The notes below the pieces were generated by a model, which was not told the DNA's origin, did not search any database, and saw only the letters and a list, made by a program, of their open reading frames with translations. Below are positions 1 to 64,000 of a stretch of DNA of 64,000 bases, piece after piece; the first letter of the stretch is position 1; the number at the start of each line of letters is the position of its first letter. The stretch spans positions 12,087 through 76,086 of the forward strand of contig CAZYRK010000002.1 in NCBI GenBank assembly GCA_964650475.1, read 5' to 3'. This stretch comes from an uncultured Candidatus Saccharibacteria bacterium (GTDB lineage Bacteria > Patescibacteriota > Minisyncoccia > Phycocordibacterales > Phycocordibacteraceae). The position numbers and the translations under genes are program-made.

Positions 1-122
1 ACTGTTGGGTGAATTGTACGGGTTATTGTTCCAAGAGGACCCTTGACGGAAAGTGTCTGCACATCGGCAGAAACTTCGACTTTAGGTAGTTGGATAATTG
101 GCTTTTTTGCAAAACGTGACAT
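1..122 (-). CDS. rplF: 50S ribosomal protein L6 (N-terminal part; gene runs off window)
   Basis: Minus-strand translation from ATG at 122-120 gives MSRFAKKPIIQLPKVEVSADVQTLSVKGPLGTITR, a typical L6 N-terminus, and it sits directly after rpsH. Confidence 0.8.
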   Translation of the reverse strand, partial: MSRFAKKPIIQLPKVEVSADVQTLSVKGPLGTITRTIHPT

Positions 123-130
123 ATATAAAT

Positions 131-517
131 TTACCAGATTTCAAATAGTGATTCACCTCCCACACGCTCTCGACGTGCTTCGGAATCCGACAAAATTCCT
201 TTAGGTGTCGAGATAATTCGTGCTCCCATACCGCCGGCTACCGTATGTGCTTCGCGATGCGAAACATAGAGACGGCGACCTGGCTTGCTAACACGTCGCA
301 CGTCATGTATCTTGCCTACTCCTTTATCGTCATATGCAAGTTCCACGAGAAGCGTCCGTGCGTCTTTTTTCTCAACCTCTCCGACAAACCCGAGAGTACG
401 AAGCTTTTTGGCTATCGACTCAAGGTATGCGGAATACGGCAACGAAACATCGTCGTGCTTAACAGCAGTTGCATTCTTAAGACGGATTATGAAGTCTCCT
501 ACGCAATCGGTTACCAT
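131..517 (-). CDS. rpsH: 30S ribosomal protein S8
   Basis: 128-aa ORF with S8 signature (MVTD..IIRLKNA...) in conserved spc-operon order. Confidence 0.9.
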
Positions 518-780
518 GATGATTTTTTTACTCCAGGAACTTTACCCTCACGGGCAAGCTCACGGAAAGTTATACGGGACAAACCAAATGCGCGCAAATA
601 TCCATGAGCGCGTCCTGAGACTACGCAACGATTCTTCACGCGTACGGGAGAAGAGTTCTTTGGAAGTTTTTGCAAAGCATCCCAGTCGCCAGAAGCCTTA
701 AGCTCGGCGCGTCTCTCTGCGTACTTAGCAACGAGTCTTACTCGCTTTGCATTTCGTGCTATTTGTGAAGTTTTTGCCAT
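511..780 (-). CDS. rpsN: 30S ribosomal protein S14 (long, non-zinc form)
   Basis: The ORF contains [13 protein letters not shown]...[20 protein letters not shown], a typical S14, and the start is taken at the internal MAKTS (780). Confidence 0.85.
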
Positions 781-831
781 AGTGTTGAGAAATAATAAAA
801 AAGACGCGTGTTGCGTCACGATTGCATCCTA

Positions 832-1383
832 TCAGTGTTTAGGCGTTTGGTCAACGCACATCGGCAAACCGATGTGGCGCAAGAACGCTTCAGCCTCTGC
901 ACGTGTATTTGCGGTGGTTACAATAGTAATAGCAAGCCCGAAAATGTCCCTTAAGTCCTCGTCTGCGACCTCCGGAAAGATGGTGTGCTCACGTATGCCG
1001 ATTGTCATATTGCCCATTTCATCAATCGCTCCGGCAGAGAGACCTCTAAAGTCACGGGCTCGCGGAAGTGAAATATGAATGAGTTTATCGATGAAATCAA
1101 ACATGCGTGCTCCACGCAGTGTGACCTGCAGACCTACAGCGTCTCCTTCTCGCAACTTAAACGCCGCGATAGACTGTTTTGCAACACGAGACGATGGTTT
1201 CTGTCCGGTAATAAGACCAAGACGATCTGCGATAAGCGCAACTTGTTTTGCATCTTTCTTTTTTCCGGTTCCTGTTGAAACAACCACCTTCAAAATGCGC
1301 GGAGCAGCCATCCGGCTTGTGTAGCCGAACTCTTCGGAAAGCGCCTCGAAGGCTGTTTGCTGTTTTTCTTTTGTAAGCATCAT
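832..1383 (-). CDS. rplE: 50S ribosomal protein L5
   Basis: 183-aa ORF, L5-like sequence (..LKVVVSTGTGKK..), operon position between L24 and S14. Confidence 0.9.
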   Translation of the reverse strand: MMLTKEKQQTAFEALSEEFGYTSRMAAPRILKVVVSTGTGKKKDAKQVALIADRLGLITGQKPSSRVAKQSIAAFKLREGDAVGLQVTLRGARMFDFIDKLIHISLPRARDFRGLSAGAIDEMGNMTIGIREHTIFPEVADEDLRDIFGLAITIVTTANTRAEAEAFLRHIGLPMCVDQTPKH

Positions 1384-1397
1384 AAGTATATAAAGTA

Positions 1398-1703
1398 TTA
1401 GCCTAAGTCCTCACCACTTTTAACAGAAATACGCGTTCGCTTGCCATCTTTCTTTTCAAGACGAATACGTGTCGGCTTTTTGGTTTTTGGGTCAATAATC
1501 ATCACGTTTGAAGCGTGGATTGGCAAAGGACGCTCGACGATACGCCCGACCTCACCACGAGCACCTTTAATGTGCCGTTTTGCAACAGCGACACCTTCCA
1601 CTACCACGCGATCCTTTTGCGGGAATACGCGTAGCACGGTACCGGTTTTACCTTTGTCTTTACCGGATATTATTTGCACATTGTCGTTTTTCTTGATTTT
1701 CAT
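1398..1703 (-). CDS. rplX: 50S ribosomal protein L24
   Basis: 101 aa, KOW-type motif MKIKKNDNVQIISGKDKGKTGTVLRV. Confidence 0.9.
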   Translation of the reverse strand: MKIKKNDNVQIISGKDKGKTGTVLRVFPQKDRVVVEGVAVAKRHIKGARGEVGRIVERPLPIHASNVMIIDPKTKKPTRIRLEKKDGKRTRISVKSGEDLG

Positions 1704-1711
1704 AATTTTAT

Positions 1712-2089
1712 TTATACAACTTCAGGAGCTGCTGATGCTATTGCTTGCCACCCCATTTCGGTTAGCTCTCTCGGAACAGGGCCGAAAACACGATTACCGC
1801 GCGGAGCCATCTCTTTACCCCTCTTTTCTACCAAAACAACTGCGTTGTCGTCAAATGAGATATACGAGCCATCTTTACGGCGCATAGGTTTCTTTGTGCG
1901 TACAACAACAGCACGTACGATATCTTTCTTTTTAACTTGTTTGCGCGGCTCTGCTGTTTGGATTGATGCCACGACAGTATCTCCGATACGAGCGTAACGA
2001 CGCTTGTGTCCTCCGAGCACCTTGAACACTCGGGCAATCTTGCCTCCGGAGTTGTCGGTGATATTAACGATGGTTTGCGATTGAATCAT
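1712..2089 (-). CDS. rplN: 50S ribosomal protein L14
   Basis: 125 aa, MIQSQTIVNITDNSGGK... is the canonical L14 N-terminus. Confidence 0.92.
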   Translation of the reverse strand: MIQSQTIVNITDNSGGKIARVFKVLGGHKRRYARIGDTVVASIQTAEPRKQVKKKDIVRAVVVRTKKPMRRKDGSYISFDDNAVVLVEKRGKEMAPRGNRVFGPVPRELTEMGWQAIASAAPEVV

Positions 2090-2091
2090 AC

Positions 2092-2334
2092 TTATTTTAA
2101 AAGTCTAAAGCGTTTTAGTTTCGACACAGGTCGGCATGCTACGATAGTAACTTTCTCACCAACCTTGGCTGTGTTTTCAGGATCGTGTACAAGAAACTTT
2201 TTCGTACGAACCTGATACTTCTTATACTTAGGATGCTTTACGTATCGCGATACTGAGACCACGGCGGTGTCTTTCGAAGCCGTTTTAACAACGGTTCCTT
2301 GAAATGTTTGCGGTTTTGTTTCGGTAGTAGTCAT
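2092..2334 (-). CDS. rpsQ: 30S ribosomal protein S17
   Basis: 80 aa, GTVVKTASKDTAVVSV...ACRPVSKLKRF is S17-like. Confidence 0.88.
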   Translation of the reverse strand: MTTTETKPQTFQGTVVKTASKDTAVVSVSRYVKHPKYKKYQVRTKKFLVHDPENTAKVGEKVTIVACRPVSKLKRFRLLK

Positions 2335-2337
2335 ATT

Positions 2338-2541
2338 TTATTTTTTTACGGTATTCGCGCGTGAAGAAAACTCGGTCATAATGCGTGCAATCTCTTTACG
2401 AATCTTGCGCGGTTCGCTCGTATCTTTCGGGCGGGAGCCTGCAGAAGTAAAACGAACAACTCGAAGCTCTTCGCGTTTTTGCGAAAGAATCTTTGAAAGT
2501 TCCGTATTGGTTTTATCCGTGTATTTTGTGTTTTTTTCCAT
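2338..2541 (-). CDS. rpmC: 50S ribosomal protein L29
   Basis: 67 aa, TELSKILSQKREELRVVRF is an L29 helix signature. Confidence 0.85.
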   Translation of the reverse strand: MEKNTKYTDKTNTELSKILSQKREELRVVRFTSAGSRPKDTSEPRKIRKEIARIMTEFSSRANTVKK

Positions 2542-2545
2542 AATA

Positions 2546-2965
2546 TTATCGAGAAATGAAGACTGTCTTCATCGGGAGTTTCGAGCCCGCGCGACGCATA
2601 GCGTCGCGCGCCAAGGTCTCTTCGATACCGTCGATTTCAAACAGTATACGACCGGGGCGAACTTCGAATACGAAGTATTTCGGATCTCCTTTACCATGAC
2701 CCATACCGACCTCGGCAGGCTTGTTGGTGATAGGACGATCCGGGAACACGCGAATCCAGACCTTACCACTTTTTCCGGTTGCGCGCGAGAGAACCTTACG
2801 AGCCGCCTCAATCTGGTTGCTTGTAAGACGTGACGGGGTTATGGCTTTTAACCCATAGTTACCAAACGTGAGTACAGTACCTCGGGTATCTGGACGTGCT
2901 CGGCGTGCTAGACTTTTACGCCCTATTTGCCACTTGCGGTGTTTTACTTTTTTAGGAAACAACAT
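2546..2965 (-). CDS. rplP: 50S ribosomal protein L16
   Basis: 139 aa, MLFPKKVKHRKWQ..GNYGLKA.. is L16-like. Confidence 0.92.
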   Translation of the reverse strand: MLFPKKVKHRKWQIGRKSLARRARPDTRGTVLTFGNYGLKAITPSRLTSNQIEAARKVLSRATGKSGKVWIRVFPDRPITNKPAEVGMGHGKGDPKYFVFEVRPGRILFEIDGIEETLARDAMRRAGSKLPMKTVFISR

Positions 2966-2976
2966 ACGTATATATA

Positions 2977-3663
2977 TTACATTCTACGGTGAGCCGTGTT
3001 TTGATCGGTTGTGTGCTTGTCGCCTCGATAAATCCAAACCTTAATACCGAGAACACCGTACGGAAGGTGTGCTTGCACACTTGCGTAGTCAATGTCTGCA
3101 CGAAAAGTCTGCAAAGGAATACGTCCTCGCTTTACCTCTTCCTTGCGTGACATGTCGGCTCCTCCGAGACGCCCCGCCAAAGCGATACGAACTCCAGAAA
3201 CCTCTCGTACTGCTATAACCTTTTCTGCGGTCTGTTTTAGAACGCGACGAAATGGCATTCTCTTTTCAAGACCTTCCGCAATCATATATGCCACAACAGT
3301 AGCATCAGTCTCTGGCTGACGAATTTCCGTGATGTCAATCTTGATTACATGATTGTGTGCAGGAGCTGTCTTGTGCACGAGACGAGTAACCTCCGCGCGT
3401 ATTTTTGTAGCGTTCTCACCTGAACGACCGATAACAAGCCCCGGACGTGCTGTGTGTATGAAAATACGCAATTCAGTTTCCGTGCGCTCTATATCGACAC
3501 CGCTTGTGTGAGTACCGCGCAATCGTTTTGTAAGGAAATCACGGACAACAGCATCAACTTGGATATTTTCTCGATACTGTTTTTTATCAAGCGCGAACCA
3601 GCGACTTTTCCAGTCACGGATAATGCCGAGGCGATGTGCGTAAGGATGGACAATGTGTGTCAT
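2977..3663 (-). CDS. rpsC: 30S ribosomal protein S3
   Basis: 228 aa, HPYAHRLGI..DWKSRWFA.. with KH domain, S3-like. Confidence 0.92.
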   Translation of the reverse strand: MTHIVHPYAHRLGIIRDWKSRWFALDKKQYRENIQVDAVVRDFLTKRLRGTHTSGVDIERTETELRIFIHTARPGLVIGRSGENATKIRAEVTRLVHKTAPAHNHVIKIDITEIRQPETDATVVAYMIAEGLEKRMPFRRVLKQTAEKVIAVREVSGVRIALAGRLGGADMSRKEEVKRGRIPLQTFRADIDYASVQAHLPYGVLGIKVWIYRGDKHTTDQNTAHRRM

Positions 3664-3678
3664 GATATGTATGAAAAA

Positions 3679-4011
3679 TTATACGGACTTTTCTTCCGTA
3701 AGAGTAACCGCCATGCGACTTTTGCGATGACGAATAGTTGAAGCGCGACCAAATGCTCGTGCGCGGAAACGCTTAAGCATTCCGGAGCTATCGACCGTTA
3801 TGTTTGCAATACGCAGGTCTTCCGGTTTCGCACCCTTCTGTGTTGCGTTTGCAACAGCAGAGCGGATTAGTTTAGAAACAGGCTGTGCAGCGCGTTTGTT
3901 GAGGAAATCGAGCTCCGCAAGAGCGAGCGCGACTTTCTTGCCTTTTACAAGGTTCGTAACGAGGCGCACTTTACGCGGGGACTGATTATATCCTTTTAGT
4001 TCAGCTTTCAT
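3679..4011 (-). CDS. rplV: 50S ribosomal protein L22
   Basis: 110 aa, MKAELKGYNQSPRKVRLV is an L22 N-terminus. Confidence 0.9.
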   Translation of the reverse strand: MKAELKGYNQSPRKVRLVTNLVKGKKVALALAELDFLNKRAAQPVSKLIRSAVANATQKGAKPEDLRIANITVDSSGMLKRFRARAFGRASTIRHRKSRMAVTLTEEKSV

Positions 4012-4014
4012 ATG

Positions 4015-4356
4015 TTATTTCTTTGCAGAGCTAGACTCTTTTGCCGCCTTTGCCGCAGCTATTTCCGATTGCTGGCGCTTCTGTTCGAGCTCCTTCTGCA
4101 TTTTACCGCCGTGACGTACAAATTTCTTTGTTGGCGAAAACTCTCCCAATCGATGACCGACCATGTCCTCGGTAACTCGCACTTCAACATGCTGTTTGCC
4201 GTTGTGAACGCCAAAAGTAAAGCCCACCATTTCCGGAGCAATCTGACTTCCGCGAGCCCACGTTTTGATAACAGAAGCATCAGCCGGTTTTTTGCCGGAG
4301 ATTTTCTTCATGAGCTTCACGTCCACGTATGGACCTTTTTTTAGTGATCGAGACAT
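4015..4356 (-). CDS. rpsS: 30S ribosomal protein S19 with K/A-rich C-terminal tail
   Basis: Internal [12 protein letters not shown]...[17 protein letters not shown] is S19-like, so the start is set at 4356. The ~25-aa tail [26 protein letters not shown] is atypical. Confidence 0.88.
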
Positions 4357-4670
4357 AATGAAATTAAAACCCGCGATGCGGGATAAAGCTACGATACAGG
4401 AAACAGCCACGAGAGTCAACACATTGTGCCTTGTAGTGTTACAAAACATTGACCATCGAGTATGAAAACTTTTTATACAGAGATTGCGAACGCCTTAAAC
4501 AGACTTTATATTAAACAAATTTTATACGTTTGTAGCATAATCCAGCGCATCTCCGTTAATAACAGATATAATTTGCTTTTTAACGCGCGATTAAATTCTG
4601 CGGAGCTTTTTAAGTTGGTAAATACGACAACACTACTAAAAAGCAAACACTTTATCTACGGTGTGCCGCG

Positions 4671-4706
4671 AAAAAACGCGCGACCTTTCGGTCGCGCGTT
4701 TTTTCG
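4671..4706 (-). terminator. Intrinsic terminator hairpin between rplB and rpsS
   Basis: Perfect palindrome AAAAAACGCGCGACC-TTTC-GGTCGCGCGTTTTTT has a U-run on the minus-strand transcript, 20 nt after the rplB stop. Confidence 0.6.
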
Positions 4707-4726
4707 CGTGTTGGTTTCTAAAATAA

Positions 4727-5569
4727 CTACCGCCTCTTTCCAACTTTACGTCGAGATACAATAAATGTATTCGAGTACTTCTTCGGTCGGCGCGTCTTCT
4801 GCCCCTTTCCGGTCGGCTTGCCCCATTTGCTCTTTGCACGACGAGTACCTCGTCCTTGTCTACCTTCACCACCTCCGTGTGGATGATCGACAGGGTTCAT
4901 AGCATTACCACGCACAGTAGGTCGTTTACCCATCCAACGAGAACGCCCCGCCTTACCGATTTTTACGAGCATGTGCTCCTCGTTACCAACAGCACCGACA
5001 GATGCCCAACATAGATCGGAAATCTTACGCACCTCGGTCGACGGAAGCTTTATTTGAGCGTATCCGGCATCATGTGCGATTACCTGCGCGTAGTTTCCAG
5101 CAGAACGTGCCAGACGCGAACCTGCCCCAACCTGAAGCTCTATATTGTATACAAAAGTACCTACAGGAATCTTTCCGAGAGGAAGACGGTTGCCTGTCTT
5201 TACCGGAGCATCTTCCGAAACGATAAACGAATCGCCCACCTCCATGTTTTTAGGAGCGAGCACATAGCGACGCTCTCCATCTGCGTAAAGTGCGATAGCA
5301 ATGTTTGCTGATCGGTACGGATCGTACTCGATTGTAGTGAACTTTGCCGGAACACCCCTCTTGTCGTACTTGAAATCAAGCTTACGGTACCTGCGTTTGT
5401 GTCCCCCACCTTGGTGACGGGTTGTAATACGTCCAAAGGCATTGCGTCCAGCTTGACGTTTCTTGCTGGAAAGCAAGCTCTTGGTTGGTTTATCGCCAGA
5501 AAGATTTTCTCGATATGGCAATGTCGACATGTGACGACGACTCTTGGTTGTTGGTTTGTAAGTTTTCAT
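4727..5569 (-). CDS. rplB: 50S ribosomal protein L2
   Basis: 280 aa with ..NPVDHPHGGGEGR.. L2 signature. Confidence 0.95.
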   Translation of the reverse strand: MKTYKPTTKSRRHMSTLPYRENLSGDKPTKSLLSSKKRQAGRNAFGRITTRHQGGGHKRRYRKLDFKYDKRGVPAKFTTIEYDPYRSANIAIALYADGERRYVLAPKNMEVGDSFIVSEDAPVKTGNRLPLGKIPVGTFVYNIELQVGAGSRLARSAGNYAQVIAHDAGYAQIKLPSTEVRKISDLCWASVGAVGNEEHMLVKIGKAGRSRWMGKRPTVRGNAMNPVDHPHGGGEGRQGRGTRRAKSKWGKPTGKGQKTRRPKKYSNTFIVSRRKVGKRR

Positions 5570-5578
5570 ATACTCGTT

Positions 5579-5968
5579 CTAAGCAAATTGAATAGTGTCC
5601 CCTTTATTGAGGTAAACGTACGCCTTGCGACGACGTGGGCGAATAGCAACACCTGCACGGGCACGCTTTGAAACGCGCTTGCCCGGAAGATTTACAATAC
5701 GCACACTGCGCGGTACTACGTTATAGATTGTTTCTACAGCGCGCGCAACATCTTTTTTCGTTGCAGATCGCGGAATTGCAAATACATAAATACCGTTGTC
5801 TGTTCCGATAAGTGCTTTTTCGGAAATCCACGGAGCGGTAAGGACGACAGCAGCGCGGGCGCGAAGCGCAGTTGTAGCTTCACGTGCTTTTTTTGCAGGT
5901 GCTTTTGCTACTGCGGTTTTTTTCGCTTTTGCGTCTTTTGTAGTTGTGTCTTTAGAGAAGAGAGCCAT
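5579..5968 (-). CDS. rplW: 50S ribosomal protein L23 with K/A-rich N-terminal extension
   Basis: C-terminal 95 aa are L23-like (..IYVFAIPRSATKKDVARAVE..). The N-terminal ~30 aa are K/A-rich. Confidence 0.85.
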   Translation of the reverse strand: MALFSKDTTTKDAKAKKTAVAKAPAKKAREATTALRARAAVVLTAPWISEKALIGTDNGIYVFAIPRSATKKDVARAVETIYNVVPRSVRIVNLPGKRVSKRARAGVAIRPRRRKAYVYLNKGDTIQFA

Positions 5969-5982
5969 AAGTCAAAATATAA

Positions 5983-6729
5983 TTATGCACGTTTTGAGCG
6001 AGCTACTCGCTCTTTAAGAACTCCAAACGCTTCGGTCGGTTTCTCGATGATTAAGTAACGGTATCCAAGTATATCAACCGGGTTTAGGTTTCGTACTTCT
6101 TCTGTAAAGATGTTACCGAAGTTGCTGAAACTTTTTTTAACAAATGAGTCTTTTCCAGAAAGTGCGATGATTGTTGCGTTATTGCGACGCTCTGCAAGCA
6201 TCGGTGTACCGGAAGCTTTCGCAATAGCTGTAATCGCAGATTTCGCGTCTTTACTCTTCGGGGCATCAAATGATAGCGAGTCTACAAAGAAGACTTCTCC
6301 TTCCGCAAACTTTTTAGAGAGTACGGACACGAGGGCTCCTATGCGCATCTTGCGATTTGCTTTTTGTGTATAGTCGCGCTCCGGACGAGGTCCGTGAGTT
6401 GTTCCACCTCCACGCCATATAGGTGAACGGCGTGAACCATGGCGTGCACGACCTGTGCCTTTCTGTTTCCATGGCTTTTTTCCACCACCACGCACCTCAC
6501 TACGGTCTTTTGTACTTGCTACCGTTGGGCGAGCATTGGCTTGCATAGCAAGCACAACTTGATGTACGAGCTCCGCTTTCCATGAGACACCGAACAGCTC
6601 TTCCGGAAGATCTATCTTGCCAGACTCTTTGCCGTCCATTGTATAAACAGGAGCAGAAAGCTTCACGGCAACTTTTTTTGCCGTAGTATTTTCTTTCTTT
6701 ATTATATCTTTCTTTGTTGTAGTAGCCAT
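5983..6729 (-). CDS. rplD: 50S ribosomal protein L4
   Basis: 248 aa, ..GGGKKPWKQKGTGRARHGS.. is an L4 signature. An N-terminal K-rich extension is possible. Confidence 0.9.
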   Translation of the reverse strand: MATTTKKDIIKKENTTAKKVAVKLSAPVYTMDGKESGKIDLPEELFGVSWKAELVHQVVLAMQANARPTVASTKDRSEVRGGGKKPWKQKGTGRARHGSRRSPIWRGGGTTHGPRPERDYTQKANRKMRIGALVSVLSKKFAEGEVFFVDSLSFDAPKSKDAKSAITAIAKASGTPMLAERRNNATIIALSGKDSFVKKSFSNFGNIFTEEVRNLNPVDILGYRYLIIEKPTEAFGVLKERVARSKRA

Positions 6730-6740
6730 ATTTAAATATT

Positions 6741-7358
6741 TTAGGCAGAGATTATCTCTACCAACGAACCACGTCTTCCCGGAATTGCTCCGGAAATTAT
6801 GATTTCTCCGGTCTTTGAATCGACCGCGAGCACTTTGAGACCTTTTACAGTAACTCGTGTATTTCCCATGCGTCCGCCCATGCGCATACCTTTTGCAACG
6901 CGACCTCCGGCACGACCTCCCGAACCGCCGATTGAACCTGGCTCACGCTCGGAATGTTTCTGACCATGCGAGCGAGGACCTCCATGGAAACCATGACGTC
7001 TCACAACACCTGCAAAGCCTTTTCCTTTCATTGTGCCGGAAACCTGTACCTTGTCGCCTTCTGCAAAATCATCAACCGTTATCTCCATACCTACATTGTA
7101 TTCGGCATGGTTATCGATACGAAACTCTTTCAAGACCTTAAAAGCTTTGCCTTTGAGGTGTCCGAGCACTGGTTTGCTGAGCCTCTCTTTTTTCTGATCG
7201 TCAAAACCAACTTGTACAGCTGAATAGCCATCGTCTGCTGGAGTTTTAACTTGAGTCACGGTAACAGGTCCCGCTTTAAGGATTGTACCTGCAAACGACC
7301 GACCTTCGTCGGTAAAAATCTGCGTCATGCGCTCTTTGCGGGCAAGAATAAATTTCAT
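6741..7358 (-). CDS. rplC: 50S ribosomal protein L3
   Basis: Internal MKFILARKERMTQIFTDEG is the L3 N-terminus, so the start is set at ATG 7358 rather than the longer ORF. Confidence 0.9.
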   Translation of the reverse strand: MKFILARKERMTQIFTDEGRSFAGTILKAGPVTVTQVKTPADDGYSAVQVGFDDQKKERLSKPVLGHLKGKAFKVLKEFRIDNHAEYNVGMEITVDDFAEGDKVQVSGTMKGKGFAGVVRRHGFHGGPRSHGQKHSEREPGSIGGSGGRAGGRVAKGMRMGGRMGNTRVTVKGLKVLAVDSKTGEIIISGAIPGRRGSLVEIISA

Positions 7359-7613
7359 GAGTATAAAGCAAAACGCGCAGCGGCATATCGCACTGCGCGA
7401 TGTACCATTGGTCCGTATCATGTTCCGAAATTGGAAAACAGATACGTACGTAGCGTTATAGAGAGCACTCTACACGAACAAAACAAGAAATGCAACCGTT
7501 TGCGCCTGTAATTCAAGAAACACACTCCGTCTCTACACGACAATACCCCACCACAGGCACTGTTTTTAATAATACGAAGCAAAAGCACTCGAGTTTGGTA
7601 GTAAATGCAAAGA

Positions 7614-7650
7614 AAAACACGGCGCCGTTGCCGGCGCCGTGTTTTTCTTT
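7614..7650 (-). terminator. Intrinsic terminator after rpsJ
   Basis: AAAAACACGGCGCCG-TTGC-CGGCGCCGTGTTTTTC hairpin with U-run sits 27 nt after the rpsJ stop on the minus strand. Confidence 0.6.
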
Positions 7651-7676
7651 GTTTTGTGCGATATTGCGCGAGAACG

Positions 7677-8042
7677 CTATATCATTTTCACATCAATCGT
7701 AACCCCTGAAGGGAGTGTAAGATTTGTGAGAGCCTCAACAACTTTCGGTGATGGTGAAAGAATATCGATTAGTCGTTTGTGGATACGCATTTCGAACTGT
7801 TCGCGAGCGTTCTTGTGAACGAATGTAGATCGGTTTACAGTCCAACGTTTAAGCTCAGTCGGAAGAGGCACGGGTCCGATTATCTTTGCGTCAAAACGCT
7901 GTGCCGTGTCCACAATCTGCTTAACCGAGAGGTCGAGCACTTTGTGCTCGTAGGCGCGCACTCGGATACGCAGCTTCGGCTCAGATGCGACCGCGGACGC
8001 TCCTTTTGCTTTTGCTATTTTGTCTTTTGCGGTCGTTGCCAT
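7677..8042 (-). CDS. rpsJ: 30S ribosomal protein S10 with N-terminal extension
   Basis: C-terminal 100 aa are S10-like ([15 protein letters not shown]...). The N-terminal 20 aa are K/A-rich. Confidence 0.88.
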
Positions 8043-8063
8043 AATGATTCAATTAGTACAACA

Positions 8064-9260
8064 CTAGGCGCTAACTTTTGTAACAACACCAGCACCAACA
8101 GTCTTGCCTCCTTCGCGAATAGCAAAGTGCTGTTGCGCTTCAAGTGCTACAGGAGCTGTAAGCTTAACCTTGAAAGTAACTGTGTCTCCTGGCATAACCA
8201 TCTCCTTTCCTTCCGGAAGAGTAACCTCGCCTGTTACGTCCGTAGTACGGATGTAGAACTGAGGTTTGTAACCGGTGAAGAATGGTGTGTGACGACCACC
8301 CTCGTCTTTACCGAGGATATATACCTCTGCTTCAAAGTCTGTGTGTGGTGTTACCGTACCTGGCTTCACAAGAACCTGACCACGGTGCACGTCTTCTTTC
8401 TTTGTGCCTCGCAAGAGGATACCTGCGTTGTCGCCTGCCTGACCTTCTTGAAGCTGTTTGTTGAACATTTCAATACCGGTAACGGTCGTCTTTGTTGTTT
8501 CTTTGATACCAACAATCTCAACTTCCTCACCAACTTTGACTTGTCCTCGCTCTATACGGCCTGTTACAACAGTACCGCGACCTTCAATGGAGAAGATGTC
8601 TTCAATCGGCATAAGGAACGGCTTCTCAAGATCACGTACAGGATCCGGGAAGAACTCGTCCATTGTGTCGACAAGTTTCTTAACATTCTGTGCCTGTTCG
8701 TCATCTGCTGAAGTTGCTTCAAGTGCTTTCAAAGCGGAACCGCGAATAAATGGTGAGTCCTTGAAGCCCTGCTTCTCAAGGAGCTCTTTGATTTCTTCTT
8801 CCACGAGATCAATCATGTCTGCGTCGTCTACCATATCGGTCTTGTTAAGGAATACGATAATGTTTGGTACGCCAACTTGCTTTGCGAGAAGGATATGCTC
8901 ACGAGTTTGTGGCATAGCCCCGTCGGTTGCTGCGACCACGAGAACAGCTCCGTCCATTTGGGCGGCACCTGTAATCATGTTCTTAATGTAGTCTGCGTGA
9001 CCCGGAGCATCGATGTGCGCGTAATGGCGTTTCGGTGTCTCGTATTCCGAGTGGTGAAGAGCGATAGTAATACCGCGCGCCTTTTCTTCGGGCGCGTTGT
9101 CGATGTTCTCAACTTTTTCGCTACGAGCTTTATAGCCCGCTGATTCGTTGAGAGTAAGTACGTTTAGTATAGCCGCTGTGAGTGTTGTCTTACCATGGTC
9201 GACATGACCGATAGTACCAACGTTCACATGAGGCTTACTGCGATCAAATTCTGCTGCCAT
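8064..9260 (-). CDS. tuf: Elongation factor Tu
   Basis: 398 aa, [14 protein letters not shown] and DCPGHADY motifs. Confidence 0.97.
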
Positions 9261-9466
9261 AAGTCTTGTAAATTAAAATTAAAAGAATCGAAATAATAGA
9301 TAACGCGCCGCGCCTCGCGCCGACGGTGATACCGTCGAGTTCAAACACGACGCCCGAAAGTGTCGCGAACGAACAATTGCGTTAGTGCAAAGGTTACCCG
9401 ACCTGAGAGAAAAGGTCAAGAAAAATATACCCTGCCTCTCTATTTTACCGGTGTTGTTGCTACACC

Positions 9467-9510
9467 AAAACCCAAACGCGCGCAAACAAAGTTTGCGCGC
9501 GTTTGGGTTT
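9467..9510 (-). terminator. Hairpin terminator after fusA
   Basis: AAAACCCAAACGCGCGCAAAC-AAA-GTTTGCGCGCGTTTGGGTTT sits 17 nt after the fusA stop. Confidence 0.5.
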
Positions 9511-9526
9511 AACACATACTTAAATT

Positions 9527-11674
9527 TTACTTGCGTGATGCGATAATATCCAGCGCCACGTTCTGAGGCACGGTCTCGTAGTGATCGAATTCCATAGTCA
9601 TAGAACCTCGACCTTCCGTCATAGAACGCAAAATCGTTGTGTATCCAAACATTTCCGCAAGCGGTACCTTTGCATGAATCGCTTTGTTTATACCTCGGTC
9701 TTCCATTCCTTCTATCGCTCCGCGCTTCCCTGAAAGGTTTCCGGTGATGTCACCCATAAACTCCTCCGGAACAATAACCTCAACCTCCATTACAGGCTCG
9801 AGCAGTACCGGCTTTGCTTTTTGCACAGCCTCGTGGAAAGCCTGTGACGCTGCGATTTTGAAAGCAATCTCAGACGAGTCCACTTCATGGTATGAACCGT
9901 CGTACAGCTCAACAGAAACGTCAACAATCGGGTAACCTGCGAGCACACCCCTGTCCAAACCTTCACGAATTCCTTTTTCTACAGCCGGAATATATTCCTG
10001 CGGAATAACACCTCCCTTAATACTGTTGATGAATTCGAAATGGTCTTCGCGTTTAATATTTTTCGGAACCTTTGCACCTTCTTCAATCGGCTCAAGCGGT
10101 TTAATGCGAATTTTCACATGCCCGTACTGGCCACGCCCACCGGTCTGTTTGATGTATTTATTTTCAACTTCCGCAGAAGTCTTGATAGCTTCACGGTACG
10201 CTACCTGTGGCTTGCCAACATTTGCTTCAACATTAAACTCTCGCTTCATACGGTCAACAAGAATGTCGAGGTGAAGCTCGCCCATACCTGCGATAATAGT
10301 CTCCATAGTTTCATCATCTGTTGAAACACGGAACGTCGGATCTTCATCGGATAGTTTGTGAAGAGCGATTCCAAGCTTTTCCTGATCGGCTTTGGTCTTC
10401 GGCTCAATACGCAAAGAAACAACCGGCTCCGGAAAGATTATCTCTTCCAAAACAATCGGGTGCGCTTCGTCACAAAGAGTATGAGATGTTTTTGTATCTT
10501 TCAGTCCAACCGCCGCCGCAATCTCACCGGCAAAAACCTTTTTTACTTCCTCACGCTTGTCCGCTTGAAGTCGCACGATACGCCCGATGCGCTCTTTGGT
10601 TCCCGTATTTGCATTGTATACATACGAACCAGCCTCAAGCGTCCCTGCGTAGACACGAAAGAAAGTAAGTGTCCCAACGAAAGGGTCGGTTTGGATTTTG
10701 AATGCGAGCGCTGTGAACGGTTCGTCATCTGATGGTTTACGCTCGATTTCTTCACCGCTCTTCGGGTCTATACCTTTAACTGGTGGCAAGTCTACAGGCG
10801 ATGGAAGATAGTCCGCAACAGCATCGAGCACCGGCTGTACACCTTTGTTTTTCAAAGCAGAGCCCGTAAACACAGGAAAGATTTCATTTGAAATTACAGC
10901 TTTACGAAGAGCGCTCTTAAGCTCTTCAAGAGAAGGCTCGTTTCCTTCAAGATAAGCGCTCATAAGATTTTCGTCTTGCTCTACAATACGCTCAACCAAT
11001 TCTGCTCGGTACTTCTTTGCATCTTCTTTTAGATTTTCCGGCACCTCAATAATCACAACTTCTTCACCCATGTTTCCTTCGAAATGAAAAGCCTTCATTG
11101 TGAGCAGATCTACAGCTCCTTCATGTTCGCCTTCCTCACCTATCGGTATTTGCATACGCACCGCTTTTTTGGAAAGACGGTCTTCAATGCTTTTATATGA
11201 ACGCTCGAACGACGCTCCAGTACGATCGAGTTTATTTATGAAACACAATCGAGGAACATTTGCATCGTCTGCGTAGCGCCAGTTTGTTTCTGTTTGCGGT
11301 TCAACACCTGAAACACCGTCGAAAACAACGACAGCACCATCGAGTACACGCATAGAACGCTGAACCTCTGCGGTAAAGTCGATGTGCCCTGGGGTGTCAA
11401 TAATATTAAAACGGAACTTCTTGGACATATCTTTTTTATCCATTTCATCTGTCTTGCTCCAGAAGCATGTAATGGCAGCGGAGGTTATTGTGATACCTCG
11501 CTCACGTTCCTGCTCCATCCAGTCTGTTGTTGTTTCTCCTTCATGAACTTCACCAATTTTGTGTTGGCTACCTGTATAGAAAAGAACACGTTCAGATGTA
11601 GTTGTTTTACCGGCGTCAATATGTGCAATGATGCCGAAGTTGCGTACTTTTTCAAGCGGATAATCTCGATTCAT
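9527..11674 (-). CDS. fusA: Elongation factor G
   Basis: 715 aa, [13 protein letters not shown].. G-domain, full-length EF-G architecture. Confidence 0.97.
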
Positions 11675-11876
11675 AGATAATTGTTACAAAAAATAAGATG
11701 CTCCGACGGTTTTACCAAAACGCTTACACATATGAAAACATATTATCTTTCCATACAACAAGCGAGTGGCTAAAAAGACCGCCAAAAGCGTTGCTTAGAG
11801 GATAACCTAACTACCATAAAATGCAATCTTATATACAAAAATTGTCCGAAGCAACCGAAACGCATACTGTTTTCCT

Positions 11877-12281
11877 TTAGTGATTTAGCTTCCCGCTAGG
11901 GTCAATATGTGTAATACAGAAAAATTGTTGTTTTTGATAACCAAACACGCGAAACAGCTTGTCTGACTCGACACGAAAATGAAAATAATACTGTTCCATA
12001 AGATTACCCTCATAAGTGCTCTGCGTACTTATTAAATTGAAGTTTGGAGCTCCTTGTTTTTCAAACGTTAGCCCCTTTTTTCTTGAGAGATTCGCAAACT
12101 GCTTCCATGTTAATTTTTCCACATATTGCAGTTTGTGTAAAAAAATTTTTGCTTGCTCCTTATTTAAGGGCCAGAACGAATACTTTTTATCAAGCGAGCA
12201 GTCACTTATGGAAAAACAAATTTTTTCTTCTGCGTATTCAAGATTAATTTTTGTTGATACGTCGTGTTCGTCCATAGGCAA
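11877..12281 (-). CDS. Hypothetical protein; candidate toxin partner of the upstream Panacea-domain gene
   Basis: 134-aa ORF 13 nt downstream of the DUF4065 gene on the same strand. The C-terminus YYFHFRVESDKLFRVFGYQKQQFFCITHID loosely resembles RelE/ParE/HigB-type toxin C-termini. No confident family call. Confidence 0.35.
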   Translation of the reverse strand: MPMDEHDVSTKINLEYAEEKICFSISDCSLDKKYSFWPLNKEQAKIFLHKLQYVEKLTWKQFANLSRKKGLTFEKQGAPNFNLISTQSTYEGNLMEQYYFHFRVESDKLFRVFGYQKQQFFCITHIDPSGKLNH

Positions 12282-12294
12282 GGAAAAACCCGAC

Positions 12295-12759
12295 CTATTT
12301 ATTCAATAACGGGCTGTAATACTCTTTAAGGGCTTTGTTTGAAATGATTTGACTCGATGTTTTGTTTGCTTCTTTCCATGGAGTATGAGCATGGGTAATA
12401 TTAACGAGCTTGCTTGCGGAATAACCACCGAAAGTGTTCCAGATTATTTGAACAACTTTTTTATCCTCTTCGGAAAGCGATGACTTGCCGTCATCAATAA
12501 TCGGATTACTGCCATTACTTCGATATTTTTTATAAACACGCGAAACAACCGGTCCGTACTCCCACGCTTCAATATCATCAGAAAAAAGTGCCCTACCTAA
12601 TTTTGCAATATAATATGCCTGCGCAAAATATAATATCTTTTGTAATTTAAGATTTGTGATTCCTTCGCGTTCCTGATTATCGCCGACAAGCTCTTTTGAA
12701 GCGAGATGGATGAAATATTTTGCAACATTGTCGGCTGTGTAAGTTATTTTTTTAGCCAT
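12295..12759 (-). CDS. Panacea-domain (DUF4065/SocA-like) antitoxin-family protein
   Basis: ..NLKLQKILYFAQAYYIAKLGRALFSDDIEAWEYGPVVSRVY.. matches the DUF4065 core. The likely start is the internal MAKKITYT (12759); the ORF extends to 12822. Confidence 0.65.
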   Translation of the reverse strand: MAKKITYTADNVAKYFIHLASKELVGDNQEREGITNLKLQKILYFAQAYYIAKLGRALFSDDIEAWEYGPVVSRVYKKYRSNGSNPIIDDGKSSLSEEDKKVVQIIWNTFGGYSASKLVNITHAHTPWKEANKTSSQIISNKALKEYYSPLLNK

Positions 12760-12858
12760 ATATAAACTATATCTTGCTGAGTAACAAAAGCCAACAAAAT
12801 CCCGGCAATCATCATTGTGCATAAGTAAAGCGCGCGTAGTTATATATTGTTCAGCACA

Positions 12859-12898
12859 CCGGGCTACTTAGGGGTCGCCCCCCCCTAAGTAGCCCGGG
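12859..12898. repeat. 40-bp hairpin element, copy 1 (flanks hicAB)
   Basis: CCGGGCTACTTAGGGGTCGCCCCCCCCTAAGTAGCCCGGG. The same core is repeated at 13363-13400 in the same orientation. Confidence 0.7.
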
Positions 12899-12905
12899 AT
12901 GTTTA

Positions 12906-13100
12906 CTATTTTTTACTTATGCCTATTATACCGAGGTCATTACAAATTTTTTTCGCAAGAAAGTTATTTATCTCATTATGTCTTGGAACGGTGGATAATT
13001 TTTTAATGGTTGGATTGAGATACACGCTATGCTTTGCACCCTCCCGCAAAAATATACACCCACATTTTATAAGATGTTTTATGAGGTCAGTCCTTTTCAT
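12906..13100 (-). CDS. hicA: HicA-family mRNA interferase toxin
   Basis: 64 aa, MKRTDLIKHLIKCGCIFLREGAKHSVYLNPTIKKLSTVPRH is close to the HicA consensus (..GSHhxF.hP....tVP.H). Confidence 0.8.
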   Translation of the reverse strand: MKRTDLIKHLIKCGCIFLREGAKHSVYLNPTIKKLSTVPRHNEINNFLAKKICNDLGIIGISKK

Positions 13101-13360
13101 TAGATGGAGACAATGAGATTCTCTTTTATAATTTTTTGCTTGCTATTTGACTTATACATCAAACGGTTTGTCTCCAGCACCAAAAAAAGTGCGTCTTTAA
13201 GATTTTCTTTTGTCTCACTCAGTGTGGCACCTTGAGTATTCACGCCGGGGACTTCTTCAATCCACCCAGAGTACCACTTTCCATCTTTTTTATAGTTTGC
13301 TGTAAATTGTCTTTTCATATACATAGTATACATTACATTAATATATAGATGCGAGCCCAC
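13100..13360 (-). CDS. hicB: HicB-family antitoxin
   Basis: 86 aa, ..YKKDGKWYSGWIEEVPGVNTQGATLSETKENLKDALFLVLE is the HicB/UPF0150 fold signature. The stop overlaps the hicA start. Confidence 0.7.
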   Translation of the reverse strand: MGSHLYINVMYTMYMKRQFTANYKKDGKWYSGWIEEVPGVNTQGATLSETKENLKDALFLVLETNRLMYKSNSKQKIIKENLIVSI

Positions 13361-13362
13361 GG

Positions 13363-13400
13363 GGGTTACTTAGGGGTCGCCCCCCCCTAAGTAACCCGGG
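13363..13400. repeat. 40-bp hairpin element, copy 2 (flanks hicAB)
   Basis: GGGGTTACTTAGGGGTCGCCCCCCCCTAAGTAACCCGGGG has an identical loop and core, with compensatory stem changes versus copy 1. Confidence 0.7.
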
Positions 13401-13406
13401 GTGTGA

Positions 13407-13709
13407 TTATTGTCTGGCGTAGCACCCCATAAGCTCCGCGACTGTGATTATGTGCCCCTGCATTTCTGAAAGTACAGTGTCTTTTGTTACCCTTTCTTTA
13501 AGAGAAAGATTTGTATCAAGTGCGTACAGGCTGAAAAAATAACGATGCTCTTTCGGCTCATACTGCGGTGGCGGGCAATGTCCGGTATAGCCATTTTTGC
13601 CGGAACCGTTTGCCCCTTGTGTTCCAAGAATGGTGCCTACGGACAATTGAAAGCGGTGGAGATATGTTTTCACCATCGCACGTGTAGCGCTCGGGGATAT
13701 AATCACCAT
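13407..13709 (-). pseudogene. PEBP/YbhB-YbcL family protein, 5'-truncated remnant
   Basis: ..GYTGHCPPPQYEPKEHRYFFSLYALDTNLSL...GHIITVAELMGCY matches the C-terminal two-thirds of YbhB-type PEBP. The N-terminal ~60 aa are missing, and only 112 nt separate it from the rpsG stop. Confidence 0.5.
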
Positions 13710-13763
13710 TTGAGAATGCGGTTGAGACGAGTGCCGTTTGTATATGTTTATGTTAGCCCAACG

Positions 13764-13797
13764 AAAGGGGCGCGCGACAAAGTCGCGCGCCCCTTTC
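13764..13797 (-). terminator. Hairpin after rpsG
   Basis: AAAGGGGCGCGCGAC-AAA-GTCGCGCGCCCCTTTC. Confidence 0.45.
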
Positions 13798-13821
13798 CCT
13801 TTTTAGTGCCTTTCACTTACT

Positions 13822-14301
13822 CTACCAAGCAAAGTGCGCAAAAGCCTTGTTTGACTCCGCCATGCGGTGCATGTCGTCTTTCTTTTTAACTGCGTCTCCT
13901 TCACCTTTAGCCGCGAGCAGAAGCTCTTCTGCGAGTTTTTCAGACATTGGTCGTCCTTTTTTGTTGCGTGCTCCGTTTATTATCCAACGAAAAGCCAGTG
14001 CGAGTCTGCGCTGTTGCGGAACTTCGCGAGGAACCTGATAGTTTGCACCACCTACACGACGAGAACGAACCTCCATAAGAGGAGAAACATTGCGTATCGC
14101 CATTTCAAAAGTTTCAAGCGCGTCAATCTTTGTTCCCTCTTCGTTTTTAAAGTCGAGACTTCCAAGAGCATCGTACACAACCTTGCGTGCGATATCTTTC
14201 TTTCCGTCCAACATAACAGCGTTAATGAAACGGGTAAGCGTTTCAGAACCGTATTTAAGATCGGGGTTCCATGTGCGGGGATTTTTAATTGGGTGTCTCA
14301 T
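13822..14301 (-). CDS. rpsG: 30S ribosomal protein S7
   Basis: 159 aa, S7-like (..FINAVMLDGKK..ARKVVY.A..), follows rpsL. Confidence 0.9.
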   Translation of the reverse strand: MRHPIKNPRTWNPDLKYGSETLTRFINAVMLDGKKDIARKVVYDALGSLDFKNEEGTKIDALETFEMAIRNVSPLMEVRSRRVGGANYQVPREVPQQRRLALAFRWIINGARNKKGRPMSEKLAEELLLAAKGEGDAVKKKDDMHRMAESNKAFAHFAW

Positions 14302-14310
14302 ATTAAAATA

Positions 14311-14718
14311 TTAGTTCGGTTTTTTAGCTCCGTATCGTGAGCGTCCGCGACGGCGCTTGTCTACACCAGCAGCGTCGAGTTTACCTCGAACGATAGTGTA
14401 TTGCACGCCGATGTCTTTAACGCGACCACCGCGAAGAAGCACAACGGAGTGTTCCTGAAGGTTGTGACCTTCTCCCGGTACATACGCGGTAACTTCCATA
14501 CCGTTTGTAAGACGTACACGTGCGATTTTTCGAATAGCAGAGTTCGGTTTGCGAGGAGTCTTTGTGGTTACTTTTGTACACACACCTCTTTTAAAAGGAG
14601 ATGGGTAATTCGTCGGTCGGTTTTTAAGAGCATTGAAACCACGCGAAAGCGCAACGACTTTTGTCTTGCGGGTTTTGTTTTTGCGTGGCTTGTGTGAAAG
14701 CTGATTGATTGTTGACAT
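14311..14718 (-). CDS. rpsL: 30S ribosomal protein S12
   Basis: 135 aa, [13 protein letters not shown]...[16 protein letters not shown] is S12-like. Confidence 0.93.
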
Positions 14719-14753
14719 TTCGAATATAAAAACCCCACAAAGGGCTTGCGAGC

Positions 14754-14782
14754 ACTATATATGATATGCGAAGGAATTGCAA
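14754..14782 (-). promoter_or_regulatory. Candidate sigma70-type promoter for rpsL-rpsG
   Basis: Minus strand reads TTGCAA-N17-TATAGT, about 35 nt upstream of the rpsL ATG. Confidence 0.3.
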
Positions 14783-15039
14783 CGTCACGGCTTGCCGACA
14801 CTACAAAACCCGATAGTCAGTTAGGATTTAATATTAAAACTATTACAATTTTTTGTCACTATATCTGCCACGCAACTAAGGTGTGTAACTTAATTGCCAG
14901 CACGAAACAGAAACAAAACATATTGTGGATAATCACACTACTTTTATTGACTAAAAAATATCATTAATATAATATTCAAGATACGAAATGCCGGGGAGCG
15001 AGCGTGATGCCGCGATCCGGTTTTTCTATTTGTTTTTGC

Positions 15040-15828
15040 TCAAGGTAATACTTTTATTGCCTCGACCTTATCAAGGAACCTCTTTTTTAAAACTTTGGCA
15101 TTTCTGGGCGCACGAAATATTTTTTTATTAAGTATTCGCAACATAATTTCTTCATAAGAGTTTTTCTTAATTTTCTTTTTAAGATATTTACATTTAATCG
15201 CATATGCGAACAAATCCGCAATTTGCTCCTCTATATCATGATTCTTTTTTGAAACAAAGGATATTGAAGTTATTGTCTCTTGAACTTTTTTATATGATAC
15301 TTTTGGTACAGTGAGTCCCTCTGATAGAAAATACCCGAGTGCGCGATGAAAATAAAAATCTTTTTCTGCTGTCGCGCTTTCAATAACAACCTCTCCGCGT
15401 GAATCATGAGAAAGCAATATCAATATGAAATTGCGAATCATTGATTTTGCCGTTTCTTTGTAGATTTTTGTTTCGTCCCAACCTAATTTTTTGGTTTTCT
15501 CCTTATCAACAATTGCAAAAAACATTTTGAATTTCGAGTCGATCAAAAGAGCCTCGAGATCATGCAAGAAGTTTTTGTGAATATCCTTGCCTCTTAAAAT
15601 TGCAAATTCGCCATCTCTACGTCCAATTTCACGTGAGTGAAAAATTATATCTGTGTGTCCCCAATATTTAAACTTAATTTAATCTGCGAATATTTTTATG
15701 CGCGCTCGCTCAGAATCACTAACCGAGCAGCAAGACAAAACATACAAAGGGGAAGGATGTTTATAGCTTGCATGTCCGAGCTCATCTATAAATAGTTTGT
15801 ATGCGATTTTGTCAAAATGGTTTGTCAT
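15040..15828 (-). pseudogene. DUF3800-family protein interrupted by in-frame TAA
   Basis: N-part (15682-15828) reads MTNHFDKIAYKLFIDELGHASYKHPSPLYVLSCCSV.., then TAA at 15679-15681, then the same frame continues ..KYWGHTDIIFHSREIGRRDGEF...FAIVDKEK...VVIESATAEKD...ADLFAYAI, which is a DUF3800 architecture. The downstream part alone starts at TTG. Confidence 0.55.
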
Positions 15829-16066
15829 AACAAGACAATATATATAATATCAGCAGTATCCAAACATCTCTAATTTAAGTCTAGAAATATAAATATTGGT
15901 AGCTGGTAGAAAACTGCGACAAAAAAACAATGCTATTTTAGCCCTTTATTGAAAGGGCTTTTCTCGCGGTTTTTGAAACAGCCATTGCTTCATATTATCC
16001 TTATATAATCAATTTTACTCATATTGGCTGAAAGATTATCCACCTATGTTCTAAAAAGGGTGTCGC

Positions 16067-18835
16067 ATGTACACCATAAAGATATTAAAATGTAAACCAA
16101 TGCGCGCACATAAGCCCCTACTCTTTTCACTCGCAGTTTTTATCTTTGCTGTTTTGGTAGGCGTGCCTCAAGTCTCTCGGGCAGATACAAATCCAAATAT
16201 TCCACAATGCCCAAGATTCGAAAAAACCGGGCTGCGCTGGACAAATCCAGACCCGCATCGAAACACTTTCAATCAGACTTTTCCTAAAATAGATATGACT
16301 GGGGATATTTTTATATCTAATTATCCTGGTATTTTTATGCAGGACGGTGGCACGTACTCTTTTCCTTTTCATATACCCAGTTTTGGTTATGTGGTTATTG
16401 CAGGTACAAACTGTTCCAAAACAAAAGGCGACCTGTACTTTCTTCCGAAAGATTCCAGCGCACGCCAATTCGTAACGAGCTTCCATGGAGCCGGAGATAT
16501 TTTTGGGGGTTCACCTTACAGCCCACCGGACATTACTTATTTCCAATGGAAAAAATCCGGGCAATACGAGCTTGATATCCAAGAAAAGAATTCTGACACC
16601 GGCACATATGCGCTTACAAAAACCATTCACTTTACAGCAATAAACACCGACAACCCTTGCTCTGCCCCCAATTCCTGTTTTGACAATGTTCTTTTTATCC
16701 CGGGCACCGAAGCGAGCAGACTGTACTACAAAGACGGTTTTGGTGAACACCAAGTATGGGAACCGGATTTTTATACCGATATACCGTACCTAGAAATGAA
16801 CCAAGACGGCACGAGCAAACACACGCTGTACACGAAAGACATTATCGGGAGTTTGTATGGGAACACTACGGTCGAGAAAAAGATTGCTCTGCAATACTTA
16901 AACCAGGACGGAGTACAGGTCTACGGAAACTTCGAAAAGTTTATGAACGGGCTCGTAGCTTCAAGCACAATTAAGCAATGGTCTGCTTACCCCTACGACT
17001 GGCGCTACAGCGCGGACGACATTGTAAACAACGGAACTCTCACAGAAATGCCAAACGGCACCTTAAAACGCGTTTATATTGAAAAAGAGATCGAAAACCT
17101 TGCGTCAAGCTCCCCGACGGGGAAAGTAATGATTGTGGCACATTCAAATGGTGGTTTGGTTGCAAAAGAGCTTTTACAGAAACTCTCCAACGACGGCAAG
17201 CTAAAGCTTGTTGACAAGTTCGTTATGGTTGCCACTCCGCAATGGGGTACACCGGAAGCTATCGGCGTACTATTGCATGGAGACGGACAGACTCAAGCGC
17301 ACGGGCTTCTTATGAGCAGTGCCGAGACCCGAAGAGTAACAAAAACAATGCCCGGAGCTTACGACCTTTTGCCATCCTGGGAATATTTTCAGCAAATTAC
17401 TATTCCGGTTATCACTATCGATGCAAACGGCTCCGCCACAAACGACCTTGCAAAAGCTTTCGGAACAAAAATATCTTATTTCACAGAATTCGCAAATTTT
17501 CTTGAACACGGGTTTGGATATTTCCCCGCCCCGCAAGACACGGACACAGCACTGCGCACACCTATAGCTCTTTCCAAAAAACTCATCGATAAAGCAAAAG
17601 ACATGCATTTTCTTATAGACGTAGCGACCAGATGGTCGGATCTTTACGGTATCGACGTAACAGCGATAGCAGGCTGGGGGCAAAACACAGTAAAAACACT
17701 GGCGTACTCTACCGGGCAAAAAACAATCTGCACAAACCTCACCGCCGATGTTATAAACGCTTTTGAACCTCCGTGCCATACCTACTATTATCTCGAACAC
17801 ACACCGGTAACAACCCAAGGTGGAGACGGCACCGTCGTTTATCAAAGTGCTGTTGGAAATATTATTCACGAGTTGTTTTTTGATTCTTTTCTTTTCAAGA
17901 AAATCTTCCACGAGAAAATAGTCCACCAAAACATAACCTCCGCACCGCCAATACAAAATGTAATTAAAGACATTCTTACAAACAAAAAAGTACAGAAAAC
18001 AAACTACATAACAAAAACAAAACCTTCTTCCGGTGAAACTTTCCACGAAATCCGTATAAGCTCTCATTCTCCGGTAAATATTCTTATAACTTCCGCAAAC
18101 GGGGAACAGAGCGGTGTTGTCCATATTCCCGGCACAGACTTCTCTGGAACAAAAATGGATATTCTAGGAAGCTCCGTGCAGGTTTTCGATACAGAAGAGT
18201 ATGTAAGCCTTCCAAAAAATGGAAACTATAAAGTGGTTGCGCGGGGTCACGGAAACGGCACAGCAACAATACTTATTGAAACGATAGCCCAAGACGGAAC
18301 TGCGAGCACTACAAATACGTTTGCGGAAATTCCGACCACGGCAAGCTCCACCATTACTTTCTCCGTATCAAAAGGACAGCCTACAGCACCTATAATAGAC
18401 CTCACAGGAACCGGCAAACACACTTTTACCATACCTGTTGGCAACGACCCGCTCGCATATGTTCTTTATATGAAAAACGCGATTAAAGAAATGAATCTCT
18501 CTCGCGGTGAGCACTTTGTTATCAATGCAAAGCTCTCCGTGATAGAAATGCAGATAAAAAGCTCCAAAGAAACATCGCGATTTTTCAGAAAGGTGTGGCG
18601 AGGACACAGACCATACGGCAAACTGAGCGCCTGGCGAAACAAACAGATTAAATTTGAGCTTGCTGTTCTTACTCGCTATATCAACCACCAGTTTTCTCTT
18701 TCTGCGCGTATCGATAAAAATAAAGACATGCGCTCGCATCGGCACTTCGCCCGATACAATATGCAACCACACATAAGTGCGACGCAAGCTGAAACCATTA
18801 TCGATATGATCAACCGCCTAAAAAACTTAATCTAA
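16067..18835 (+). CDS. Secreted alpha/beta-hydrolase (lipase/esterase-like, GHSxG-type nucleophile elbow) with large C-terminal region
   Basis: 922 aa with a signal peptide (MRAHKPLLFSLAVFIFAVLVGVPQVSRA) and IVAHSNGGLVAKELL nucleophile motif typical of PGAP1/lipase-class hydrolases. The last ~120 aa are unusually basic. Confidence 0.6.
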   Translation: MYTIKILKCKPMRAHKPLLFSLAVFIFAVLVGVPQVSRADTNPNIPQCPRFEKTGLRWTNPDPHRNTFNQTFPKIDMTGDIFISNYPGIFMQDGGTYSFPFHIPSFGYVVIAGTNCSKTKGDLYFLPKDSSARQFVTSFHGAGDIFGGSPYSPPDITYFQWKKSGQYELDIQEKNSDTGTYALTKTIHFTAINTDNPCSAPNSCFDNVLFIPGTEASRLYYKDGFGEHQVWEPDFYTDIPYLEMNQDGTSKHTLYTKDIIGSLYGNTTVEKKIALQYLNQDGVQVYGNFEKFMNGLVASSTIKQWSAYPYDWRYSADDIVNNGTLTEMPNGTLKRVYIEKEIENLASSSPTGKVMIVAHSNGGLVAKELLQKLSNDGKLKLVDKFVMVATPQWGTPEAIGVLLHGDGQTQAHGLLMSSAETRRVTKTMPGAYDLLPSWEYFQQITIPVITIDANGSATNDLAKAFGTKISYFTEFANFLEHGFGYFPAPQDTDTALRTPIALSKKLIDKAKDMHFLIDVATRWSDLYGIDVTAIAGWGQNTVKTLAYSTGQKTICTNLTADVINAFEPPCHTYYYLEHTPVTTQGGDGTVVYQSAVGNIIHELFFDSFLFKKIFHEKIVHQNITSAPPIQNVIKDILTNKKVQKTNYITKTKPSSGETFHEIRISSHSPVNILITSANGEQSGVVHIPGTDFSGTKMDILGSSVQVFDTEEYVSLPKNGNYKVVARGHGNGTATILIETIAQDGTASTTNTFAEIPTTASSTITFSVSKGQPTAPIIDLTGTGKHTFTIPVGNDPLAYVLYMKNAIKEMNLSRGEHFVINAKLSVIEMQIKSSKETSRFFRKVWRGHRPYGKLSAWRNKQIKFELAVLTRYINHQFSLSARIDKNKDMRSHRHFARYNMQPHISATQAETIIDMINRLKNLI

Positions 18836-19301
18836 CTTTATGAAACTCTGGTATAAAAAATCTAGCCTTTTCATACTCGCCGGCATTTCGTATCTTGTCG
18901 GGCAGTATTTTAGAGGAGAATGGTGGCCTTTTTTCACATGGCCATTCAAATGCAATATGATAACTTCAGGAACCGCCATGTACTGCGACCCTAAATATAT
19001 GGACACTCTCGGCTTTCCTCTCATCGTCCTCGGACAGACGCTCGCTATCGTTGCGCTCATACTTTTGCTTGCAAACGAAAGTGCTTTTCGCAAATGGCTT
19101 CACTTTAGTTATTGGTATGTGCCTGTTGCAACAATACTCTCGTTTATGATGTATCCCGCCCATACCCCTCTTGGCGGAGAGGTTTCTATTTCGCAAGGTG
19201 TTTATTTGTTTGGGAGACCGTATGTTCTCATCACCGCCGGGATTGTAATTCTATATATTCTAAAATTCCTAAAGAGACAACTTCGGGAAAGGAGACTCCG
19301 A
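18791..19301. repeat. 511-bp direct repeat, copy 1
   Basis: Identical ORFs on both strands and identical boundary sequence imply that 18791-19301 equals 19990-20500. It includes the last 45 nt of the hydrolase gene. Confidence 0.75.
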
Positions 19302-19316
19302 GTGAAGCGAGACTAG
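18840..19316 (+). CDS. Hypothetical polytopic membrane protein (copy 1)
   Basis: 158 aa, ~4 predicted TM helices. The first 153 aa are identical to ORF 20039-20536. Confidence 0.5.
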   Translation: MKLWYKKSSLFILAGISYLVGQYFRGEWWPFFTWPFKCNMITSGTAMYCDPKYMDTLGFPLIVLGQTLAIVALILLLANESAFRKWLHFSYWYVPVATILSFMMYPAHTPLGGEVSISQGVYLFGRPYVLITAGIVILYILKFLKRQLRERRLRVKRD

Positions 19317-19428
19317 CCGAGAGTTAACAGAAGCCCAAAACAGAAGTGTTTTAACACTGGCGAACACTTTGCACAGAAAAACATACGCTCGATTCAAGTT
19401 TCCACCTCCATATGATAGGGTTTGATAT

Positions 19429-19743
19429 ATGAAGAATACTTTCAAAAAAGGGGTTTCCAGAGTTTTGATTTTTTTCGATACTGCGGAAAAAGTTTGGTAT
19501 GGGGTTGCTTTGGATTTTAATCTTATCGTTGACGGAAACGAACCGGAGACGGTTCGGAAAGACCTCCGGAATTTAATGCTCGACTATATCGACTCTGCAA
19601 AAAAGCTGGGGGACGAAAAACTTTTGAATAGAAAAATCGATAGTGAGTATGAAAAGATATGGAAAGAACTAGAAAAAGGAAACTTGGAAAAGAAGCTTTT
19701 GTCTCCATATCGGTTCTACTCTGCGAGTAAAGAATATGTCTAA
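19429..19743 (+). CDS. hicB: HicB-like antitoxin (UPF0150 fold)
   Basis: 104 aa, ..VLIFFDTAEKVWYGVALDFNLIVDGNEPETVRKDLRNLMLDYIDSA is a HicB-like pattern. It overlaps downstream hicA by 8 nt. Confidence 0.5.
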   Translation: MKNTFKKGVSRVLIFFDTAEKVWYGVALDFNLIVDGNEPETVRKDLRNLMLDYIDSAKKLGDEKLLNRKIDSEYEKIWKELEKGNLEKKLLSPYRFYSASKEYV

Positions 19744-19975
19744 TTGTTATAAAAATTGGATTTTTATAGATATTAAAAAGTTTTTAGTTATAAACGATTT
19801 CAAATTGTTGAGACAAAAAGGAAGTCATGTTCATTTTTATAAAAAAGTACATGGAAAAACTTTTTTGGTTACGGTTCCATTCCATGGGAAGCAAAGCCTT
19901 AAAATAAAGACTATGAAAAATGTCATCGACAATTCACAAATTGATAAAGAAAAATGGTTTGAATTTAAAAAATAA
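19736..19975 (+). CDS. hicA: HicA-family toxin
   Basis: 79 aa, ..FKLLRQKGSHVHFYKKVHGKTFLVTVPFHGKQSLKIKTMKNVI matches HicA consensus. Confidence 0.65.
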   Translation: MSNCYKNWIFIDIKKFLVINDFKLLRQKGSHVHFYKKVHGKTFLVTVPFHGKQSLKIKTMKNVIDNSQIDKEKWFEFKK

Positions 19976-19989
19976 GTAATTGCTCTTAA

Positions 19990-20500
19990 GAAACCATTAT
20001 CGATATGATCAACCGCCTAAAAAACTTAATCTAACTTTATGAAACTCTGGTATAAAAAATCTAGCCTTTTCATACTCGCCGGCATTTCGTATCTTGTCGG
20101 GCAGTATTTTAGAGGAGAATGGTGGCCTTTTTTCACATGGCCATTCAAATGCAATATGATAACTTCAGGAACCGCCATGTACTGCGACCCTAAATATATG
20201 GACACTCTCGGCTTTCCTCTCATCGTCCTCGGACAGACGCTCGCTATCGTTGCGCTCATACTTTTGCTTGCAAACGAAAGTGCTTTTCGCAAATGGCTTC
20301 ACTTTAGTTATTGGTATGTGCCTGTTGCAACAATACTCTCGTTTATGATGTATCCCGCCCATACCCCTCTTGGCGGAGAGGTTTCTATTTCGCAAGGTGT
20401 TTATTTGTTTGGGAGACCGTATGTTCTCATCACCGCCGGGATTGTAATTCTATATATTCTAAAATTCCTAAAGAGACAACTTCGGGAAAGGAGACTCCGA
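19990..20500. repeat. 511-bp direct repeat, copy 2
   Basis: See copy 1. It starts with a duplicated fragment of the hydrolase 3' end (..ETIIDMINRLKNLI*). Confidence 0.75.
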
Positions 20501-20536
20501 AAAATAAAAGCACGCGAATCTACAGACACACACTAA
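20039..20536 (+). CDS. Hypothetical polytopic membrane protein (copy 2, different C-terminus)
   Basis: 165 aa. It diverges from copy 1 only after residue 153, where the repeat ends. Confidence 0.5.
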   Translation: MKLWYKKSSLFILAGISYLVGQYFRGEWWPFFTWPFKCNMITSGTAMYCDPKYMDTLGFPLIVLGQTLAIVALILLLANESAFRKWLHFSYWYVPVATILSFMMYPAHTPLGGEVSISQGVYLFGRPYVLITAGIVILYILKFLKRQLRERRLRKIKARESTDTH

Positions 20537-20699
20537 ACCAGCCAACGACTTTGTCGTTGGCTGTATTTTTTTATATATGTACTTTGCTAGTTTGCTTTTA
20601 TAAGCTGCGCAGTAAAACCGGCGCGCCGGTTTTACTCTTCACCGCCCCACTTTCCTACCTTCTCTTTAAGCTCCCTCTTATAGAAAAAACTATTCAGTG

Positions 20700-21413
20700 T
20701 CAGAAGAACGCTTCCGTACAGATTTTTTCTTCATCCACACCGATAGACTTAAGCCCTCTCCACATATCTCGCACAAACGATATCGAACCACATATGAAAA
20801 ACTCCGCTTCGGTTTTTCTATTAAGTTTATTTAAAACCGTTTCCGCAGACATTCTGCCATAAGTCATTTCAGTTGGGATATTTTCTTCTTGTGTGATGAA
20901 ATAATCCACTTTTATAAACAGGTGCTCAAGAGCCAGCTTGTCGAGTGTCTTATGAAAGACAATATCAGAAACTGTTTTGTTGCTGTAAAAAAGATGCATT
21001 TCCCTTTCCTGTTTTTTACCCACAGAATCGAGCATTACGCTCCGAAAAGGAGCTACGCCGATACCGCCCGCAAGCATTACAAGCATACTGGCTTTGGACT
21101 CGCTATAAAAATACCCGCTTGGAGCTGACGCTAAAAAAGTATCTCCCGGAGCAAGAGCGCACAGCCGGCGCGAAAAGTCTCCACGTGCACTTACCGTTAT
21201 GCTTATCGGCTCTGTCGGGGCACTTGAAATACTGTATGCCTTGCCTTCTGGTGTGCCGAGCTCCGGAAGATACACTGTTATAAATTGCCCGGGTACATAC
21301 TCTGCAGGCTCTCCTTCGCACGAAAGACGCAAGGTCGTAACACTTGGTGTCTCAATTTCAGTGCTTGTCACCGTATATATTTTTTTATTTGTTTTTTGCA
21401 TCATTTTTTTCAT
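20700..21413 (-). CDS. FAD/NAD(P)-binding oxidoreductase (ferredoxin-NADP reductase-like)
   Basis: 237 aa, FAD-binding ..KAYSISS.. and NAD-binding MLAGGIGVAPF motifs. Confidence 0.7.
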   Translation of the reverse strand: MKKMMQKTNKKIYTVTSTEIETPSVTTLRLSCEGEPAEYVPGQFITVYLPELGTPEGKAYSISSAPTEPISITVSARGDFSRRLCALAPGDTFLASAPSGYFYSESKASMLVMLAGGIGVAPFRSVMLDSVGKKQEREMHLFYSNKTVSDIVFHKTLDKLALEHLFIKVDYFITQEENIPTEMTYGRMSAETVLNKLNRKTEAEFFICGSISFVRDMWRGLKSIGVDEEKICTEAFF

Positions 21414-21825
21414 AGTCTTTTATTGCATCTTTAAGTGCCAAATGCCCCAGAACCGAACAATGGTATTTACGATCCGGAAGCCCCTCAAGTCTTTCGATAA
21501 TCGCCTCGGGCTGTATCTTTTTGGCGCGGGCAATAAGCATTCCACCATTTTCAGTCACCATCAAAGACAACATCGAGGTAGAAGCTATCGCTGACGCGCA
21601 ACCGAAAGTACGCCACTTGCACTCTGTTATTTTTTGATTTCCCTTATCAACTCGTATCCATATCGCCATCATGTCGCCACACGCAGGGCTTCCCACGACA
21701 CCGACACCGTCTGCCACATAGTTTTTTTCATCAAGCAATATGTTCCGCGGATTAAAGAAATGATCTTTCACCACTTCACTGTAAAGCCACCCTTCTACAT
21801 CGCATTTTTTTATTTCTGTTTTCAT
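21385..21825 (-). CDS. nifU: Fe-S cluster scaffold NifU/IscU-like
   Basis: ..GSPACGDMM...WRTFGCASAIASTS.. conserved Cys ligands of IscU/NifU N-domain. Confidence 0.85.
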   Translation of the reverse strand: MKTEIKKCDVEGWLYSEVVKDHFFNPRNILLDEKNYVADGVGVVGSPACGDMMAIWIRVDKGNQKITECKWRTFGCASAIASTSMLSLMVTENGGMLIARAKKIQPEAIIERLEGLPDRKYHCSVLGHLALKDAIKDYEKNDAKNK

Positions 21826-23021
21826 AAACATATCTCTAGCGCTGACAACGACCTTAATTTTTTAATAATTTCAGGCAAAACACCGAGTACGTATTTCAAT
21901 TCTTTTAGAGTTGTATACCTTCCTAACGAAAAGCGAATACTTCCGTGCGCAAGCTCCGCACTTTGCCCGATAGCCAAAAGCACATGCGAAGGTCGCAAGT
22001 CTCGCGCAGAGCACGCGGAACCGGTCGCAACCTCTACGCCCATGCTGTCCAGCATAAGCAGTATCGATTCCCCTTCTATATTTGGAAAAGAAAAATGCAC
22101 ATTGCCCGGAAGGCGTTTGGTAGGGTGTCCGTTAAGAATTGCCTCCGGAATTTCTTTCTTCACACGAGCGATAAAGTAGTCGCGGAGCTTGGCGAGGCGC
22201 GCCGGCTCTTTATCTCGCATCAAATCTGCAATGCGAAGAGCTTCGGCACACCCCACGATAAAAGGTACGCTCTGTGTGCCGGCGCGCACCCCGCCCTCTT
22301 GCCCACCACCAACAATGACGGGCTCTATTCGCACCCCGTTTCTTTTATATAAAAAGCCAATGCCTTTAGGTCCATACATTTTAGAACCATTGAGAGTCAT
22401 CAGGTCGACACCCGTTTCTAAAACGCTAAGCGACAAAAAACCCGGAGCCTGACAAGCATCGGTATGCAAAAGTGGAAATTGTTTTCCTCCACGAAAAGTT
22501 TGGATAAGTTTGGAGATTTCACGAATCGGCTCGACCGTCCCTATTTCATTATTTGCATACATTACAGAAACCAACACAGTGTCGTCACGCAACATCTCAG
22601 AAAGACGCTTCGTATCGATTATCCCGTTTGAAAGCACTGGTGCCACACTTACCTCAAATCCCTCGCGCTCCAAAAGATGCGCGCTCTCAAACACTGCTTT
22701 GTGTTCTATGGAAGAAATTATGATGTGTCGCCCGTTTGCTTTATTTGCTCGCGCAACGCCAAGCAGTGCAAGGTTGTCCGACTCAGTGCCGGAACCGGTA
22801 AAAATAATCTCCTCTGCGGAGCACTCGAGTACCTTCGCCACAACAGACTTTGCTTCTTTAATAGCGTGCATAGCCCTACGTCCGCTTGCATAAAGTGAAG
22901 ACGGATTACCATAACGCTTATCAAAATACAGCATCATCGCTTTAAGCACTCGCGGATCAAGCGGTGTTGTTGCGGAGTAGTCTAGATATACAGAGCTATC
23001 GGATTGCGCAGTAATCGACAT
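21822..23021 (-). CDS. nifS: Cysteine desulfurase (NifS/IscS, class V aminotransferase)
   Basis: 399 aa, ..IYLDYSATTPLD.. N-terminus, PLP-lysine region, catalytic loop ..GSACSA... Confidence 0.9.
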   Translation of the reverse strand: MSITAQSDSSVYLDYSATTPLDPRVLKAMMLYFDKRYGNPSSLYASGRRAMHAIKEAKSVVAKVLECSAEEIIFTGSGTESDNLALLGVARANKANGRHIIISSIEHKAVFESAHLLEREGFEVSVAPVLSNGIIDTKRLSEMLRDDTVLVSVMYANNEIGTVEPIREISKLIQTFRGGKQFPLLHTDACQAPGFLSLSVLETGVDLMTLNGSKMYGPKGIGFLYKRNGVRIEPVIVGGGQEGGVRAGTQSVPFIVGCAEALRIADLMRDKEPARLAKLRDYFIARVKKEIPEAILNGHPTKRLPGNVHFSFPNIEGESILLMLDSMGVEVATGSACSARDLRPSHVLLAIGQSAELAHGSIRFSLGRYTTLKELKYVLGVLPEIIKKLRSLSALEICL

Positions 23022-23682
23022 ATTTATTTAGCATTACCTTAAACTCCTCCATTTCCGCATCACTATAGCTAACCTTGTGCTTGAGCTGAGGGTTTAATAT
23101 TTTGGTCGAAACAAACTTCTGCAAAAAATACCGTTTTGCACCTTTTATTTCTTTCCCAATCTGCAAAATATCCTCTTTTGCAAGAATTCCTTTAACAAAG
23201 GTCGTGCGAAACTCATATTTTATCGACGAACCCATCAGAAGCTCCACACTCTTTCGTACCGCTTCAATATTTACAGGCATAGAAACAGTCTGAGGATACA
23301 ATGCGAAAGGTGATTTTATATCCATTGCGATATAGTCGACAACTCCTTTTTCTATCAAGTCGCGAAGCATTTCAGGACGCGTGCCGTTAGAATCCAGCTT
23401 AACAAGGAAGCCTCTATCTTTAATCTTTTTAATAACCTCTGGCAAACCGTCGTGCATTGTCGGCTCGCCTCCGGTGATAACAACACCGTCTAACATTCCT
23501 TTTCGCGTATCCAAAAACTCAAAAAAGCTGTCCTCGGAAATACGAGTTTCAACAGTCTCGTTTACCAGCTCCGGATTATGGCAATACGGGCAATGGAAAT
23601 TACAACCTATAGTGTAGACAACGCACGCAACCTTTCCGGGATAGTCTACAAGCGTAAATTTTTCCAATCCTCCAAACTCCAT
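22996..23682 (-). CDS. nrdG: Anaerobic ribonucleotide reductase activating protein (radical SAM)
   Basis: 228 aa, CNFHCPYC radical-SAM motif, directly downstream of nrdD. Confidence 0.85.
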   Translation of the reverse strand: MEFGGLEKFTLVDYPGKVACVVYTIGCNFHCPYCHNPELVNETVETRISEDSFFEFLDTRKGMLDGVVITGGEPTMHDGLPEVIKKIKDRGFLVKLDSNGTRPEMLRDLIEKGVVDYIAMDIKSPFALYPQTVSMPVNIEAVRKSVELLMGSSIKYEFRTTFVKGILAKEDILQIGKEIKGAKRYFLQKFVSTKILNPQLKHKVSYSDAEMEEFKVMLNKYVDYCAIR

Positions 23683-23686
23683 TTTA

Positions 23687-25855
23687 TTATTTTGTATTTA
23701 CAGCCTCCTCTGCAGAAACCTCAACATGCACAGAAAGAGGGTCGTATGTCTCGCGAGCTTCATACTCTGCTTGCTTCCCTATGTTCCACTGGCTAACCGG
23801 ACGCAAATACCCAACCACACGCGAATATACTTCGCATTCATTTTTGCAAGTCGGACACAGGTGGTGTTCTCCGGCGATATACCCATGAACAGAACACACG
23901 CTAAAGGTGGGGGTTATCGTAAAATATGGCAGTTTATAATTTTCGCAAATCTTTTTTACCAACGCGGGTACAGCTCCGGCATCTGCAATCCTCTCTCCTA
24001 AAAACAAGTGCATCACAGTACCTCCTGTATATTTTGTCTGAAGACCGTCTTGAATATCCATCGCTTCTATAATGTCGTTTGTGTATTGCACCGGAAGATG
24101 AGATGAGTTGGTGTAAAAAGGTGATGCTCCTTTTGCATACTCGCTCTCGTTCGCAACAATAATATCCGGAAACTGTTTTTTATCTTTTTCGGCTATTCGA
24201 TACGAAGTACCCTCTGCCGGAGTAGCCTCTAGGTTGTACAGGTTGCCTGTGTCTTTTTGATATCCGACAAGACGCTCTCTCATATAATCTAAGACTTTCG
24301 TAGCAAACGCATGCCCTTTTTCCGTACCGATATCTTCTCCCAAAAGATTAACCAGCGCTTCATTCATACCCAGCAAACCTATAGTTGAGAAATGGTTTTC
24401 CCAGTACGCACCGTACGATTCTTTTATTTTTCTTAAATAAAACTTTGTGTATGGATACAAATTTGCATCTGTAAGTTTCTCCAGTATTTTACGTTTAATC
24501 TCCAGACTCTCTTTCGCGATATCCATTTGGACAGACAGCAACGAAAAGAACACCTCTTCTGCCTTTTTCATATCACCATGGCTTTTTTGCTTTGCCAGAT
24601 ACCCCAAACGAGGCATGTTTATCGTTACCACGCCCACCGATCCGGTAAGAGCATTTGCACCAAAAAGCCCTCCCCCGCGTCTGTCGAGTGCTTCGAGGTC
24701 GAGTCTTAGCCTGCAACACATCGACCGCGTGTCTTCCGGCTTCATATCTGAATTTACAAAATTGCTAAAGTAAGGCACGCCGTACTTTGCGGTAATCTCC
24801 CACAAGCCACGCAGGTTTGGATTTTCCCAGTCAAAGTCGCTTGTAACATTTACAGTAGGGATTGGAAATGTAAACACGCGTCCGGAAGCGTCTCCCTCGC
24901 TCATCACTTCAAAAAACGCAGAGTTTAACATGTCCATTTCTTTCTGAAATTCGCCGTATGTTTCATCTTGCTCTTCCCCGCCGATGATAACTTTCTGATC
25001 CTTAAAATTCGGTGAGGGTGTGAGGTCGAGCGTAATGTTAGAGAACGGCGTCTGAAAACCAACACGAGTCGGCACATTCATATTGAAAATAAATTCCTGC
25101 ACAGACTGCTTTACCTCTTTTTGAGAAAGGTTGTCGTAGCGAACAAACGGAGCTAGCAATGTGTCGAAATTTGAAAAGGCGATAGCTCCGGCTGCTTCAC
25201 CCTGCAAGGTATACATAAAATTTACCATCTGCCCAAGCGCTACACGCAGATGCTTCGCCGGTGCCGACTCGATTTTACCGGAGACACCGCGAAAACCTTC
25301 TGTGAGCAGGTCCTGCAGATCCCAACCAACGCAATAGACTGCGAGAGTGCCGAGGTCGTGAATGTGAAGACTGCCTTTCTCGTGCGCATCTCTTATTTTT
25401 TTCGGATAGATTTTATTAAGCCAATACGTTTTACTTACTTCTGAAAAAATATGGTTATTCATTCCCTGAAGCGAATAACCCATATTGCTGTTTTCTTTTA
25501 CCTGCCAGTCTAGCTCGCTGAGATAGTTGTCGACCAACCCAAGCGAGACGGAAGTGGCGAAAGCTCGCATTTCTGCATGTTGTTCACGGTAAATTATGTA
25601 AGCCTTTGCCGTAGCGGGAAAATTATTAAGTATGAGCTGGTTTTCTACAATATCCTGCACATCTTCAATAGAAGGAATCTCTTTGGAAAAGTTTTTACTA
25701 ATATCTGAAACGATATTGTTTGTCATTGCAAAAAGAACACTATCTGAGATATTTTCACCTGAAGCTGAAAAAGCCTTTTTAAGCGCACTTGTAATTTTTT
25801 CTGCATCAAAAATAACAACGCTTCCGTTTCTTTTTTTAATTTCAAGTATGGGCAT
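23687..25855 (-). CDS. nrdD: Anaerobic ribonucleoside-triphosphate reductase (class III)
   Basis: 722 aa, N-terminal ATP-cone, C-terminal glycyl-radical motif SRVVGYLRP and CPTC zinc site. Confidence 0.92.
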   Translation of the reverse strand: MPILEIKKRNGSVVIFDAEKITSALKKAFSASGENISDSVLFAMTNNIVSDISKNFSKEIPSIEDVQDIVENQLILNNFPATAKAYIIYREQHAEMRAFATSVSLGLVDNYLSELDWQVKENSNMGYSLQGMNNHIFSEVSKTYWLNKIYPKKIRDAHEKGSLHIHDLGTLAVYCVGWDLQDLLTEGFRGVSGKIESAPAKHLRVALGQMVNFMYTLQGEAAGAIAFSNFDTLLAPFVRYDNLSQKEVKQSVQEFIFNMNVPTRVGFQTPFSNITLDLTPSPNFKDQKVIIGGEEQDETYGEFQKEMDMLNSAFFEVMSEGDASGRVFTFPIPTVNVTSDFDWENPNLRGLWEITAKYGVPYFSNFVNSDMKPEDTRSMCCRLRLDLEALDRRGGGLFGANALTGSVGVVTINMPRLGYLAKQKSHGDMKKAEEVFFSLLSVQMDIAKESLEIKRKILEKLTDANLYPYTKFYLRKIKESYGAYWENHFSTIGLLGMNEALVNLLGEDIGTEKGHAFATKVLDYMRERLVGYQKDTGNLYNLEATPAEGTSYRIAEKDKKQFPDIIVANESEYAKGASPFYTNSSHLPVQYTNDIIEAMDIQDGLQTKYTGGTVMHLFLGERIADAGAVPALVKKICENYKLPYFTITPTFSVCSVHGYIAGEHHLCPTCKNECEVYSRVVGYLRPVSQWNIGKQAEYEARETYDPLSVHVEVSAEEAVNTK

Positions 25856-25875
25856 AATAAATATCGTGATATTAA

Positions 25876-25918
25876 TAAAAAACAGCCGGCGCTCCGCGCC
25901 GGCTGTTTTTTATTTTTT
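25876..25918 (-). terminator. Intrinsic terminator between the riboswitch-like element and the nrdD start (putative expression platform)
   Basis: CAGCCGGCGC-TCC-GCGCCGGCTG stem, followed on the minus strand by TTTTTT, 20 nt upstream of the nrdD ATG. Confidence 0.55.
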
Positions 25919-25939
25919 CTGTAATATAAAAATTCAAAC

Positions 25940-26110
25940 AAAATACCTTACGCGGGCATAAGCATTAGACTTTACGTCTATGTTTTGGATGGTCTGACTT
26001 CTCATACGAGTTACAGTTGCGCGACAGTACCGGACTTGCACCGGTTTCACTCCAAAACTACTTTTAGGCTGTAAACGAACTGCCCTCATCATACCTCATG
26101 CCGGCACATA
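25940..26110 (-). ncRNA. Candidate cobalamin (B12) riboswitch aptamer upstream of nrdDG
   Basis: Minus strand reads ..GGAGTGAAACCGGTGCAAGTCCGGTACTGTCGCGCAACTGTAAC...GAGAAGTCAGACCATCC.., resembling the cobalamin-riboswitch core (GGUG.AA.UCC...CCCGC.ACUGUAA) and B12-box-like AGUCAGACC. It lies in the 5' leader of nrdD. Not verified by a covariance model. Confidence 0.5.
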
Positions 26111-26150
26111 TTGCTCGTGGATAATGCAGATATTTATTTATACCAACGCG

Positions 26151-26184
26151 AAAAACCGGCGCGCCTTCGGCGCGCCGGTTTTTC
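26151..26184 (-). terminator. Hairpin terminator after the cohesin-like gene
   Basis: AAAAACCGGCGCGCC-TTC-GGCGCGCCGGTTTTT. Confidence 0.55.
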
Positions 26185-26228
26185 TCTTCACTGCCCTACT
26201 TTCCTACCTTTTTCTTAAAAGCTCCCGC

Positions 26229-26990
26229 TTATCGAAAGAGTCGTTTGCGGTTTGTCCAAAGCACAATACCAAGAACTATCACAAGCGCCACAATCGCCCA
26301 AAAAGTGGTTGTGAAAGGAGTGCTACCTTGTATCGGAGCACTCGCCGCCGCCTGAAGAGGCATCTGCGTTACAGTGCCGGAAGCCATTGCGGTACTCGTA
26401 GCGGTGCTTGTCGCCTCTACGGCAACAACAGTTGCTACAGGAACCGTTTTCTTTACGGTCTTTTTAGTATACGTTTTGTGCACCACTTTTTTTGGAGCTT
26501 TCTTTACCACTTTGTGAGGAGCAGAAACAGCAACGACAGCGACCCCTTGCGTACCGGAAATCGTGTTTTTGCTATTTTCATCGAGCACGAGCGAATTGCC
26601 CGTAACACTGATATTTGCCGTACCGGAAGCAACCGCTGTAAAGGTTATGGTTCCAAAAAGTATCGGCGAGGAAATACCACCAGGGTACCCTGCTGTTTTT
26701 ATAATCAAACCGTTTGTGTTGTCTGTTAGGTCGTATCCACTCGTAGAAAGCGCGAGCCATTTTGGAGCGAAAGTAAAACTTGTTACATGCACGAGCTTCG
26801 GGTTAAAAGAAACGTTTGCCCGCACAGTATAGACCTTTTCACCGACAGGGTTTGCTGTCACGTTTATCGTGAATACTTTGCCCGGGGTTACAGAAACCGC
26901 CGTAGGCGAAAGCGTTACGTTTGAAGCGAGAGCAGACGCTGGGAGCACTACAGAGAGTGCAACGATTAGAGTTAAAAGAAATCTTTTCAT
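26229..26990 (-). CDS. Secreted cohesin-like domain protein with K-rich linker and C-terminal TM anchor
   Basis: 253 aa with a signal peptide. The beta-sandwich region (VTLSPTAVSVTPGKVFTINVTANPVGEKVYTVRANVSFNPKLVHVTS...) has a cohesin-like pattern, followed by a KK/VV-rich linker and a hydrophobic C-terminus + RKRLFR. Confidence 0.5.
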   Translation of the reverse strand: MKRFLLTLIVALSVVLPASALASNVTLSPTAVSVTPGKVFTINVTANPVGEKVYTVRANVSFNPKLVHVTSFTFAPKWLALSTSGYDLTDNTNGLIIKTAGYPGGISSPILFGTITFTAVASGTANISVTGNSLVLDENSKNTISGTQGVAVVAVSAPHKVVKKAPKKVVHKTYTKKTVKKTVPVATVVAVEATSTATSTAMASGTVTQMPLQAAASAPIQGSTPFTTTFWAIVALVIVLGIVLWTNRKRLFR

Positions 26991-26998
26991 ATATTATA

Positions 26999-27628
26999 TT
27001 ATGTTTGCCAATTAACGATAAGAATATTGAAGTCGAGGATACCGACAACATCGTTGCCATTTAGATCGGCATCAATATTGCTTCCTTTCTGACCCCAGTG
27101 AACCAAAAGAGCATTGAAGTCGAGAATATCTACCTTTCCATCGTGATTTATATCACCGGCGGGGTAGGTTGTACTGACTGGTGTGTAGCTTCCGCCTCCG
27201 CCACCGCCTCCGCCTGAAGAAGGTGCTGGTGAATCGTTCTCGTTAATAACATACGTGAACGAAGCAAGCGGTGAGGTTTTCGATCCGTAACACGCGACAG
27301 CTCGCAATAATGCGGAACCTGTAACCTGAACAGGTTCTGCTGTGTCATAAACCATACCATTATTACAGGAAAGTTCAAGGTCTCTCGTGTTAATCATGTA
27401 GTGAATAGACGAGGCACCGGAAGCCGACAAAGCAACGCTCTGCGCTTCATCGTATGTACCACCTGTCGGTGTGGCTGTTGGTTTTGCCATAACAAACCCT
27501 GTTACTCCTGTGCTCACATTACCTGCGTTTGACCCTTCGCCAGGGGCAATCGTCTGCCAACCTGTCGTAGAAGCAAATGCTGGTGTCGCAAGAGCTAAAG
27601 AAAATATAACTGCAAAGATGTATTTCAT
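26999..27628 (-). CDS. Secreted protein with C-terminal dockerin-type module (two Ca-binding repeats)
   Basis: 209 aa with a signal peptide, poly-Gly linker, then GDINHDGKVDILDFNALLVHW and DLNGNDVVGILDFNILIVNW, which are tandem dockerin-like EF-hand repeats. Confidence 0.6.
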   Translation of the reverse strand: MKYIFAVIFSLALATPAFASTTGWQTIAPGEGSNAGNVSTGVTGFVMAKPTATPTGGTYDEAQSVALSASGASSIHYMINTRDLELSCNNGMVYDTAEPVQVTGSALLRAVACYGSKTSPLASFTYVINENDSPAPSSGGGGGGGGSYTPVSTTYPAGDINHDGKVDILDFNALLVHWGQKGSNIDADLNGNDVVGILDFNILIVNWQT

Positions 27629-27648
27629 AATGATATTTTCTAATCAGT

Positions 27649-30600
27649 TTATAATGTAGGGGCTTCTGACTTAAATGCGTACGACGATGAGTACGACAAT
27701 CCTTCAGCACTATCTGTCGGTACTTTCATCTCTACAACAACCTGCACTTGCCTTCCCGGAACAGTAGGATACATATCTGCATTTGCGTTTAATGTAATCG
27801 GTCCTGCAAACGTATTTGCTGAATCAATCATCATTGCGGTGCTTGCACTGTTTGCATCCGATGATTGCGGACTATAGAAACGAATGTTTCCATCTGCAGG
27901 AATTATATTTACGCCATCACTCGTTTTGAAATCTTTAAACTTCATTGATAGATCCGTTTCGTTCGTCGGTACCGTTACGTCAAACACCCAGCTCCATCCG
28001 TTTTCAAACGTACTGCCGACTGTCGCCATGGTGCTACTTGCGGTAACTCTAGTAACACCGAGCGAAGCAATATCATTAAACACGATATACATAACCGGAA
28101 CATTCACAGTATCTCCTGTTGATGAAGTTACTATCACATTGTAGGCATGGTAACCAAGCGCAGATGCATCTGTTGGTGTCGCTACCGTTAGCGTTGTTCC
28201 GTCTGTGTCAACGCTTGTTGCTACACCGTTTACAGTAGTGCTCTCTACACCGGTAGTTTCAAACTGCAAACCATTTACAAAGCGAGCAGACGCCTGTGTA
28301 GAGGTGTACGCCGTAAGTAGCGGGTCTCCATTTAGGATAAGTGTCGGGATTATAGGGGTAATTGTATTTGCATTTACGTTGTACGCTACTGTAATATTTG
28401 TGAAGTTACCTGTTGGTGAAGTTACAACAACATTATACACATGAAGCCCAAGAGTGGTTGCGCCTGCAATAGTTGTTGTGGCGGCATTGGCGTCTCCAAC
28501 CAAAGTTGCACTTATTCCGTTGACAGTAACACTCGCTGCACCAGTCAATGTGAATTGCAATCCGTCAGTAAAGCGAGCTCCTGCTTCCGTTGCTGTATAT
28601 GGAGAAGCAATTGCATCTCCATACAGTGCGATAGTTGGTGTTATAGGAGTAACAGTATTTGCATTTACTTGATACCCAACTGTTTTGGTTACGGTATTTC
28701 CTGTTGAGGAAGTAACTTTTACTGTGTACAAGTGCAATCCGAGAGTTACGGCACCCGTAGATGTCACTGCGGTTAGTGCTCCATTTCCACTTGTCGGTAC
28801 AGTTACGCTCGTTCCGTTAACAGTAGCGCTTATGGCGTTTGTGACATCAAACTGCAATCCGTTAGTAAACCTGCTTGTCGCCTGATCAACCGTGTATGGT
28901 GATGCGATTGCATCGCCATCAAGTATAAGGGTCGGTTGTACGACGGGGGTTGCGGTGAATTCAATTGTATTGGCTCCAGTAGCTGTTCCACCCACTTCTG
29001 TGGCAGTCACATTGACCCACCCGGCAATAGTATTGGTTATCGTAGTGGCTGTGCTACCGAGCGCTCCCATAGTGAGAAGATTTAAACCAAATGAAGCCCC
29101 GTTGTCTCCGATAAGTGTGAGCTTGGTTGAACTATCATTTACTACTGTGTAGTCACTCGCGTCTTTTGCCGTAACAGTAAGAGTTGAATCATGATTTACC
29201 TCTTGTGGATTCGTGCCAAAGCTCAGGTCAAACGAAGCGATCGGGTCGATTGAAACTAATGTACAAGTAAATGTGTTTGTTCCATTACCATCATTAACAG
29301 GAACATCCGTACAGAATGGGCTGAAATCTATGTTATCTGATGCAGATGATCCGATTCCTGATGGGTTAAGAGCGTCATTTTCAGGTCCTGTTTTATCACC
29401 CCACCAGTTTTTCTCTGCGTTGAATGAGCTATTGCTCCACGCGCCATTAAGAACGTTACCTGCTATATTATTTTCGCTCGCCGTGATAGAAGGCTCTGTA
29501 GTATTCCCTGTTGTGTAATCTCTTACTAAGATACCGTAATCGTTTGAGTTAATTGTGTTGTTGTTAATAGAACCTGTTGTTCCAAATTCGTTATAGCCAA
29601 AATAACTAAACCATTGGTCTGCACTCCATACGGCAATTCCTGTTGGATATGCGTTTCCTGTATGAGCAAGACCTGTAATATCATTGTTGTGAATATTTAC
29701 AGCATTAGATCCTACAGACCAAACGCCAAACTGGTTATTGGTAAGAGTGTTACCTGATACTTCAACAGTGCCAGAAGTGTGATACAAAAGGATTCCCGCT
29801 GCTCCATCTGCCGTTGTATCTGTTGTTGGATTATTATCAGTAGAATATGTGTAAATACCAGTCCAAACATTGTCTTTAACTGTATTGTTTTTGACCTTCC
29901 CAGTGGCGCCAAAACCAATTTGAATACCGTTTTGAGCGATTGAAGTAGTTGGACCCATGCCTGTTACTGTGTTGTCGTGGATATTTGCTGTCATGTCGGG
30001 ATAATTCGCAGTAATACCATTTTTTAGATAGTCAGAAACAACGTTGTCTTTAACTTCCAATGAAACCGATGTGGCATCATGCCCAACCAAATACATTCCT
30101 CCGCCATTATGGATATTGATACCGCTAATATCCATATTAGCAATTACACCACTAGTGTCTCGATAAAAGATGCCAACGAGTTCCGCACTAGAAGGTGTCG
30201 ATGTAATAAGAGAGCCATCTATTTTGAATCCGTGAATGTTAACAGTTTCTCCGTTTGTATTTACTCCGATAATAGGAGCTGTGTCTTTATTACTGCTATC
30301 AGTTCCTCTCGCAAAAAGTTGAAATGCACTAGCTGTTGCTTGAGATGGTTTAATAATAGTTGTGTTCCCTGCACCTTGAAGCGTTAAGGATTTGTTAATT
30401 ACAACTTGTTCGTCATAAGTTCCAGCGGCGACATCAATCGTTGTAATTCCATCAACAGAAGCATCGATTGCCCCTTGAATTGTTGCAAAATCTGGTGTTC
30501 CTGTTTTTGCCACGGTCAAGATTCCGTCAATATCGTATACAAACGATACTGACCTTGAAACTGTGTTCCCTGCCTCATCTGTGACAGTAAGGTTAATAAT

Positions 30601-32235
30601 ATGTCGTCCATCAGTAAGGTTTGAAATTGTATTACTCACTTCCCCACCCGATGTACAACTAACAAGTACCGAGCTTCCGCTATCTATCGTGTAAGAACAT
30701 GTGAGCAGGCTTGCATCAGTCGGAGTAAATATAAGTGTTGGGTTCGAATTGTGGTAGACAACATTCTCACCTGGCGAGAGAAAATCGGGGATCGTCGGAT
30801 TCGTGGTATCAATAACAAAAGTGTGTGTGCCATTAGATACCATTACGTTACCCGCAGCATCTGCTCCGTCAGTCAAAGTTATCGTAGCTGTACCATCTGA
30901 GCTGGGTTGGGTAATTGTGTAATCATAAGTCCATGTATCAGTTGGGGCTGTACCTAACATAGGTGTTGCTGAAACAGTATCAATGGTTCCAGCCGTATCA
31001 ATCGCGATTTGCGGTGCTGTTGTTAATGGCTCGCTGAATTTTACAGTGATTGTATGTGTTCCGGCATTGAAGTATTGTCCATCACTACTTACAGCATCGG
31101 TTGCAGTTGAGACCGTCGGCTTCGTTTTATCAAAAGTAACAGTACTACTATCAGTTGTATTCGTTACTTGTATACCTGAATTACCAGCCACGTCACTAAA
31201 ATCAATCGCGAAAGGAACTACCCTCTCGGAGTCACTTGATTGCATCGTATAAGTAGCTGCCCAAGAAGCTCCCGAACCAGTTACTAACGCTGAATTTCCA
31301 CCAATAGTTACTGTCAGGGTTTGAATATCCTCATCGGCAGTGATGTTCACTGTAATCTTGTCACCAACCTTAGCAAAACTTGAATTAGAATTTTCCGAAG
31401 TTATACCTACAGTACTTAATGTAGGTGCTGTTTGATCAACATAAATAGTACCATCGCTTGGAGTACCTGTTGTAGAATTGCCGGCATTGTCTGTAATGAC
31501 TGCTCCAAGTGTAATATTTTTACCGTCAGCAAAACCAGTCAATGCTTCAAAGGTTGATGCTTGGATACTTATCGTGGTTGTGTTTCCAGTACTATTGTCA
31601 ATATTTACCGATGAACCCAAGTCCACAAAACTACCGCTGCCAATCTGTGCCTGAAGTTGAATATTCCCACCTATTAGTGAGCTGTCACTGGAGTCTACAG
31701 GAACGACAACCTTCAATGCCGTGTTAGTAGAGTTCCATTTACCAGAAACAACATTTCCACCTGACGCAGTAACACCTCCAACCGTAAAGCTAGCTGGTGC
31801 TGTGGTGTCAATAACAAATTTATGTGAACTATCAGATGCCATCACATTGCCAGCAACATCTGTTCCATCAGTCAGAGTTATCGTAGCTGTACCATCTGAG
31901 CTGGGTTGGGTAATTGTGTAATCATAAGTCCATGTATCAGTTGGGGCTGTACCTAACATAGGTGTTGCTGAAACAGTATCAATGGTTCCAGCCGTATCAA
32001 TCGCGATTTGCGGTGCTGTTGTTAATGGCTCGCTGAATTTTACAGTGATTGTATGTGTTCCGGCATTGAAGTATTGTCCATCACTACTTACAGCATCGGT
32101 TGCAGTTGAGACCGTTGGGATTTGTGTATCTACTTTTACTTCTTTTGAACTTCCGACAACTTCAACATTTCCTGCATTGTCTGTTGATTTCCATACTATG
32201 AAGTTAGTACCGTCAGGAACCGCAAACGGATCCAA
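27649..32235 (-). CDS. Giant surface protein (beta-helix/PbH1 repeats, Big-like repeats), C-terminal 1528 codons
   Basis: Parallel beta-helix repeat stretch (..NNTIIKP..NIHNNDITG..), duplicated ~100-aa module, and three ~95-aa C-terminal repeats. The same frame continues upstream through a TAG into ORF 32362-32826. Confidence 0.7.
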   Translation of the reverse strand: MDPFAVPDGTNFIVWKSTDNAGNVEVVGSSKEVKVDTQIPTVSTATDAVSSDGQYFNAGTHTITVKFSEPLTTAPQIAIDTAGTIDTVSATPMLGTAPTDTWTYDYTITQPSSDGTATITLTDGTDVAGNVMASDSSHKFVIDTTAPASFTVGGVTASGGNVVSGKWNSTNTALKVVVPVDSSDSSLIGGNIQLQAQIGSGSFVDLGSSVNIDNSTGNTTTISIQASTFEALTGFADGKNITLGAVITDNAGNSTTGTPSDGTIYVDQTAPTLSTVGITSENSNSSFAKVGDKITVNITADEDIQTLTVTIGGNSALVTGSGASWAATYTMQSSDSERVVPFAIDFSDVAGNSGIQVTNTTDSSTVTFDKTKPTVSTATDAVSSDGQYFNAGTHTITVKFSEPLTTAPQIAIDTAGTIDTVSATPMLGTAPTDTWTYDYTITQPSSDGTATITLTDGADAAGNVMVSNGTHTFVIDTTNPTIPDFLSPGENVVYHNSNPTLIFTPTDASLLTCSYTIDSGSSVLVSCTSGGEVSNTISNLTDGRHIINLTVTDEAGNTVSRSVSFVYDIDGILTVAKTGTPDFATIQGAIDASVDGITTIDVAAGTYDEQVVINKSLTLQGAGNTTIIKPSQATASAFQLFARGTDSSNKDTAPIIGVNTNGETVNIHGFKIDGSLITSTPSSAELVGIFYRDTSGVIANMDISGINIHNGGGMYLVGHDATSVSLEVKDNVVSDYLKNGITANYPDMTANIHDNTVTGMGPTTSIAQNGIQIGFGATGKVKNNTVKDNVWTGIYTYSTDNNPTTDTTADGAAGILLYHTSGTVEVSGNTLTNNQFGVWSVGSNAVNIHNNDITGLAHTGNAYPTGIAVWSADQWFSYFGYNEFGTTGSINNNTINSNDYGILVRDYTTGNTTEPSITASENNIAGNVLNGAWSNSSFNAEKNWWGDKTGPENDALNPSGIGSSASDNIDFSPFCTDVPVNDGNGTNTFTCTLVSIDPIASFDLSFGTNPQEVNHDSTLTVTAKDASDYTVVNDSSTKLTLIGDNGASFGLNLLTMGALGSTATTITNTIAGWVNVTATEVGGTATGANTIEFTATPVVQPTLILDGDAIASPYTVDQATSRFTNGLQFDVTNAISATVNGTSVTVPTSGNGALTAVTSTGAVTLGLHLYTVKVTSSTGNTVTKTVGYQVNANTVTPITPTIALYGDAIASPYTATEAGARFTDGLQFTLTGAASVTVNGISATLVGDANAATTTIAGATTLGLHVYNVVVTSPTGNFTNITVAYNVNANTITPIIPTLILNGDPLLTAYTSTQASARFVNGLQFETTGVESTTVNGVATSVDTDGTTLTVATPTDASALGYHAYNVIVTSSTGDTVNVPVMYIVFNDIASLGVTRVTASSTMATVGSTFENGWSWVFDVTVPTNETDLSMKFKDFKTSDGVNIIPADGNIRFYSPQSSDANSASTAMMIDSANTFAGPITLNANADMYPTVPGRQVQVVVEMKVPTDSAEGLSYSSSYAFKSEAPTL

Positions 32236-32361
32236 ATACGCAGACCAATGCGTTCCGTCGTCAAGACTATAGCTTGTTGAGGAACATCCGCTTCCTGTAA
32301 CTCCGCTAACGATATTGTCATTACATGTAAGTGTAACTGTTGGTGCTGACGTTGACGTATA

Positions 32362-32826
32362 CTATCCTGTAGAACTTGGATTTTCAGGAGAAATAGAATA
32401 TGTAGTTTCAGGTGCGGTGTTATCTATGGTGAAAGTTTTAGAAAAACCGGACCCTCCATTCGCTCCAGTAACACGCACCTTGTATGTACCGTCATCAACA
32501 TTAATCGTATTCCATAAATAAGATTCCGTACTAATTGAATTTGCACCAGTTATTGGTACCGGTGTTACCCCATTAGAGAAATCGGAAGAGTATACTAAAG
32601 TATACGGAGATGAGGTGTTTGCATTATTTATAGAACTCCATGTAATGTTTTTACTGCCACGCACATATAATATATTTGATACTGTAGTACCTGATACACT
32701 TACTTCATAAGATGCTGATGTAGCACGTACCTGACCGATGAAGAACCCGCCCATTATGACCGTGATAATTGAGAACATTGCAATGAAGGTCGCTTTGCGT
32801 CCAAAGCGAGAATACAAATTATTCAT
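32362..32826 (-). CDS. N-terminal signal-anchor segment of the giant surface protein (separated from the rest by in-frame TAG at 32362-32364)
   Basis: MNNLYSRFGRKATFIAMFSIITVIMGGFFIG is a signal anchor. It ends ..SISPENPSSTG-TAG-YTSTSAPTV.., in frame with 27649-32235. Confidence 0.6.
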   Translation of the reverse strand: MNNLYSRFGRKATFIAMFSIITVIMGGFFIGQVRATSASYEVSVSGTTVSNILYVRGSKNITWSSINNANTSSPYTLVYSSDFSNGVTPVPITGANSISTESYLWNTINVDDGTYKVRVTGANGGSGFSKTFTIDNTAPETTYSISPENPSSTG

Positions 32827-33037
32827 ACATTTAAGTGTTAGTGGTATTAAAAGGTACCTTTTTTATTTTCTTTCACGTTCGGTTTTTCACGGGTTTTTCA
32901 CAGATACAAATCGCCCAAGCGTTTTGTATCTACATCCTCCTCTTTACGGCGTAGTAAGTCAATATTGTGTTTTTTGAGAAATACTTGATAATTTGTGGCG
33001 GTTTTTTGGGAAGGTGCGGGTGGGTTGGAGATTCGGG

Positions 33038-33092
33038 AGCACACACAAAGCGCCGCGCGGGCTTCGCCCGCGCGGCGCTTTGTGTGTGCTCC
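33038..33092. terminator. Long GC-rich hairpin (27-bp stem)
   Basis: GGGAGCACACACAAAGCGCCGCGCGGGC-TTC-GCCCGCGCGGCGCTTTGTGTGTGCTCCC lies downstream of gene 33130-33606. Confidence 0.45.
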
Positions 33093-33129
33093 CGTTATAA
33101 CTATATATAAAGGAGTGTTTTTTTGAAAA

Positions 33130-33606
33130 CTATGCCGGACTAAGAGGGCTCTTCACAGCCTGGTGCACGAAACGCACTGAAATAGCGACTGTGTTTACAA
33201 TCTCTTTGCCAAAAGTCTTTTCCGGCTCAAGACTAATAATCTCATAATGATACGTGCCTTCGCTTGTTACCGGAAAGCCGTTAAATTGTGCTCGGAAACG
33301 TGCGCGTTTGTGTTCGGCTTGCAAGGCTACCTCTGCTTTGTTTTCGTGTAGTATCTTTCCGCTAGGGTCGCGCAAAAGAACCTTAAACTTTAGAGAAAGA
33401 GGCGTGCCTGTTTCTTCACGCACCCACATACTCACCATATGGTGGTTTACCGGGATTACGGAATTATCGGGGACAGCCCCTGAAACCTGAAGTGTAAGCT
33501 CTTCCAGAATGTCAAAAAGCGAGACAGTGTTATTGTCACGATCGATAGAGGAAGAAAGCGAAACTATCGCCCACGCGTTTTGTAGTGTTTCTTTATTCAT
33601 AGTCAA
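33130..33606 (-). CDS. Hypothetical protein
   Basis: 158-aa ORF, no recognisable family. Confidence 0.4.
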   Translation of the reverse strand: MTMNKETLQNAWAIVSLSSSIDRDNNTVSLFDILEELTLQVSGAVPDNSVIPVNHHMVSMWVREETGTPLSLKFKVLLRDPSGKILHENKAEVALQAEHKRARFRAQFNGFPVTSEGTYHYEIISLEPEKTFGKEIVNTVAISVRFVHQAVKSPLSPA

Positions 33607-33625
33607 TATTCAGTTAATTTTTAAA

Positions 33626-34270
33626 CTAGCCACCGACGAGTAGCCGAAAAATAAAAAGTACGAGAGCGTAGAAAGGTCCAGAGAGTACTGTTACAAAAAC
33701 AAAAAGCACCGCGAGAAGCCCTATTGGCCCTAAGGCGCGTATGCGCTGTTCAAAAGCACGCACGGATACGGAATAGCGATACGGCAAAGCACTGGCAAGA
33801 ATGGTGTACCCGTCAAAAGGAGGAATAGGTATAAGATTAAACAACCCGAGAAACAGGTTTGTGATAACAATAAGCTGTGCAAAAACTACAGCGGAAGCCG
33901 GAAGCCCTATTGAAAGAGCTACTCTGGCAACAAGAGCAAAGATAAGCGCTAAAAGAATGTTTGAAAGAGGTCCAGCCAAAGCTACCAGCGTCTCTCCCCA
34001 CCGCTGATGCTTCAAGTTATACGGATTATAAGGAACGGGTTTTGCCCAACCAAAGAGAATACTCGAGTGCGTAAAGATTAAAAATGCCGGAATAAGTATG
34101 GAACCGATTATGTCGATATGAGGAATCGGGTTCAGTGTGAGGCGTCCTGCCATGCGTGCGGTTGGGTCGCCAAGAGCGTTCGCGGAAAAGCCATGAGCGA
34201 CCTCGTGCACGATAACCGAAAACACTAGTATTATGATTGCAAAAATGGATGTGTCCAACGTGAGTTGCAT
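33626..34270 (-). CDS. Site-2 protease family (M50) membrane metalloprotease
   Basis: HEVAHG zinc motif, multiple TM helices. The start is chosen at MQLTLD to avoid overlap with rpmB. Confidence 0.75.
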   Translation of the reverse strand: MQLTLDTSIFAIIILVFSVIVHEVAHGFSANALGDPTARMAGRLTLNPIPHIDIIGSILIPAFLIFTHSSILFGWAKPVPYNPYNLKHQRWGETLVALAGPLSNILLALIFALVARVALSIGLPASAVVFAQLIVITNLFLGLFNLIPIPPFDGYTILASALPYRYSVSVRAFEQRIRALGPIGLLAVLFVFVTVLSGPFYALVLFIFRLLVGG

Positions 34271-34305
34271 AATAAGGTATTTGCATGGTACCATGCCTCG
34301 TACAT

Positions 34306-34548
34306 ATGGCACGCATTTGCGAAATCACAGGAAAGACATCCCAAGTAGGCGGGCGGTACTCAAACCGTACGCGTGCTACGCAATATAACCCGACAGGCAA
34401 AACACGCCGTCAGCCGAATCTTCAGAAGCGTCGTATCTTCGTTCCGGAGATAAATAAGACCGTTATTGTAAACATTTCAGTAAAAGCAATGCGTATTATT
34501 AAAAAGAACGGAGCTTTTGCCACTCTTAAAAAGGCGGGGTTGGTGTAG
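34306..34548 (+). CDS. rpmB: 50S ribosomal protein L28
   Basis: MARICEITGKTSQVGGRYSNRTRATQYNPTGKTRRQPNLQKRRIF... is L28-like. The start is at the internal MARICE. Confidence 0.85.
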   Translation: MARICEITGKTSQVGGRYSNRTRATQYNPTGKTRRQPNLQKRRIFVPEINKTVIVNISVKAMRIIKKNGAFATLKKAGLV

Positions 34549-34564
34549 ATTGGTAGAGAAAAGT

Positions 34565-34603
34565 AAAAGCGCGGGTCGCAAAGCGACCCGCGCTTTTACT
34601 TTT
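34565..34603. terminator. Bidirectional hairpin terminator
   Basis: AGTAAAAGCGCGGGTCGC-AAA-GCGACCCGCGCTTTTACT lies between convergent rpmB and the comEC MBL gene. Confidence 0.5.
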
Positions 34604-35450
34604 TCACCCACACGCTGTACCCGTCACTTGCAAAGGCAATGCTGTGCGTACGAGTTGTGTACACCGAAATATTTTGCGATGTGAGCATTTTTAATGTGCT
34701 CGGCGCCGGATACCCGTATTTATTTTCTCCTACTGAAATAACAGCGTAGCGCGGGTGCACCGAAAGAAGCCATTTTAGGTCTATAGAGTTTCGTGCTCCA
34801 AAATGCCCAATGGAAAGAACATCGCTTGAGAGTTTCTCTCCACTATTAAAAGCTACCAGCCGGAGCTCTATTTTACGCGAGACATCGCTGGGCAAAAGAA
34901 ATGACGTTTTCCCATACACCACGCGCAAAACAACAGAGTTGTTTTGCGCGTTTGTTTTAGAGGCACCATGTTCCGGAGAGAGTACTTTTATGTACGCTCC
35001 TTTGCCGATATCAAAACGCATTCCGCGCACGGCTCGCAAGTGCAACAAGTGCGGTACGCGCCCTGCAAATTCTGCCGTCAAACGTGAGGAGGTGGTTTGG
35101 TTTGGTGCACCCGAAGTTATAAAAGCTCCAACATGATACCTACTTAAAATTTTTGCCAGTCCTCCGGTGTTACCGGCACTCGGGTTGGTTTCAATAACAA
35201 CAGAAATATTTCTATCGAGCGGATTAAGCACGGAGGAGAGCGCGCGAAGCGTTGCGGAGTCACGCCCTCCGTCGATAAGTATATTTGCACCGGTGGGGCT
35301 ACGCACAAGTACCGCGCGAGCGTTTCCGACTTTAAGAAAAGAAACTGTTAAATTTTCCTTACCGAAAGAAATTTGCGCGCGCATTATAAAAAACAACATA
35401 AAGAGGAGTGCGGTTATCAGAAAATACGATACTTTGCGTTTTGCGTTCAT
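34596..35450 (-). CDS. comEC: ComEC-type metallo-beta-lactamase-fold domain protein (separate ORF with own N-terminal TM)
   Basis: 284 aa, ..ILIDGGRDS.. MBL-fold pattern typical of the ComEC C-terminal nuclease domain. An N-terminal hydrophobic anchor is present. Confidence 0.65.
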   Translation of the reverse strand: MNAKRKVSYFLITALLFMLFFIMRAQISFGKENLTVSFLKVGNARAVLVRSPTGANILIDGGRDSATLRALSSVLNPLDRNISVVIETNPSAGNTGGLAKILSRYHVGAFITSGAPNQTTSSRLTAEFAGRVPHLLHLRAVRGMRFDIGKGAYIKVLSPEHGASKTNAQNNSVVLRVVYGKTSFLLPSDVSRKIELRLVAFNSGEKLSSDVLSIGHFGARNSIDLKWLLSVHPRYAVISVGENKYGYPAPSTLKMLTSQNISVYTTRTHSIAFASDGYSVWVKK

Positions 35451-35504
35451 TACTTATGAGGATACCGTATGGCGGTTTCTTGTTCAGTTCCAAATGCGTA
35501 TTTT

Positions 35505-37049
35505 TCAAAAAGAGATAGGCGGTGCCTGCGTATCGTCTCGCGGAGAAGTGGAGGTTTCCAAAGCTAGTGCGGGCTCGGGAAGTGCGTATAAAGTTTTACG
35601 AAAAGAAAGTCTGCGGGCAAAAAGAAATAAACTTATATAAGTAACTACGACCCACGCAAAAGAAAACGAGGGAACCGAAAATGCGGAGAAAGGAATGTTT
35701 GCAACAAAATGCACGACAGCGATTATGTAATGCAAAAGAATATATGCGGGAAGCCCCACAAGCGGAGCGAGCGCTGGGGAGAAAAAAGCAAAGAAGCCTG
35801 CGAAAGCGGATGTAGCCATCGCAAGAGGCACGAGGGGTAAAACAAGAAAGTTTGCAGGAAGTGCCACAACCGAAAAAAGTCCGTTCACATAAAGCAAAAG
35901 TGGCAAAACTGCAATCTGTGCAGAAGTGGTCGACGCCACAATCTCGCGAAGAAAGGTGCTTTTAATAAAACCGAGTTTCGGCTCCAAAAGTGGCACGCCT
36001 AAAATAAGCCCAAGAGTTGCTATCACGGACAAGTCAAAACCAAAACTGAAAGCGAGCAAGAGCGGGTTCCACAAAACCATAAGGAGCACTGCAAATACAA
36101 GCGCGCGAGTTACGTCATATGTGCGACCTGTTGAAAGAGCTGTTAGAGCAAAGAGTGCCATAAGTCCGGCGCGAACACTCGAGGCTCCCGCTCCGGAGGC
36201 AAGTACAAACATTCCTATTATAAAACCAGCACATAGCGAAGCCTTTCTGCGCGAAAGAAACGAGAGCAATAAAAGTACAGCCTCTGCGACAATCATCACG
36301 TTGTATCCGGAAAGTACTATTACATGTACAAGTCCCGAGCGCACAAAGTCTTTAAGCAAACCCGCTCCAAGCCCTTGCGTGCCTCCGGCAACTATCCCTC
36401 CGGCAAGAGATGCTTCCGGCTCGGGAAGAGCAAACCCAAGAGCGTATAGAAATTTTTGTTTCAAGCCGATAAGCCAGCCATACACATGGGGAAAAATATT
36501 TGTCGGTGGTTTTATTTTTGTAAGCGAGGCGTGTTGCATCAAAGAAAAAACTCCCTTCACAGCGAGGTACCTGTCGTATCGAAATGTTCGCCCGTACTCT
36601 GTTGCAAAAGGTTTCGGTTTTTTTAATTCTCCAGAAATTGAAACTTTCTCTCCATATGAAATATTTACTCCGCGCGACAAAGAGACAAGCACGTTCGTGC
36701 TTGTCTCTTTGTCGCGCACGGAAACGATGACGTTTTGTTTTGTATCTCGTATATCCGGAGAGCCGACAACAGTTCCAAACAAAACCACTTTCTTGCCGAT
36801 ATCTTTTGCAAAAGTTTTTGGAAGAGAAAAAGGGGTTATTGAAACGCGAGCAATCCCCGCAAGCGATGCGAAAAATATAATTCCGATTAGTGCGTACAAG
36901 GGTCTGCGTGTAAAAAACCACCCGGCGATAAAAACAAATGCGATTACCGCAAGAAACCCCAGCGCTTGGTTTGAAAAAATATAAAATGACCGTGCAAAAA
37001 CTCCGAGTAAAAAACCTGCGACGATAAAGAAAAATCGTCGGCTTCGCAT
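35505..37049 (-). CDS. comEC: ComEC/Rec2 DNA-uptake channel (membrane competence domain)
   Basis: 514 aa polytopic membrane protein with DUF4131 + competence-domain architecture. It overlaps the rnhA stop by 4 nt. Confidence 0.75.
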   Translation of the reverse strand: MRSRRFFFIVAGFLLGVFARSFYIFSNQALGFLAVIAFVFIAGWFFTRRPLYALIGIIFFASLAGIARVSITPFSLPKTFAKDIGKKVVLFGTVVGSPDIRDTKQNVIVSVRDKETSTNVLVSLSRGVNISYGEKVSISGELKKPKPFATEYGRTFRYDRYLAVKGVFSLMQHASLTKIKPPTNIFPHVYGWLIGLKQKFLYALGFALPEPEASLAGGIVAGGTQGLGAGLLKDFVRSGLVHVIVLSGYNVMIVAEAVLLLLSFLSRRKASLCAGFIIGMFVLASGAGASSVRAGLMALFALTALSTGRTYDVTRALVFAVLLMVLWNPLLLAFSFGFDLSVIATLGLILGVPLLEPKLGFIKSTFLREIVASTTSAQIAVLPLLLYVNGLFSVVALPANFLVLPLVPLAMATSAFAGFFAFFSPALAPLVGLPAYILLHYIIAVVHFVANIPFSAFSVPSFSFAWVVVTYISLFLFARRLSFRKTLYALPEPALALETSTSPRDDTQAPPISF

Positions 37050-37052
37050 GCA

Positions 37053-37472
37053 CTACTCTTTACTATCCATCGCTTCGTTTGCCAGAAGGTCTGCGTCTTT
37101 ATTTTGTTCGCGTGGGATATGAGTAAACTCCACATTGCCAAATACAGACATCGCTTCTTTAAGTTTCATTTGCTGTGTGCGCAATACCGGATGCTTCACG
37201 CGGTATATTCCTTTCATCTGTTTTACAACAAGCTCGCTGTCCATCTTCACAAACACTTCGGTATCGGGAAGAGACTTCTCCGGAACAATTGATGCGAGTT
37301 TTTGTATGGCGAGAATAATCGCTTCGTACTCTGCAAAATTATTTGTGCGCGTTCCGAGAAACTTTGAGACCGACGCTACTGTGTTTCCTTTCTCGTCACG
37401 AATAACGGCTCCGGCTCCGGCGGGTCCGGGGTTTCCTCTCGAACCGCCGTCTGTGTGGATTGTGTAATGCAT
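37053..37472 (-). CDS. rnhA: Ribonuclease HI
   Basis: 139 aa, ..IHTDGGSRGNPGPAGAGAVI....DADLLAN.. RNase H catalytic residues. Confidence 0.88.
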   Translation of the reverse strand: MHYTIHTDGGSRGNPGPAGAGAVIRDEKGNTVASVSKFLGTRTNNFAEYEAIILAIQKLASIVPEKSLPDTEVFVKMDSELVVKQMKGIYRVKHPVLRTQQMKLKEAMSVFGNVEFTHIPREQNKDADLLANEAMDSKE

Positions 37473-37504
37473 AATATTTTATTTCAAAATAACCTATCCA
37501 GAAA

Positions 37505-37545
37505 AAAACTCAACCGCGCGGAGCGCGCGGTTGAGTTTTTTTCTA
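37505..37545. terminator. Hairpin terminator
   Basis: AAAAAAACTCAACCGCGCG-GAG-CGCGCGGTTGAGTTTTTTTC lies between recJ and rnhA. Confidence 0.5.
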
Positions 37546-37598
37546 AAAATAAATTTCATTTATTACTACGTTGTACATAAAAAAATAATCTCGCGCGT

Positions 37599-39314
37599 CT
37601 AAATAATTTTTAACAAACGGAAACGCAAAGTGTTTTTGTACAAAAAAGTATCGCGTTCCAAGTGCGCGAGTATCGTAATGCGCGAGGAAATCTCTATATT
37701 TTTAACTCTAGTTCGTAAATCGTGCTTCGCGAAGAAAGCAATCGCCTCAAGGGTTCCACGAGCTCCATTTAGCGATAATTTAATGTGCTCCTCATTTTTA
37801 CCAAACGATGAAACTTTTTTGACCTCTATTTCACGCAATATCCAAGCCGGTTTTTTGTTGCCTTCGCCAAAAGGTGCGAGCTGTTCCAAGCGAGAAAGAA
37901 AATCGAAAGTTGCATCTGCAATCAAAAGTTCTGCGTCCGCATAAACAGGCAACACGCCGTCTTTATTTTTATCGAGTGTTTCAAAAGTTTTATTTAATCT
38001 CTCTTCAAGAAAAAAGATGGAGTCATCGCGTACGGAAAAACCTCCTGCCGGAGCGTGCCCTCCACACCTCGTAAAAGTTTCCGGCGTCGCACTCATAAGT
38101 TCAAAAACATCGGTAACACCTTCACTGCGACACGAGCCTTTTATTGTTCCATCCTCTTCGCGACCCCAAACAAAAGTCGGACGTCCATACTCCTCTGCAA
38201 CGCTCCCCGCCACAAGCCCAAGAAGTGACGGGCGCCACTGCGGGTCGCCGATAGCAATCACGCTCGGCAAATTTTCTGAAGCCTTGCGTTCTTTAAGACG
38301 TGCATAAACATTTCTCGTGATACTCGCCACCGCACTTTTCCTACGACGGTTTGCAGACTCGAGTTTCTTTGCGAGAGTGTTTGCTTCATCAGTATCGTCT
38401 GTGGCAAAAAGACGAAAAGCGTCCACTGGGTCGCCCATTCTAGACGCTGCATTTATTCGCGGAGCAATCATAAAACCAACATCGTCTTCTGTAATAGTGC
38501 GTGCATTAACACGCATAACATTGCATAGAGCGGAGAGACCTTTTCGAGGAGATTTCCTAAGCACAAGCAAACCGTATTTTGCGAGAACTCGATTCTCTCC
38601 GACAAGAGGAACCATGTCTGCGATTGTTGCAATACCGACCATATCAAGAAGCCATTTTTCCCACCCCTCGTGGATACTCTCCCGTTTTTCAAAACCAGTA
38701 GCGAGGGTTGCCACGACCAGTTTCCATGCAAGTGCCGCTCCGCACAAATCGCGAAAAGGATACGTCTCGCCCGATTGTTTTGGGTCCACTATGGCGTATG
38801 CGTCCGGAATATTTTCACCGACTTCGTGATGGTCTGTGACAATAACATCGATGCCGAGCTCTTTCGCGCGGGCGATAGGCTCCACATCTGTGATGCCAGA
38901 ATCGACAGTAACAACCAGCGTCACACCCTCGCTCGCTAGCTTTTCAATGCCGTCGATATTTACTCCGTACCCTTCCAAATTTCTGTGCGGAATATAGTTT
39001 GTAAAACGCACCCCTGCTTTTTTTAGAAAGTCGTGCATCACGACTGCCCCCGGAATACCGTCTGCATCGTAGTCGCTCCACACCGCTACGTGCTCATCAT
39101 TATCAATCGCCTTGGCGAGACGCGCAGAAGCGCGTGGCATGTTTTTCATCAGCATCGGATTGTGTACGTTCTCGTCATATGATGGGTGCAAAAAAACTTC
39201 CGCCTCGACGGCGTTTGCAACACCGCGCCGAGAAAGAAGCATCGCCGTTAGCTCATCGTATTCGGAAAGTTTTTCGCGAAGATCGGCGTCAATCGGAGTA
39301 TGAAACGGAACCAT
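37599..39314 (-). CDS. recJ: Single-stranded-DNA-specific exonuclease RecJ (DHH family)
   Basis: 571 aa, DHH and DHHA1 motifs (..VTDHHEV..). Confidence 0.88.
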   Translation of the reverse strand: MVPFHTPIDADLREKLSEYDELTAMLLSRRGVANAVEAEVFLHPSYDENVHNPMLMKNMPRASARLAKAIDNDEHVAVWSDYDADGIPGAVVMHDFLKKAGVRFTNYIPHRNLEGYGVNIDGIEKLASEGVTLVVTVDSGITDVEPIARAKELGIDVIVTDHHEVGENIPDAYAIVDPKQSGETYPFRDLCGAALAWKLVVATLATGFEKRESIHEGWEKWLLDMVGIATIADMVPLVGENRVLAKYGLLVLRKSPRKGLSALCNVMRVNARTITEDDVGFMIAPRINAASRMGDPVDAFRLFATDDTDEANTLAKKLESANRRRKSAVASITRNVYARLKERKASENLPSVIAIGDPQWRPSLLGLVAGSVAEEYGRPTFVWGREEDGTIKGSCRSEGVTDVFELMSATPETFTRCGGHAPAGGFSVRDDSIFFLEERLNKTFETLDKNKDGVLPVYADAELLIADATFDFLSRLEQLAPFGEGNKKPAWILREIEVKKVSSFGKNEEHIKLSLNGARGTLEAIAFFAKHDLRTRVKNIEISSRITILAHLERDTFLYKNTLRFRLLKII

Positions 39315-39468
39315 GCGTACTACTATGCTCTAAAAAAACAAACTTGTCGATATAAAAAACCGAGAGTTTTTCTCGTAAACACTGGTTATTGGAAAAAGTA
39401 AAACAGTGGTTGGGGAATAGAAAATCGGCACCAACCCGTAGGGTTGGTGCCGATGCTTTGCCGATGCT

Positions 39469-39984
39469 TTACAGAAAGCCTTCGAACCATCTATCCGGTG
39501 GTTTTTCTACAACCTCCGGAAAATGGTGGTGGAGGACCGCCTGAAGTAAAACGACATTCCTCTCAGAGAGGTCTACATAGCCGTAAGCTATACGCACACC
39601 CTTCTCCCCTTCCAAAAGAAATTTGGCGGAAGAAAGGTACTCCAGTTCAGCAAGATGGTTTTCCGTGATTGAGTTGCAATAGGCGCAAAAATTGCCATAG
39701 AGCTGTACAAGCTCAGTATTGCGTCTGTTGCAAAGAGCTTTTTCCATACTTAGATTATATGGAGTAACTCTTGCAAAGGACACTTCTTTATATGTCGGGA
39801 GCCCGACAATTCGTAAGTAGGTCTCTTTTCTTTTCGGGTTTTCCAAGCTCTCTACCGACACGCACACCAAAATAAGAACTGTTAAGATGTGTTTCTTTTC
39901 ATCTTTTTTGGTGATTATACCAATACAAAACCTTGAGCTATCAACATAAACAATACAAAAACAACTCACCTTTCTGTTGTCCAT
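39469..39984 (-). CDS. Hypothetical protein (Cys-rich segment)
   Basis: 171-aa ORF, terminator-like hairpin downstream (39425-39452), no family assignment. Confidence 0.35.
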   Translation of the reverse strand: MDNRKVSCFCIVYVDSSRFCIGIITKKDEKKHILTVLILVCVSVESLENPKRKETYLRIVGLPTYKEVSFARVTPYNLSMEKALCNRRNTELVQLYGNFCAYCNSITENHLAELEYLSSAKFLLEGEKGVRIAYGYVDLSERNVVLLQAVLHHHFPEVVEKPPDRWFEGFL

Positions 39985-40127
39985 AACAAAGAACCTCCTT
40001 TCGGAACTCGGGGCACCTCGCTAATGAGGTTTCTTATTTCCCGGTACCAATGGCGACACACTACCATATTAAAACAACAACGCCAAATTTCCCAGCTAAT
40101 GTGCTATGTTGTCAAGTTCTTATTTTT

Positions 40128-41273
40128 TTACTTCCCGTGTTCAAGAGCTTCGATACCCACGAGAGTGCCGTCTGTAAGAAAATCGAGCATCGCTCCACCT
40201 CCGGTTGAAACAAAAGAAAATTTATCACTAATGCCAAGCGACTCTATCGCGGAAACGGTATCTCCACCACCAACTATCGACTGTGCGGAACTCTTTGCAA
40301 TAGCAAAAGCGAGTTTTGTATCTCCGTCCGTAAAGCCTTTTTCATAATTCCCGAGAGGTCCGTTCCATAGCACGGTTTTTGCTTCTTTGACCAAAGAAGC
40401 AAAAACCGTGCTAGTCTCTTCCCCAACATCAAAAGCCGACTCGTCTTCGCCGATATTGTCTAGTGCGCGCGGTATTTTTTTTGTAGCGTCTTCATCGGCT
40501 TTTGCCACGACGACGTCTACCGGCAAAACCAAATTTTCATTTTTAAGAAGTGCGCGCACGCTGTCTTGGTTTGCTCCCGAAACCCGAGAAGTACCCATCT
40601 TATAGCCCTTTGCGAGCAGAAAGTCATTTGCAAGTGCTCCACCTACAGCAACATGTTCATACGAGTTAAGAAGAGTTTTTATGACAGGCTCTTTTGTATC
40701 AAATTTTGCTCCACCGATAACAGCGAGAGAGGGGTGTTCCGGAGTGCGCGCTTCGGACAAGTTTTTTACTTCCTCTGCAAGCAAAAGACCTGCGTACGAA
40801 GGCAAGAACTTTGGCACCCCAACGATGGAAGCGTGTTCACGATGGCACGTATCAAAAGCGTCTTGCACAAAAACATCTGCAAGGCTCGCCAGAGCGCGGG
40901 CGAAGCCCGCGTCATTTCCCACTTCACCGGGGTTCTGCCTTAAATTTTCAAGCAACAGCACTTCCCCACCCTTAAGCGATTGCTTCATCGCCACCGCCAA
41001 AGGACCGATAGATTCAGATGAAAATCTGACCCTTCTCAGCTTGGAAGCGAGTGCTCGGTACACAGGCATTAATGTTTCTGTTGGAGACCTTCCGATGTGT
41101 CCGCAGACAATCACTTTTGCTCCGGCGTTTGTAAGAAATTTAATAGTCGGTATCGTGCTACGTAAACGAAAATCACTTGTTATGTCTCCGTTTAGCACCG
41201 GCTCGTTTAGTGGAGCGCGAACAAGCACGATCGCTCCGGCAAGAGAAGGAATATTTCGAACGGTTTTCATCAT
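40128..41273 (-). CDS. pgk: Phosphoglycerate kinase
   Basis: 381 aa, typical PGK N- and C-domain signatures. Confidence 0.92.
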   Translation of the reverse strand: MMKTVRNIPSLAGAIVLVRAPLNEPVLNGDITSDFRLRSTIPTIKFLTNAGAKVIVCGHIGRSPTETLMPVYRALASKLRRVRFSSESIGPLAVAMKQSLKGGEVLLLENLRQNPGEVGNDAGFARALASLADVFVQDAFDTCHREHASIVGVPKFLPSYAGLLLAEEVKNLSEARTPEHPSLAVIGGAKFDTKEPVIKTLLNSYEHVAVGGALANDFLLAKGYKMGTSRVSGANQDSVRALLKNENLVLPVDVVVAKADEDATKKIPRALDNIGEDESAFDVGEETSTVFASLVKEAKTVLWNGPLGNYEKGFTDGDTKLAFAIAKSSAQSIVGGGDTVSAIESLGISDKFSFVSTGGGAMLDFLTDGTLVGIEALEHGK

Positions 41274-42016
41274 ACACTTACAGCACCGACAAGAGCCTTA
41301 AATGAATCTGGCTCAACAGCGGAGTGCCCTATGAGAAACCCGTCCACACCACTTCCCTCCGCAAGCACTCGAATATTGTCCGGCTCTACAGAACCTCCGT
41401 AAAGTATTTTTGTGCGCAAAGAGCCCCTACCAGGCAGAAATTCCGAAAGAGCTTTTCGAATATAAAGTATCATCTCAGTGAGATCTGCTGTTGTTATCGA
41501 TTCGGACGATGTCTTTCCTATAGCCCAAACAGGTTCATAGGCTATCAATATTTTAATACGTTCTTTTTGTGAAAGAGGTTCAAAAGCGGAGGATATTTCT
41601 TCTCGTAGAAAGGAGAGGTATCCTCCATTGTCGTCGCGCGAGCGCTCACCTACGCACAAGATAGGAGAAAGCCCCTGCGCGAGCGCGCGCTCAAGCTTTT
41701 GTGATATCTCAGAATTAGTCTCTCCTCTTGCTCTGCGCTCCGAGTGCCCGACAATAGCATACGTCGCTCCAGCCTCGCGAGCGGAGCCTGCGGTCACCTC
41801 GCCTGTTTGCGCGCCACCAGATATAGTAGAAATATCTTGCACAGCAAAAGCAAGTTTTGAATTGTTTTTTTCCGCAAGCAAACCCAAAAAGACGGTCGGC
41901 GGGGCGATGATAAAATCGTGCTCGGTGCTTCCCGCTAGCCTCTTTGCAACGGATACAAGCTTTTTTGCTTTTTCCAAAGACTCGACATACGCTTTCCAGT
42001 TCGTAGCAATAATCAT
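41270..42016 (-). CDS. tpiA: Triosephosphate isomerase
   Basis: 248 aa, MIIATNWKAY.. and ..AYEPVWAIGTG.. TIM signatures. Confidence 0.93.
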   Translation of the reverse strand: MIIATNWKAYVESLEKAKKLVSVAKRLAGSTEHDFIIAPPTVFLGLLAEKNNSKLAFAVQDISTISGGAQTGEVTAGSAREAGATYAIVGHSERRARGETNSEISQKLERALAQGLSPILCVGERSRDDNGGYLSFLREEISSAFEPLSQKERIKILIAYEPVWAIGKTSSESITTADLTEMILYIRKALSEFLPGRGSLRTKILYGGSVEPDNIRVLAEGSGVDGFLIGHSAVEPDSFKALVGAVSV

Positions 42017-42092
42017 TGGTCGTATTGTATCATTTTACCTGCCAAGTTTTTTGGTCTAAGATATCGTTTGAACAGATTATCCGTATTTTTGG

Positions 42093-43583
42093 TTACTCTT
42101 GTCTCCAGTCAATGAATTTGTACGTGGAGGAAGTGGTCGGAGTAAATGGCGGGGGGTTAATAAACTGAGACCTGTCAAAAGAGTTGGTACGAGTTGCGTA
42201 TCCAGAGAAAAACGTATTTCCGCATGCTGGAGTTCCGCTCCACTGTGTACCTGTTCTCTTTTGTGAAACAACTGTTCCGTACATAGAAAGAGAATTTTTT
42301 TGACTGTATTCCAAATATCCTTGCACAAAAGTCCGCGTCTCCCAATCCCAAAAAGAAGTGCAAGCATATCCGTTACGTCCGAAAGCACCGTTTTGAGCTA
42401 CGAAGATACCATACAAAGTCATATCCTCCGGTGAATCTGCGCCGATAAGAACATCGTTTTGCGCCATAAGAGTAAGCCCTGCGCTCGGTGAATTGTAGGT
42501 GATACTATTTTTAAGAACAGCGTCGGTCTCTATTCCTGCAGTATCAATATTTGCAGAAACAAGAGTGACCTTTCGACTAAGCACCCCCTCGACCCATATA
42601 TTGTCTTCTACAAAAATAAGTGCGCAATCTGCTGGGATTGTGTATGTACCCATCAAAGTATCGGACGCAATTACGGTATGGTCGTTCCACCCAAAATCGC
42701 TTGTAGCATCGACTGGAAGTGCATCAAGAGTATATGTTCTCGTTACTTTATATACAGTTATAGTTCCGTTGCCGTTAAAATCAAGCAAGTACCCACGGTG
42801 ACTCGCTCTACTGCTACCAGTGCTATATCGTGGAAAATAAAGACCTTGTGTCTGTGCGATAGACCTAAGTGAGGAGAAGTTAGCGGAGATAGCATTAAAA
42901 TCTATCTGCGGAGTAGGGTATTTCCACAAATTCTGATTATCTCCGGAACCAAACACACCATTTACCCATTGGTCCGGAACACAGCCAAAATTACGTGTAC
43001 AATCCCAGCTTGAAACAGAGCTTGTAACAGGGGCGTTCGCTGTTCCGTCCATACGTATGCCTCCGTTTGAGTGATATGGTCCGTTAATTATTCTGTCCGG
43101 ACCTGCCCAAACGCTTCCGTTAATAACATACGAATACTGCGCGACTGTGGGTTGCGCATAATGGGCGACAATCGTACGAGATATGTTTGGATAAGCTTCA
43201 GGAACTCCGGTCGACTTTATATCAATAGAAGTAGTCTTTCCGCATGATTGGGTTCCGGAAATATCGAGAGTGTACGTTCCTATAACACCGCCTTCTGGAT
43301 CGTTATAATCGATAGTGTACGGGCCCGGCAAACCTGTACCATTTTGCAGATCGTTGGGAAAATGCGCGAGATGCCACCGGTAATATTCGACGCCAGCTTC
43401 GGCAATAGATAGGGCGTTGCTTTTTGCACGGTTTGCTATCTCGAAATTGTTTTCTGAAAGAACGTAACCAGAGAGACCAGAGAAGACCGTAAAAAAGATT
43501 GCTCCAAAAACGAGCGCGAGCAACATAATGGAACCGGATTTATGATTATAGGGCGTACGTTGCATAAAAATATAATACCGCAT
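42093..43583 (-). CDS. PilX-like type IV pilus minor pilin/assembly protein
   Basis: 496 aa, N-terminal TM helix then ..NRAKSNALSIAEAGVEYYRWHL.. (PilX N-terminal-domain-like). Confidence 0.5.
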   Translation of the reverse strand: MRYYIFMQRTPYNHKSGSIMLLALVFGAIFFTVFSGLSGYVLSENNFEIANRAKSNALSIAEAGVEYYRWHLAHFPNDLQNGTGLPGPYTIDYNDPEGGVIGTYTLDISGTQSCGKTTSIDIKSTGVPEAYPNISRTIVAHYAQPTVAQYSYVINGSVWAGPDRIINGPYHSNGGIRMDGTANAPVTSSVSSWDCTRNFGCVPDQWVNGVFGSGDNQNLWKYPTPQIDFNAISANFSSLRSIAQTQGLYFPRYSTGSSRASHRGYLLDFNGNGTITVYKVTRTYTLDALPVDATSDFGWNDHTVIASDTLMGTYTIPADCALIFVEDNIWVEGVLSRKVTLVSANIDTAGIETDAVLKNSITYNSPSAGLTLMAQNDVLIGADSPEDMTLYGIFVAQNGAFGRNGYACTSFWDWETRTFVQGYLEYSQKNSLSMYGTVVSQKRTGTQWSGTPACGNTFFSGYATRTNSFDRSQFINPPPFTPTTSSTYKFIDWRQE

Positions 43584-44167
43584 TATTGTGCGCTAATGTT
43601 GCGTAATTTTGCACCCGCGGAAAGAGTAAAGTCTTCCGGGGCGCGTGCGGGGTTTAAGTTTACGGTTATTGTCGTGTTTATGGACGTAATATCCGTAATG
43701 TTAACAGGTGAATAAAGTTCCGTTCCCGCAGAATCGTAATAACGGAAAATCGGTGTGCTTGTATCTGTGCGTACATACGTTGCAACAGTATCCGTAATAT
43801 CCGGCGTGTCCGAGTACACCGGAGGAACACCGGTCGGGATAGTTATACTTCGATAAAGAGTAGTGCCACTTAAATAATATTGAACTCTATCTACCACATC
43901 GTCGCCTTTCAAATCGACATAAAAAGTAACACTCGAATCTGTAGCGCTAACGATAGGGTACGCCCCGTCTTCTCCGTATGAGGCTTCGCGCAAATCACGC
44001 ATCGAGTTAATAATCCCGATGTGAGCACTTTCTACAGCTTTTGTTTGCTCAAAAACATACGCGTTTGTTCTGTAGAAATACTGTATAACAAACATCATCG
44101 CACTAAAGACAATGGCAAACATTGTCACTGTTACGATTGTTTCAATGAGAGTAAAACCGCGCGTCAT
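43583..44167 (-). CDS. Prepilin-type N-terminal cleavage/methylation domain pseudopilin
   Basis: MTRGFTLIETIVTVTMFAIV is a class III signal. The start is set at this Met; the ORF extends to 44257. Confidence 0.65.
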   Translation of the reverse strand: MTRGFTLIETIVTVTMFAIVFSAMMFVIQYFYRTNAYVFEQTKAVESAHIGIINSMRDLREASYGEDGAYPIVSATDSSVTFYVDLKGDDVVDRVQYYLSGTTLYRSITIPTGVPPVYSDTPDITDTVATYVRTDTSTPIFRYYDSAGTELYSPVNITDITSINTTITVNLNPARAPEDFTLSAGAKLRNISAQ

Positions 44168-44222
44168 GTCTTTATGATAGCACTGGGCTCGGCTACGCCG
44201 AGCCCAGTGCACACATTTAAGG

Positions 44223-45932
44223 TTAAGGGAAAGATGCAACATAGAAAACTTGTCCATCTACTTCGACATTTGAAAACGTTGTTGTTGTATAACCTGTCTT
44301 GGATATATCAACTGAATAATCAGTACTTGTGGCCAGATTTCCAAAGTACGCGGTTCCACATAAAGAAGTATCAACTGTTTTTGAGTATCCTTTTGCCGTT
44401 TCCGAGAGGCTTACACTTGCGTCTTGTACCGGGAAATTACTCGCGTCTGTCACTGTTACAAGCAATTGGTTTGTTGTTTTATCTCCTAGTATAAACGAGT
44501 TCGTACGGAAATCTCCCGGTCCCATAAAATACGGCGGGGTGGCGCAAGCGTCCAGTACATCATACCCACCAAATACAATAGAGTATTTATCTCCTTCGAG
44601 AGACATTTCTCGAACACCAAGAGCATCTGTTGTGGTTGATATTACAGTTTTATAAATAGGAGCTCCAGCACCCGTTGTACCTATCTCTTTAGTGCCCGTT
44701 AGTGTGAAGCCAGCATCTGCCAAAGGAGTCGGCGCGGTTTTGTAGCTGACCGTCCAATCAAAAAGCTTTGGCACTATCGAGGAGTTGCTTGTGGTTGCAA
44801 TAACACCAAGCACCAGTGTCGAGTATGTGCTGGTTGCAACATTTGAAAGGCTTACTGGGAAGCTACTAAACCCCTCGCTATTTCCAGAAAGCACTGTGTC
44901 TGGCAAAAGCGCTCCAGAAGAATCATATACACGAACACGCATGCCAGAACCTGATGATATTCCGGTATCCGCAGAAAGGCTTGTCCACGAATACAAATTG
45001 CTCGGGGCTATATTTGTAGATGTCGCATACCCCAAAAGTGCTCCGTCGACAAGCTCGAGATCTCCCAAAACAGCATCCATACTTGAAGTTGCGGAAAGTA
45101 GAGATTCATCTGCAAAAGTATCGCTGAACTCCGCTGAAGCTGGCGGAGAGTAAGTAAGTAGAGTTAGTGATGAGAGCAAGTCAATCGGAAAAGTGTACGC
45201 TGTCGTTTCATCTTTCACGACGGTTAGATACCCCGGATTTGGATTTTGGTTAAAAGAATCGCGAACATAAGTTTGAGCGGAAGAATAATCATCTTTCGAT
45301 ACATAAACCTGATACTCGGTAGAAGTCGGAGCGCCACCGAGCAAAACCTCTCCAGAAGTATCTGAAAATGTAGAGAGGTCGATTGCCGGAGCTGTACTAG
45401 CGTTTACAATACGAACCGTTGCCCCTGCAATCGGTGTGCCTGAGAAATTTACAACGTGTATTAAAAGAGTACCTCCACCATTTGTCGTTTCTATCCCTAC
45501 CGGTGAAAAGTTTGAAAGCAGAGTAACTTCTCTTGTAGCCCCCGCCGAAACATATGACACAACTATTTTGGCAAGTTTATAATCGGTCGTGATGCCGTTT
45601 GTGTCGTCTGCACCAAGCCCGTCTGCTGGATCGTCAATATACTGAATGTATGTCCGAACAGTATATGTAACGCCGTCGAGCACTATCGTTTTGTTTTGCG
45701 GTATGTTACCTGCCGGAATACCGCCGATAGTGCCAAGAGCGTCGTACGACAAGCCGCGCAAATATTCCATCTGAGATCCTGCAAGCGATGAAGCCCCCGC
45801 GCGCGCCTTTGCAAGACTCGACACGAGTATCGATGCTCGCAAGATTCCCAAAAGCGATACGAATATTATAAGAACCAGCGCCGAGCCGACGATAACATCG
45901 ATAAGTGTCATACCCCGTGCGCGAATATACAT
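44223..45932 (-). CDS. Large PilV-like pilin-family protein
   Basis: ..ARGMTLIDVIVGSALVLIIFVSLLGIL.. prepilin-like N-terminus followed by ~550-aa Ser/Thr-rich domain. The ORF in the track runs to 46121 through the repeat region, so the start is chosen at MYIRARGM. Confidence 0.55.
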   Translation of the reverse strand: MYIRARGMTLIDVIVGSALVLIIFVSLLGILRASILVSSLAKARAGASSLAGSQMEYLRGLSYDALGTIGGIPAGNIPQNKTIVLDGVTYTVRTYIQYIDDPADGLGADDTNGITTDYKLAKIVVSYVSAGATREVTLLSNFSPVGIETTNGGGTLLIHVVNFSGTPIAGATVRIVNASTAPAIDLSTFSDTSGEVLLGGAPTSTEYQVYVSKDDYSSAQTYVRDSFNQNPNPGYLTVVKDETTAYTFPIDLLSSLTLLTYSPPASAEFSDTFADESLLSATSSMDAVLGDLELVDGALLGYATSTNIAPSNLYSWTSLSADTGISSGSGMRVRVYDSSGALLPDTVLSGNSEGFSSFPVSLSNVATSTYSTLVLGVIATTSNSSIVPKLFDWTVSYKTAPTPLADAGFTLTGTKEIGTTGAGAPIYKTVISTTTDALGVREMSLEGDKYSIVFGGYDVLDACATPPYFMGPGDFRTNSFILGDKTTNQLLVTVTDASNFPVQDASVSLSETAKGYSKTVDTSLCGTAYFGNLATSTDYSVDISKTGYTTTTFSNVEVDGQVFYVASFP

Positions 45933-45996
45933 ATTATTTACATAATACAACACGTTCACCAAACGTACACAAAAACTTTTGCGTATCCTTCTTTGT

Positions 45997-46524
45997 TTGG
46001 GAAGGTTAGACCTTCCCAACTTCCCAAGAACCATCTTTGGCACTTTTTGGGAAGGTCTAACCTTCCCAACTTTCCACAAATAAAAACCTAAGCGGTATGC
46101 CGACACTCGTTTTGCGGACACTAAGTGTCCGCAAGTGGGCTAGAAATCGTAATCGGAGAGTATGTCGAGTTTGTGTTCCATGCGCTCGCGAGCGAACTCT
46201 TTAAAAGACCCGGGCTCATTGAAGATTTCTCCGAGGAGCTCAGTGTCTAAAATCGGTGATACATTTTTCGAATTCTCGACAGGAGCACTCGTTTTGCGGA
46301 CACTAAGTGTCCGCAAGTGGGAAAGAAAGTGTTTGCGTAGCATGTTTTGCGGACACTTAGTGTCCGCAAAACAAGTGTTTGCGTTTCGTCCGTGCCATAT
46401 TGTTTTGTAATGTAGCGTGTGGTTTTTCATCAGGAGAGACCAGCTAACATTTTGGGAAGGTCTAACCTTCCCAACTTCCCGAGAACCATCTTTGGCACTT
46501 TTTGGGAAGGTTAGACCTTCCCAA
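45997..46524. repeat. Cluster A of 23-bp perfect-palindrome repeats R1 (TTGCGGACAC-T[A/T]A-GTGTCCGCAA) and R2 (TTGGGAAGGT-[TAG/CTA]-ACCTTCCCAA) with shared flanks
   Basis: R2 is at 45997, 46047, 46452 and 46502. R1 is at 46112, 46294 and 46347. Connector segments are shared (GAACCATCTTTGGCACTTT; CCACAAATAAAAACCTAAGCGGTA). Confidence 0.85.
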
Positions 46525-46570
46525 CTTGAGTGGGTGTAATTCATGTGAAAATTGCGGTAAACAAAAAGCC

Positions 46571-46618
46571 CTGCGACATTAAAACTTTTTAAAAAGTTTT
46601 AATGTCGCAGGGCTAAAC
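46571..46618 (-). terminator. 48-bp perfect palindrome terminator after pilB-pilC-orf139
   Basis: AGCCCTGCGACATTAAAACTTTTT|AAAAAGTTTTAATGTCGCAGGGCT is followed on the minus strand by TTTTTG. Confidence 0.5.
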
Positions 46619-46638
46619 TCAAACAATTGAAACTACCT

Positions 46639-47058
46639 CTAATTTGGTATCGCACTTGTCTTCGCGACAATCAGAACGCTCTTTTTACGAGTTGCCGAAC
46701 AAAAACCGTTCGTTCCCCACTCATTAACACGGAGATACGCCGCGCAAAAATCAAGCAGTGTCAATTTCTTATCAATCTCAACCAAAACAACTTTTGGCGT
46801 GTATATCGGAAATCCGCACTTCTGAGCAAGTGCTGACAAGCTACCAATCTTCGCAAGAGGAATAGCAATGTTTGAGTCGAAAGCTTTCTGTTCAAGCACT
46901 TCTTTCGGAGTAAACCTCGATACCAAAAGCATTCTCGCAAAACACTCGTGAAGCGTTGCTTCTCTTGAGGGCACGAGCATCGTCAACAAAACCTCATCTG
47001 ACAACTCTACTGTTTTAACAGTACTAAAAACCAATGTATCTCTTTTACACTCACACAT
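46639..47058 (-). CDS. Hypothetical protein in pilus locus
   Basis: 139-aa ORF between pilC and the repeat cluster, no family call. Confidence 0.4.
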   Translation of the reverse strand: MCECKRDTLVFSTVKTVELSDEVLLTMLVPSREATLHECFARMLLVSRFTPKEVLEQKAFDSNIAIPLAKIGSLSALAQKCGFPIYTPKVVLVEIDKKLTLLDFCAAYLRVNEWGTNGFCSATRKKSVLIVAKTSAIPN

Positions 47059-47192
47059 TACACTACCTCCTTACCTTTAAGGTTACTTTTTGTTCTCCTC
47101 AATCAGCAGGAGAACTATACCAAATTACAAACTTCTACTATTAAAAATACCATGCTACTTTCAATAAAACCACCGAGTATCCTCTCGAGAAA

Positions 47193-48404
47193 CTACATTG
47201 CTGAGGATAGCGAATAGATAGGTGAAATAATAGCCACGGCAAAGATACCGACACCCGTACCGATAAGAAGCATTAGCACCGGCTCTATTATTGTGGAAAG
47301 GTCTTTTGTCCTTCTCTCAACATCTTCTTCATAATAATCTGCGACTTGTTTTAGCATTCCTGCGACCTGCCCTGTCTCTTCGCCGACCTCAATCATGTCG
47401 GAAAACATAGTCGGGTACCTTTTCTCGTGCTCAAGAAACGCAGAGGAAAGAGTGTCGCCTTTGCGCACACGGTCTTCGGCTTCTTTTATTATTGAAGCAA
47501 ATTCTTTTGCACTGACGACTTCACGAGTTATCGCAAGAGCGTCGAGCATATCGACACCGGAAGAAAGTAGCGAGGAAAGAGTTCGTGATGTACGCGCCGC
47601 GTATGTCTCTTTTACCAAGTCACCAATAACCGGAATAACTAGCGCTACTCGAAACAAGAAATTACCTCCAAACTCAGATTTTGCAAAAGCCATAACAGCG
47701 GAAACAAATGCTCCGACACCAAAAAGGAAAAGTATCGTGTGGTTGATGAGGAAGTTTGATATCGCTACAATAACGCGCGTAGCAAGAGGAAGTTTCACTC
47801 CGAGCTGTGAAAAGGTTGCCGTAAGTGTCGGCACCACGAACATAAGCATAAGTACAAAAATAATCGCCATGGCGATGATGATTATGCTTGGATAAATCAT
47901 CGCTCCGCGTACTTTTTTCGTGAGGTTTCGTGCGCGTTCCATTTGCTTGCCGACAATAGCGAGCGACTCTGCCAAAGTACCGCCCTCTTCACCTGCATGT
48001 GCCATTGCCACGAAAAGTTTTGGGAATAGCTTAGGGTGTTCCGCTAAAGATTCGTGAAAAGCTGAACCTTTTTTGATAGATTCACTGACAGAAACAAGCA
48101 CCGCTTTCAAGTGCCTATTGCGAGTTTGTCTTTCTACAACAGCAACCGAACGCGAAAGAGTGAGCCCTGCGTGAAGCATAGAGCCCAGGTTTCTTGTCAT
48201 AAGAACAATATCGTCTGCGGACACGCCCGTGCCAAAAGTAATGTTAAGCCATGAAGGCATGGAAAGTCCGGCACCTTCTTTAAGCGAAGTAACCTGAGAA
48301 CCTTCTTTTTCAATTTGTTCGTAAACAGCAAAACGAGAAGTCGCTTCAACGACGCGTTTCTCTTCGTTTCCGCTTTTGTTTTTGATTGTAATGCTGTATT
48401 TCAT
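47193..48404 (-). CDS. pilC: Type IV pilus assembly platform protein PilC (GspF family)
   Basis: 403 aa, duplicated GspF domains with TM segments. Confidence 0.85.
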   Translation of the reverse strand: MKYSITIKNKSGNEEKRVVEATSRFAVYEQIEKEGSQVTSLKEGAGLSMPSWLNITFGTGVSADDIVLMTRNLGSMLHAGLTLSRSVAVVERQTRNRHLKAVLVSVSESIKKGSAFHESLAEHPKLFPKLFVAMAHAGEEGGTLAESLAIVGKQMERARNLTKKVRGAMIYPSIIIIAMAIIFVLMLMFVVPTLTATFSQLGVKLPLATRVIVAISNFLINHTILFLFGVGAFVSAVMAFAKSEFGGNFLFRVALVIPVIGDLVKETYAARTSRTLSSLLSSGVDMLDALAITREVVSAKEFASIIKEAEDRVRKGDTLSSAFLEHEKRYPTMFSDMIEVGEETGQVAGMLKQVADYYEEDVERRTKDLSTIIEPVLMLLIGTGVGIFAVAIISPIYSLSSAM

Positions 48405-48433
48405 ATTCGGGGGGTTATGGCTTAGCTAAATCA

Positions 48434-50185
48434 TTAATCAGATATTGCCCGTAAGACTTCCTCAAGCGAAGTAATACCGCGTGCTGCTTTATAAAGACCA
48501 TCCTCAAGCATTGTGAGCATGCCTTCTTTGCGAGCCTGCTCCTCGATAACGTCGATAGTGCCTTCATGCAAAATCTTTTCACGTATGGCGGGCGATACTG
48601 AAAGAATCTCGTGAATACCTATACGACTATGGTACCCGTCTTCGCACTCTGTTGACGGTTTTGGTCGATAAAAAGGAACTTCATCAAGAGAGGTGCCGGG
48701 TTTAATCATCTTTTCATTCAGAAGAGACTGCAATGCAACGTCAAAATGCTCCGGCGCCGTAACTTTGGCGCGTTCTTCTTCCGTAAGGGTGTACTGTTCT
48801 TTTTCCGTACATAGTTGTCGAACAAGTCTTTGCCCGACAATAACCCGCAGAGTTGAAACAAGCAAAAACGGCTCAATACCCATGTCGATTAAACGAGGTA
48901 CTGCCCCTGCAGCGCTGTTTGTGTGGATTGTGGAAAGAACAAGGTGCCCGGTAAGTGCGGCGTTTATAGCGAGACTCGCCGTCTCGCCGTCTCGAATCTC
49001 ACCAACCATAATAATATTCGGATCTTGGCGCATAAGCGAGCGCAACCCGGTTGCAAAAGTAAACCCGATGGAAGGATTAACCTGTGTTTGGTTTACGCGC
49101 TTCATCTGGTACTCGATAGGATCCTCGATGGTTGAAATATTTACATCCGGAGTGTTTAAAAGGTCGAGAACCGTATAAAGAGTTGTTGTTTTACCACTTC
49201 CGGTTGGTCCTGAGATAAGGATAATGCCGGTCGTTTGTCGTGTAGCACGATGAATATGCTCCATTGTTTCGCCATGGAAACCCAAAGTTTCCAAAGTAAG
49301 AAAGCCCCCTGTTTCGCGAAGTAGACGCATTACGACCTTTTCACCATAGAAAACAGGTAGGAGCGAGACACGAAACGACACTTTTTCTGTCTCTGTTTCC
49401 ATTTTGAAACGCCCGTCTTGCGGGAGACGTTTCTCGTCTAGTTTTAGGTTTGAAAGAACTTTAATACGCGCAACAATCCCCGGACCGGCCTGCTTTGGGA
49501 GAGTCATTGCGTCGTGCAATATTCCGTCGATGCGGTATCGCACGAGCACTTCGTCTTCCATCGGCTCGATGTGAATATCGGAAGCTTCCTGCACAATAGC
49601 GTGACGAAGCAAAGAATCCACGATTCGCACAATCGGCAAATCCTCCGCCATCTTTTTCAAATCCTCACCGGACGCGTTTCCTTTTTCATCACCCTGAACA
49701 ACCTTGATACGCCCTGCTTCTTTGGCGATGATATCTCCAAACTCTTCTTTTAGGGATTTTTGGTATTGCAAAAGAGCGTGTTTGAGCGAATCCTCATCTG
49801 TTAGGCGCGGGAGAATTCTTAGCCCTGTTTTTTTACGCACAGAGTCTATAGCTGCGAGGTCTTGCGTATCGAGCATTGCCACTTCGAGCCCTTTCTCGGT
49901 TTTCTTGTACGCAATAATCGAGTTCGTTCGCGCAATCGGTTCCGGAATAAGCGCCAAAACATCTTCTGAGATTTTCAAATCTTTCAAGCTTACGAAAGGT
50001 ATCCCGAGAACATACGCTTTAATGCGCCGAAGCGCATCCGAGGTTAAAAGCCCCCGGCTTACCAACACGTCGCCTACGGATTGTTTGCTTTTCTTTGATT
50101 CTTCAACTGCGGAATCTATATCTTTACGAGCAACCAAGCCCGAATCGATTATGAATTTCTTTAGATCGCTTTCTATAATCTGCAT
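48434..50185 (-). CDS. pilB: Type IV pilus assembly ATPase PilB (GspE family)
   Basis: 583 aa, Walker A GPTGSGKTTT, GspE N-domain. Confidence 0.9.
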   Translation of the reverse strand: MQIIESDLKKFIIDSGLVARKDIDSAVEESKKSKQSVGDVLVSRGLLTSDALRRIKAYVLGIPFVSLKDLKISEDVLALIPEPIARTNSIIAYKKTEKGLEVAMLDTQDLAAIDSVRKKTGLRILPRLTDEDSLKHALLQYQKSLKEEFGDIIAKEAGRIKVVQGDEKGNASGEDLKKMAEDLPIVRIVDSLLRHAIVQEASDIHIEPMEDEVLVRYRIDGILHDAMTLPKQAGPGIVARIKVLSNLKLDEKRLPQDGRFKMETETEKVSFRVSLLPVFYGEKVVMRLLRETGGFLTLETLGFHGETMEHIHRATRQTTGIILISGPTGSGKTTTLYTVLDLLNTPDVNISTIEDPIEYQMKRVNQTQVNPSIGFTFATGLRSLMRQDPNIIMVGEIRDGETASLAINAALTGHLVLSTIHTNSAAGAVPRLIDMGIEPFLLVSTLRVIVGQRLVRQLCTEKEQYTLTEEERAKVTAPEHFDVALQSLLNEKMIKPGTSLDEVPFYRPKPSTECEDGYHSRIGIHEILSVSPAIREKILHEGTIDVIEEQARKEGMLTMLEDGLYKAARGITSLEEVLRAISD

Positions 50186-50306
50186 ATGTATGTAAAGTAT
50201 AACGCGCCAAAGCTTCGCTTTGGCGCGTTATACCCGTATCGCACGTGGAAAACCCACGTTCGTATAAAAAAACGAAGGCTTTACCTTCGTTTTTTTATTT
50301 TTGGTT

Positions 50307-50921
50307 CTATTTTGTTTTATATACTTTATCTACGATACCGTATTTCTTCGCTTCGTCTGCTGTCATAAAGAAGTCGCGGTCAACATCTTTTTCTATCTGC
50401 GATACAGGCTTGCCGGTGTTTTTCGCCATAAGTTTATTAAGACGATCGCGAGTGGCGAGAATATGCTTTGCAGTAATTTCAATATCTGATGCCTGACCTT
50501 CAGCTCCGCCAAGAGGCTGGTGAATCATAATCTCTGCATTTGGAAGAGCAAAACGCTTGCCTTTTTTTCCTGAGGAAAGTAGCCATGCTCCACCGGAGGC
50601 GGCAAGACCCACGACAACAGTAGCCACATCAGGAGCCACATGATTCATAGTATCTATCATTGCCATCGTTGCGGAAACAGACCCTCCCGGAGAATTAACA
50701 TACAGGTAAATGTCTTTCTTGGGATCTTCCGCTTCCAAGAAAAGAAGCTGTGCGATTATGAGGTTTGCCGTCTCGCTTTCTATCACTCCGCCAAGGAAAA
50801 TAACTCTTTCTTTTAGAAGTCGCGAGTAAATATCGTAAGCCCGCTCACCAAACTGGGATTTTTCTACGACCATCGGAACCATAAAAGATGCCCGCGGTTG
50901 TCTTGTGTTGAAGTCTTGCAT
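50307..50921 (-). CDS. clpP: ATP-dependent Clp protease proteolytic subunit
   Basis: 204 aa, ..[17 protein letters not shown].. ClpP signatures. Confidence 0.93.
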
Positions 50922-50984
50922 ATGCTTTGCATACTATCTATCTTTTGTGTTGCTTGCAAGTTTTTTTATTTTTGCGCGCACTGT

Positions 50985-51048
50985 CAAAACAAAGCGCACC
51001 GCGGGAAAGTTTCTAAAGAAACTTTCCCGCGGTGCGCTTTGTTTTACG
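50985..51048. terminator. Long bidirectional hairpin terminator (24-bp stem)
   Basis: AAAACAAAGCGCACCGCGGGAAAGTTTC-TAAA-GAAACTTTCCCGCGGTGCGCTTTGTTTT. Confidence 0.5.
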
Positions 51049-51060
51049 AAAACAGACTTA

Positions 51061-51294
51061 TTATTTTGTAGTCGAAGAGGCTTCCAAGCTTCCAACTACA
51101 GATGCTGTCTGAGGATTTTGGTTGTATTTCTTTACACGCTTATTCCATGCGTAAATAGCCCCGACCACTATCATGGAGATGATAAGCATTATTGCGAGAA
51201 AGGCTCCCCACGATTGCTGTCGAGCAGTCGATACCGGTGGCATAGACATATTTGTTTTTTCATCTGTTGTTTCAGTATCTTTTTCTATTTCCAT
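51061..51294 (-). CDS. Small single-pass membrane protein
   Basis: The ORF is trimmed to MEIEKD.. (77 aa) so it starts after the terminator at 51335-51365. One TM helix. Confidence 0.3.
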   Translation of the reverse strand: MEIEKDTETTDEKTNMSMPPVSTARQQSWGAFLAIMLIISMIVVGAIYAWNKRVKKYNQNPQTASVVGSLEASSTTK

Positions 51295-51385
51295 ATTATT
51301 TTTAGTATAGCAAAACATGACCGATACATGCAAAAACCGCGCGCCTACGGCGCGCGGTTTTATAAAACTCACCTTACAATAAGGT

Positions 51386-52771
51386 CTACTCGTCCGAAGC
51401 CACTTTGTCTCGCGACTCTTCTTCATCTACAATCGATGCTCCCGCGTCTTCTGTAAGCTCTTCTTCCGCAGAAAGTTCTGTCGGTGCATTTTTCACACCT
51501 TCAGGAATAACTTCTTCAGAAGCTGTTGGTTCTACTCCGGCTTCTTCAGCTGGAGTTTCAGTATTCGTTGCGACATCTTCTTCCGGTGATATATCTACAG
51601 AATCACCGTCTGTTTGCGCAACATCTGCACCTCCTGTCGACATTATGTCGATATTCCATCCGGTAAGCTTCGCAGAAAGACGTACGTTTTGCCCCCCGCG
51701 ACCAATGGCAAGCGACTGTTGGTCTTCCGTCACAGTTACCGTCGCACGATGCTCCGAGCTATCGAGTACCACGTCAATCGCAGTCGCCGGCGAAAGAGCG
51801 TCTTTGATGTAAGTCTCTATATCATCAGACCACTCGATAATATCGATACGCTCACCACCGAGCTCACCCATTACGGTCGAAACACGCACACCGCGCTGTC
51901 CTACGAGCGAACCTACAGGATCGATACTCGGATCAGTCGATACAACAGCGAGCTTTGTACGGCTCCCCGCTTCGCGTACGATTTCTTTAATTTCAATGGA
52001 GCCTGAAGCGAGCTCCGGTACTTCCATCTCAAAAAGCTTTACCACAAAGCGCGGATGCGCGCGGGAAAGACGTAAGTACACCCCACGGAAACCTTCATCT
52101 ACATTATAAAGGTATGCACGGATTCGCTCGCCTGGTCGATACCTCTCTCCGGGAATCTGCTCTTCATAAGGAATGATACCCGTAGTGCGTCCGAGGTCGA
52201 TATATAAAGCTCCGCGTTCTACCCTTTGCACAACACCTGAGACAATCTCTTCCTTCTTGCTTGCAAACTCTTCAAGGATAGAGAGTTTTTCCGCTTCGCG
52301 AATTTTTTGAATAATAACCTGCTTGGCGGTTTGCGCTGCAATCCTACCGAAATCGTCTTGCGGTTCCAGTGGAAAAACAAGCTCTTCACCAACTACAACA
52401 TCACGCTTCATCAGCTTCGCGTTTTCAAGGAGAATATGCTTCTCAGTATCAAAACGAGGAAGTTCCTCCTCGTCTGAAGTTTCTTCACCTTCTTGCGTTG
52501 GGAGTGTTTTTGCTTTTTCAGGTTCCTCGTCTTCCTGTTCTTCTGTAGCAAAACGCACAGTTGTGTCATCAACAACTGTTTTTATCTGCTCGAAACTTAC
52601 TGTTCCACTATCTAAATCAAGTTTTGCGCGCACTACCTGCCCGCGTTTTCCGTACTCTTTTTTGTATGCTGTGGCCATTGCCGTTTCAATGGCATCGACC
52701 ATAGTCTCGCGGGAAATACCGCGATCTTCAAACTCCCCTAGCACCAGCTTAATGGTTTTGAGATCAATCAT
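51386..52771 (-). CDS. nusA: Transcription termination/antitermination factor NusA with acidic C-terminal tail
   Basis: MIDLKTIKLVLGEF.. NusA N-terminus, S1/KH domains, and a long E/D/T-rich C-terminus. The start is set at the internal Met 52771. Confidence 0.88.
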   Translation of the reverse strand: MIDLKTIKLVLGEFEDRGISRETMVDAIETAMATAYKKEYGKRGQVVRAKLDLDSGTVSFEQIKTVVDDTTVRFATEEQEDEEPEKAKTLPTQEGEETSDEEELPRFDTEKHILLENAKLMKRDVVVGEELVFPLEPQDDFGRIAAQTAKQVIIQKIREAEKLSILEEFASKKEEIVSGVVQRVERGALYIDLGRTTGIIPYEEQIPGERYRPGERIRAYLYNVDEGFRGVYLRLSRAHPRFVVKLFEMEVPELASGSIEIKEIVREAGSRTKLAVVSTDPSIDPVGSLVGQRGVRVSTVMGELGGERIDIIEWSDDIETYIKDALSPATAIDVVLDSSEHRATVTVTEDQQSLAIGRGGQNVRLSAKLTGWNIDIMSTGGADVAQTDGDSVDISPEEDVATNTETPAEEAGVEPTASEEVIPEGVKNAPTELSAEEELTEDAGASIVDEEESRDKVASDE

Positions 52772-52847
52772 AATAAAATATTTTAGAAATATGTACCGCT
52801 TCACTATAACAAGAAATGCCCGCATTGCGGACATTTCAGGGTAAAAA

Positions 52848-52877
52848 CATATTACCAAGTTAGAGAGTATGCGTCAA
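52848..52877 (-). promoter_or_regulatory. Candidate sigma70 promoter for nusA
   Basis: Minus strand reads TTGACG-N18-TAATAT, ~75 nt upstream of the nusA ATG. Confidence 0.35.
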
Positions 52878-52894
52878 CCCGCAGAGAACTGCGC

Positions 52895-53092
52895 TTACCA
52901 CGCGTAGCGCATGCCACGAGAAGACGTCTTTAACACAATGTTTCCTCGGCAGATGCTACGCACCAATTTTTTTGGGTCCCTGTGCCCAGCTTGGCGAGTT
53001 AATACGAACACGGCTTGCTGTAAATCTTCTCTTGAGATTTCTTCAATCTCAGACATCATCTCCCTCTTTTCTATACTACTATTATTACCCAT
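52895..53092 (-). CDS. Small hypothetical ORF
   Basis: 65 aa, no homolog recognised. It may be non-coding. Confidence 0.2.
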   Translation of the reverse strand: MGNNSSIEKREMMSEIEEISREDLQQAVFVLTRQAGHRDPKKLVRSICRGNIVLKTSSRGMRYAW

Positions 53093-53164
53093 GACCTAAC
53101 CTCCTTTAAAAAAGTTATTGTCTGTACTTCATTCCGTGCAAAATATACTTTGTCTAAAGCAAAA

Positions 53165-53210
53165 AAGCAACAGCGGGGCGCCTTCGGCGCCCCGCTGTTG
53201 CTTTTTTGCC
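53165..53210. terminator. Hairpin terminator after cfa
   Basis: AAAAAAGCAACAGCGGGGCGCC-TTC-GGCGCCCCGCTGTTGCTTTTTT. Confidence 0.55.
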
Positions 53211-53220
53211 CCGCATACAT

Positions 53221-54354
53221 TTACCGCACAGAAATATACCCACCCAACACACCTTTTTTAGACAAAACGATTTGCCAAAGTTGCGCTTCGCGTGCGCGAA
53301 ACAACCCTGCGCACGAGAGCAGATAGTATTTCCACATTCTGTAAAACTCTTCACCGTACTCCTTTATAACTTCTGTCCGATATTTTTCTACATTTTCAAA
53401 CCATGCCATCAGAGTTTTGTCATAGTCCGTACCAAAGTTATGCCAGTCCTCCATTACAAACACCTTTTCTATAGAATCCCCGATTTGTTTTATTGACGGG
53501 AGCATGGAGTTTGGAAAAATGTATTTATTTATCCATGGGTCTGTTGCGTGAACAGACCAATTTCCTCCTATAGTGTGGAGCAAAAACAGTCCATCATCTT
53601 TAAGAAGTTTCCGAACCGCTTTCATGTACGTTTTATAATTTTTATATCCGACATGTTCAAACATTCCTATGGAAACGATGCGATCAAAAGAACCTTCGGT
53701 GTCGCGATAGTCTTCAACACGAATCTCAATCGGCAACCCTTTACACTTTTCTCGAGCAAGCTTTGCTTGCTCTTTGGAAACAGTAATACCAACAGCGGAA
53801 ACTCCGTATTTCTCTACTGCATACTTAACAAAACTTCCCCATCCGCACCCGATATCGAGAATTTTCATACCGGGTTTCAAACCGATTTTCTTGCAAACCA
53901 GATCGAGTTTCGCTTCCTGTGCTTCTTCAAGATTTTTTGCATCTTTCCAATAACCGCATGTGTATGTTAAACGCGAATCAAGCATTTTCTCAAACAGACT
54001 ATTTCCTGCATCGTAATGTGTTTTGCCCACCTGAAAAGCGCGTTTTTTCGAGCTCTTATTAAAAACGAAAGCTCCTGCCAGATACAAAAGAGTCTTAACA
54101 TCTTTAAGACGAAGCATTTTCAACAATTCCGTGTCCAAACGCGTCCTGAAAATTTTATAAAAGAACTCATCAAGTTTTTCTGCGCCCCACCAACCCGCAA
54201 CATACGACTCTCCAAGACCGAGCGAACCACGAGTAAACACTTGGTCGTATACACCCTCATTCTTAACCTGCATATCCCATGGATTAGAACCATTGATATG
54301 CACTCCGGATTTCTCCAGTAATAACTCCGCCAGTTTTTTTGTCTTTTTACTCAT
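53221..54354 (-). CDS. cfa: Cyclopropane-fatty-acyl-phospholipid synthase (SAM-dependent methyltransferase)
   Basis: 377 aa, ..ILDIGCGWG.. SAM-binding motif and CFA-synthase N-domain. Confidence 0.85.
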   Translation of the reverse strand: MSKKTKKLAELLLEKSGVHINGSNPWDMQVKNEGVYDQVFTRGSLGLGESYVAGWWGAEKLDEFFYKIFRTRLDTELLKMLRLKDVKTLLYLAGAFVFNKSSKKRAFQVGKTHYDAGNSLFEKMLDSRLTYTCGYWKDAKNLEEAQEAKLDLVCKKIGLKPGMKILDIGCGWGSFVKYAVEKYGVSAVGITVSKEQAKLAREKCKGLPIEIRVEDYRDTEGSFDRIVSIGMFEHVGYKNYKTYMKAVRKLLKDDGLFLLHTIGGNWSVHATDPWINKYIFPNSMLPSIKQIGDSIEKVFVMEDWHNFGTDYDKTLMAWFENVEKYRTEVIKEYGEEFYRMWKYYLLSCAGLFRAREAQLWQIVLSKKGVLGGYISVR

Positions 54355-54549
54355 GGTATTTATATAAAAACTATACTACAGCTCTACTTAAAGTACATGC
54401 GCATTTCTACGGTAGCCCAATAACGCGGGCAAAAGACCTCCGGTCTTTTGCCCGCGTTATCCCCACCCACACACAAACAACCTGCCCCGCACAACACATC
54501 TGATATACAATCAAGACATTAACTTAATATTAATATCCACTTTTCTTTT

Positions 54550-55512
54550 ATGTCTCGCAGACTAATTTCACAAATAGGGCTTCTGGTCGCAGTGTTCTTC
54601 CTCTCTGTTGCGGTACAGGGTTATGCTTCCTTTAGGGAACCAAACACAACCCCACCAAACGCAAATGTAAACGCCCCACTAAACACCGGCTCGTCTGCGC
54701 AAACGAAGTCCGGGGATCTTACTGTTAAGAACCTTACCTCTGTTGGAAGCATCTGGTCCACAGATGTTGTTTCTTCCGGTAATGTATTTGCAAAAAATGT
54801 CACCGCAACAGGAAATGTATATGCCAATGGCGATATTTATACTAACGGTGGCAGAATATACGCAGCAAAAGGCGTCTACATTAAAGAAGCCGGGCACTGG
54901 AAAAAGCTCGCGATGGGCAACACTGTGAACAATACGAATACAGTTGCTTACCTATACAAATCCCAACACACAACAAAACAATGTACGAACCTTGGCGGAA
55001 CCGTTGTTACCGACGGCTCGACAAAGTTCTGTAAGTTCATGGAGAACTACGATTTAGGTGCTGTAACTCACACAAATCCTAGTATTGGTGGTACACCCGT
55101 CAACAATCCACCTTCACAACAACAACGTAATTTCTGTACCTCACTGGGTGGAAAAGTTACGGCTACACAAACCAAAGCGTGGGGTTTTATACTCGCCGGA
55201 ACATATTATAAATGCGTTTTCCCTCACGGTTATTCAAACACATCAAACAACCAAGTCCCTGCTGGGTGGGCAATATATAGACACTACCCAAGAACGGCTC
55301 GGGTCAACGGGTCTACTGGTGGATGGTCGATTACAGTACCAGAAACTTGTCACGGACATGACAATCCGAGTTCTCAATGCACGACAAAATCACACTCAAC
55401 ACTACAAAACAAAGGCCGAGAAACTTGCTCTTTCTATTCGTACATTGCATACCAAGGTAGAGGATTTACCGATACTTGCCAGGCAGCAGTAGTTGCTGTT
55501 GGAGCGTACTAG
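54550..55512 (+). CDS. Secreted Cys-rich hypothetical protein
   Basis: 320 aa, signal peptide, multiple Cys pairs, N/T-rich. Confidence 0.5.
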   Translation: MSRRLISQIGLLVAVFFLSVAVQGYASFREPNTTPPNANVNAPLNTGSSAQTKSGDLTVKNLTSVGSIWSTDVVSSGNVFAKNVTATGNVYANGDIYTNGGRIYAAKGVYIKEAGHWKKLAMGNTVNNTNTVAYLYKSQHTTKQCTNLGGTVVTDGSTKFCKFMENYDLGAVTHTNPSIGGTPVNNPPSQQQRNFCTSLGGKVTATQTKAWGFILAGTYYKCVFPHGYSNTSNNQVPAGWAIYRHYPRTARVNGSTGGWSITVPETCHGHDNPSSQCTTKSHSTLQNKGRETCSFYSYIAYQGRGFTDTCQAAVVAVGAY

Positions 55513-55526
55513 AAAGGTAACCCCCC

Positions 55527-55578
55527 ACCCACACACACAACAGCCCCGACCTTAAAAGGTCGGGGCTGTTGTGTGTGT
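55527..55578 (+). terminator. Hairpin terminator
   Basis: ACACACAACAGCCCCGACC-TTAAAA-GGTCGGGGCTGTTGTGTGTG. Confidence 0.5.
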
Positions 55579-55617
55579 GGGTTTTGGGTGACAAACAGGT
55601 AAATGGTTTGGTGTCTG

Positions 55618-55955
55618 TTTTGCGGACACTTTTGCGGACACTAAGTGTCCGCAAACCGATGTTTGCGTTTCGTCCGCGTCATATTGTTTTTTTTGCGGAC
55701 ACTAAGTGTCCGCAAACCGAGACCTTCCCAACTTTTTTCCACAAATAAAAACCTAAGCGGTACGTTGCGATGGATAGGGTAAGACATGTCCGAGCGGCCC
55801 GGAGCATGTTTTGCCGACACTTTTGCGGACACTTAGTGTCCGCAAAACATGCTCCGCAAAAACTCTCTGCCGCTTAGTGTCGGCAGAGAGTTTCGCGTGT
55901 GGTTTTGGGGTTTAGATAGACCGGCTAACATTTTGTGAAGGTTAGCCCTCCCCAA
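55618..55955. repeat. Cluster B of R1/R2 palindrome repeat family
   Basis: R1 is at 55632, 55693 and 55823, with partial copies and a related hairpin CTCTCTGCCG-CTTAGTGT-CGGCAGAGAG. There is a half R2 at 55722, a degenerate R2 at 55933, and the same connector CCACAAATAAAAACCTAAGCGGTA as cluster A. Confidence 0.8.
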
Positions 55956-56322
55956 ATCTATACAATGTTAAATTGTGTAAGAAGCATTGTCTTTACGGTC
56001 TTAAATTTTAACAAAAGGAAACAGCACCGCGGGGATATAAAAAACATTGTCTTTTTCAAGACAAAAAATCTATTTCACACTGGTTTTTATCCTACTCAAG
56101 TATTTCGAACATACGTTGATAAAAAATCAAGGTATTTTTATCAACGTATGTGGGAAAATAGGCGGTTGGAAGTCTTTATTTTGCAAAAAAAAACCGGCAA
56201 AACCTTTTCTCAAAGAAGGCTTAAAGAAAAAGCCTAGTGCGGTTTTCGTGCTCTCGCAAAGCACCGCCCAATTAAAAAAGCCCCGACCTTTTTAAGGTCG
56301 GGGCTTTGGCTCGCAGATATTG

Positions 56323-57375
56323 TTATTTATCATATGAGTCCCGTGACGGGAGCTGACGTTTGAAGTCTCCGTACTGCGGAAACATCTTTACAAACTCCTC
56401 ACATAAAGGAACCATAACTTCTCTCATCGAGGGTTCCGCTCCTCCGGAAGTGCGGAGCGCCATCATGTGCATCCACTCAACCAGATTCGCATAAACGATA
56501 ATTTCCGTTTTGCATGAATTCGGGAGAACGGTTCGAGCCGCTTGTGGCGAAACCTTCTTTCCGTCCGGTCCCAAACTCCCCAAAAGTTTCAGATAAGTCT
56601 GCTCCGCTTGAAGAACAGACTTTTCCCAAAGGGAGTAAAGCTCCGTACCTTCTTTGAAAAACATGGGTTTGATGTACGTAACCCTGTTTCCAAAGCGGTC
56701 GATATTGTACCGGCAATACCTCTGGCTTTCCTGCAGATACGAGCATGGGCGGTGACGCACAATCTCGTGCGTTACGGCACGGTTTACAATAAACTTCACC
56801 GCAATGTGCCGATGCCGAGCGCGCATGTCCGGAGGAAGTTCATTAACCTCGATCAAAGGCACTTGCTTCACTTCAATACCCAAAGAAAAACCGTGCTCCG
56901 GATACTGCAGGTCATCGAAGAAACATGGGTGTTCAAACCACATATCGCCAACAATTGCTGTGGTTATCTCGCACTCCGGGTGAAATATGTACATTTCCCG
57001 AAAAGCTCGTACGCTCCCGGTGATAAGAAGCTGGTAGTACCACGGGTTTTGCATATCTCTTTGCAAACCATAGAGACTGTCCACAAACAAATACTTTGGT
57101 ATCGTTTCGTAAAAATTTTTCAGCTTTTTTACGTCTTGAAACGAAACGCGGTAGCTAACAACAGCCATCTCCAAAACCGAGTTGTGCCCTCTCTTCACCG
57201 TATTACGGCAAAAAGGCTCTGCCGTAATACGACCCACTTTGTGCTCGCTTTTATAGCAAATTCTGCCACACTCTTCTATTCTTTTCTCAAGACCTTGACT
57301 ATCCAACCCCGTTAAAATCTCGAACGAAGGCGAAACCACTTTTGCTTTTGTGAAATCTGTTTCCTGCGTTCTCAT
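56323..57375 (-). CDS. thyX: Flavin-dependent thymidylate synthase ThyX (long form)
   Basis: RHRPCSYLQESQRY ThyX motif. 350 aa, RBS AAAGGAGGA upstream. Confidence 0.85.
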   Translation of the reverse strand: MRTQETDFTKAKVVSPSFEILTGLDSQGLEKRIEECGRICYKSEHKVGRITAEPFCRNTVKRGHNSVLEMAVVSYRVSFQDVKKLKNFYETIPKYLFVDSLYGLQRDMQNPWYYQLLITGSVRAFREMYIFHPECEITTAIVGDMWFEHPCFFDDLQYPEHGFSLGIEVKQVPLIEVNELPPDMRARHRHIAVKFIVNRAVTHEIVRHRPCSYLQESQRYCRYNIDRFGNRVTYIKPMFFKEGTELYSLWEKSVLQAEQTYLKLLGSLGPDGKKVSPQAARTVLPNSCKTEIIVYANLVEWMHMMALRTSGGAEPSMREVMVPLCEEFVKMFPQYGDFKRQLPSRDSYDK

Positions 57376-57554
57376 AACATCCTCCTTTTTGTTTTTCAGT
57401 CACATTCGCTCATAAGTGAGCTTTTCAAAATACAATACTATCTAAAGCCAAAGTACATTTACACAATGCCAATGTCAACAAACGCGCAAACATCATTTCA
57501 TTGCCGTGCTGTTTGTTTTCAGTAGCATATGTATCCAAAACTCTGTATAAAAAC

Positions 57555-57608
57555 CGCATATCAGACTTAATAGTAACCGGTACCGGTTACTATTAAGTCT
57601 GATATGCG
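57555..57608. repeat. 54-bp perfect palindrome (27+27, no spacer)
   Basis: CGCATATCAGACTTAATAGTAACCGGT|ACCGGTTACTATTAAGTCTGATATGCG lies in the divergent thyX-rny intergenic region. Confidence 0.85.
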
Positions 57609-58139
57609 AAACATAGCTAAAAAGTATTAAGACTGACTTCTTTGAAAAAGATTGTTTTCACTACAAATAATCTGATATTTGTTTGAGACCCCCCTCCATA
57701 AATAAGGAGGTTTTTCTGAAGATAAGCGCTTCAAGGCGAAAATTAAGCGGAGAATACGAAAAACCAAACAACACCGCACCGAAAACTGTGTTGAGAAATA
57801 AAGGTGCCACAAGTATCGCGCCCCAGTGTCAAAACATATTGACACTGGGGCGCGATACTAAAAAAGCTGAGGATTTGGAATATAACGAGACGGAAAACAT
57901 AATTAAAATTCCATTGAAACACTTTTTACTGGCAATAGGGTGAAAATAAAGTATTGAATGTCTTTTTATTTTGGCTACTTTTTGTTTTTGAATTTCGCTT
58001 TCCGCGTGCTAAAGTGCTCGCACCGTTAGAAAACAGCGGACTTATCATTTATTCCGTTCTCGACAGTCCTCGCACACCACCTCCGGACACGATTTGCATA
58101 GAAAAGACTTGAGGAACTGCCGAGCGGTAATCCCTATCT

Positions 58140-59669
58140 ATGTCGTTAAAATTTCTCTTTATTTTACTTGCGCTTTCGGGCGCCGCCGGCATCGCGCTCG
58201 GCTATGTTTTGCGATGGCTCATCGCACTCGGACAGCGCGGTTCACTTGAGCTGGATATAAAACAAAAAATGCTCGAGGCAAAGGAGCGGGCTTCAGTAAT
58301 ACTCAAAGAAGCAGAAAAACAAAGTGCGAAAATCTCTGATGAGCTTCTCGCAGATGTGCGCGAGCGTGAAGAGAAACTCGAAAAAAACCTCGCACGCCTT
58401 ACCAAAAAAGAAGATTTTTTAGATGCTCGTGAGCGCACTATCGTCGACGAATCAGAAATAATACGTTCCAGAGAAAATGAACTCTCACAACTAAAAAAGG
58501 AATCCGAGGAGGTTCTTGTAAAGCGCCGTTTGGAGCTTGAGCGCATTACTCACCTTTCAGAAGAAAAAGCGCTCGAAGAGATGTTTAAAGATATCGAGAA
58601 AACAAACGAAGAAGCTATTTTGGGCAGATTGCAAAAACTTGAAGCGCACGGGAAAGAAAGACTTGAAGAAGTTGCCAAAAATATACTTACCGCGTCAATA
58701 CATCGTCTCGGAAACGCAGTAAATACAGATGTAATGTCGCTTTCTATTCCCATAACTTCCGAGGAAGTAAAAGGGAAAATAATCGGAAAAGAAGGGCGTA
58801 ATATTAAAACTTTTGAACGCGCAACCGGCACGGACGTTATTGTGGACGATGCTCCGGATCGTATTACACTTTCATCTTTTGATCCTTTTAGACGCTACAT
58901 AGCAAAAATAGCACTTGAGCGTCTTCTTGCAGACGGGCGTATTCAACCAACAAAGATAGAGGAAGTTGTAGCTCGTGCAAAAAAAGAAGCGGAGGAGCTC
59001 CTGCGACAAAAAGGCGAGCAAGCGACATATGAAGCCGGTGTTGTGGGGCTTGATCCGAAGCTGATATCACTGCTCGGGCGACTTTATTTCCGCACGAGTT
59101 ACGGACAAAGCGTTCTACGCCACTCCATAGAAATGGCACACATCGCAAACATACTTGCGGAAGAGCTTGGAGCAGATCCTGTTATTGCCCGCACAGGGGC
59201 TCTTTTGCACGACATAGGGAAAGCTGTCGACCACGAAGTTAAAGGAACCCATGTCGAGATAGGACGCCGTATTCTTGAGCGTTTCGGTGTCGACAAGAAA
59301 GTTATTCAAGCAATGCAGGCACATCATGACGAATATGCTTATGAAACAACGGAATCGGTTATCGTACAGGTTGCAGATGCTATTTCCGGAGGACGCCCAG
59401 GGGCGCGCCGTGACTCTGTAGAGAAATACCTAACACGACTTAACGACCTTGAGCGCCTTGCGAAAAACTTTACTGGGGTCGAAAAAGTATATGCTGTACA
59501 GGCAGGGCGCGAGATTAGGATTTTTGTGAACCCAGGAAAGGTGTCTGATTTGGCAATGCATAAAATGGCTCGCGATATCGCAACACGCATACAAGACGAA
59601 TTGCGCTATCCGGGAGAAATAAAAGTAAATATTATTCGCGAAAATCGCGTTGTAGAGTTTGCAAGGTAG
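58140..59669 (+). CDS. rny: Ribonuclease Y
   Basis: 509 aa, N-terminal TM, coiled coil, KH domain and HD domain (..LHDIGKA..). Confidence 0.92.
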   Translation: MSLKFLFILLALSGAAGIALGYVLRWLIALGQRGSLELDIKQKMLEAKERASVILKEAEKQSAKISDELLADVREREEKLEKNLARLTKKEDFLDARERTIVDESEIIRSRENELSQLKKESEEVLVKRRLELERITHLSEEKALEEMFKDIEKTNEEAILGRLQKLEAHGKERLEEVAKNILTASIHRLGNAVNTDVMSLSIPITSEEVKGKIIGKEGRNIKTFERATGTDVIVDDAPDRITLSSFDPFRRYIAKIALERLLADGRIQPTKIEEVVARAKKEAEELLRQKGEQATYEAGVVGLDPKLISLLGRLYFRTSYGQSVLRHSIEMAHIANILAEELGADPVIARTGALLHDIGKAVDHEVKGTHVEIGRRILERFGVDKKVIQAMQAHHDEYAYETTESVIVQVADAISGGRPGARRDSVEKYLTRLNDLERLAKNFTGVEKVYAVQAGREIRIFVNPGKVSDLAMHKMARDIATRIQDELRYPGEIKVNIIRENRVVEFAR

Positions 59670-59682
59670 TGAAAAACCGTCG

Positions 59683-59716
59683 TGGGGTGCGGGCGCGTAG
59701 CGCCCGCACCCCACTA
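59683..59716 (+). terminator. Hairpin after rny
   Basis: GTGGGGTGCGGGCGC-GTA-GCGCCCGCACCCCAC. Confidence 0.45.
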
Positions 59717-59863
59717 GCTTATGCGTTTGCAACACACCGATTGCTTTGTGTCAAAAAATATCGCTATCCACCGTTTTGTCGCTTCGCACTTGCAGGAAAC
59801 GCTTTATTCCCTATACTTTTTAGCATACCCCTCTATACGAGGTATTAACCATAGTAGATTCCT

Positions 59864-60136
59864 ATGAATAAAGCGGAAATTATTGAAAAAGTTCACGAGG
59901 TGCTCGGTTCAACAAAAGCAGACGCAGATCGCGCCGTAGAAACAATTATCGAGTCAATTACAAATACACTTAAGTCCGGTGAGGAAGTATCCATTGCCGG
60001 TCTCGGCATCTTCTCAGCGAAAGTTCGTCCTGCACGTATGGGACGCAACCCTCGCACAGGTGAGCCGGTTCAGATTCAAGCAATGCGCGTACCGAAGTTC
60101 CGTGCATCCAAAGCTCTTAAAGACGCTGTTAAATAA
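59864..60136 (+). CDS. hup: DNA-binding protein HU
   Basis: 90 aa, ..GLGIFSAKVRPARMGRNPRTGEPVQI.. HU arm. Confidence 0.92.
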   Translation: MNKAEIIEKVHEVLGSTKADADRAVETIIESITNTLKSGEEVSIAGLGIFSAKVRPARMGRNPRTGEPVQIQAMRVPKFRASKALKDAVK

Positions 60137-60159
60137 AACGTAGTTTAGAGTGCTTTAAA

Positions 60160-60196
60160 AGCGCGCGCCGTCCTACGGACGGCGCGCGCTTTTTGT
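60160..60196. terminator. Bidirectional hairpin terminator
   Basis: AAAGCGCGCGCCGTCC-TAC-GGACGGCGCGCGCTTTTT. Confidence 0.55.
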
Positions 60197-60201
60197 TTAC
60201 C

Positions 60202-61326
60202 TTATAAATACTTTTTATTTTTAAGTTTTTTCGGCAGGTAACTTTTTGTATCATATTTCTCGTAACCTTCTCCGCGTCCTATTTCTTTCATAAGCTTTGT
60301 GGGAGCGTTTAAAATATTTTTAGGAATGGGTAAGTTTCCAAAAGTACGTATATCTTTTTGCGCTTCGCGCAGAGCATCATACGCGGAACGATTTTTCTTA
60401 CATTGCGCAAGATACGTAGCACCGTGCGCAAGGTTTATTGCACACTCCGGATACCCCACCGTCTCACATGCCCGAAAAACAGCATTTGCAACAACAAGTG
60501 CCGTCGGTTGCGCAAGACCAATATCCTCACTAGCAAAAACAACCATGCGCCTCGCGATAAAAAGAGGGTCCTCACCTCCTTCAACCATACGGGCGAGATA
60601 GTAAACAACAGCGTCTACCTGTGATGCTCGCATACTTTTAATAAAAGCCGATACAGTATCAAAATGTTCTTCGCCCTGCTTATCGTAGCGTAAATGCGGT
60701 GACTCCAGCGCCCTGTTCAGTATTTCAACAGTAACATCACCATAAAGATGGTTTGTGCTCTCAATCAGCCCGAGCACTTTGCGGGCATCACCGTTTGCGT
60801 ATTCCACAAGCCACGCAAGTGCTTCCTCATCGACAGGCACTTCAGAACGCGCAATTATTGCTCGCAACGAATTTTCTGAGAGCGCCTCCAGTGTAAATAC
60901 CCTACAGCGTGAAAGAAGTGCTGAAATTATTTCAAAAGAAGGGTTCTCCGTAGTCGCTCCGACGAGCGTAAGCTCCCCGCTTTCGACAAACGGTAACAAA
61001 AAATCCTGTTGCGCTTTATTGAAACGATGTATTTCATCAATAAAAAGTACCTTGTTTTTTCCTTTTACATCTTCTTCAAGAATTTTCCGAATATCGCTTT
61101 TACCTGCGGAAACAGCGGAGCACTCGAAAAGAGCTGAGTCTAAGGCGCGCGCATAAATGCGCGCGATTGTTGTCTTCCCCGCCCCCGGCGGACCCCAGAG
61201 AATAAATGAAAAAATATGTTTTTTCTCGATTGCAACCTGTAACGGGGCACCCTCTCCAACCAGATGCTCTTGCCCGACAAATTCATCGAGAGACTTCGGT
61301 CTGATACGAGACGCCAGTGGTTCCAT
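60202..61326 (-). CDS. rarA: Replication-associated recombination protein A (AAA+ ATPase RarA/MgsA)
   Basis: ..ILWGPPGAGKTT.. Walker A and MgsA C-domain. The start is set at MEPLASRIRPKSL, after the upstream terminator. Confidence 0.85.
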   Translation of the reverse strand: MEPLASRIRPKSLDEFVGQEHLVGEGAPLQVAIEKKHIFSFILWGPPGAGKTTIARIYARALDSALFECSAVSAGKSDIRKILEEDVKGKNKVLFIDEIHRFNKAQQDFLLPFVESGELTLVGATTENPSFEIISALLSRCRVFTLEALSENSLRAIIARSEVPVDEEALAWLVEYANGDARKVLGLIESTNHLYGDVTVEILNRALESPHLRYDKQGEEHFDTVSAFIKSMRASQVDAVVYYLARMVEGGEDPLFIARRMVVFASEDIGLAQPTALVVANAVFRACETVGYPECAINLAHGATYLAQCKKNRSAYDALREAQKDIRTFGNLPIPKNILNAPTKLMKEIGRGEGYEKYDTKSYLPKKLKNKKYL

Positions 61327-61382
61327 ATACCTTTCATAGTACACCGCCAAACAAGCAGTGTCTGCGCTTGCTAAGCCCAAGC

Positions 61383-61430
61383 CCACACCAAAGCGCCGTG
61401 CCTTAAAAGGCACGGCGCTTTGGTGTGGGC
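61383..61430. terminator. Hairpin terminator
   Basis: CCCACACCAAAGCGCCGTGCC-TTAAAA-GGCACGGCGCTTTGGTGTGGG. Confidence 0.5.
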
Positions 61431-61449
61431 TTGGTCAAGTACAACAATG

Positions 61450-61520
61450 TGCGGGATAGGAGAATCGAACTCCTGCTCTCAGTTTGGAAAACTGATGTTC
61501 TACCATTAAACTAATCCCGC
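61450..61520 (-). tRNA. tRNA-Gly (anticodon UCC), CCA not encoded
   Basis: Minus strand GCGGGATTAGTTTAATGGTAGAACATCAGTTTTCCAAACTGAGAGCAGGAGTTCGATTCTCCTATCCCGCA folds into a cloverleaf. Anticodon loop is TTTCCAA, T-arm is AGGAG-TTCGATT-CTCCT. Confidence 0.8.
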
Positions 61521-61579
61521 TTCGAATATCAGCATACCAAAAACGAGACTTTATCGCACGTCTCGGGTAGCATAAGAAT

Positions 61580-62767
61580 ATGAAGTCGATAATATTCTTA
61601 TGGTTTGTACTTGTAATATCACTTGTTGATATGGCAATTTTAAAAAAACCATACGACTTTACATACATTTTTTCTAAACCTGCTACAAAACTTGTCGTAT
61701 CAAAACAAAACGAAACACCTGTAGTAAATATCAACAGAAAACAAAAGACATTTCTTCCTGAAAGTTCTCCGAAAAAATCCGAACGAATACATAAAACCTC
61801 TCAAACAAAAGAAAACACTTATACTTCAACCCCTGACACAACTCCACAAGCGCAAAAAACACCAGCAACAAAAAGCATACTCCCTGCCCAAAAAACTCTT
61901 ACTGCTCCGGATTCGGAAACTTTTTCCGAGGGAACACTGCGCCTGCGCAAGGCTCTTGTAAATATAATCTGCACCGTCTCTGCGGGAACCGTGCTTCGTT
62001 CCATATCCGGAAGTGGGGTTATCATCAGCTCAAAAGGAGTTGTTCTCACCAACGCACACATCGGACAATATTTTCTTCTTAGCGATTACCCAAGCAAAGG
62101 AAATACCTCTTGCGTAATTCGCACAGGAAGCCCCGCAAAAAAATCTTACTCTGCAGAGCTTATGTTCATATCACCGGCTTGGATAAAGGAGAATCCTGCG
62201 ACACTTACAAAATATGCACCGTCCGGCACGGGCGAACACGACATCGCGCTACTTTCCATTACAAAAAGTCTTACAAGCACACCCCTCCCAAACAAATTCC
62301 CTTTCGTGGAGCTTTCAAGAGAAACACCGAGGAAAGATAGCTCGGTCGTAATAGGATCGTATGCCGCCCAATTCCTAACAGTAAACGAAATAAGAGATGC
62401 TTTATACCCGACAATTGCATACGGCAAAGTTCACGAGGTGTTTACTTTCGGCACAAATACAATTGACCTTATATCGCTCGGAGGAAATGCCGCGGCACAA
62501 GAAGGGTCTTCTGGTGGCGGGGTTATAGACCTAAACGGAAAGCTCGAGGGATTGATTACCACCAGCACAACACAGGGAGCCACACAAACACGCGATTTGC
62601 ACGCAATTACAGCAATGTACATACGCCACGATTACGCAAAAGAGGCTACGACATCTCTCGACGCGATACTTGCAGAACAGCCCGAAACTGTAGTTACCGG
62701 GTTCGCTCCCGAGGCTAAAAAACTAACTGCGGTACTTGTAAAAATACTTTCTTCGGCATCGAATTAA
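61580..62767 (+). CDS. Secreted trypsin-like serine protease
   Basis: 395 aa, signal anchor, ..VLTNAHI.. (His) and ..GSSGGGV.. (Ser) motifs. Confidence 0.65.
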   Translation: MKSIIFLWFVLVISLVDMAILKKPYDFTYIFSKPATKLVVSKQNETPVVNINRKQKTFLPESSPKKSERIHKTSQTKENTYTSTPDTTPQAQKTPATKSILPAQKTLTAPDSETFSEGTLRLRKALVNIICTVSAGTVLRSISGSGVIISSKGVVLTNAHIGQYFLLSDYPSKGNTSCVIRTGSPAKKSYSAELMFISPAWIKENPATLTKYAPSGTGEHDIALLSITKSLTSTPLPNKFPFVELSRETPRKDSSVVIGSYAAQFLTVNEIRDALYPTIAYGKVHEVFTFGTNTIDLISLGGNAAAQEGSSGGGVIDLNGKLEGLITTSTTQGATQTRDLHAITAMYIRHDYAKEATTSLDAILAEQPETVVTGFAPEAKKLTAVLVKILSSASN

Positions 62768-62799
62768 AAACTGCGTTGGGCTAGCGACCCGACTTAAAT

Positions 62800-62988
62800 T
62801 AACTCTTAAAGTACACCCTCTTGAAAAACTTGTTGTGGCGTTAAATAGTTAAGACGTTTACGTGGTCGACTATTCAATTTATGAACAGCACGTTGGACAT
62901 CTTTATTTGTAATTGTGGCAAAAGACGAACCTTTGGGAAAATACTGTCTCAACAAACCATTAATATTTTCATTGGCTCCTCTTTGTTG
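62800..62988 (-). pseudogene. IS30-family transposase C-terminal remnant
   Basis: Minus strand translates ..RGANENINGLLRQYFPKGSSFATITNKDVQRAVHKLNSRPRKRLNYLTPQQVF.., the conserved C-terminus of IS30 transposases. The upstream frame is closed by a stop inside an adjacent palindrome, and no DDE core is present. Confidence 0.6.
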
Positions 62989-62994
62989 GGGGTT

Positions 62995-63036
62995 GCTGAA
63001 TTAACACCTGAAGTGCACTTCAGGTGTTAATTCAGC
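62995..63036. repeat. 42-bp near-perfect palindrome abutting the transposase remnant
   Basis: CTGAATTAACACCTGAAGTG|CACTTCAGGTGTTAATTCAG. Confidence 0.7.
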
Positions 63037-63101
63037 AGATCTGGTGGAAAAGCTTTAATTTAACGTACTTTATAATTTCTTTATTCTGGGTTTGCGACTA
63101 T

Positions 63102-63974
63102 CTATGAAGCCTTTGGTTGTGATGCAATATGTATCGTGCGCGTTGGATACGCAAATTCAACATTCTCAGAAGCAAACAAATTAAGAATTGCCATATTCAT
63201 TTCCTGCTGTCTGTCCATGTATTCTGTGTAGTCTCCGGAATTTACGTAATACACCAGATCAAAATCGAGCGAGGAATCTCCGAAACCTGAAAAATGCACT
63301 CTGTCTATTTTAATACCTGAAATCGGGTTCAGTACATCTTTTATCTTTTCCGGAAGGGCTGAAACCGTCTCGCTTGGTGTCTCATAGGCTATACCAATCT
63401 TCATTTCCACACGGCGATTTTGCATAGAGTGGAAATTTTGGATACGGGTGGAAGTAAGCTCGTGATTTGATATAACAATCTCCTCGCCTTGAAGTGCGCG
63501 AAGTCTCGTGGTTTTTATACCAATATTTTCCACTGTGCCCATATTCTTGCCAACAATAATAAAGTCTCCTTGCACAAACGGCTTGTCAAAATAAATAGCA
63601 AACGAGCTAAAAAGGTCTGTCAAAATGTTTTGCAGAGCGAAAGCTATGGCAACACCGCCTATCCCCAAGCCGGCAATGAGCGATGTGATGTTTACCCCGA
63701 GGTTCGACAAAAGCAAGAGCACCGCGATGCCCCACAGTACAGACTTCGCCATAGTTCCCAAGAAATGCCGTGCAACATGTTCACTTTTTTCACCTGAGGA
63801 ATGCGCGACAAACATATCTATCGCGATATTGAGAGCGCGGATGACATACCAAAGAACAAGCGCGAGCAAAACTACATTTAATACAGTAGCTACATTTTTC
63901 GAGAGCTCGAGCGTGTGCAGACCGATATATAACGAAAGATACCAATAAAACGCTGGTCGAACGCTTTGTATCAT
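63102..63974 (-). CDS. mscS: Mechanosensitive ion channel (MscS family)
   Basis: 290 aa, three N-terminal TM helices and an MscS beta-domain region. Confidence 0.8.
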   Translation of the reverse strand: MIQSVRPAFYWYLSLYIGLHTLELSKNVATVLNVVLLALVLWYVIRALNIAIDMFVAHSSGEKSEHVARHFLGTMAKSVLWGIAVLLLLSNLGVNITSLIAGLGIGGVAIAFALQNILTDLFSSFAIYFDKPFVQGDFIIVGKNMGTVENIGIKTTRLRALQGEEIVISNHELTSTRIQNFHSMQNRRVEMKIGIAYETPSETVSALPEKIKDVLNPISGIKIDRVHFSGFGDSSLDFDLVYYVNSGDYTEYMDRQQEMNMAILNLFASENVEFAYPTRTIHIASQPKAS

Positions 63975-64000
63975 CGCGACGATAGCATCGTCTATTTTAT

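Follow-up and report, generated by a model that had tools for sequence, protein, structure and literature searches.

A likely cobalamin-clan riboswitch with a terminator platform in the leader of an anaerobic ribonucleotide reductase operon from a Patescibacteria-type genome

The nrdD locus and its leader

The stretch of DNA analyzed here, referred to as the window (64 kb), is part of a bacterial chromosome, which encodes ribosomal proteins, EF-G/Tu, NusA, ComEC and RecJ as well as type IV pilus genes, ThyX and RNase Y. Its minus strand carries nrdD, an open reading frame of 722 amino acids with its ATG at 25855-25853, followed by a radical-SAM, NrdG-like reading frame and three further genes (Table 1). 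The Pfam matches of the first two gene products agree with the initial annotation, which had named the genes nrdDG. The five genes (20700-25855) overlap or are spaced 4 nt apart, and no strong internal minus-strand terminator was found in this interval. A protein search identified NrdDs of 84% identity at the loci L201 and L202/L203 and, in addition, the strain-level variants L206/L207 and L208; all these loci of the window's own clade share the five-gene operon and a homologous leader, with an identical gene order in L201, L202 and L206. The genes for NrdD, NrdG, the cysteine desulfurase and the NifU-like and FNR-like proteins probably form one operon. The closest NrdD relatives all derive from Patescibacteria/CPR MAGs. 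Neither NrdJ nor a Btu/B12 transporter or any other B12-related or B12-binding gene was found in the 64-kb window, and no NrdR-like (ATP-cone) protein besides NrdD was seen there.

The candidate riboswitch leader is located on the minus strand, 5' of nrdD. All aptamer motifs quoted in the initial annotation are present on this strand where it had placed them, and so is the intrinsic terminator, which consists of a perfect, GC-rich 10-bp core stem (CAGCCGGCGC/GCGCCGGCTG, 25905-25896/25892-25883) with a GGA loop, followed by six uridines (T6 in the DNA, 25882-25877). Only the distance to the nrdD ATG required correction, from 20 to 21 nt. The core stem has an energy of -20.4 kcal/mol (-29.9 kcal/mol with its extension) and, since the flanking A-run and U-run lengthen the stem to 19 bp, the terminator looks bidirectional. 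The stem is kept in the window's clade, with one G-C to A-U change.

Table 1. Features of the nrdD leader and the downstream genes in the window
Feature	Position	Strand	Basis
nrdD (class III anaerobic RNR, ATP-cone)	23687..25855	(-)	Pfam NRDD E 3e-198, ATP-cone E 1e-20
nrdG, radical-SAM activase-like	22996-23682	(-)	Pfam
Class-V aminotransferase/cysteine desulfurase	21822-23021	(-)	Pfam
NifU/IscU-like	21385-21831	(-)	Pfam
FAD/NAD(P) oxidoreductase, FNR-like	20700-21413	(-)	Pfam
Probable remainder of the operon after nrdD	20700..23682	(-)	gene overlap/4-nt gaps, Pfam
Outer (P1-like) helix, 5' strand	26089..26115	(-)	segments 26115-26112, 26109-26106, 26098-26097, 26095-26089
Possible P2-module-like stem-loop (small) within the ~30-nt linker that separates outer helix and core	26069..26082	(-)	weakly predicted
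Core-closing helix, 5' strand GUUUUGGA (P3; in Cbl-IIb terms, continuous with P1)	26051..26058	(-)	MFE fold; clade pairing
J3/4 (GUGAAA) and P4/L4 hairpin CCGG-UGCAAGU-CCGG	26030..26050	(-)	RF01482 consensus, R1
Quoted motif GGTGCAAGTCCGG	26042-26030	(-)	sequence read directly
P5/L5 UGU-CGC-GCA	26018..26026	(-)	Rfam alignment
Quoted motif GTCGCGCAACTGTAAC	26025-26010	(-)	sequence read directly
P6 (CUG/CAG), 3-bp mini-hairpin CUC-GUAU-GAG and B12 box	25990..26016	(-)	covariation
Quoted motif AGTCAGACCATCC	25999-25987	(-)	sequence read directly
Core-closing helix, 3' strand UCCAAAAC	25982..25989	(-)	fold, clade pairing, RNAalifold
Post-aptamer hairpin UAGAC-GUAAA-GUCUA	25966..25980	(-)	fold, RNAalifold; U-A to G-C in relatives
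Outer helix, 3' strand	25937..25961	(-)	segments 25961-25955, 25954-25953, 25946-25943, 25940-25937
Switch segment: outer-helix 3' strand, CGCG (25954-25951) and candidate antiterminator strand	25937..25961	(-)	comparison, duplex energies
Intrinsic terminator	25874..25914	(-)	core 10-bp stem, A-run/U-run extension to 19 bp

Architecture and class of the aptamer

Helices are named here after a published scheme (PMC7367189), in which our working labels P2, P3 and P4 become P3, P4 and P5. The initial annotation had made its proposal depend on the formation of the predicted P1 helix. The core-closing helix does form, with 8 bp, is 100% paired in the clade and contains two compensatory pairs. It closes a four-way junction of P3-P6 with a conserved core, in which all motifs are present. 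P4/L4 carries the conserved GGUGnnAnUCC motif (GGUGCAAGUCC), and the P4 stem covaries both in the window's clade and across 47 sister elements from a metagenome scan, which is described below. In P5, a U-A pair is replaced by C-G in L201. The B12 box in J6/3 (AAGUCAGACC, 26000-25991) aligns to the RF01482 consensus AAGUCAGGUC and agrees with the general form rAGYCMG...CC. The N-N pair of AACNGU/AGYCNG covaries (T-A, G-C, C-G) among all 120 elements of the scan, and the columns of the P6 mini-hairpin covary in the 47-element alignment. Since L202 has a longer mini-hairpin and L201 has none, this element is peripheral. A hairpin analogous to the post-aptamer hairpin of the window is found at the same position in the Cbl-IIa-type nrdD leaders of CPR bacteria.

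Class-I aptamers (Cbl-I) are recognized by a large P6 extension (P7-P11, GCCACUG...GGGAAGGC), which is absent from the window: AACUGU and AGUCAG are separated by 13 nt, compared to 70-80 nt in the class-I elements of the same scan. Cbl-II aptamers are characterized by a small P6 extension, the lack of a P2 module and a J1/3 that is either bulged (IIa) or paired/mismatched (IIb). Since P6 bears only a 3-bp mini-hairpin, the aptamer of the window appears Cbl-II-like; the P6 hairpin is short, if variable in the clade, and the 8 continuous base pairs of the closing helix resemble IIb. The layout 5' of the closing helix, with its 30-nt linker and outer helix, is nearer to the yvrC hybrid riboswitch. 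Most likely, the aptamer is Cbl-II-like with hybrid peripheral features.

Covariance models of the cobalamin clan

The initial annotation had proposed a scan with the cobalamin model RF00174 as a check. This model gave no match at its gathering score, and no match to any member of the clan CL00101 (RF00174, RF01482 and RF01689) was obtained at gathering score, either in the whole window or in the leader alone (25930-26110); the only Rfam match at curated thresholds across the window is one tRNA. A permissive Rfam scan, in which the score of RF00174 itself is masked by clan competition, matches 25940-26075(-) to the AdoCbl aptamer RF01482 over the full length of the model (positions 1-149), with a score of 40.2 bits (gathering score, 50 bits) and an E-value of 4.9e-6 for the 461-nt search, or ~7e-4 when scaled to the whole window. 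The gathering score acts as an operational threshold here, since 14 of the 19 tested sister elements (short-P6 or nrdD-linked) pass the scores of the clan and the other five, which have the same core, fail; by the same count, scores just below the threshold are common for the short-P6 architecture. Three elements with a short P6 like that of the window (L177, L092 and L111) pass the RF01482 threshold.

A further covariance model, R1, was built from the 47 short-P6 sister elements (alignment A2), with the window excluded. It matches 25978-26064(-) with 69.8 bits (E ~1e-25), while its sole other match in the 64 kb, at 13975-14046(+) inside the S7 gene, reaches 10 bits and was dismissed as noise. 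R1 is partly circular, since the window and its relatives gave rise to the 18-base pattern by which its training set was picked; this pattern does not extend to the B12 box, the P6 hairpin, the paired flanks or the GAA of J3/4, all of which nevertheless match. With the core structure imposed on the 47 training elements, 83% of the alignment cells are paired, compared to 67% in shuffled and 25-50% in slid alignments; pair 50-82, which our own filter imposes, was excluded from the evidence. The folding energy of the aptamer is unremarkable (z = -1.5). The match to the cobalamin clan exceeds chance, and the full-length, statistically significant yet sub-threshold match to RF01482, the R1 match and the covariation together support the proposal of a cobalamin-type aptamer with a terminator platform in the nrdDG leader.

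Conservation in the clade and among distant CPR lineages

Both relatives of the window's own clade were missed by Rfam, and R1 assigns them 47 bits (L202) and 31 bits (L201). L202 carries core substitutions at usually invariant positions (UCC to UCA, UCGCG to UUGCG and AGUCAG to AGUUAG), and L201 has a rebuilt P5 and lacks the mini-hairpin. The full leader model, which comprises the closing helix, P4, P5, a 3-bp L5:CGCG contact, P6, the post-aptamer hairpin, P13 and the terminator, is 96.7% paired in the clade alignment of three lineages (the window, L201 and L202, with strain variants). Eight pairs are changed on both sides, compared to 3.3 ± 1.4 after shuffling (0/500) and 0-1 after sliding, and in these three lineages at least one compensatory change occurs in every modelled helix except the base of P6. 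The strain variants differ by structure-compatible changes only. This covariation in the clade is the strongest evidence available and points to the whole leader as a selected RNA structure.

Beyond the clade, 80 species-representative nrdD loci were examined for the leader element. A simple motif regex nearly missed the relatives among them, and nhmmer and blastn recovered three only. An alignable element is located ~170 nt upstream of nrdD in five distant CPR lineages, namely L044, L049 (Gottesmanbacteria), L053 (Berkelbacteria), L066 (Parcubacteria) and L069, and two further nrdD-linked copies (L085 and L148) were obtained from the metagenome scan. L053 exceeds the RF01482 threshold (51.9/50 bits); L069 (45.6 bits), L066 (40.3), L148 (45.9) and L085 (40.4) exceed the RF01689 threshold of 36.5 bits, and L044 and L049 remain 0.3 bits short of it, at 36.2. 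Homologous elements thus precede nrdD in relatives, both in L201/L202 (84%) and in these seven loci, as would be expected if the proposal in the initial annotation were correct. The element is missing from all 35 closest genome-representative NrdD loci (66-78% identity), and its distribution is, therefore, patchy.

The 120 loci obtained in the metagenome scan, for which the 30-nt core shared by the elements served as the pattern, span the whole clan. They include class I (70-80-nt P6 extension), class II (2-3 nt) and elements of intermediate type, whose P6 carries a simple hairpin of 12-25 nt; the window falls into this last group with 13 nt. The genes 3' of the sister elements encode BtuB-like, BtuF-like, ECF-S/DUF6580, DUF4430, class-I NrdA-like and NrdD proteins, which represent the standard B12 regulon. 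The element in the window likewise lies directly upstream of a B12-regulon target, as nrdDG is documented downstream of B12-elements in genomes that also encode NrdJ (PMC545781).

Outer helix and linker

RNAalifold was applied to six clade leaders; besides the closing helix, P4, the post-aptamer hairpin and the terminator, its prediction contains a long-range outer helix. This outer helix is 94% paired, compared to 32-52% after sliding, with four both-side changes compared to 0-1; these counts come from only three independent lineages and concern a helix that was derived from the same alignment. The outer helix probably encloses the whole aptamer. Its topology resembles that of P1 in the CPR Cbl-IIa-type leaders (AGCGG/CCGCU), where P1 surrounds the core together with the post-aptamer hairpin and the CGCG motif comes next. 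A P1 formed by UUUAC (26075-26071) and GUAAA (25975-25971) was ruled out, since L201 lacks GUAAA.

A small stem-loop in the linker is possible and would involve the pairs C26082-G26069, G26080-C26071 and U26079-A26072 with an A.A mismatch; two pairs are predicted by RNAalifold, and a C-G pair reads U-A in L202 and L201 (alignment A4). Inspection by eye of the conserved block further upstream (26127-26100) revealed partial matches only to an NrdR box.

Expression platform

The switch segment contains a candidate antiterminator strand, CCGCGU..GGU (25955-25945), the partner of which, GCC.GCGCGG, spans the arm and loop of the terminator. At -14.6 to -15.8 kcal/mol, this duplex lies beyond the 5% tail of shuffles, and before the 3' arm of the terminator is transcribed, this antiterminator is the minimum-free-energy structure of the window's leader (-17.4 kcal/mol). 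At the same stage L201 forms an analogous pairing of CGUGC with GCACG, in which the segment has changed from C to U and the terminator arm, correspondingly, from G to A. The platform of L202 is weak. Terminator and antiterminator are mutually exclusive pairings in silico. A second candidate antiterminator strand, GUGCCGGC (26107-26100, -18.6 kcal/mol), is strong in the window and in L206 and is not conserved in L201 and L202. Since the terminator, already by its core stem, outweighs the antiterminator candidates, read-through would need kinetic control.

The same segment carries a GCnCGCG motif, which is kept in the window and in all of the seven CPR class-II nrdD leaders (7/7); within the clade, the CGCG core reads CGCA in L202 and CGUG in L201. 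L5 (UCGCGC) is complementary to CGCG at 25954-25951, and a C to U change in L5 of L202 is matched by a G to A change in the downstream motif, resulting in one compensatory change from C-G to U-A. The local P13 hairpin comprises only 3-4 bp in the clade and is broken in four of the six sequences, leaving CGCG without a convincing hairpin loop; the candidate pairing CUUA/UAAG was downgraded, as its fourth pair is A.C in four of the six. The CGCG motif may sit beside or within the outer helix.

All seven CPR Cbl-IIa-type nrdD leaders follow the same logic. Their L13 segment, to which the switch segment of the window is homologous, reads CGCG(C/U)CAAG, and CGCGCCAAG pairs as an antiterminator with CUUGGCGC, which is the 5' arm of the terminator. 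The antiterminators of these leaders (-10 to -19 kcal/mol) are stronger than their terminators (-7.6 to -10.3 kcal/mol). Ligand-dependent capture of L13 by L5 would be the obvious way to permit termination in these relatives.

Comparison with known systems

The RF01482 model and the window have in common the continuous closing helix, GGUGnnAAnUCC, the P5 loop, ACUGU...AAGUCAG and the short P6 hairpin. Alignment of the window to the 3' hairpin of the model (P13) is poor, and the 30-nt 5' linker and long-range outer helix of the window are absent from the model. The seven CPR nrdD leaders of the Cbl-IIa type (RF01689, AdoCbl-II) share with the window the nrdD target, a core with a UCGCG L5, an outer helix, the post-aptamer hairpin, a GCnCGCG motif that doubles as antiterminator strand, and a terminator and U-run close to the ATG. 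Unlike the window, they have a P6 that ends in a 2-3-nt loop, a short P1 (AGCGG/CCGCU), J1/3 (UUU) and P3, and a CGCG motif in the loop of a clear P13 hairpin (GGCU-CGCGCCA-AGCC). Furthermore, their terminators are weak and the antiterminator is dominant, whereas the terminator dominates in the window.

Repression of a B12-independent RNR by a B12 riboswitch, which the initial annotation had put forward as precedent, is a known strategy. In Desulfovibrio vulgaris and Desulfuromonas, a B12-element precedes nrdDG, and B12 has been proposed to repress the class III RNR (Rodionov et al. 2004, PMC545781). The proposed logic is the same in the window. The genomes of those organisms encode NrdJ and B12 synthesis or uptake, whereas the window represents 64 kb of a reduced-genome, Patescibacteria-type host, and its operon additionally contains Fe-S assembly genes.

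A kissing loop between L5 and L13 joins the aptamer and the expression platform in all cobalamin classes, and yvrC of Bacillus subtilis is a 'hybrid' cobalamin riboswitch that regulates transcription (PMC7367189). Compared by description, yvrC resembles the window in its short P6 hairpin, an additional element between P1 and P3 and a hairpin that links aptamer and platform. The P2 module of yvrC is a defined loop-stem-loop that buttresses the binding pocket; its equivalent in the window would at best be a weakly supported stem of 3-4 bp.

Proposed mechanism and its implications

Taken together, it is likely that the leader is a genuine member of the cobalamin clan and acts as a transcription-termination OFF switch on the five-gene operon. 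The proposal of a B12 OFF switch follows from the several roles of the switch segment, which would pair both in the antiterminator and, as the 3' strand, in the outer helix, and also carries the CGCG complementary to L5. When a corrinoid is bound, the aptamer, the outer helix and/or the L5:CGCG contact, a tertiary contact which would resemble the L5-L13 kissing loop, are predicted to hold the segment 25955-25945. With this segment sequestered, the 10-bp GC terminator would form 21 nt before the ATG and turn the operon off. In the absence of the ligand, the antiterminator would form first and RNA polymerase would read through. The sequences show conservation of sequence and structure, covariation and competing pairings; ligand binding, the direction of switching, the choice of antiterminator and the transcription start are inferred.

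It is conceivable, although we consider it doubtful, that the window's clade represents a Patescibacteria-specific sub-architecture of the cobalamin riboswitches that is missed by Rfam, or that the core substitutions of L201 and L202 mark a shift of ligand. Such a sub-architecture may be characterized by the long-range P1, the ~30-nt linker and a CGCG located in or next to the outer helix rather than in a P13 loop. If this holds true, the corrinoid status of the cell would be coupled to a combined operon for anaerobic RNR and Fe-S assembly, and ultra-small symbionts would import host-derived corrinoids and alternate between B12-dependent and B12-independent dNTP synthesis.

The mechanism of the proposed OFF switch is ordinary. 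B12 riboswitches on B12-independent RNRs are textbook comparative genomics, and no new mechanism is involved; it is the host and the architecture that are modestly interesting. CPR/Patescibacteria possess a minimal metabolism and few known regulators, yet a metabolite-sensing RNA is predicted here on an essential operon for dNTP supply, with Fe-S assembly genes placed under riboswitch control together with nrdDG. From the presence of such an RNA, one would expect a B12-dependent RNR and corrinoid uptake to be encoded elsewhere in the genome. In the searchable literature, no report of a native cobalamin riboswitch from CPR bacteria was found, and nothing relevant on nrdJ or B12 in these organisms. 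Since their scores lie below the curated Rfam thresholds, and more so in the relatives, standard annotation would miss both this variant and its 84% relatives, and sub-threshold variants of this kind could help to broaden the Rfam models.

Alternative explanations

The leader could be a relic or degenerating aptamer, which has lost its response to B12 and persists as a constitutive attenuator or structured 5' UTR, with the terminator overcome by other means. Such decay would fit the sub-threshold Rfam score, the close relatives that are invisible to Rfam and mutated at 'invariant' core positions, the thermodynamic dominance of the terminator, the lack of B12 genes in the 64-kb window and the patchy distribution among nrdD relatives. 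We nevertheless consider it unlikely, because the core motifs of the window (GGUGnnAnUCC, the P5 loop, CUG/CAG and AGUCAG) are all intact, compensatory changes in all helices but one and in the L5:CGCG contact argue for ongoing selection on the fold, and the strain variants have acquired only changes that the structure tolerates.

Carrying a similarly low probability is the view that fold and switch are as proposed and the preferred ligand is a different corrinoid, such as hydroxo- or methyl-cobalamin, another cobamide or a host-derived precursor, rather than AdoCbl. The periphery, which is linked to selectivity, is indeed atypical (mini P6 hairpin, continuous closing helix, long 5' linker), and the classes differ in their selectivity, with hybrid architectures that can be promiscuous (PMC7367189). 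Furthermore, the CPR relatives fall in RF01689 and not in RF01482. The sequence itself, however, does not discriminate between these candidates. As class II RNR uses AdoCbl as its cofactor, AdoCbl sensing would be the logical signal to shut off nrdDG.

Operators of NrdR often precede nrd operons, and the region 26127-26088 could accordingly be read as DNA, with a promoter -10 box (TATGAT) and an operator, possibly of the NrdR type, as the main control of nrdD instead of B12. The sequence TATGAT at 26093-26088 lies within the 5' strand of the outer helix; it is conserved in the clade (TATGAT/TATGAT/TATAAT), aligns with the TGnTATTAT -10 boxes of the CPR relatives and was first read as a -10 box from this alignment. 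In addition, the block GCATTATCCAC is conserved, with a partial palindrome, CGCACTATTGTGCG, in L202. RNAalifold and the pair counts favor an RNA helix, however, as the same bases pair with 25961-25937 through four compensatory changes. No recognizable -35 element is present, a sigma-70 scan found no promoter for the nrdD leader, and the only ATP-cone of the NrdR type seen in the 64-kb window is that of NrdD itself. Since the outer helix includes TATGAT, the RNA probably starts upstream of 26115. DNA-level regulation would be compatible with a riboswitch, but as the main control of nrdD it is very improbable.

Chance resemblance, i.e., an unrelated structured leader, a small ORF or a terminator alone, could appeal to the sub-threshold Rfam score and to a 52-aa ORF (25934-26092) that overlaps the region, but is effectively refuted by the E-values of 4.9e-6 (Rfam) and ~1e-25 (R1), by the homologs before nrdD in several lineages and by 1-nt and 6-nt indels in relatives, which break the frame of this ORF and led to its rejection as a leader peptide.

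The nrdD operon and the aptamer in close relatives

The genes nrdD and nrdG form one tight operon (20700-25855, minus strand) with those encoding a cysteine desulfurase, a NifU/IscU-like scaffold and an FNR-like FAD/NAD(P) oxidoreductase. This five-gene arrangement is kept in L201 and L202, the loci of relatives whose NrdD is 84% identical, as well as in L206, a strain-level variant of the same species. The conserved layout suggests that regulation of the ribonucleotide reductase is shared with Fe-S supply and with a reductant system serving the NrdG activase.

The cobalamin-type aptamer preceding nrdD has homologues in both 84% relatives, where the fold is retained despite changes at normally invariant positions of the cobalamin core, namely UCC to UCA, AGUCAG to AGUUAG and a rebuilt P5. 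Neither element is detected by Rfam at E<1e-3. Either the core can vary more widely than the models allow for, or the copies are drifting. Upstream of the aptamer, the three loci also share a conserved block, GCATTATCCAC, followed by a partial palindrome, which in L202 reads CGCACTATTGTGCG. Block and palindrome lie upstream of, or inside, the 5' strand of the outer helix, the predicted P1-like helix enclosing the aptamer. The block could act at the DNA level, as an NrdR-box-like operator or as part of a promoter, or could just be the strand of the RNA helix.

Coordinates of features in the window and in related loci
Feature	Locus	Position	Strand	Detail
SocA/Panacea antitoxin-domain protein	window	12295-12822	-	E 3e-24
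Exact 511-nt direct repeat	window	18791-19301; 19990-20500	+	copies 1199 nt apart
Two ORFs in the 511-nt repeat	window	18840-19316; 20039-20536	+	100% identical
Bidirectional terminator hairpin	window	20539-20563		perfect 11 bp, CAGCCAACGAC...GTCGTTGGCTG
~65-nt element, copy 2	window	20612-20680	-
~65-nt element, copy 1	window	26150-26224	-
Conserved block	window	26100-26127	-
Conserved block	L202	~1415-1440
Conserved block	L201	~3745-3775
Aptamer homologue	L202	1473-1565
Aptamer homologue	L201	3795-3882
Two apparent surface proteins	window	26999-32235	-
Group I intron match	L149	1144-1454	-	52.2 bits vs gathering score 50

Repeats and neighbouring genes

The riboswitch leader and the operon are together flanked by two copies of a ~65-nt element, arranged as direct repeats. 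Its 43-nt core, AAGGTAGGAAAGTrGGGCrGTGAAGAG.AAAACCGGCGCGCCG, is 93% identical between the two copies, and the element ends in a GC-rich terminator hairpin. Among strains of the same species it occurs in L206 and also at the contig ends of L204 and L205, and it is absent from L201 and L202. It could represent a repeated 3'-UTR/terminator module or the trace of cassette-like mobility.

Between the 3' end of the operon and a convergent, duplicated ORF lies the 11-bp hairpin. The duplicated ORFs encode a membrane-like protein to which no Pfam family could be assigned, and the direct repeat that contains them reflects either recent duplication or an artefact of assembly. Farther away, the SocA/Panacea gene has the EF-G gene on one side and the genes for ribosomal proteins S7 and S12 on the other, an unusual site for a gene of the toxin-antitoxin type. 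Immediately upstream of the gene neighbouring the leader are the two apparent surface proteins, one of 1528 aa with beta-helix/Big-domain character and one of 209 aa with weak dockerin and CHB_HEX_C matches, typical CPR cell-surface equipment.

Sister elements in other loci

Short-P6 cobalamin elements, the class with a small P6 hairpin, precede genes for small proteins in the metagenome loci L092 and L110. The L092 protein carries a 4HBT thioesterase domain (Pfam), and the L110 protein looks homologous to it, judging from its sequence alone. Such a protein does not belong to the classic B12 regulon. In L149, the group I intron match adjoins tRNA genes, and the same contig harbors a sub-threshold cobalamin element.

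Follow-up and report, generated by a model that had tools for sequence, protein, structure and literature searches.

The locus considered here raises the question of what is represented by two open reading frames that lie in the same frame on the minus strand and are separated only by a TAG codon: two genes, one gene in which TAG is translated, or one gene disrupted by a nonsense mutation. In the last case it must also be asked whether the stop is present in the cells or only in the consensus, and whether it could act as a switch. The window (the whole stretch of 64,000 nucleotides that was analysed) comes from an uncultured bacterium, probably one of the candidate phyla radiation. The explanation that we consider probable is a recent nonsense allele that truncates a giant surface protein encoded in a strain-variable, dispensable island.

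A single reading frame with one internal stop

From 32826 to 27649 the minus strand is a single reading frame of 5178 nt and 1726 codons, consisting of 154 codons, TAG, 1570 codons and a terminal TAA. The TAG is the sole internal stop (...SISPENPSSTG*YTSTSAPTVTL..., in which the asterisk marks the stop). The parts are:

32362..32826, minus strand: 5′ fragment of the giant gene, 154 codons and TAG, with an ATG start
32362..32364, minus strand: the in-frame TAG, codon 155 of 1725, in place of a family-invariant tryptophan
27649..32361, minus strand: 3′ remainder of the giant gene, 1570 sense codons and TAA

The 5′ fragment encodes a basic N-terminal region, a 20-residue hydrophobic stretch, the sequence ...QVRA/TS and one Ig-like module ending FTIDNTAPET; judged by eye, the hydrophobic N-terminus is a Sec signal peptide or a signal anchor. 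No further disabling mutations were found in the 3′ remainder. For a frame of such composition ~95 stops would be expected in 1570 codons and none is seen (P ~3e-43), so that this is a real, intact coding frame.

It could be supposed that these are two truly separate genes, one for a small anchored Ig protein and one for a large protein, which share a frame by chance; gene callers do list the 154-aa ORF as a gene. There is next to no chance that this is correct. Single ORFs of 1049–1889 aa encode both parts in relatives, and the stop breaks a conserved segment, GWY...PTVTLTC, that leads into an OmpL47-type domain. The first in-frame start after the TAG, a TTG at 32235, lies beyond 42 codons of homologous coding sequence, and no signal peptide is found behind it. 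The two ORFs are thus best annotated as one disrupted gene, being evidence neither for two genes nor for an alternative code.

The protein family and the ancestral codon

As judged from its sequence, the ~1725-aa product would be a secreted or cell-surface protein belonging to an uncharacterised family of 1000–1900 aa. Its recognisable elements are:

32149..32340, minus strand: OmpL47-type or CHB_HEX_C-like beta-sandwich domain, residues 163–226 (NCBIfam NF047446)
31802..32118: copy 1 of a 317-nt internal direct repeat, a duplicated Ig-like module
30803..31119: copy 2 of the 317-nt repeat, ~240 nt of it exactly identical to copy 1
30532..30759, minus strand: bacterial Ig-like domain Big_13 (Pfam PF19077, 39 bits, cut-off 27)
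29677..30174, minus strand: right-handed beta-helix (Pfam PF13229, 46.5 bits, cut-off 25.9; NosD PF05048, 27.8 bits)
27652..28074, minus strand: conserved C-terminal module, ENGWSW..VTVPT.ET..MKF.DF...IRFYS.QSSDAN...PGRQ..V.VEM.VP, with 65% identity to the orthologue L002

The PF13229 and PF19077 scores both exceed the Pfam gathering thresholds; the NF047446 match (35.2 bits, E 1.2e-8) is below the curated cut-off of 40 bits, yet domain-like. The protein contains three ~97-aa repeats. Its C-terminal module, which matches nothing in Pfam or the PDB, is common to the relatives P0042, P0044 and P0049 and to P0018–P0020; a sequence search for structures matching the giant protein found none. Proteins of 1049–1889 aa, colinear with the N-terminal module over their residues 1–150, read through the TAG position, and the alignment spans both sides of it. 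Four relatives (P0042, P0044, P0049 and L002) have both the N-terminal module (signal, Ig-like module and DNT.P...GWY...TLTC) and the C-terminal one, as does the window protein.

All 11 family members in which the domain that follows the first Ig-like module is present carry tryptophan in the alignment column of the TAG, among them an intact 1517-aa ORF on contig JALUVW010000060 of a Ca. Falkowbacteria MAG. A single substitution can turn codons for W, Y, Q, K, E, S or L into TAG; of these residues, the homologues show W alone at this position. Because the tryptophan is invariant in these relatives, it is well supported by the alignment that the ancestral codon was TGG and that a single transition, G to A in the coding strand, turned it into TAG. 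The first-pass annotation had proposed as much, together with a shared frame, a single gene split by one TAG, and a beta-helix and Ig-repeat surface protein that begins with a signal or anchor. These proposals agree with the frame and stop scan, with the homology to single continuous proteins across the stop, and with the Beta_helix, Big_13 and NosD matches.

TAG as an ordinary stop codon

All three stop codons are used in the window, and TAG terminates 24 of its 66 long ORFs. Amongst these are tuf, rpsG, rplB, rplW and rpsJ, which end with TAG at their normal C-termini; apart from the giant gene, no single gene in the window is interrupted by an in-frame TAG. No tRNA-CUA or other suppressor tRNA was found in the 64 kb, the sole tRNA being tRNA-Gly(TCC), and an Rfam search of the window gave no other match. 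The 121 nt around the TAG fold no better than shuffled sequences (z -0.14). TAG is therefore a genuine, ordinary stop codon here.

It would nevertheless be conceivable that the TAG is translated, by a suppressor tRNA, as pyrrolysine, through reassignment or by efficient readthrough, and that the full-length protein is made. The intact downstream frame is the one point in favour of this, and we judge it highly improbable. The use of TAG at the normal ends of conserved genes, and at those of over a third of the long ORFs, speaks against it, as do the tRNA and Rfam results for the 64 kb; on these grounds together we reject an alternative genetic code or pyrrolysine. The folding result counts against a recoding structure, there being no stimulatory structure downstream of the stop. 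Added to this, the homologues have tryptophan at the site, which is not a position known for pyrrolysine.

A small variable island

The giant gene sits within a variable island at ~27200–33112. The features that define it are:

33034..33094, separating the giant gene from the 156-aa gene upstream of it: palindrome with a perfect 29-bp stem (RNA fold -68.4 kcal/mol, z -13.7)
26768..33111: segment of ~6.3 kb that a deletion haplotype lacks, each end showing CTCC microhomology
26999..27628, minus strand: gene for a 209-aa secreted protein with a CHB_HEX_C-like and a dockerin-type domain, downstream of the giant gene
26229..26990, minus strand: gene for a 253-aa protein with a signal-like segment at the N-terminus and a hydrophobic one at the C-terminus; the deletion haplotype has it in truncated form

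Both domain matches of the 209-aa protein are below threshold (Pfam Dockerin_1 22.5 bits, cut-off 22.9; CHB_HEX_C_1 20.2 bits, cut-off 22). In the relative, the L002 orthologue is likewise followed by such a gene, 50% identical over 132 aa, so that the pairing is conserved; in the window the two genes are probably co-transcribed. The 253-aa protein has no family match. A promoter and terminator scan gave promoter counts at or below the shuffled expectation.

The locus takes several forms in the population. De Bruijn-graph contigs of other samples end at the palindrome (with ends at 33065). In two assemblies, L005 (SRR6439371) and L020 (VAPK01), 33112 is joined directly to 26767, and the junction reads ...AAAAAAACACTCC followed immediately by AAAATGGCTCGCG...; a near-identical junction is present in L025 (VAPL01). 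Lost with the deleted segment are the palindrome, the giant gene and the gene for the dockerin-like protein, and the 253-aa gene is left without its first 74 codons. In a relative whose flanks are ~96% identical, the giant-gene allele is non-homologous, and JGI 3300028843 has a third arrangement of the locus. Since other members of the population have deleted or replaced the island, the giant gene is dispensable, and a loss-of-function allele of it can therefore persist.

Is the stop a switch?

Large surface proteins are commonly targeted by phase variation, and this locus is clearly subject to presence/absence and allelic variation in the population. Both points might suggest a programmed or high-frequency on/off switch of an adhesin through the nonsense codon. 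A search of 27600–33150 for simple-sequence and homopolymer tracts (TRF and regular expressions) found only two units of 11–12 nt in ~2 copies, away from the site, and a T7 run at 33118–33124; no invertible segment was found at or near the TAG or the promoter region. There is thus no simple-sequence repeat, homopolymer of at least seven or invertible segment at or near either place, which speaks against a slipped-strand or invertible switch. The element at 33034–33094 is a plain palindrome and not a flanking pair of inverted repeats, and a nonsense point mutation reverts only at the rate of base substitution. The 317-nt repeat brought a diversity-generating retroelement into consideration. This is excluded, as the mismatches between repeats are of all types, and not adenine-specific, and there is no reverse transcriptase nearby; the sole RVT_3 match in the vicinity is an RNase H gene. 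A switch is accordingly very unlikely, and the locus varies in the ordinary way, being present, absent or of another allele in different members of the population.

Reliability of the consensus

The source-assembly stretch 30483–27649 is 100% identical in the Logan contig L001. No other assembly covering 30484–33064 was found, and the TAG rests on a single consensus. Some 12 contigs from 10 other samples or assemblies have the flanks, and all of them break off at 30483, at the palindrome or at the junction of the deletion. Only one NCBI contig, of 80,515 bp, is recorded as encoding the 154-aa product, and look-ups of the exact product of the 154-aa ORF and of two alternative starts returned the source contig alone. 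An exact-pattern search in which the middle base of the codon was left as N gave no TGG or TAG alleles elsewhere in metagenome contigs or viral contigs (0 in each). The protein collection is uninformative on alleles; the cut Logan gene products are absent from it, but a complete Logan product is missing too. L001 ends at 30483 without any repeat there, which hints at strain heterogeneity within the gene, and the consensus may mix alleles. A literature search on the sample accessions found no paper. The motifs GGATG and GGATGG, looked for with regard to systematic error linked to methylation motifs, occur in the window (presence only).

The stop could therefore be a sequencing or consensus error, or a promoted minority allele, the cells having TGG and an intact, functional gene. 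An error would also leave the rest of the 1570-codon frame flawless, as it is; the site is seen in one contig only; and the exact internal repeat of 240 nt, with the fragmentation of all other assemblies here, indicates that local assembly is difficult. Against this, the window agrees with independent assemblies to ~99.97–100% over 36.8 kb; compared with the Logan contigs of SRR14803397 there are 11 differences over this length, seven of which fall at the end of L009 that is confused by the repeat. The TAG lies outside the repeat and outside homopolymers, and all housekeeping genes in the window are intact.

A second gene also bears on this. The first-pass annotation had noted an in-frame stop within a DUF3800 gene, and it is there:

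15681-15679, minus strand: in-frame TAA of the DUF3800 gene (the Pfam match spans the stop, E 7.6e-9)

The TAA is identical in five other assemblies; it is a real fixed mutation, and from it follows that the lineage carries real nonsense pseudogenes. On balance we regard an error at the TAG as unlikely, while giving it appreciable weight.

A probable recent nonsense allele

Three states had been offered at the outset for the giant gene: a fresh pseudogene, a sequencing error or an on/off nonsense switch. The first is the best supported, by the intact remainder of the ORF, the bona fide TAG stop, the dispensable island deleted in sister strains and the real DUF3800 stop; the second keeps the lesser weight just given to it, and the third finds no support in any mechanism. 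The single stop, the ancestral tryptophan, the normal use of TAG and the variability and deletion of the island are shown by the data; that the cells themselves, and not the consensus alone, carry the TAG is inferred, as are its consequences for the protein. A G-to-A transition would have turned the invariant Trp-155 codon TGG into TAG in the gene for the ~1725-aa surface protein. As TAG is an ordinary stop in this genome, translation would end after 154 residues and leave an exported one-domain stub. The remaining 1570 codons would presumably not be translated, or their product not exported, because none of their start codons is followed by a signal peptide. The untouched state of the rest of the frame suggests that the event was recent.

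The giant protein may be under strong and fluctuating selection, for example as a phage receptor or host-attachment ligand, and the nonsense allele, the 6.3-kb island deletion and the non-homologous replacement would then be parallel results of it. We put this forward tentatively, as a possibility that is rather doubtful; if true, the population would keep ‘on’ and ‘off’ cells without a dedicated switching mechanism.

By itself, a split gene is a routine matter of annotation. The wider value is modest and lies in a small hypervariable island marked by nonsense, deletion and replacement alleles. This island encodes uncharacterised giant surface proteins in bacteria with very small genomes, and such proteins are prime candidates for interaction with hosts or phages. 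The concrete SNP and the concrete deletion junction can both be genotyped in public read sets.

Comparison with known systems

In contingency loci, such as opa of Neisseria and those of Haemophilus, adhesins are turned on and off through premature termination by means of a mutable repeat tract or an invertible element. Premature termination of a surface protein is common to these and the giant gene; the repeat tract or invertible element is absent here. UAG is recoded in the pyrrolysine system and in phages and bacteria with reassigned TAG (genetic code 15). The resemblance is an in-frame TAG within an otherwise intact long ORF, but in this window conserved genes terminate normally at TAG, no other single gene is interrupted by an in-frame TAG, and there is no tRNA-CUA.

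In inlA of Listeria monocytogenes, natural premature-stop-codon (PMSC) alleles, arising from single-base nonsense mutations, truncate a large surface protein and circulate beside intact alleles; the truncations have been demonstrated experimentally and tied to attenuated virulence (PMC12427964; PMC10299213). A single-base nonsense mutation in a large surface-protein gene is common to both, whereas here the organism is uncultured, the allele is known from one consensus, and a stop at codon 155 of 1725 means that nearly the whole protein would be lost.

Flexible (‘metagenomic’) islands of environmental bacteria encode giant cell-surface proteins. The island described here is small by comparison (~6 kb, three genes), but it resembles them in its conserved flanks, in a surface-protein gene that is replaced, deleted or divergent between near-identical strains, and in the breaking of assemblies at its borders.

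Reading frame and origin of the stop

The minus strand carries one ORF of 154 aa (32826..32362, ATG to TAG) and a second of 1528 aa (32235..27649, counted from its first TTG). Translation of 32826-27649 in one frame yields 154 sense codons, TAG, 1570 sense codons and TAA, with no stop elsewhere; the sequence at the stop is ...TCT ACA GGA TAG TAT ACG TCA.... The coordinates, sequence context and count of 1725 codons in the first-pass annotation are all right. Approximately 95 stops would be expected in 1570 codons of the same base composition and the probability of finding none is approximately 3e-43, so the frame 3' of the TAG is genuine, intact coding sequence.

The sole relative among GTDB species representatives, a contig of a Ca. 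Falkowbacteria MAG (L002, JALUVW010000060), has an uninterrupted ORF of 1517 aa, the N-terminus of which can be aligned with the window protein through the stop (...FTIDNTAPSTNYSILPKSPNSVSGWYNALVGAPTVTLSC... versus ...FTIDNTAPETTYSISPENPSSTG*YTSTSAPTVTLTC...). A HMMER search with the 154-aa fragment against 1.84 billion representative proteins matched 56 proteins, several of them colinear from residue 1 and 1049-1889 aa in length. The alternative, that the short and the large ORF are two separate genes, is excluded because homology to coding sequence continues through the 42 codons that separate the TAG from the first codon at which translation could restart, and because the part downstream lacks a signal peptide of its own. 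With the relatives' alignment continuous over the stop, the earlier proposal of a single gene split by TAG stands. When the eleven relatives that have the domain next after the fragment are aligned with MAFFT, the TAG column is W in all eleven; copies of this domain from more remote, mostly actinobacterial, proteins have A, N, D, H or V. The residues one substitution from TAG are W, Y, Q, K, E, S and L, and since W alone amongst these occurs at the position in homologues, an ancestral TGG converted by a single G-to-A transition, as initially proposed, is well supported by the comparison.

The encoded protein and its neighbours

The description of the product as a beta-helix/Ig-repeat surface protein is borne out by Pfam matches to right-handed beta-helix (46.5 bits) and Big_13 (39 bits), along with NosD (27.8 bits). 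An NCBIfam OmpL47-type domain at residues 163-226 scores 35.2 bits, under the 40-bit cut-off. The N-terminus has a basic stretch, approximately 20 hydrophobic residues and ...QVRA/TS, which by eye resembles a Sec signal peptide or signal anchor. Within the gene, one module is duplicated:

30803-31119 and 31802-32118: Ig-like module, two copies with an exact stretch of 240 nt in common

The last ~140 residues form a C-terminal module that is 65% identical to that of L002 and is found in six related proteins (P0042, P0044, P0049 and P0018-P0020), with no match in Pfam or PDB. Three others (P0051, P0059 and P0072) have another type of C-terminal module (...GRQ.EFDVFTKLP...GFY.T.YGI...). Directly downstream, a dockerin-like gene (27628-26999) has marginal matches to both CHB_HEX_C and dockerin; the first 132 residues of its product are 50% identical to that of the gene downstream of the L002 orthologue, and the pairing with the giant gene is thus conserved.

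The window also encodes a ribosomal-protein operon with interrupting toxin-antitoxin genes, NrdDG, ComEC and pilin-like genes. Such gene content, taken with the affiliation of the sole relative, suggests a candidate-phyla-radiation bacterium. Between rpsG and fusA in the str operon region (12295-13400, L012 gene calls) are HicA toxin, UPF0150/HicB-like and SocA/Panacea antitoxin-domain genes. Two neighbouring pilin-like (N_methyl) genes have a 77-nt repeat (91% identity; 45996-46072 and 46451-46527) at their starts, and a dispersed family of 25-60-nt repeats is common to the intergenic regions 46100-46380 and 55620-55870. A perfect 511-nt direct repeat (18791-19301 and 19990-20500, spacing 1199 nt) duplicates an ORF of ~158-165 aa without assigned function, which is single copy in L026, a contig of a ~96%-identical relative.

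TAG as a terminator

It is highly improbable that the TAG is translated. It is a working stop codon in the window genes: the stops of 66 long non-overlapping ORFs are TAA (34), TAG (24) and TGA (8), and TAG closes EF-Tu, S7, L2, L23 and S10 at their usual C-termini; NifS and TIM have normal lengths and a TGA stop. The only tRNA in the window, and the only Rfam family, is Gly(TCC), and the RNA fold around the TAG (z -0.14) is no better than that of shuffled sequence. Nowhere else in the window does an in-frame TAG split a single gene, the remaining same-frame ORF neighbours being separate adjacent genes. Within the window, UAG recoding fails as a candidate class on stop-codon usage and on the number of in-frame TAGs.

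Real mutation or consensus error

The TAG is probably a real nonsense allele. That it is an error, or a minority allele caught in the consensus, is unlikely but deserves some weight, given that the site is known from one consensus, that the rest of the gene is flawless and that L001, a Logan contig of SRR14803397, breaks inexplicably at 30483. Against this, the window differs from the Logan contigs of that sample at 11 positions in 36.8 kb, seven of which are in the repeat-confused end of L009; no conserved window gene is disrupted; and the TAG lies outside the internal repeat and outside any homopolymer. The break itself suggests that the N-terminal part of the gene exists in more than one version within the sample. 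Position 30483 is also the boundary between the Ig-module and beta-helix parts, no repeat or palindrome accounts for the break, and strain variants may branch there within the gene.

A second in-frame stop, also noticed in the first pass, bears on the question:

15040-15849, minus strand: DUF3800 gene with in-frame TAA at 15681-15679; Pfam match (E 7.6e-9) runs through the stop

This TAA is found unchanged in five other assemblies (SRR14803397, SRR6439370/71/72 and VAPM01) and therefore marks a pseudogene that is real and fixed; genuine nonsense pseudogenes do occur in the lineage, which argues against error at the giant gene. The block containing the TAA (14812-16031) is missing from L026, which suggests that it was inserted recently between rpsL and the LCAT-like gene.

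Is the stop a switch?

The on/off nonsense switch proposed earlier found no support: neither simple-sequence repeats, homopolymers of at least 7 nor invertible segments occur within the giant gene or at the stop, and a programmed switch is accordingly improbable. Two candidate classes were rejected: a contingency locus, the defining tests of which failed here, and a diversity-generating retroelement, as every kind of mismatch occurs in the internal repeat and the neighbourhood has no reverse transcriptase. The palindrome upstream of the gene is one among many intergenic palindromes in the window (35-61 nt), and the De Bruijn-graph contigs of other samples stop at such elements:

33034-33094: upstream of the giant gene, 61 nt, perfect, 29-bp stem, -68 kcal/mol, z -13.7, no T tract after it
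50986-51045, 57555-57608, 61377-61434, 55527-55582: near-perfect
46567-46614, 62994-63037, 26150-26184, and others: near-perfect

At 32881-32901, ~60-80 nt before the start codon of the giant gene, GTGAAA(AACC) occurs in two to three direct copies, a possible regulatory site.

A strain-variable island

The same organism (99.3-100% identity) is present in Logan assemblies SRR14803397/98, SRR6439370-72 and SRR32234002, NCBI metagenomes VAPK01, VAPL01 and VAPM01, and JGI 3300003543 and 3300028843; ENA ERZ23491265 holds a relative at 94-96% identity. No contig of these other assemblies covers 30484-33064. Contigs entering from upstream stop within the palindrome (33065) or slightly before it, and L001 matches 30483-26162 at 100% identity.

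In three contigs, window position 33112 is fused directly to 26767. The junction (AAAAAAACACTCC joined to AAAATGGCTCGCG, with CTCC microhomology) is identical in L005 (SRR6439371) and L020 (VAPK01) and shifted by two bases in L025 (VAPL01), the shift reflecting a separate event or substitutions that came later. Lost in this 6.3-kb deletion (26768-33111) are the palindrome, the entire giant gene, its dockerin-like neighbour and 74 codons at the start of the gene that follows. Since VAPK01 and SRR6439371 could derive from one sample, the number of samples with the deletion would be at least two. A near-identical strain (L024, JGI 3300028843) switches at 33109 to unrelated DNA with an ALDH-like fragment (L024:785-990). 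In L026 (~96% flank identity) colinearity begins only at 27214, and the 3' end of its giant gene (L026:1-701) has no DNA homology to window 27215-27900 and encodes the second C-terminal module type (...PGRQIQFDVYTKLP...GFY.TTYGI), as in P0051, P0059 and P0072. The VAPM01 contig differs solely in a mosaic patch (27174-27466) in the dockerin-like gene, with clustered substitutions and indels that include a Gly-rich linker, the surrounding 1.5 kb being 100% identical; a contig of SRR6439370 (L011) begins inside this patch, at 27324.

From these deletion, replacement and mosaic alleles, ~27200-33112 is a strain-variable, dispensable island, in which a loss-of-function allele of the main gene is unsurprising. 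In its behaviour the locus resembles a flexible genomic island of small size that encodes a giant surface protein.

Consequences and parallels

If the TAG is the real nonsense allele that we favour, translation would end after residue 154, and the product would be a single Ig-like domain, exported or anchored. The other 1570 residues, including the beta-helix and the conserved C-terminal module, would be unmade or, if translation reinitiated, unexported; polarity on the two genes downstream is possible. That nonsense, deletion and replacement alleles occur together at a single surface-protein locus in a bacterium with a very small genome is modestly interesting, and these alleles can be genotyped directly in the public read sets SRR14803397/98, SRR6439370-72 and SRR32234002. 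Premature-stop alleles are a known phenomenon, to which the giant gene adds a further example from a family of uncharacterised proteins; among documented cases, those of inlA in Listeria monocytogenes (PMC12427964, PMC10299213) come nearest.

Follow-up and report, generated by a model that had tools for sequence, protein, structure and literature searches.

The window analysed here is a stretch of 64,000 nucleotides that contains two intergenic clusters of short palindromes, which together hold six copies of one palindrome (R1), four perfect copies of a second (R2) and one degenerate R2. Cluster A occupies the gap that separates the terminator of the pilB-pilC operon (46567-46614) from the start of a pilin-like gene (44223-45935). 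The parts of both clusters are listed below, with the strand given where one applies.

45997-46019: R2 copy 1, centre TAG; exact match; as single-stranded DNA a hairpin of 10 bp with a loop of 3 nt (-9.5 kcal/mol)
46020-46046, plus strand: 27-nt spacer of the left R2 doublet, opening with a partial R2 right arm (CTTCCCAA)
46047-46069: R2 copy 2, centre CTA, forming with copy 1 an inverted, REPIN-like doublet (45997-46069)
46070-46111, plus strand: connector CTTTCCACAAATAAAAACCTAAGCGGTATGCCGACACTCGTT, with an R1-variant half-site GCCGACACT at 46099-46107
46112-46134: R1 copy 1, centre TAA, 5 nt past the stop codon of the transposase remnant; hairpin of -10.9 kcal/mol
46140-46290, minus strand: remnant of a Y1 HUH (RAYT/TIRYT-like) transposase gene, stop codon at 46140-46142, recognised by tblastn and by DNA identity to L006
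46294-46316: R1 copy 2, centre TAA; exact match
46347-46369: R1 copy 3, centre TTA, with arms reaching 46343-46373; inverted doublet with copy 2 (46286-46378)
46377-46392, plus strand: connector GTTTGCGTTTCGTCCG, recurring in cluster B at 55661-55676
46412-46451, plus strand: connector GTAGCGTGTGGTTTTT...GACCAGCTAACATT, recurring in cluster B (55895-55932) and beside R2 at other loci
46452-46524: right R2 doublet, made of copy 3 (46452-46474, centre CTA), spacer (46475-46501) and copy 4 (46502-46524, centre TAG)
55618-55955: cluster B, with the same modules as cluster A; R1 at 55632, 55693 and 55823
55618-55629 and 55809-55820: additional left-arm half-sites in cluster B
55721-55731: R2 right-arm half
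55732-55773: connector
55863-55890: imperfect R1-variant palindrome
55933-55955: degenerate R2

R1 reads TTGCGGACAC-TWA-GTGTCCGCAA and R2 reads TTGGGAAGGT-TAG/CTA-ACCTTCCCAA. The three R1 copies (46112, 46294, 46347) and four R2 copies (45997, 46047, 46452, 46502) of cluster A are mismatch-free and lie where the original prediction had placed them, and 100 dinucleotide-preserving shuffles of the sequence gave zero matches to R1 or R2 with up to three mismatches allowed. The same prediction described 10-bp arms around a central triplet; the palindromes are indeed perfect, but R1 is symmetrical as 11+1+11 with a centre of A/T, as is the common form of R2 found elsewhere, which has a CTG/CAG centre and of which the TAG/CTA centre of the window lineage is a one-base variant. 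Start-to-start spacing in cluster A is irregular (50, 65, 182, 53, 105 and 50 nt), there are two repeat types, and the would-be spacers are themselves recurrent, which sets the cluster apart from a CRISPR array, as had been foreseen. The conserved connectors interleaved with the palindromes are also as initially described and recur in cluster B: CTTTCCACAAATAAAAACCTAAGCGGTATGCCGACACTCGTT reappears there (55732-55764) and adjoins R2 at about 10 metagenome loci, CTTTCCACAAATAAAAACCTAAGCGGTA and GACC(A/G)GCTAACATT are each found again in cluster B, and the 27-nt spacer CTTCCC(A/G)AGAACCATCTTTGGCACTTT occurs twice in cluster A (46020-46046, 46475-46501).

Doublets of R1 and of R2 both fold into long hairpins. 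The left R2 doublet forms a hairpin with a 23-bp stem (-27.2 kcal/mol, z = -9.1), and the R1 doublet corresponds to an inverted repeat (I2) whose 31-nt arms are 97% complementary, giving a 31-bp stem of about -35 kcal/mol. The right and left R2 doublets constitute a direct repeat with 91% identity, and the sole rearrangement between them is an exchange of the two centres. Such a swap is not producible by inverting the whole unit or the spacer, and may have arisen through independent flips or through a circular R2-plus-spacer unit integrating into either arm of a resident R2. We considered the orientation of the R2 centre as a strand marker and rejected it, as it agrees with the connectors beside it in roughly 10 of 12 cases and flips in the rest. 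T-runs and A-runs frequently bracket R1, and in 29 of 49 R1-core copies at least one flank has CACT at a distance of no more than 9 nt. Both palindromes begin with TTG, and their flanks contain no GTAG/GTGG foot, GTAG being present solely within the centre of a variant palindrome in L096.

The original prediction dismissed the 134-aa open reading frame at 46140-46544 as a spurious translation of the palindrome. The frame exists, but its last 45 codons are a genuine transposase remnant: codons 46143-46277 on the minus strand correspond to residues 185-229 of an intact 229-aa gene on contig L006, with 100% identity over 45 aa by tblastn, and the DNA is identical to that of L006 from GAGAATTCGAAAAATG to the TAG stop. 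R1 copies flank the L006 gene on either side, and the order of stop codon, CCCACT and R1 is the same at that gene and in cluster A. On the upstream side of a shared 60-nt internal deletion homology ends with bases 46278-46290, and R1 stands in place of the N-terminal three quarters of the gene. The same truncation is found in L075, which derives from a related strain only 82.6% identical and spans the R2-R1-remnant-R1 series, with R2 copy 1 and its spacer (50 nt) missing at the corresponding site. The L075 contig also has a junction at which cluster A meets window position 54429, some 8 kb distant; this may be a real rearrangement at the repeat or a chimeric join. The two halves of the cluster are covered by independent contigs, L090 (window 40016-46205, 99.4%) and L029 (46374-48709, 100%). 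The 64-kb window contains no intact transposase gene of either of the two clades described below, and cluster B contains no transposase remnant.

The L006 protein scores 28.6 against the Pfam Y1_Tnp model, above the gathering threshold of 23, and its top NCBIfam match is REP_Tyr_transpos (NF047646), at 31.8 bits against a cut-off of 80; Pfam at E <= 0.1 detects no HTH domain in the L006-type protein. The proteins are 226-262 aa long; among 28 homologues the H-x-H, Y and N residues are invariant, and the motifs are NHFH, FQG/FEG and a tyrosine motif of the form Y-x4-NP (Y-I-M-V-K-N-P), one residue longer than the class 2 Y-x3-NP. The family is large, with 392 clusters at 50% identity reaching E <= 1e-30. 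A single-sequence phmmer search of the PDB with the L006 protein returned no useful match and a profile search only weak matches to ISDra2 (E about 0.04); it took a predicted model and a search by fold to connect the protein with solved structures. The AlphaFold model of homologue P0003 (pLDDT 91.5) finds its best PDB matches in the IS608 TnpA, the E. coli RAYT 4ER8 (198 aligned columns, TMq 0.47) and the ISDra2 TnpA; on the insertion-sequence side the structures matched by fold are 2VJV, 2A6M and 2XM3.

Palindrome type follows protein clade. Genes of clade 1 (R1-type) are flanked by GGACAC-NWN-GTGTCC palindromes in 7/7 cases, and genes of clade 2 (R2-type), whose proteins are 34-46% identical to those of clade 1, by GAAG(G)TC-N-GAC(C)TTC palindromes, again in 7/7, so that the palindrome core of the gene's own clade is present at all 14 loci. 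On one contig (L094) both clades are present, each with its own palindrome. The outer stems vary between genomes through paired changes, in a comparison that takes only palindromes picked by their position beside genes, a formal covariation test on palindromes selected for their symmetry being circular.

The palindromes are also widely dispersed. R2 is found at 86 metagenome loci; the 33 loci with the window-type R2 centre hold 43 R2 and 31 R1, and only 11 of these 74 copies fall in open frames of 150 codons or more, though such frames comprise 79% of the bases (P = 3e-32). R1 and R2 are found together at dozens of sites on those metagenome contigs that are related to the window, and neighbouring R2 copies are in inverted orientation in seven of ten pairs. 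Ten of the 49 R1-core copies adjoin the genes of L006 and L105, the two genes flanked by exact R1, and the truncated remnant is found at one locus (the window and L075). Polymorphism between strains involves whole units, namely the 50-nt R2-plus-spacer unit and tandem R1 units adjoining the stop codon. Several other genomes show only two to four gene-adjacent copies within 20 kb, so the palindromes may have proliferated in a few lineages only. Viral contigs contained no exact R1 or R2, and there is thus no sign of a phage origin. In the genome collection R1 occurs only in L006, apart from one isolated copy in a Streptomyces contig, single and without family context, which we treat as a coincidence. 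Homologues of NusA place the host among the Patescibacteria, as a Paceibacteria/Kaiserbacteria-like bacterium.

These properties recall the REP/BIME elements and REPtron of E. coli and the REPIN-RAYT system of Pseudomonas, which likewise feature short extragenic palindromes in many copies. The interleaving of more than one palindrome type with recurring linkers amounts to a BIME-like mosaic, the inverted doublets resemble REPINs in forming one long hairpin, the location of a Y1 HUH gene between palindromes that belong to it, each gene clade having a single palindrome family, parallels the REPtron, and the predicted fold of the protein matches the E. coli RAYT structure 4ER8. The organisation of REPtrons and TIRtrons has been described, and E. 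coli TnpA-REP cleaves single-stranded DNA (PMC6006769, PMC3733652). Unlike REPs, R1 and R2 hairpins lack a 5' GT[AG]G foot and are perfect (11+1+11), whereas REPs are imperfect or bulged; the E. coli RAYT requires mismatches near the loop, and a stronger palindrome abolishes cleavage (PMC3733652). The protein differs from RAYTs in its length of about 230 aa, its Y-x4-NP motif, the presence of F-Q/E for W-Q/E and a score far under the NCBIfam RAYT cut-off. The host differs too: Patescibacteria have very small genomes, whereas RAYTs have been reported chiefly from larger ones (PMC6006769).

The system can also be compared with TIRtrons and their TIRYT proteins (Di Nocera et al. 2013, PMC3733652), which correspond to what Quentin et al. 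2018 (PMC6006769) call subclass 2.1 and Bertels et al. 2017 call Group 1. TIRYTs are about 240 aa long, with an NH[YF]H HuH motif and F-Q for W-Q, to which the proteins described here conform in length and in their NHFH and FQG/FEG motifs, and the repeats flanking TIRtrons lack GTAG, as do those of the window; some TIRs are self-complementary, occur in dimers or clusters and form moderately abundant families. The TIR motif GGGGWSAS matches the R1 arm GCGGACAC at 7 of 8 positions, the core GGACAC fitting GGWSAS, and the variants AGGGACAC and GTGGACAC at 7 of 8 positions each, but does not fit R2 (GGGAAGGT). Here, however, a whole palindrome stands on each flank of the gene, as opposed to a single arm belonging to a long terminal inverted repeat, the tyrosine motif is one residue longer and Pfam shows no C-terminal HTH-like domain. 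The comparison was made with the published description of TIRYTs.

We therefore interpret R1 and R2 as two families of REP-like extragenic palindromes, each hairpin being cognate to its own clade of Y1 HUH, RAYT/TIRYT-like proteins of about 230 aa, and cluster A as a decayed R1-type home locus with REPtron/TIRtron-like organisation in a patescibacterial host, a reading to which we assign a probability of about 0.85. At this locus only the last 45 codons of the R1-type gene would survive, with R1 copies still around them, and the inverted R2 doublets that bracket it on the outside would reflect colonisation by the second repeat family. Cluster B would be a pile-up of R1 and R2 modules without a gene. 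By analogy with E. coli TnpA-REP, IS608 and ISDra2, a palindrome exposed in single-stranded DNA, for instance at a replication fork, would extrude as a 10-bp hairpin; the transposase would bind this hairpin and cut nearby through an HUH-bound metal and its catalytic tyrosine; and the ends would be rejoined, small hairpin-bearing units being excised or copied and reinserted between genes or beside resident copies. Such a cycle could yield the singlets, inverted doublets, half-sites and mosaic clusters that are found. The position upstream of the pilin-like gene would then reflect free intergenic space or the former place of the transposase gene, not regulation of the pilin. Several observations fit this interpretation less well: the NF047646 score below the cut-off, the missing GT[AG]G foot, the Y-x4-NP motif, the perfect symmetry of the palindromes, the absence of an intact transposase gene of either clade from the window and the genomes in which all copies seen within 20 kb are gene-adjacent.

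A broader proposal is that the system represents a distinct, Patescibacteria-wide REP-RAYT-like superfamily. It would combine Y-x4-NP proteins of about 230 aa with perfect 11+1+11 palindromes that lack a GTAG tag and have the conserved centres CAC-TWA-GTG and GTC-W-GAC; several of its families would live side by side in one host, and in some lineages it would still be active and act as a breakpoint of genome rearrangement. We regard this as tentative and, taken whole, rather doubtful; the role as a breakpoint is hinted at by the junction in L075 between cluster A and the locus 8 kb off.

Whatever their origin, the hairpins might have been kept as structural elements of RNA or DNA, for example as terminators, as stabilisers of mRNA or as insulators that separate operons. 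Such a role is compatible with the reading of R1 and R2 as transposase hairpins, and we consider it unlikely. Stable hairpins in intergenic positions, often with T-runs and A-runs around R1, are what it would lead one to expect, and E. coli REPs are known to have such roles (PMC3733652). All six R1 and four of the R2 copies in the window are perfect, even though the local transposase gene is long dead, as judged from the truncation it shares with the 82.6% identical strain. Perfect copies are explained equally well, however, if they spread recently from an intact gene like that of L006, and the terminator scan calls neither R1 nor R2, while long canonical terminator hairpins already stand at gene ends in this genome. 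Rfam at gathering thresholds detects one tRNA (61450-61520) in the whole window and nothing at either cluster, and in E-value mode over 45800-46700 it returns only sub-threshold matches to generic hairpins (miRNA precursors).

The palindromes could also be the ends and miniature derivatives (PATE/MITE-like) of an autonomous insertion sequence of IS200/IS605 type, mobile as a complete element, instead of partners of a domesticated, single-copy RAYT. Resemblances to IS608 and ISDra2 are evident in the Y1 HUH core, the hairpins near both gene ends, the presumed single-stranded DNA mechanism and the predicted fold, which fits IS608 and ISDra2 TnpA no worse than 4ER8. The palindrome-gene-palindrome unit is compact (about 0.8 kb), the hairpins flanking the L096 gene are in direct orientation, with a GTA centre on both sides as in IS608, many genomes show gene-flanking copies only, and gene contexts differ from one genome to another. 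TnpA proteins of IS200/IS605 elements, however, are about 150 aa long and carry a Y-x3-Q motif, and the elements often include tnpB and occur in several near-identical copies per genome. The proteins described here are some 80 aa longer, with a tyrosine motif that ends in NP and not in Q, and the RAYT model is their top NCBIfam match; no tnpB neighbour was seen in seven neighbourhoods of transposase genes. The gene, furthermore, appears to be single-context where the hairpins are multi-copy: identical copies of P0018, and likewise of P0044, were each seen in one genomic context, in at least three places each, among the 11 and 17 contigs read, and palindromes far exceed genes, with 49 R1-core copies against two genes flanked by exact R1 and one remnant locus. 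Taken together, this makes a whole-hopping element improbable. The original prediction's alternative, a tandemised miniature mobile element, came near the truth, but the palindromes are not terminal inverted repeats of a single element: each is a self-contained hairpin unit.

We consider it very unlikely that the palindromes are operators through which two paralogous dimeric transcription factors control the pilin operon, the role first proposed for them. Binding by a dimer would suit their perfect two-fold symmetry, cluster A does sit between pilC and the pilin-like gene, and L096-L098 also place an intact R1-clade gene between pilC and pilin genes. Common ancestry of that arrangement is at most a possibility: in L096 the PilC is only 28% identical and the transposase 53% identical, and other clade-1 genes lie elsewhere. 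The expectation of two paralogous proteins was borne out, but these are homologues of Y1 HUH transposases acting on single-stranded DNA and not dimeric operator-binding regulators. R1 and R2 flank transposase genes and occur in dozens of unrelated intergenic contexts; dispersal was the sign by which the original prediction would have recognised an element without regulatory role. No pilus genes are near cluster B, a transposase remnant lies within cluster A, other clade-1 genes sit in unrelated contexts that differ between genomes, and a scan reveals no sigma-70-like promoter on the pilin strand within cluster A. An assembly artefact or chance arrangement, suggested at most by the breaking of other assemblies' contigs in or near cluster A, can be practically dismissed, since none is expected by chance, R1 and R2 are present in many samples, and the palindromes, far from being restricted to this assembly, appear in the independent contigs L090 and L029, one for each half, and in L075, from a related strain with the same architecture.

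These results remove a false lead, in that cluster A is very unlikely to be a switch for the pilin genes, and the appropriate annotation of the 134-aa frame is a transposase pseudogene with repeats. They also document REP-like families and their Y1 transposase partners in Patescibacteria, bacteria with very small genomes; a full-text literature search yielded no paper treating either in this phylum, where a system of an otherwise known kind is apparently undescribed. With simple, perfect palindromes and one protein clade for each, these families offer a handy natural test set for the reading of hairpins by HUH tyrosine enzymes. Short-read assemblies of such genomes are broken by the R1 and R2 repeats, and the contigs of other assemblies tend to end in or near cluster A.

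All of the palindromes that the original prediction had reported within cluster A (45997-46524) were recovered without mismatch, and the recurrence of the connectors between them was confirmed:

45997, 46047, 46452 and 46502: R2, TTGGGAAGGT-(TAG/CTA)-ACCTTCCCAA, four copies, mismatch-free
46112, 46294 and 46347: R1, TTGCGGACAC-TWA-GTGTCCGCAA, three copies, mismatch-free

Neither pattern matched shuffled sequence, even at 3 mismatches, and cluster B (55618-55955) is assembled from these modules too, including three further copies of R1 and one degenerate R2. R1 is a perfect 11+1+11 palindrome; because the common form of R2 outside the window lineage is TTGGGAAGGTC-W-GACCTTCCCAA, the R2 of the window has the same architecture with one central base altered. 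The possibility, raised with the original prediction, that cluster A is an assembly artefact does not hold, because independent contigs span both of its halves and a related strain (L075) shows the same layout. Isolated intergenic half-sites far from the clusters, at 14791-14803 (CTTGCCGACACTA, an R1-variant arm) and 33004-33016 (TTTTTGGGAAGGTG, an R2 arm), may be relics of lost copies; the chance expectation for 11-12-nt half-site matches is <0.05 in the window.

Cluster A contains a gene remnant. A scan for R1 in one genome per species retrieved a 1284-nt contig (L006) in which five R1 copies flank a 229-codon gene, and the minus strand of the window at 46140-46290 is the 3' end of this gene, with 100% identity in protein and DNA over 45 codons and a common arrangement of stop codon, CCCACT and R1. 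The 134-aa ORF dismissed as spurious in the original prediction is thus the tail of a pseudogene that reads on into the repeats. The window copy lacks 60 nt upstream, between two GAGAATTCGAAA repeats, and everything before residue ~160 is replaced by an R1 copy. Both lesions are also present in the related strain, which shows 82.6% identity to the window in the adjacent pilin-like gene, and gene death thus predates the split of these lineages.

Cluster A lies between an operon terminator and the gene for a 570-aa pilin-like protein, which is followed by an N_methyl pseudopilin, and cluster B follows another terminator, beside a thyX-like gene. Features next to cluster A and in other intergenic DNA of the window are as follows:

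46567-46614: likely terminator of the pilB-pilC-orf139 operon, a loopless 48-bp perfect palindrome with 24-nt arms
46639-47058, minus strand: 139-aa ORF between pilC and this terminator
33034-33094, 50986-51045, 55527-55582 and 61377-61434: examples of long hairpins

Scans called no terminator at R1 or R2 and no promoter on the pilin strand at cluster A; the data leave room for a secondary structural role of the palindromes, in termination or in stabilising mRNA. The intergenic regions of the window are rich in perfect-stem hairpins of unusual length (15-27 bp), mostly of unique sequence, which apparently act as terminators, and some R1 copies in related loci cap such long stems (ATGTAGCGCGGGGTTT-R1-AAACCCCGCGCTACAT). 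Three independent contigs built from short reads of other samples (L001, L002, L004) stop precisely at 46585, the centre of the 46567-46614 palindrome, and in all three a gene corresponding to the 139-aa ORF, which has zero Pfam matches, is called downstream of pilC. At L096:8655-11322, and also in L097 and L098, an intact R1-clade gene occupies the slot of cluster A, between pilC and pilin genes. Between L096 and the window PilC is only 28% identical and the transposase 53%, and other genes of the clade occur in unrelated surroundings; the common slot could reflect shared ancestry, a preference for the site or coincidence.

The protein encoded on L006 scores 28.6 against Pfam Y1_Tnp (IS200-like transposase), above the gathering score of 23, and in NCBIfam it matches only the REP-associated tyrosine transposase model (31.8). 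Across an alignment of 28 homologues, the histidines of the N-H-x-H (HuH) motif, one tyrosine and an asparagine five residues further on are invariant. The AlphaFold model (pLDDT 91.5) of a homologue 67% identical to the L006 protein (P0003) has only Y1 HUH transposases among its top 24 PDB matches, namely IS608 TnpA, ISDra2, IS200 and the E. coli RAYT in complex with a REP hairpin (4ER8), which gives the longest alignment (TMq 0.47). A profile search of 1.84 billion representatives returned 392 clusters at E <= 1e-30, rising to about 12,000 at 1e-10; the homologues are a sizeable clade within the large Y1 family. They carry the names Patescibacteria or Taylorbacteria. As for the host, NusA shares 79-81% identity with proteins assigned by name to Candidatus Kaiserbacteria or to Parcubacteria/Paceibacterota. 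A true multi-copy insertion sequence is disfavoured by protein length and motif, which do not fit, by the lack of tnpB in seven gene neighbourhoods and by the single genomic context in which identical proteins were seen among the contigs read.

The flanking palindromes are clade-specific. A metagenome scan for R2 yielded 86 loci, and R2-type palindromes adjoin a paralogous gene in five contigs, on both sides in three (L084, L039, L026) and also in L052 and L056, while shorter-stem relatives (GGAAGTC-W-GACTTCC) flank the gene of L099 (Candidatus Taylorbacteria) and the second gene of L094. Other R1-clade genes (the first of L094, L096, L102-L105) are flanked by TGCCGACACT-W-AGTGTCGGCA, TGATGGACAC-GTA-GTGTCCATCA, TGTGGACACT-A-AGTGTCCACA and similar palindromes. 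Throughout the tabulated loci, the core GGACAC-NWN-GTGTCC always accompanies the R1 clade (54-83% identity within the clade) and GAAG(G)TC-N-GAC(C)TTC the R2 clade (48-89%), the two clades being 34-46% identical to each other, and outer stem positions show paired changes between genomes that preserve the palindrome. On L094 the two clades are represented by genes 3.7 kb apart, each beside its own palindrome. Such pairing is the rule of 'one repeat family per gene' known from REPtrons (PMC6006769). At L009:11545-12240, AAAGGCGACGCCTTT stands on both sides of a third and more remote Y1 gene, and further palindromes of the same build are repeated within single contigs (L025, L033, L072, L087): ATGTGGGACGTC-N-GACGTCCCACAT, TTGGGAGAGTC-W-GACTCTCCCAA and TTGGACAAGTC-W-GACTTGTCCAA. 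These additional types suggest a larger superfamily in which the centre GTC-N-GAC is conserved.

The TAG/CTA form of R2 was located in 33 other loci, mostly on contigs with VAP* accession prefixes, which recur on metagenome contigs (L003, L029, L090) that match the window at 99-100% identity. The two families co-occur, with 43 copies of R2 and 31 of R1 across the 33 loci. Dispersal is multi-copy and extragenic, with 11 of the 74 copies lying within open frames of at least 150 codons, which make up 79% of bases (binomial P = 3e-32); 20 of the 74 lie at most 150 nt from a contig end, as expected of assembly-breaking repeats. Such dispersal, together with cluster B, contradicts the suggested regulatory role of the palindromes as pilin operators. 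The high-copy unit is the palindromes themselves, the connectors recurring only 2-13 times, and a partial extra arm precedes many copies (R1, TTTTGCGGACAC-TTTTGCGGACAC-TAA...; R2, ...CCTTCCCAA-CTTCCCAA). Neighbouring copies form inverted doublets (7 of 10 R2 pairs) that fold, as REPINs do, into long hairpins, with a 23-bp stem for R2 (-27.2 kcal/mol) and a 31-bp stem for R1 (about -35 kcal/mol). Polymorphism is unit-wise: at the same locus, the window and the related strain differ in one complete R2+spacer unit of 50 nt and in how many R1 units stand beside the transposase stop codon. The latter junction is prone to slippage or repeated insertion, with three tandem 24-nt units CTAGCCCACTTGC(C/G)GACACT(A/T)AGT in L006 (1088-1166), several partial arms in L075 (1749-1860) and one unit in the window.

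Functionally, the R1/R2 system is REPtron/BIME/REPIN-like, sharing with REPtrons extragenic repeats, gene flanking, doublets and a Y1 HUH protein. It differs in that the palindromes have no canonical GT[AG]G foot, the L006 protein falls well under the NCBIfam RAYT cut-off of 80, and Y-x4-NP replaces the Y-x3-NP of class 2 proteins. Among described systems, the TIRYT/TIRtron group (subclass 2.1) is probably the nearest relative, with proteins of about 240 aa carrying NH[YF]H and F-Q, and GTAG-less flanking repeats that contain GGGGWSAS and are sometimes self-complementary, sometimes in dimers or clusters (PMC3733652); subclass 2.6 and class 3 likewise include atypical structures without GTAG (PMC6006769). 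The R1 arm GCGGACAC matches GGGGWSAS at 7/8 positions, whereas R2 does not match it, and Pfam detected no C-terminal HTH domain in the L006 protein. Surveys place such genes chiefly in larger genomes (PMC6006769). A full-text literature search found no paper joining RAYT or REPIN with Patescibacteria; the terms 'REP-associated tyrosine transposase' and 'Candidate Phyla Radiation' appear together in one paper, on a different subject.

By analogy with the enzymology of IS608, ISDra2 and E. coli TnpA-REP, the palindromes would be read as single-stranded hairpins that the HUH/tyrosine centre cuts and rejoins, and they would spread in small units; circular intermediates processed in alternative ways could likewise produce head-to-head and tail-to-tail dimers and arrays (PMC6006769, PMC3733652). 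The two R2 doublets of the window have identical spacer orientation and swapped centres, which might arise because a circular R2+spacer unit could integrate into either arm of a resident R2. Inversions, considered as a source of these doublets, cannot yield this combination.

An R2 (CTG/CAG) 23-mer lies inside a flank conserved among seven diverged contigs (L057:2289, L081:11044, L093:164, L044:786, L089:6267, L065:4748, L038:1924), where changes look synonymous, suggesting an in-frame palindrome insertion within a protein-coding gene. In-frame insertions in protein-coding genes have been reported for some REPs. A further observation concerns the related strain, in which the sequence following an R1 copy and a half-arm (L075:1991-2132) runs at 99% identity into a distant part of the window:

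46104-46134 and 54429-54529: window side of the L075 junction

The remainder of L075 is only 82.6% identical to 44317-46316, and the junction overlap is only 8 nt. The junction could be a rearrangement broken at the repeat cluster, displacing the 8-kb pilB-pilC-clpP-nusA segment, or a chimeric contig.
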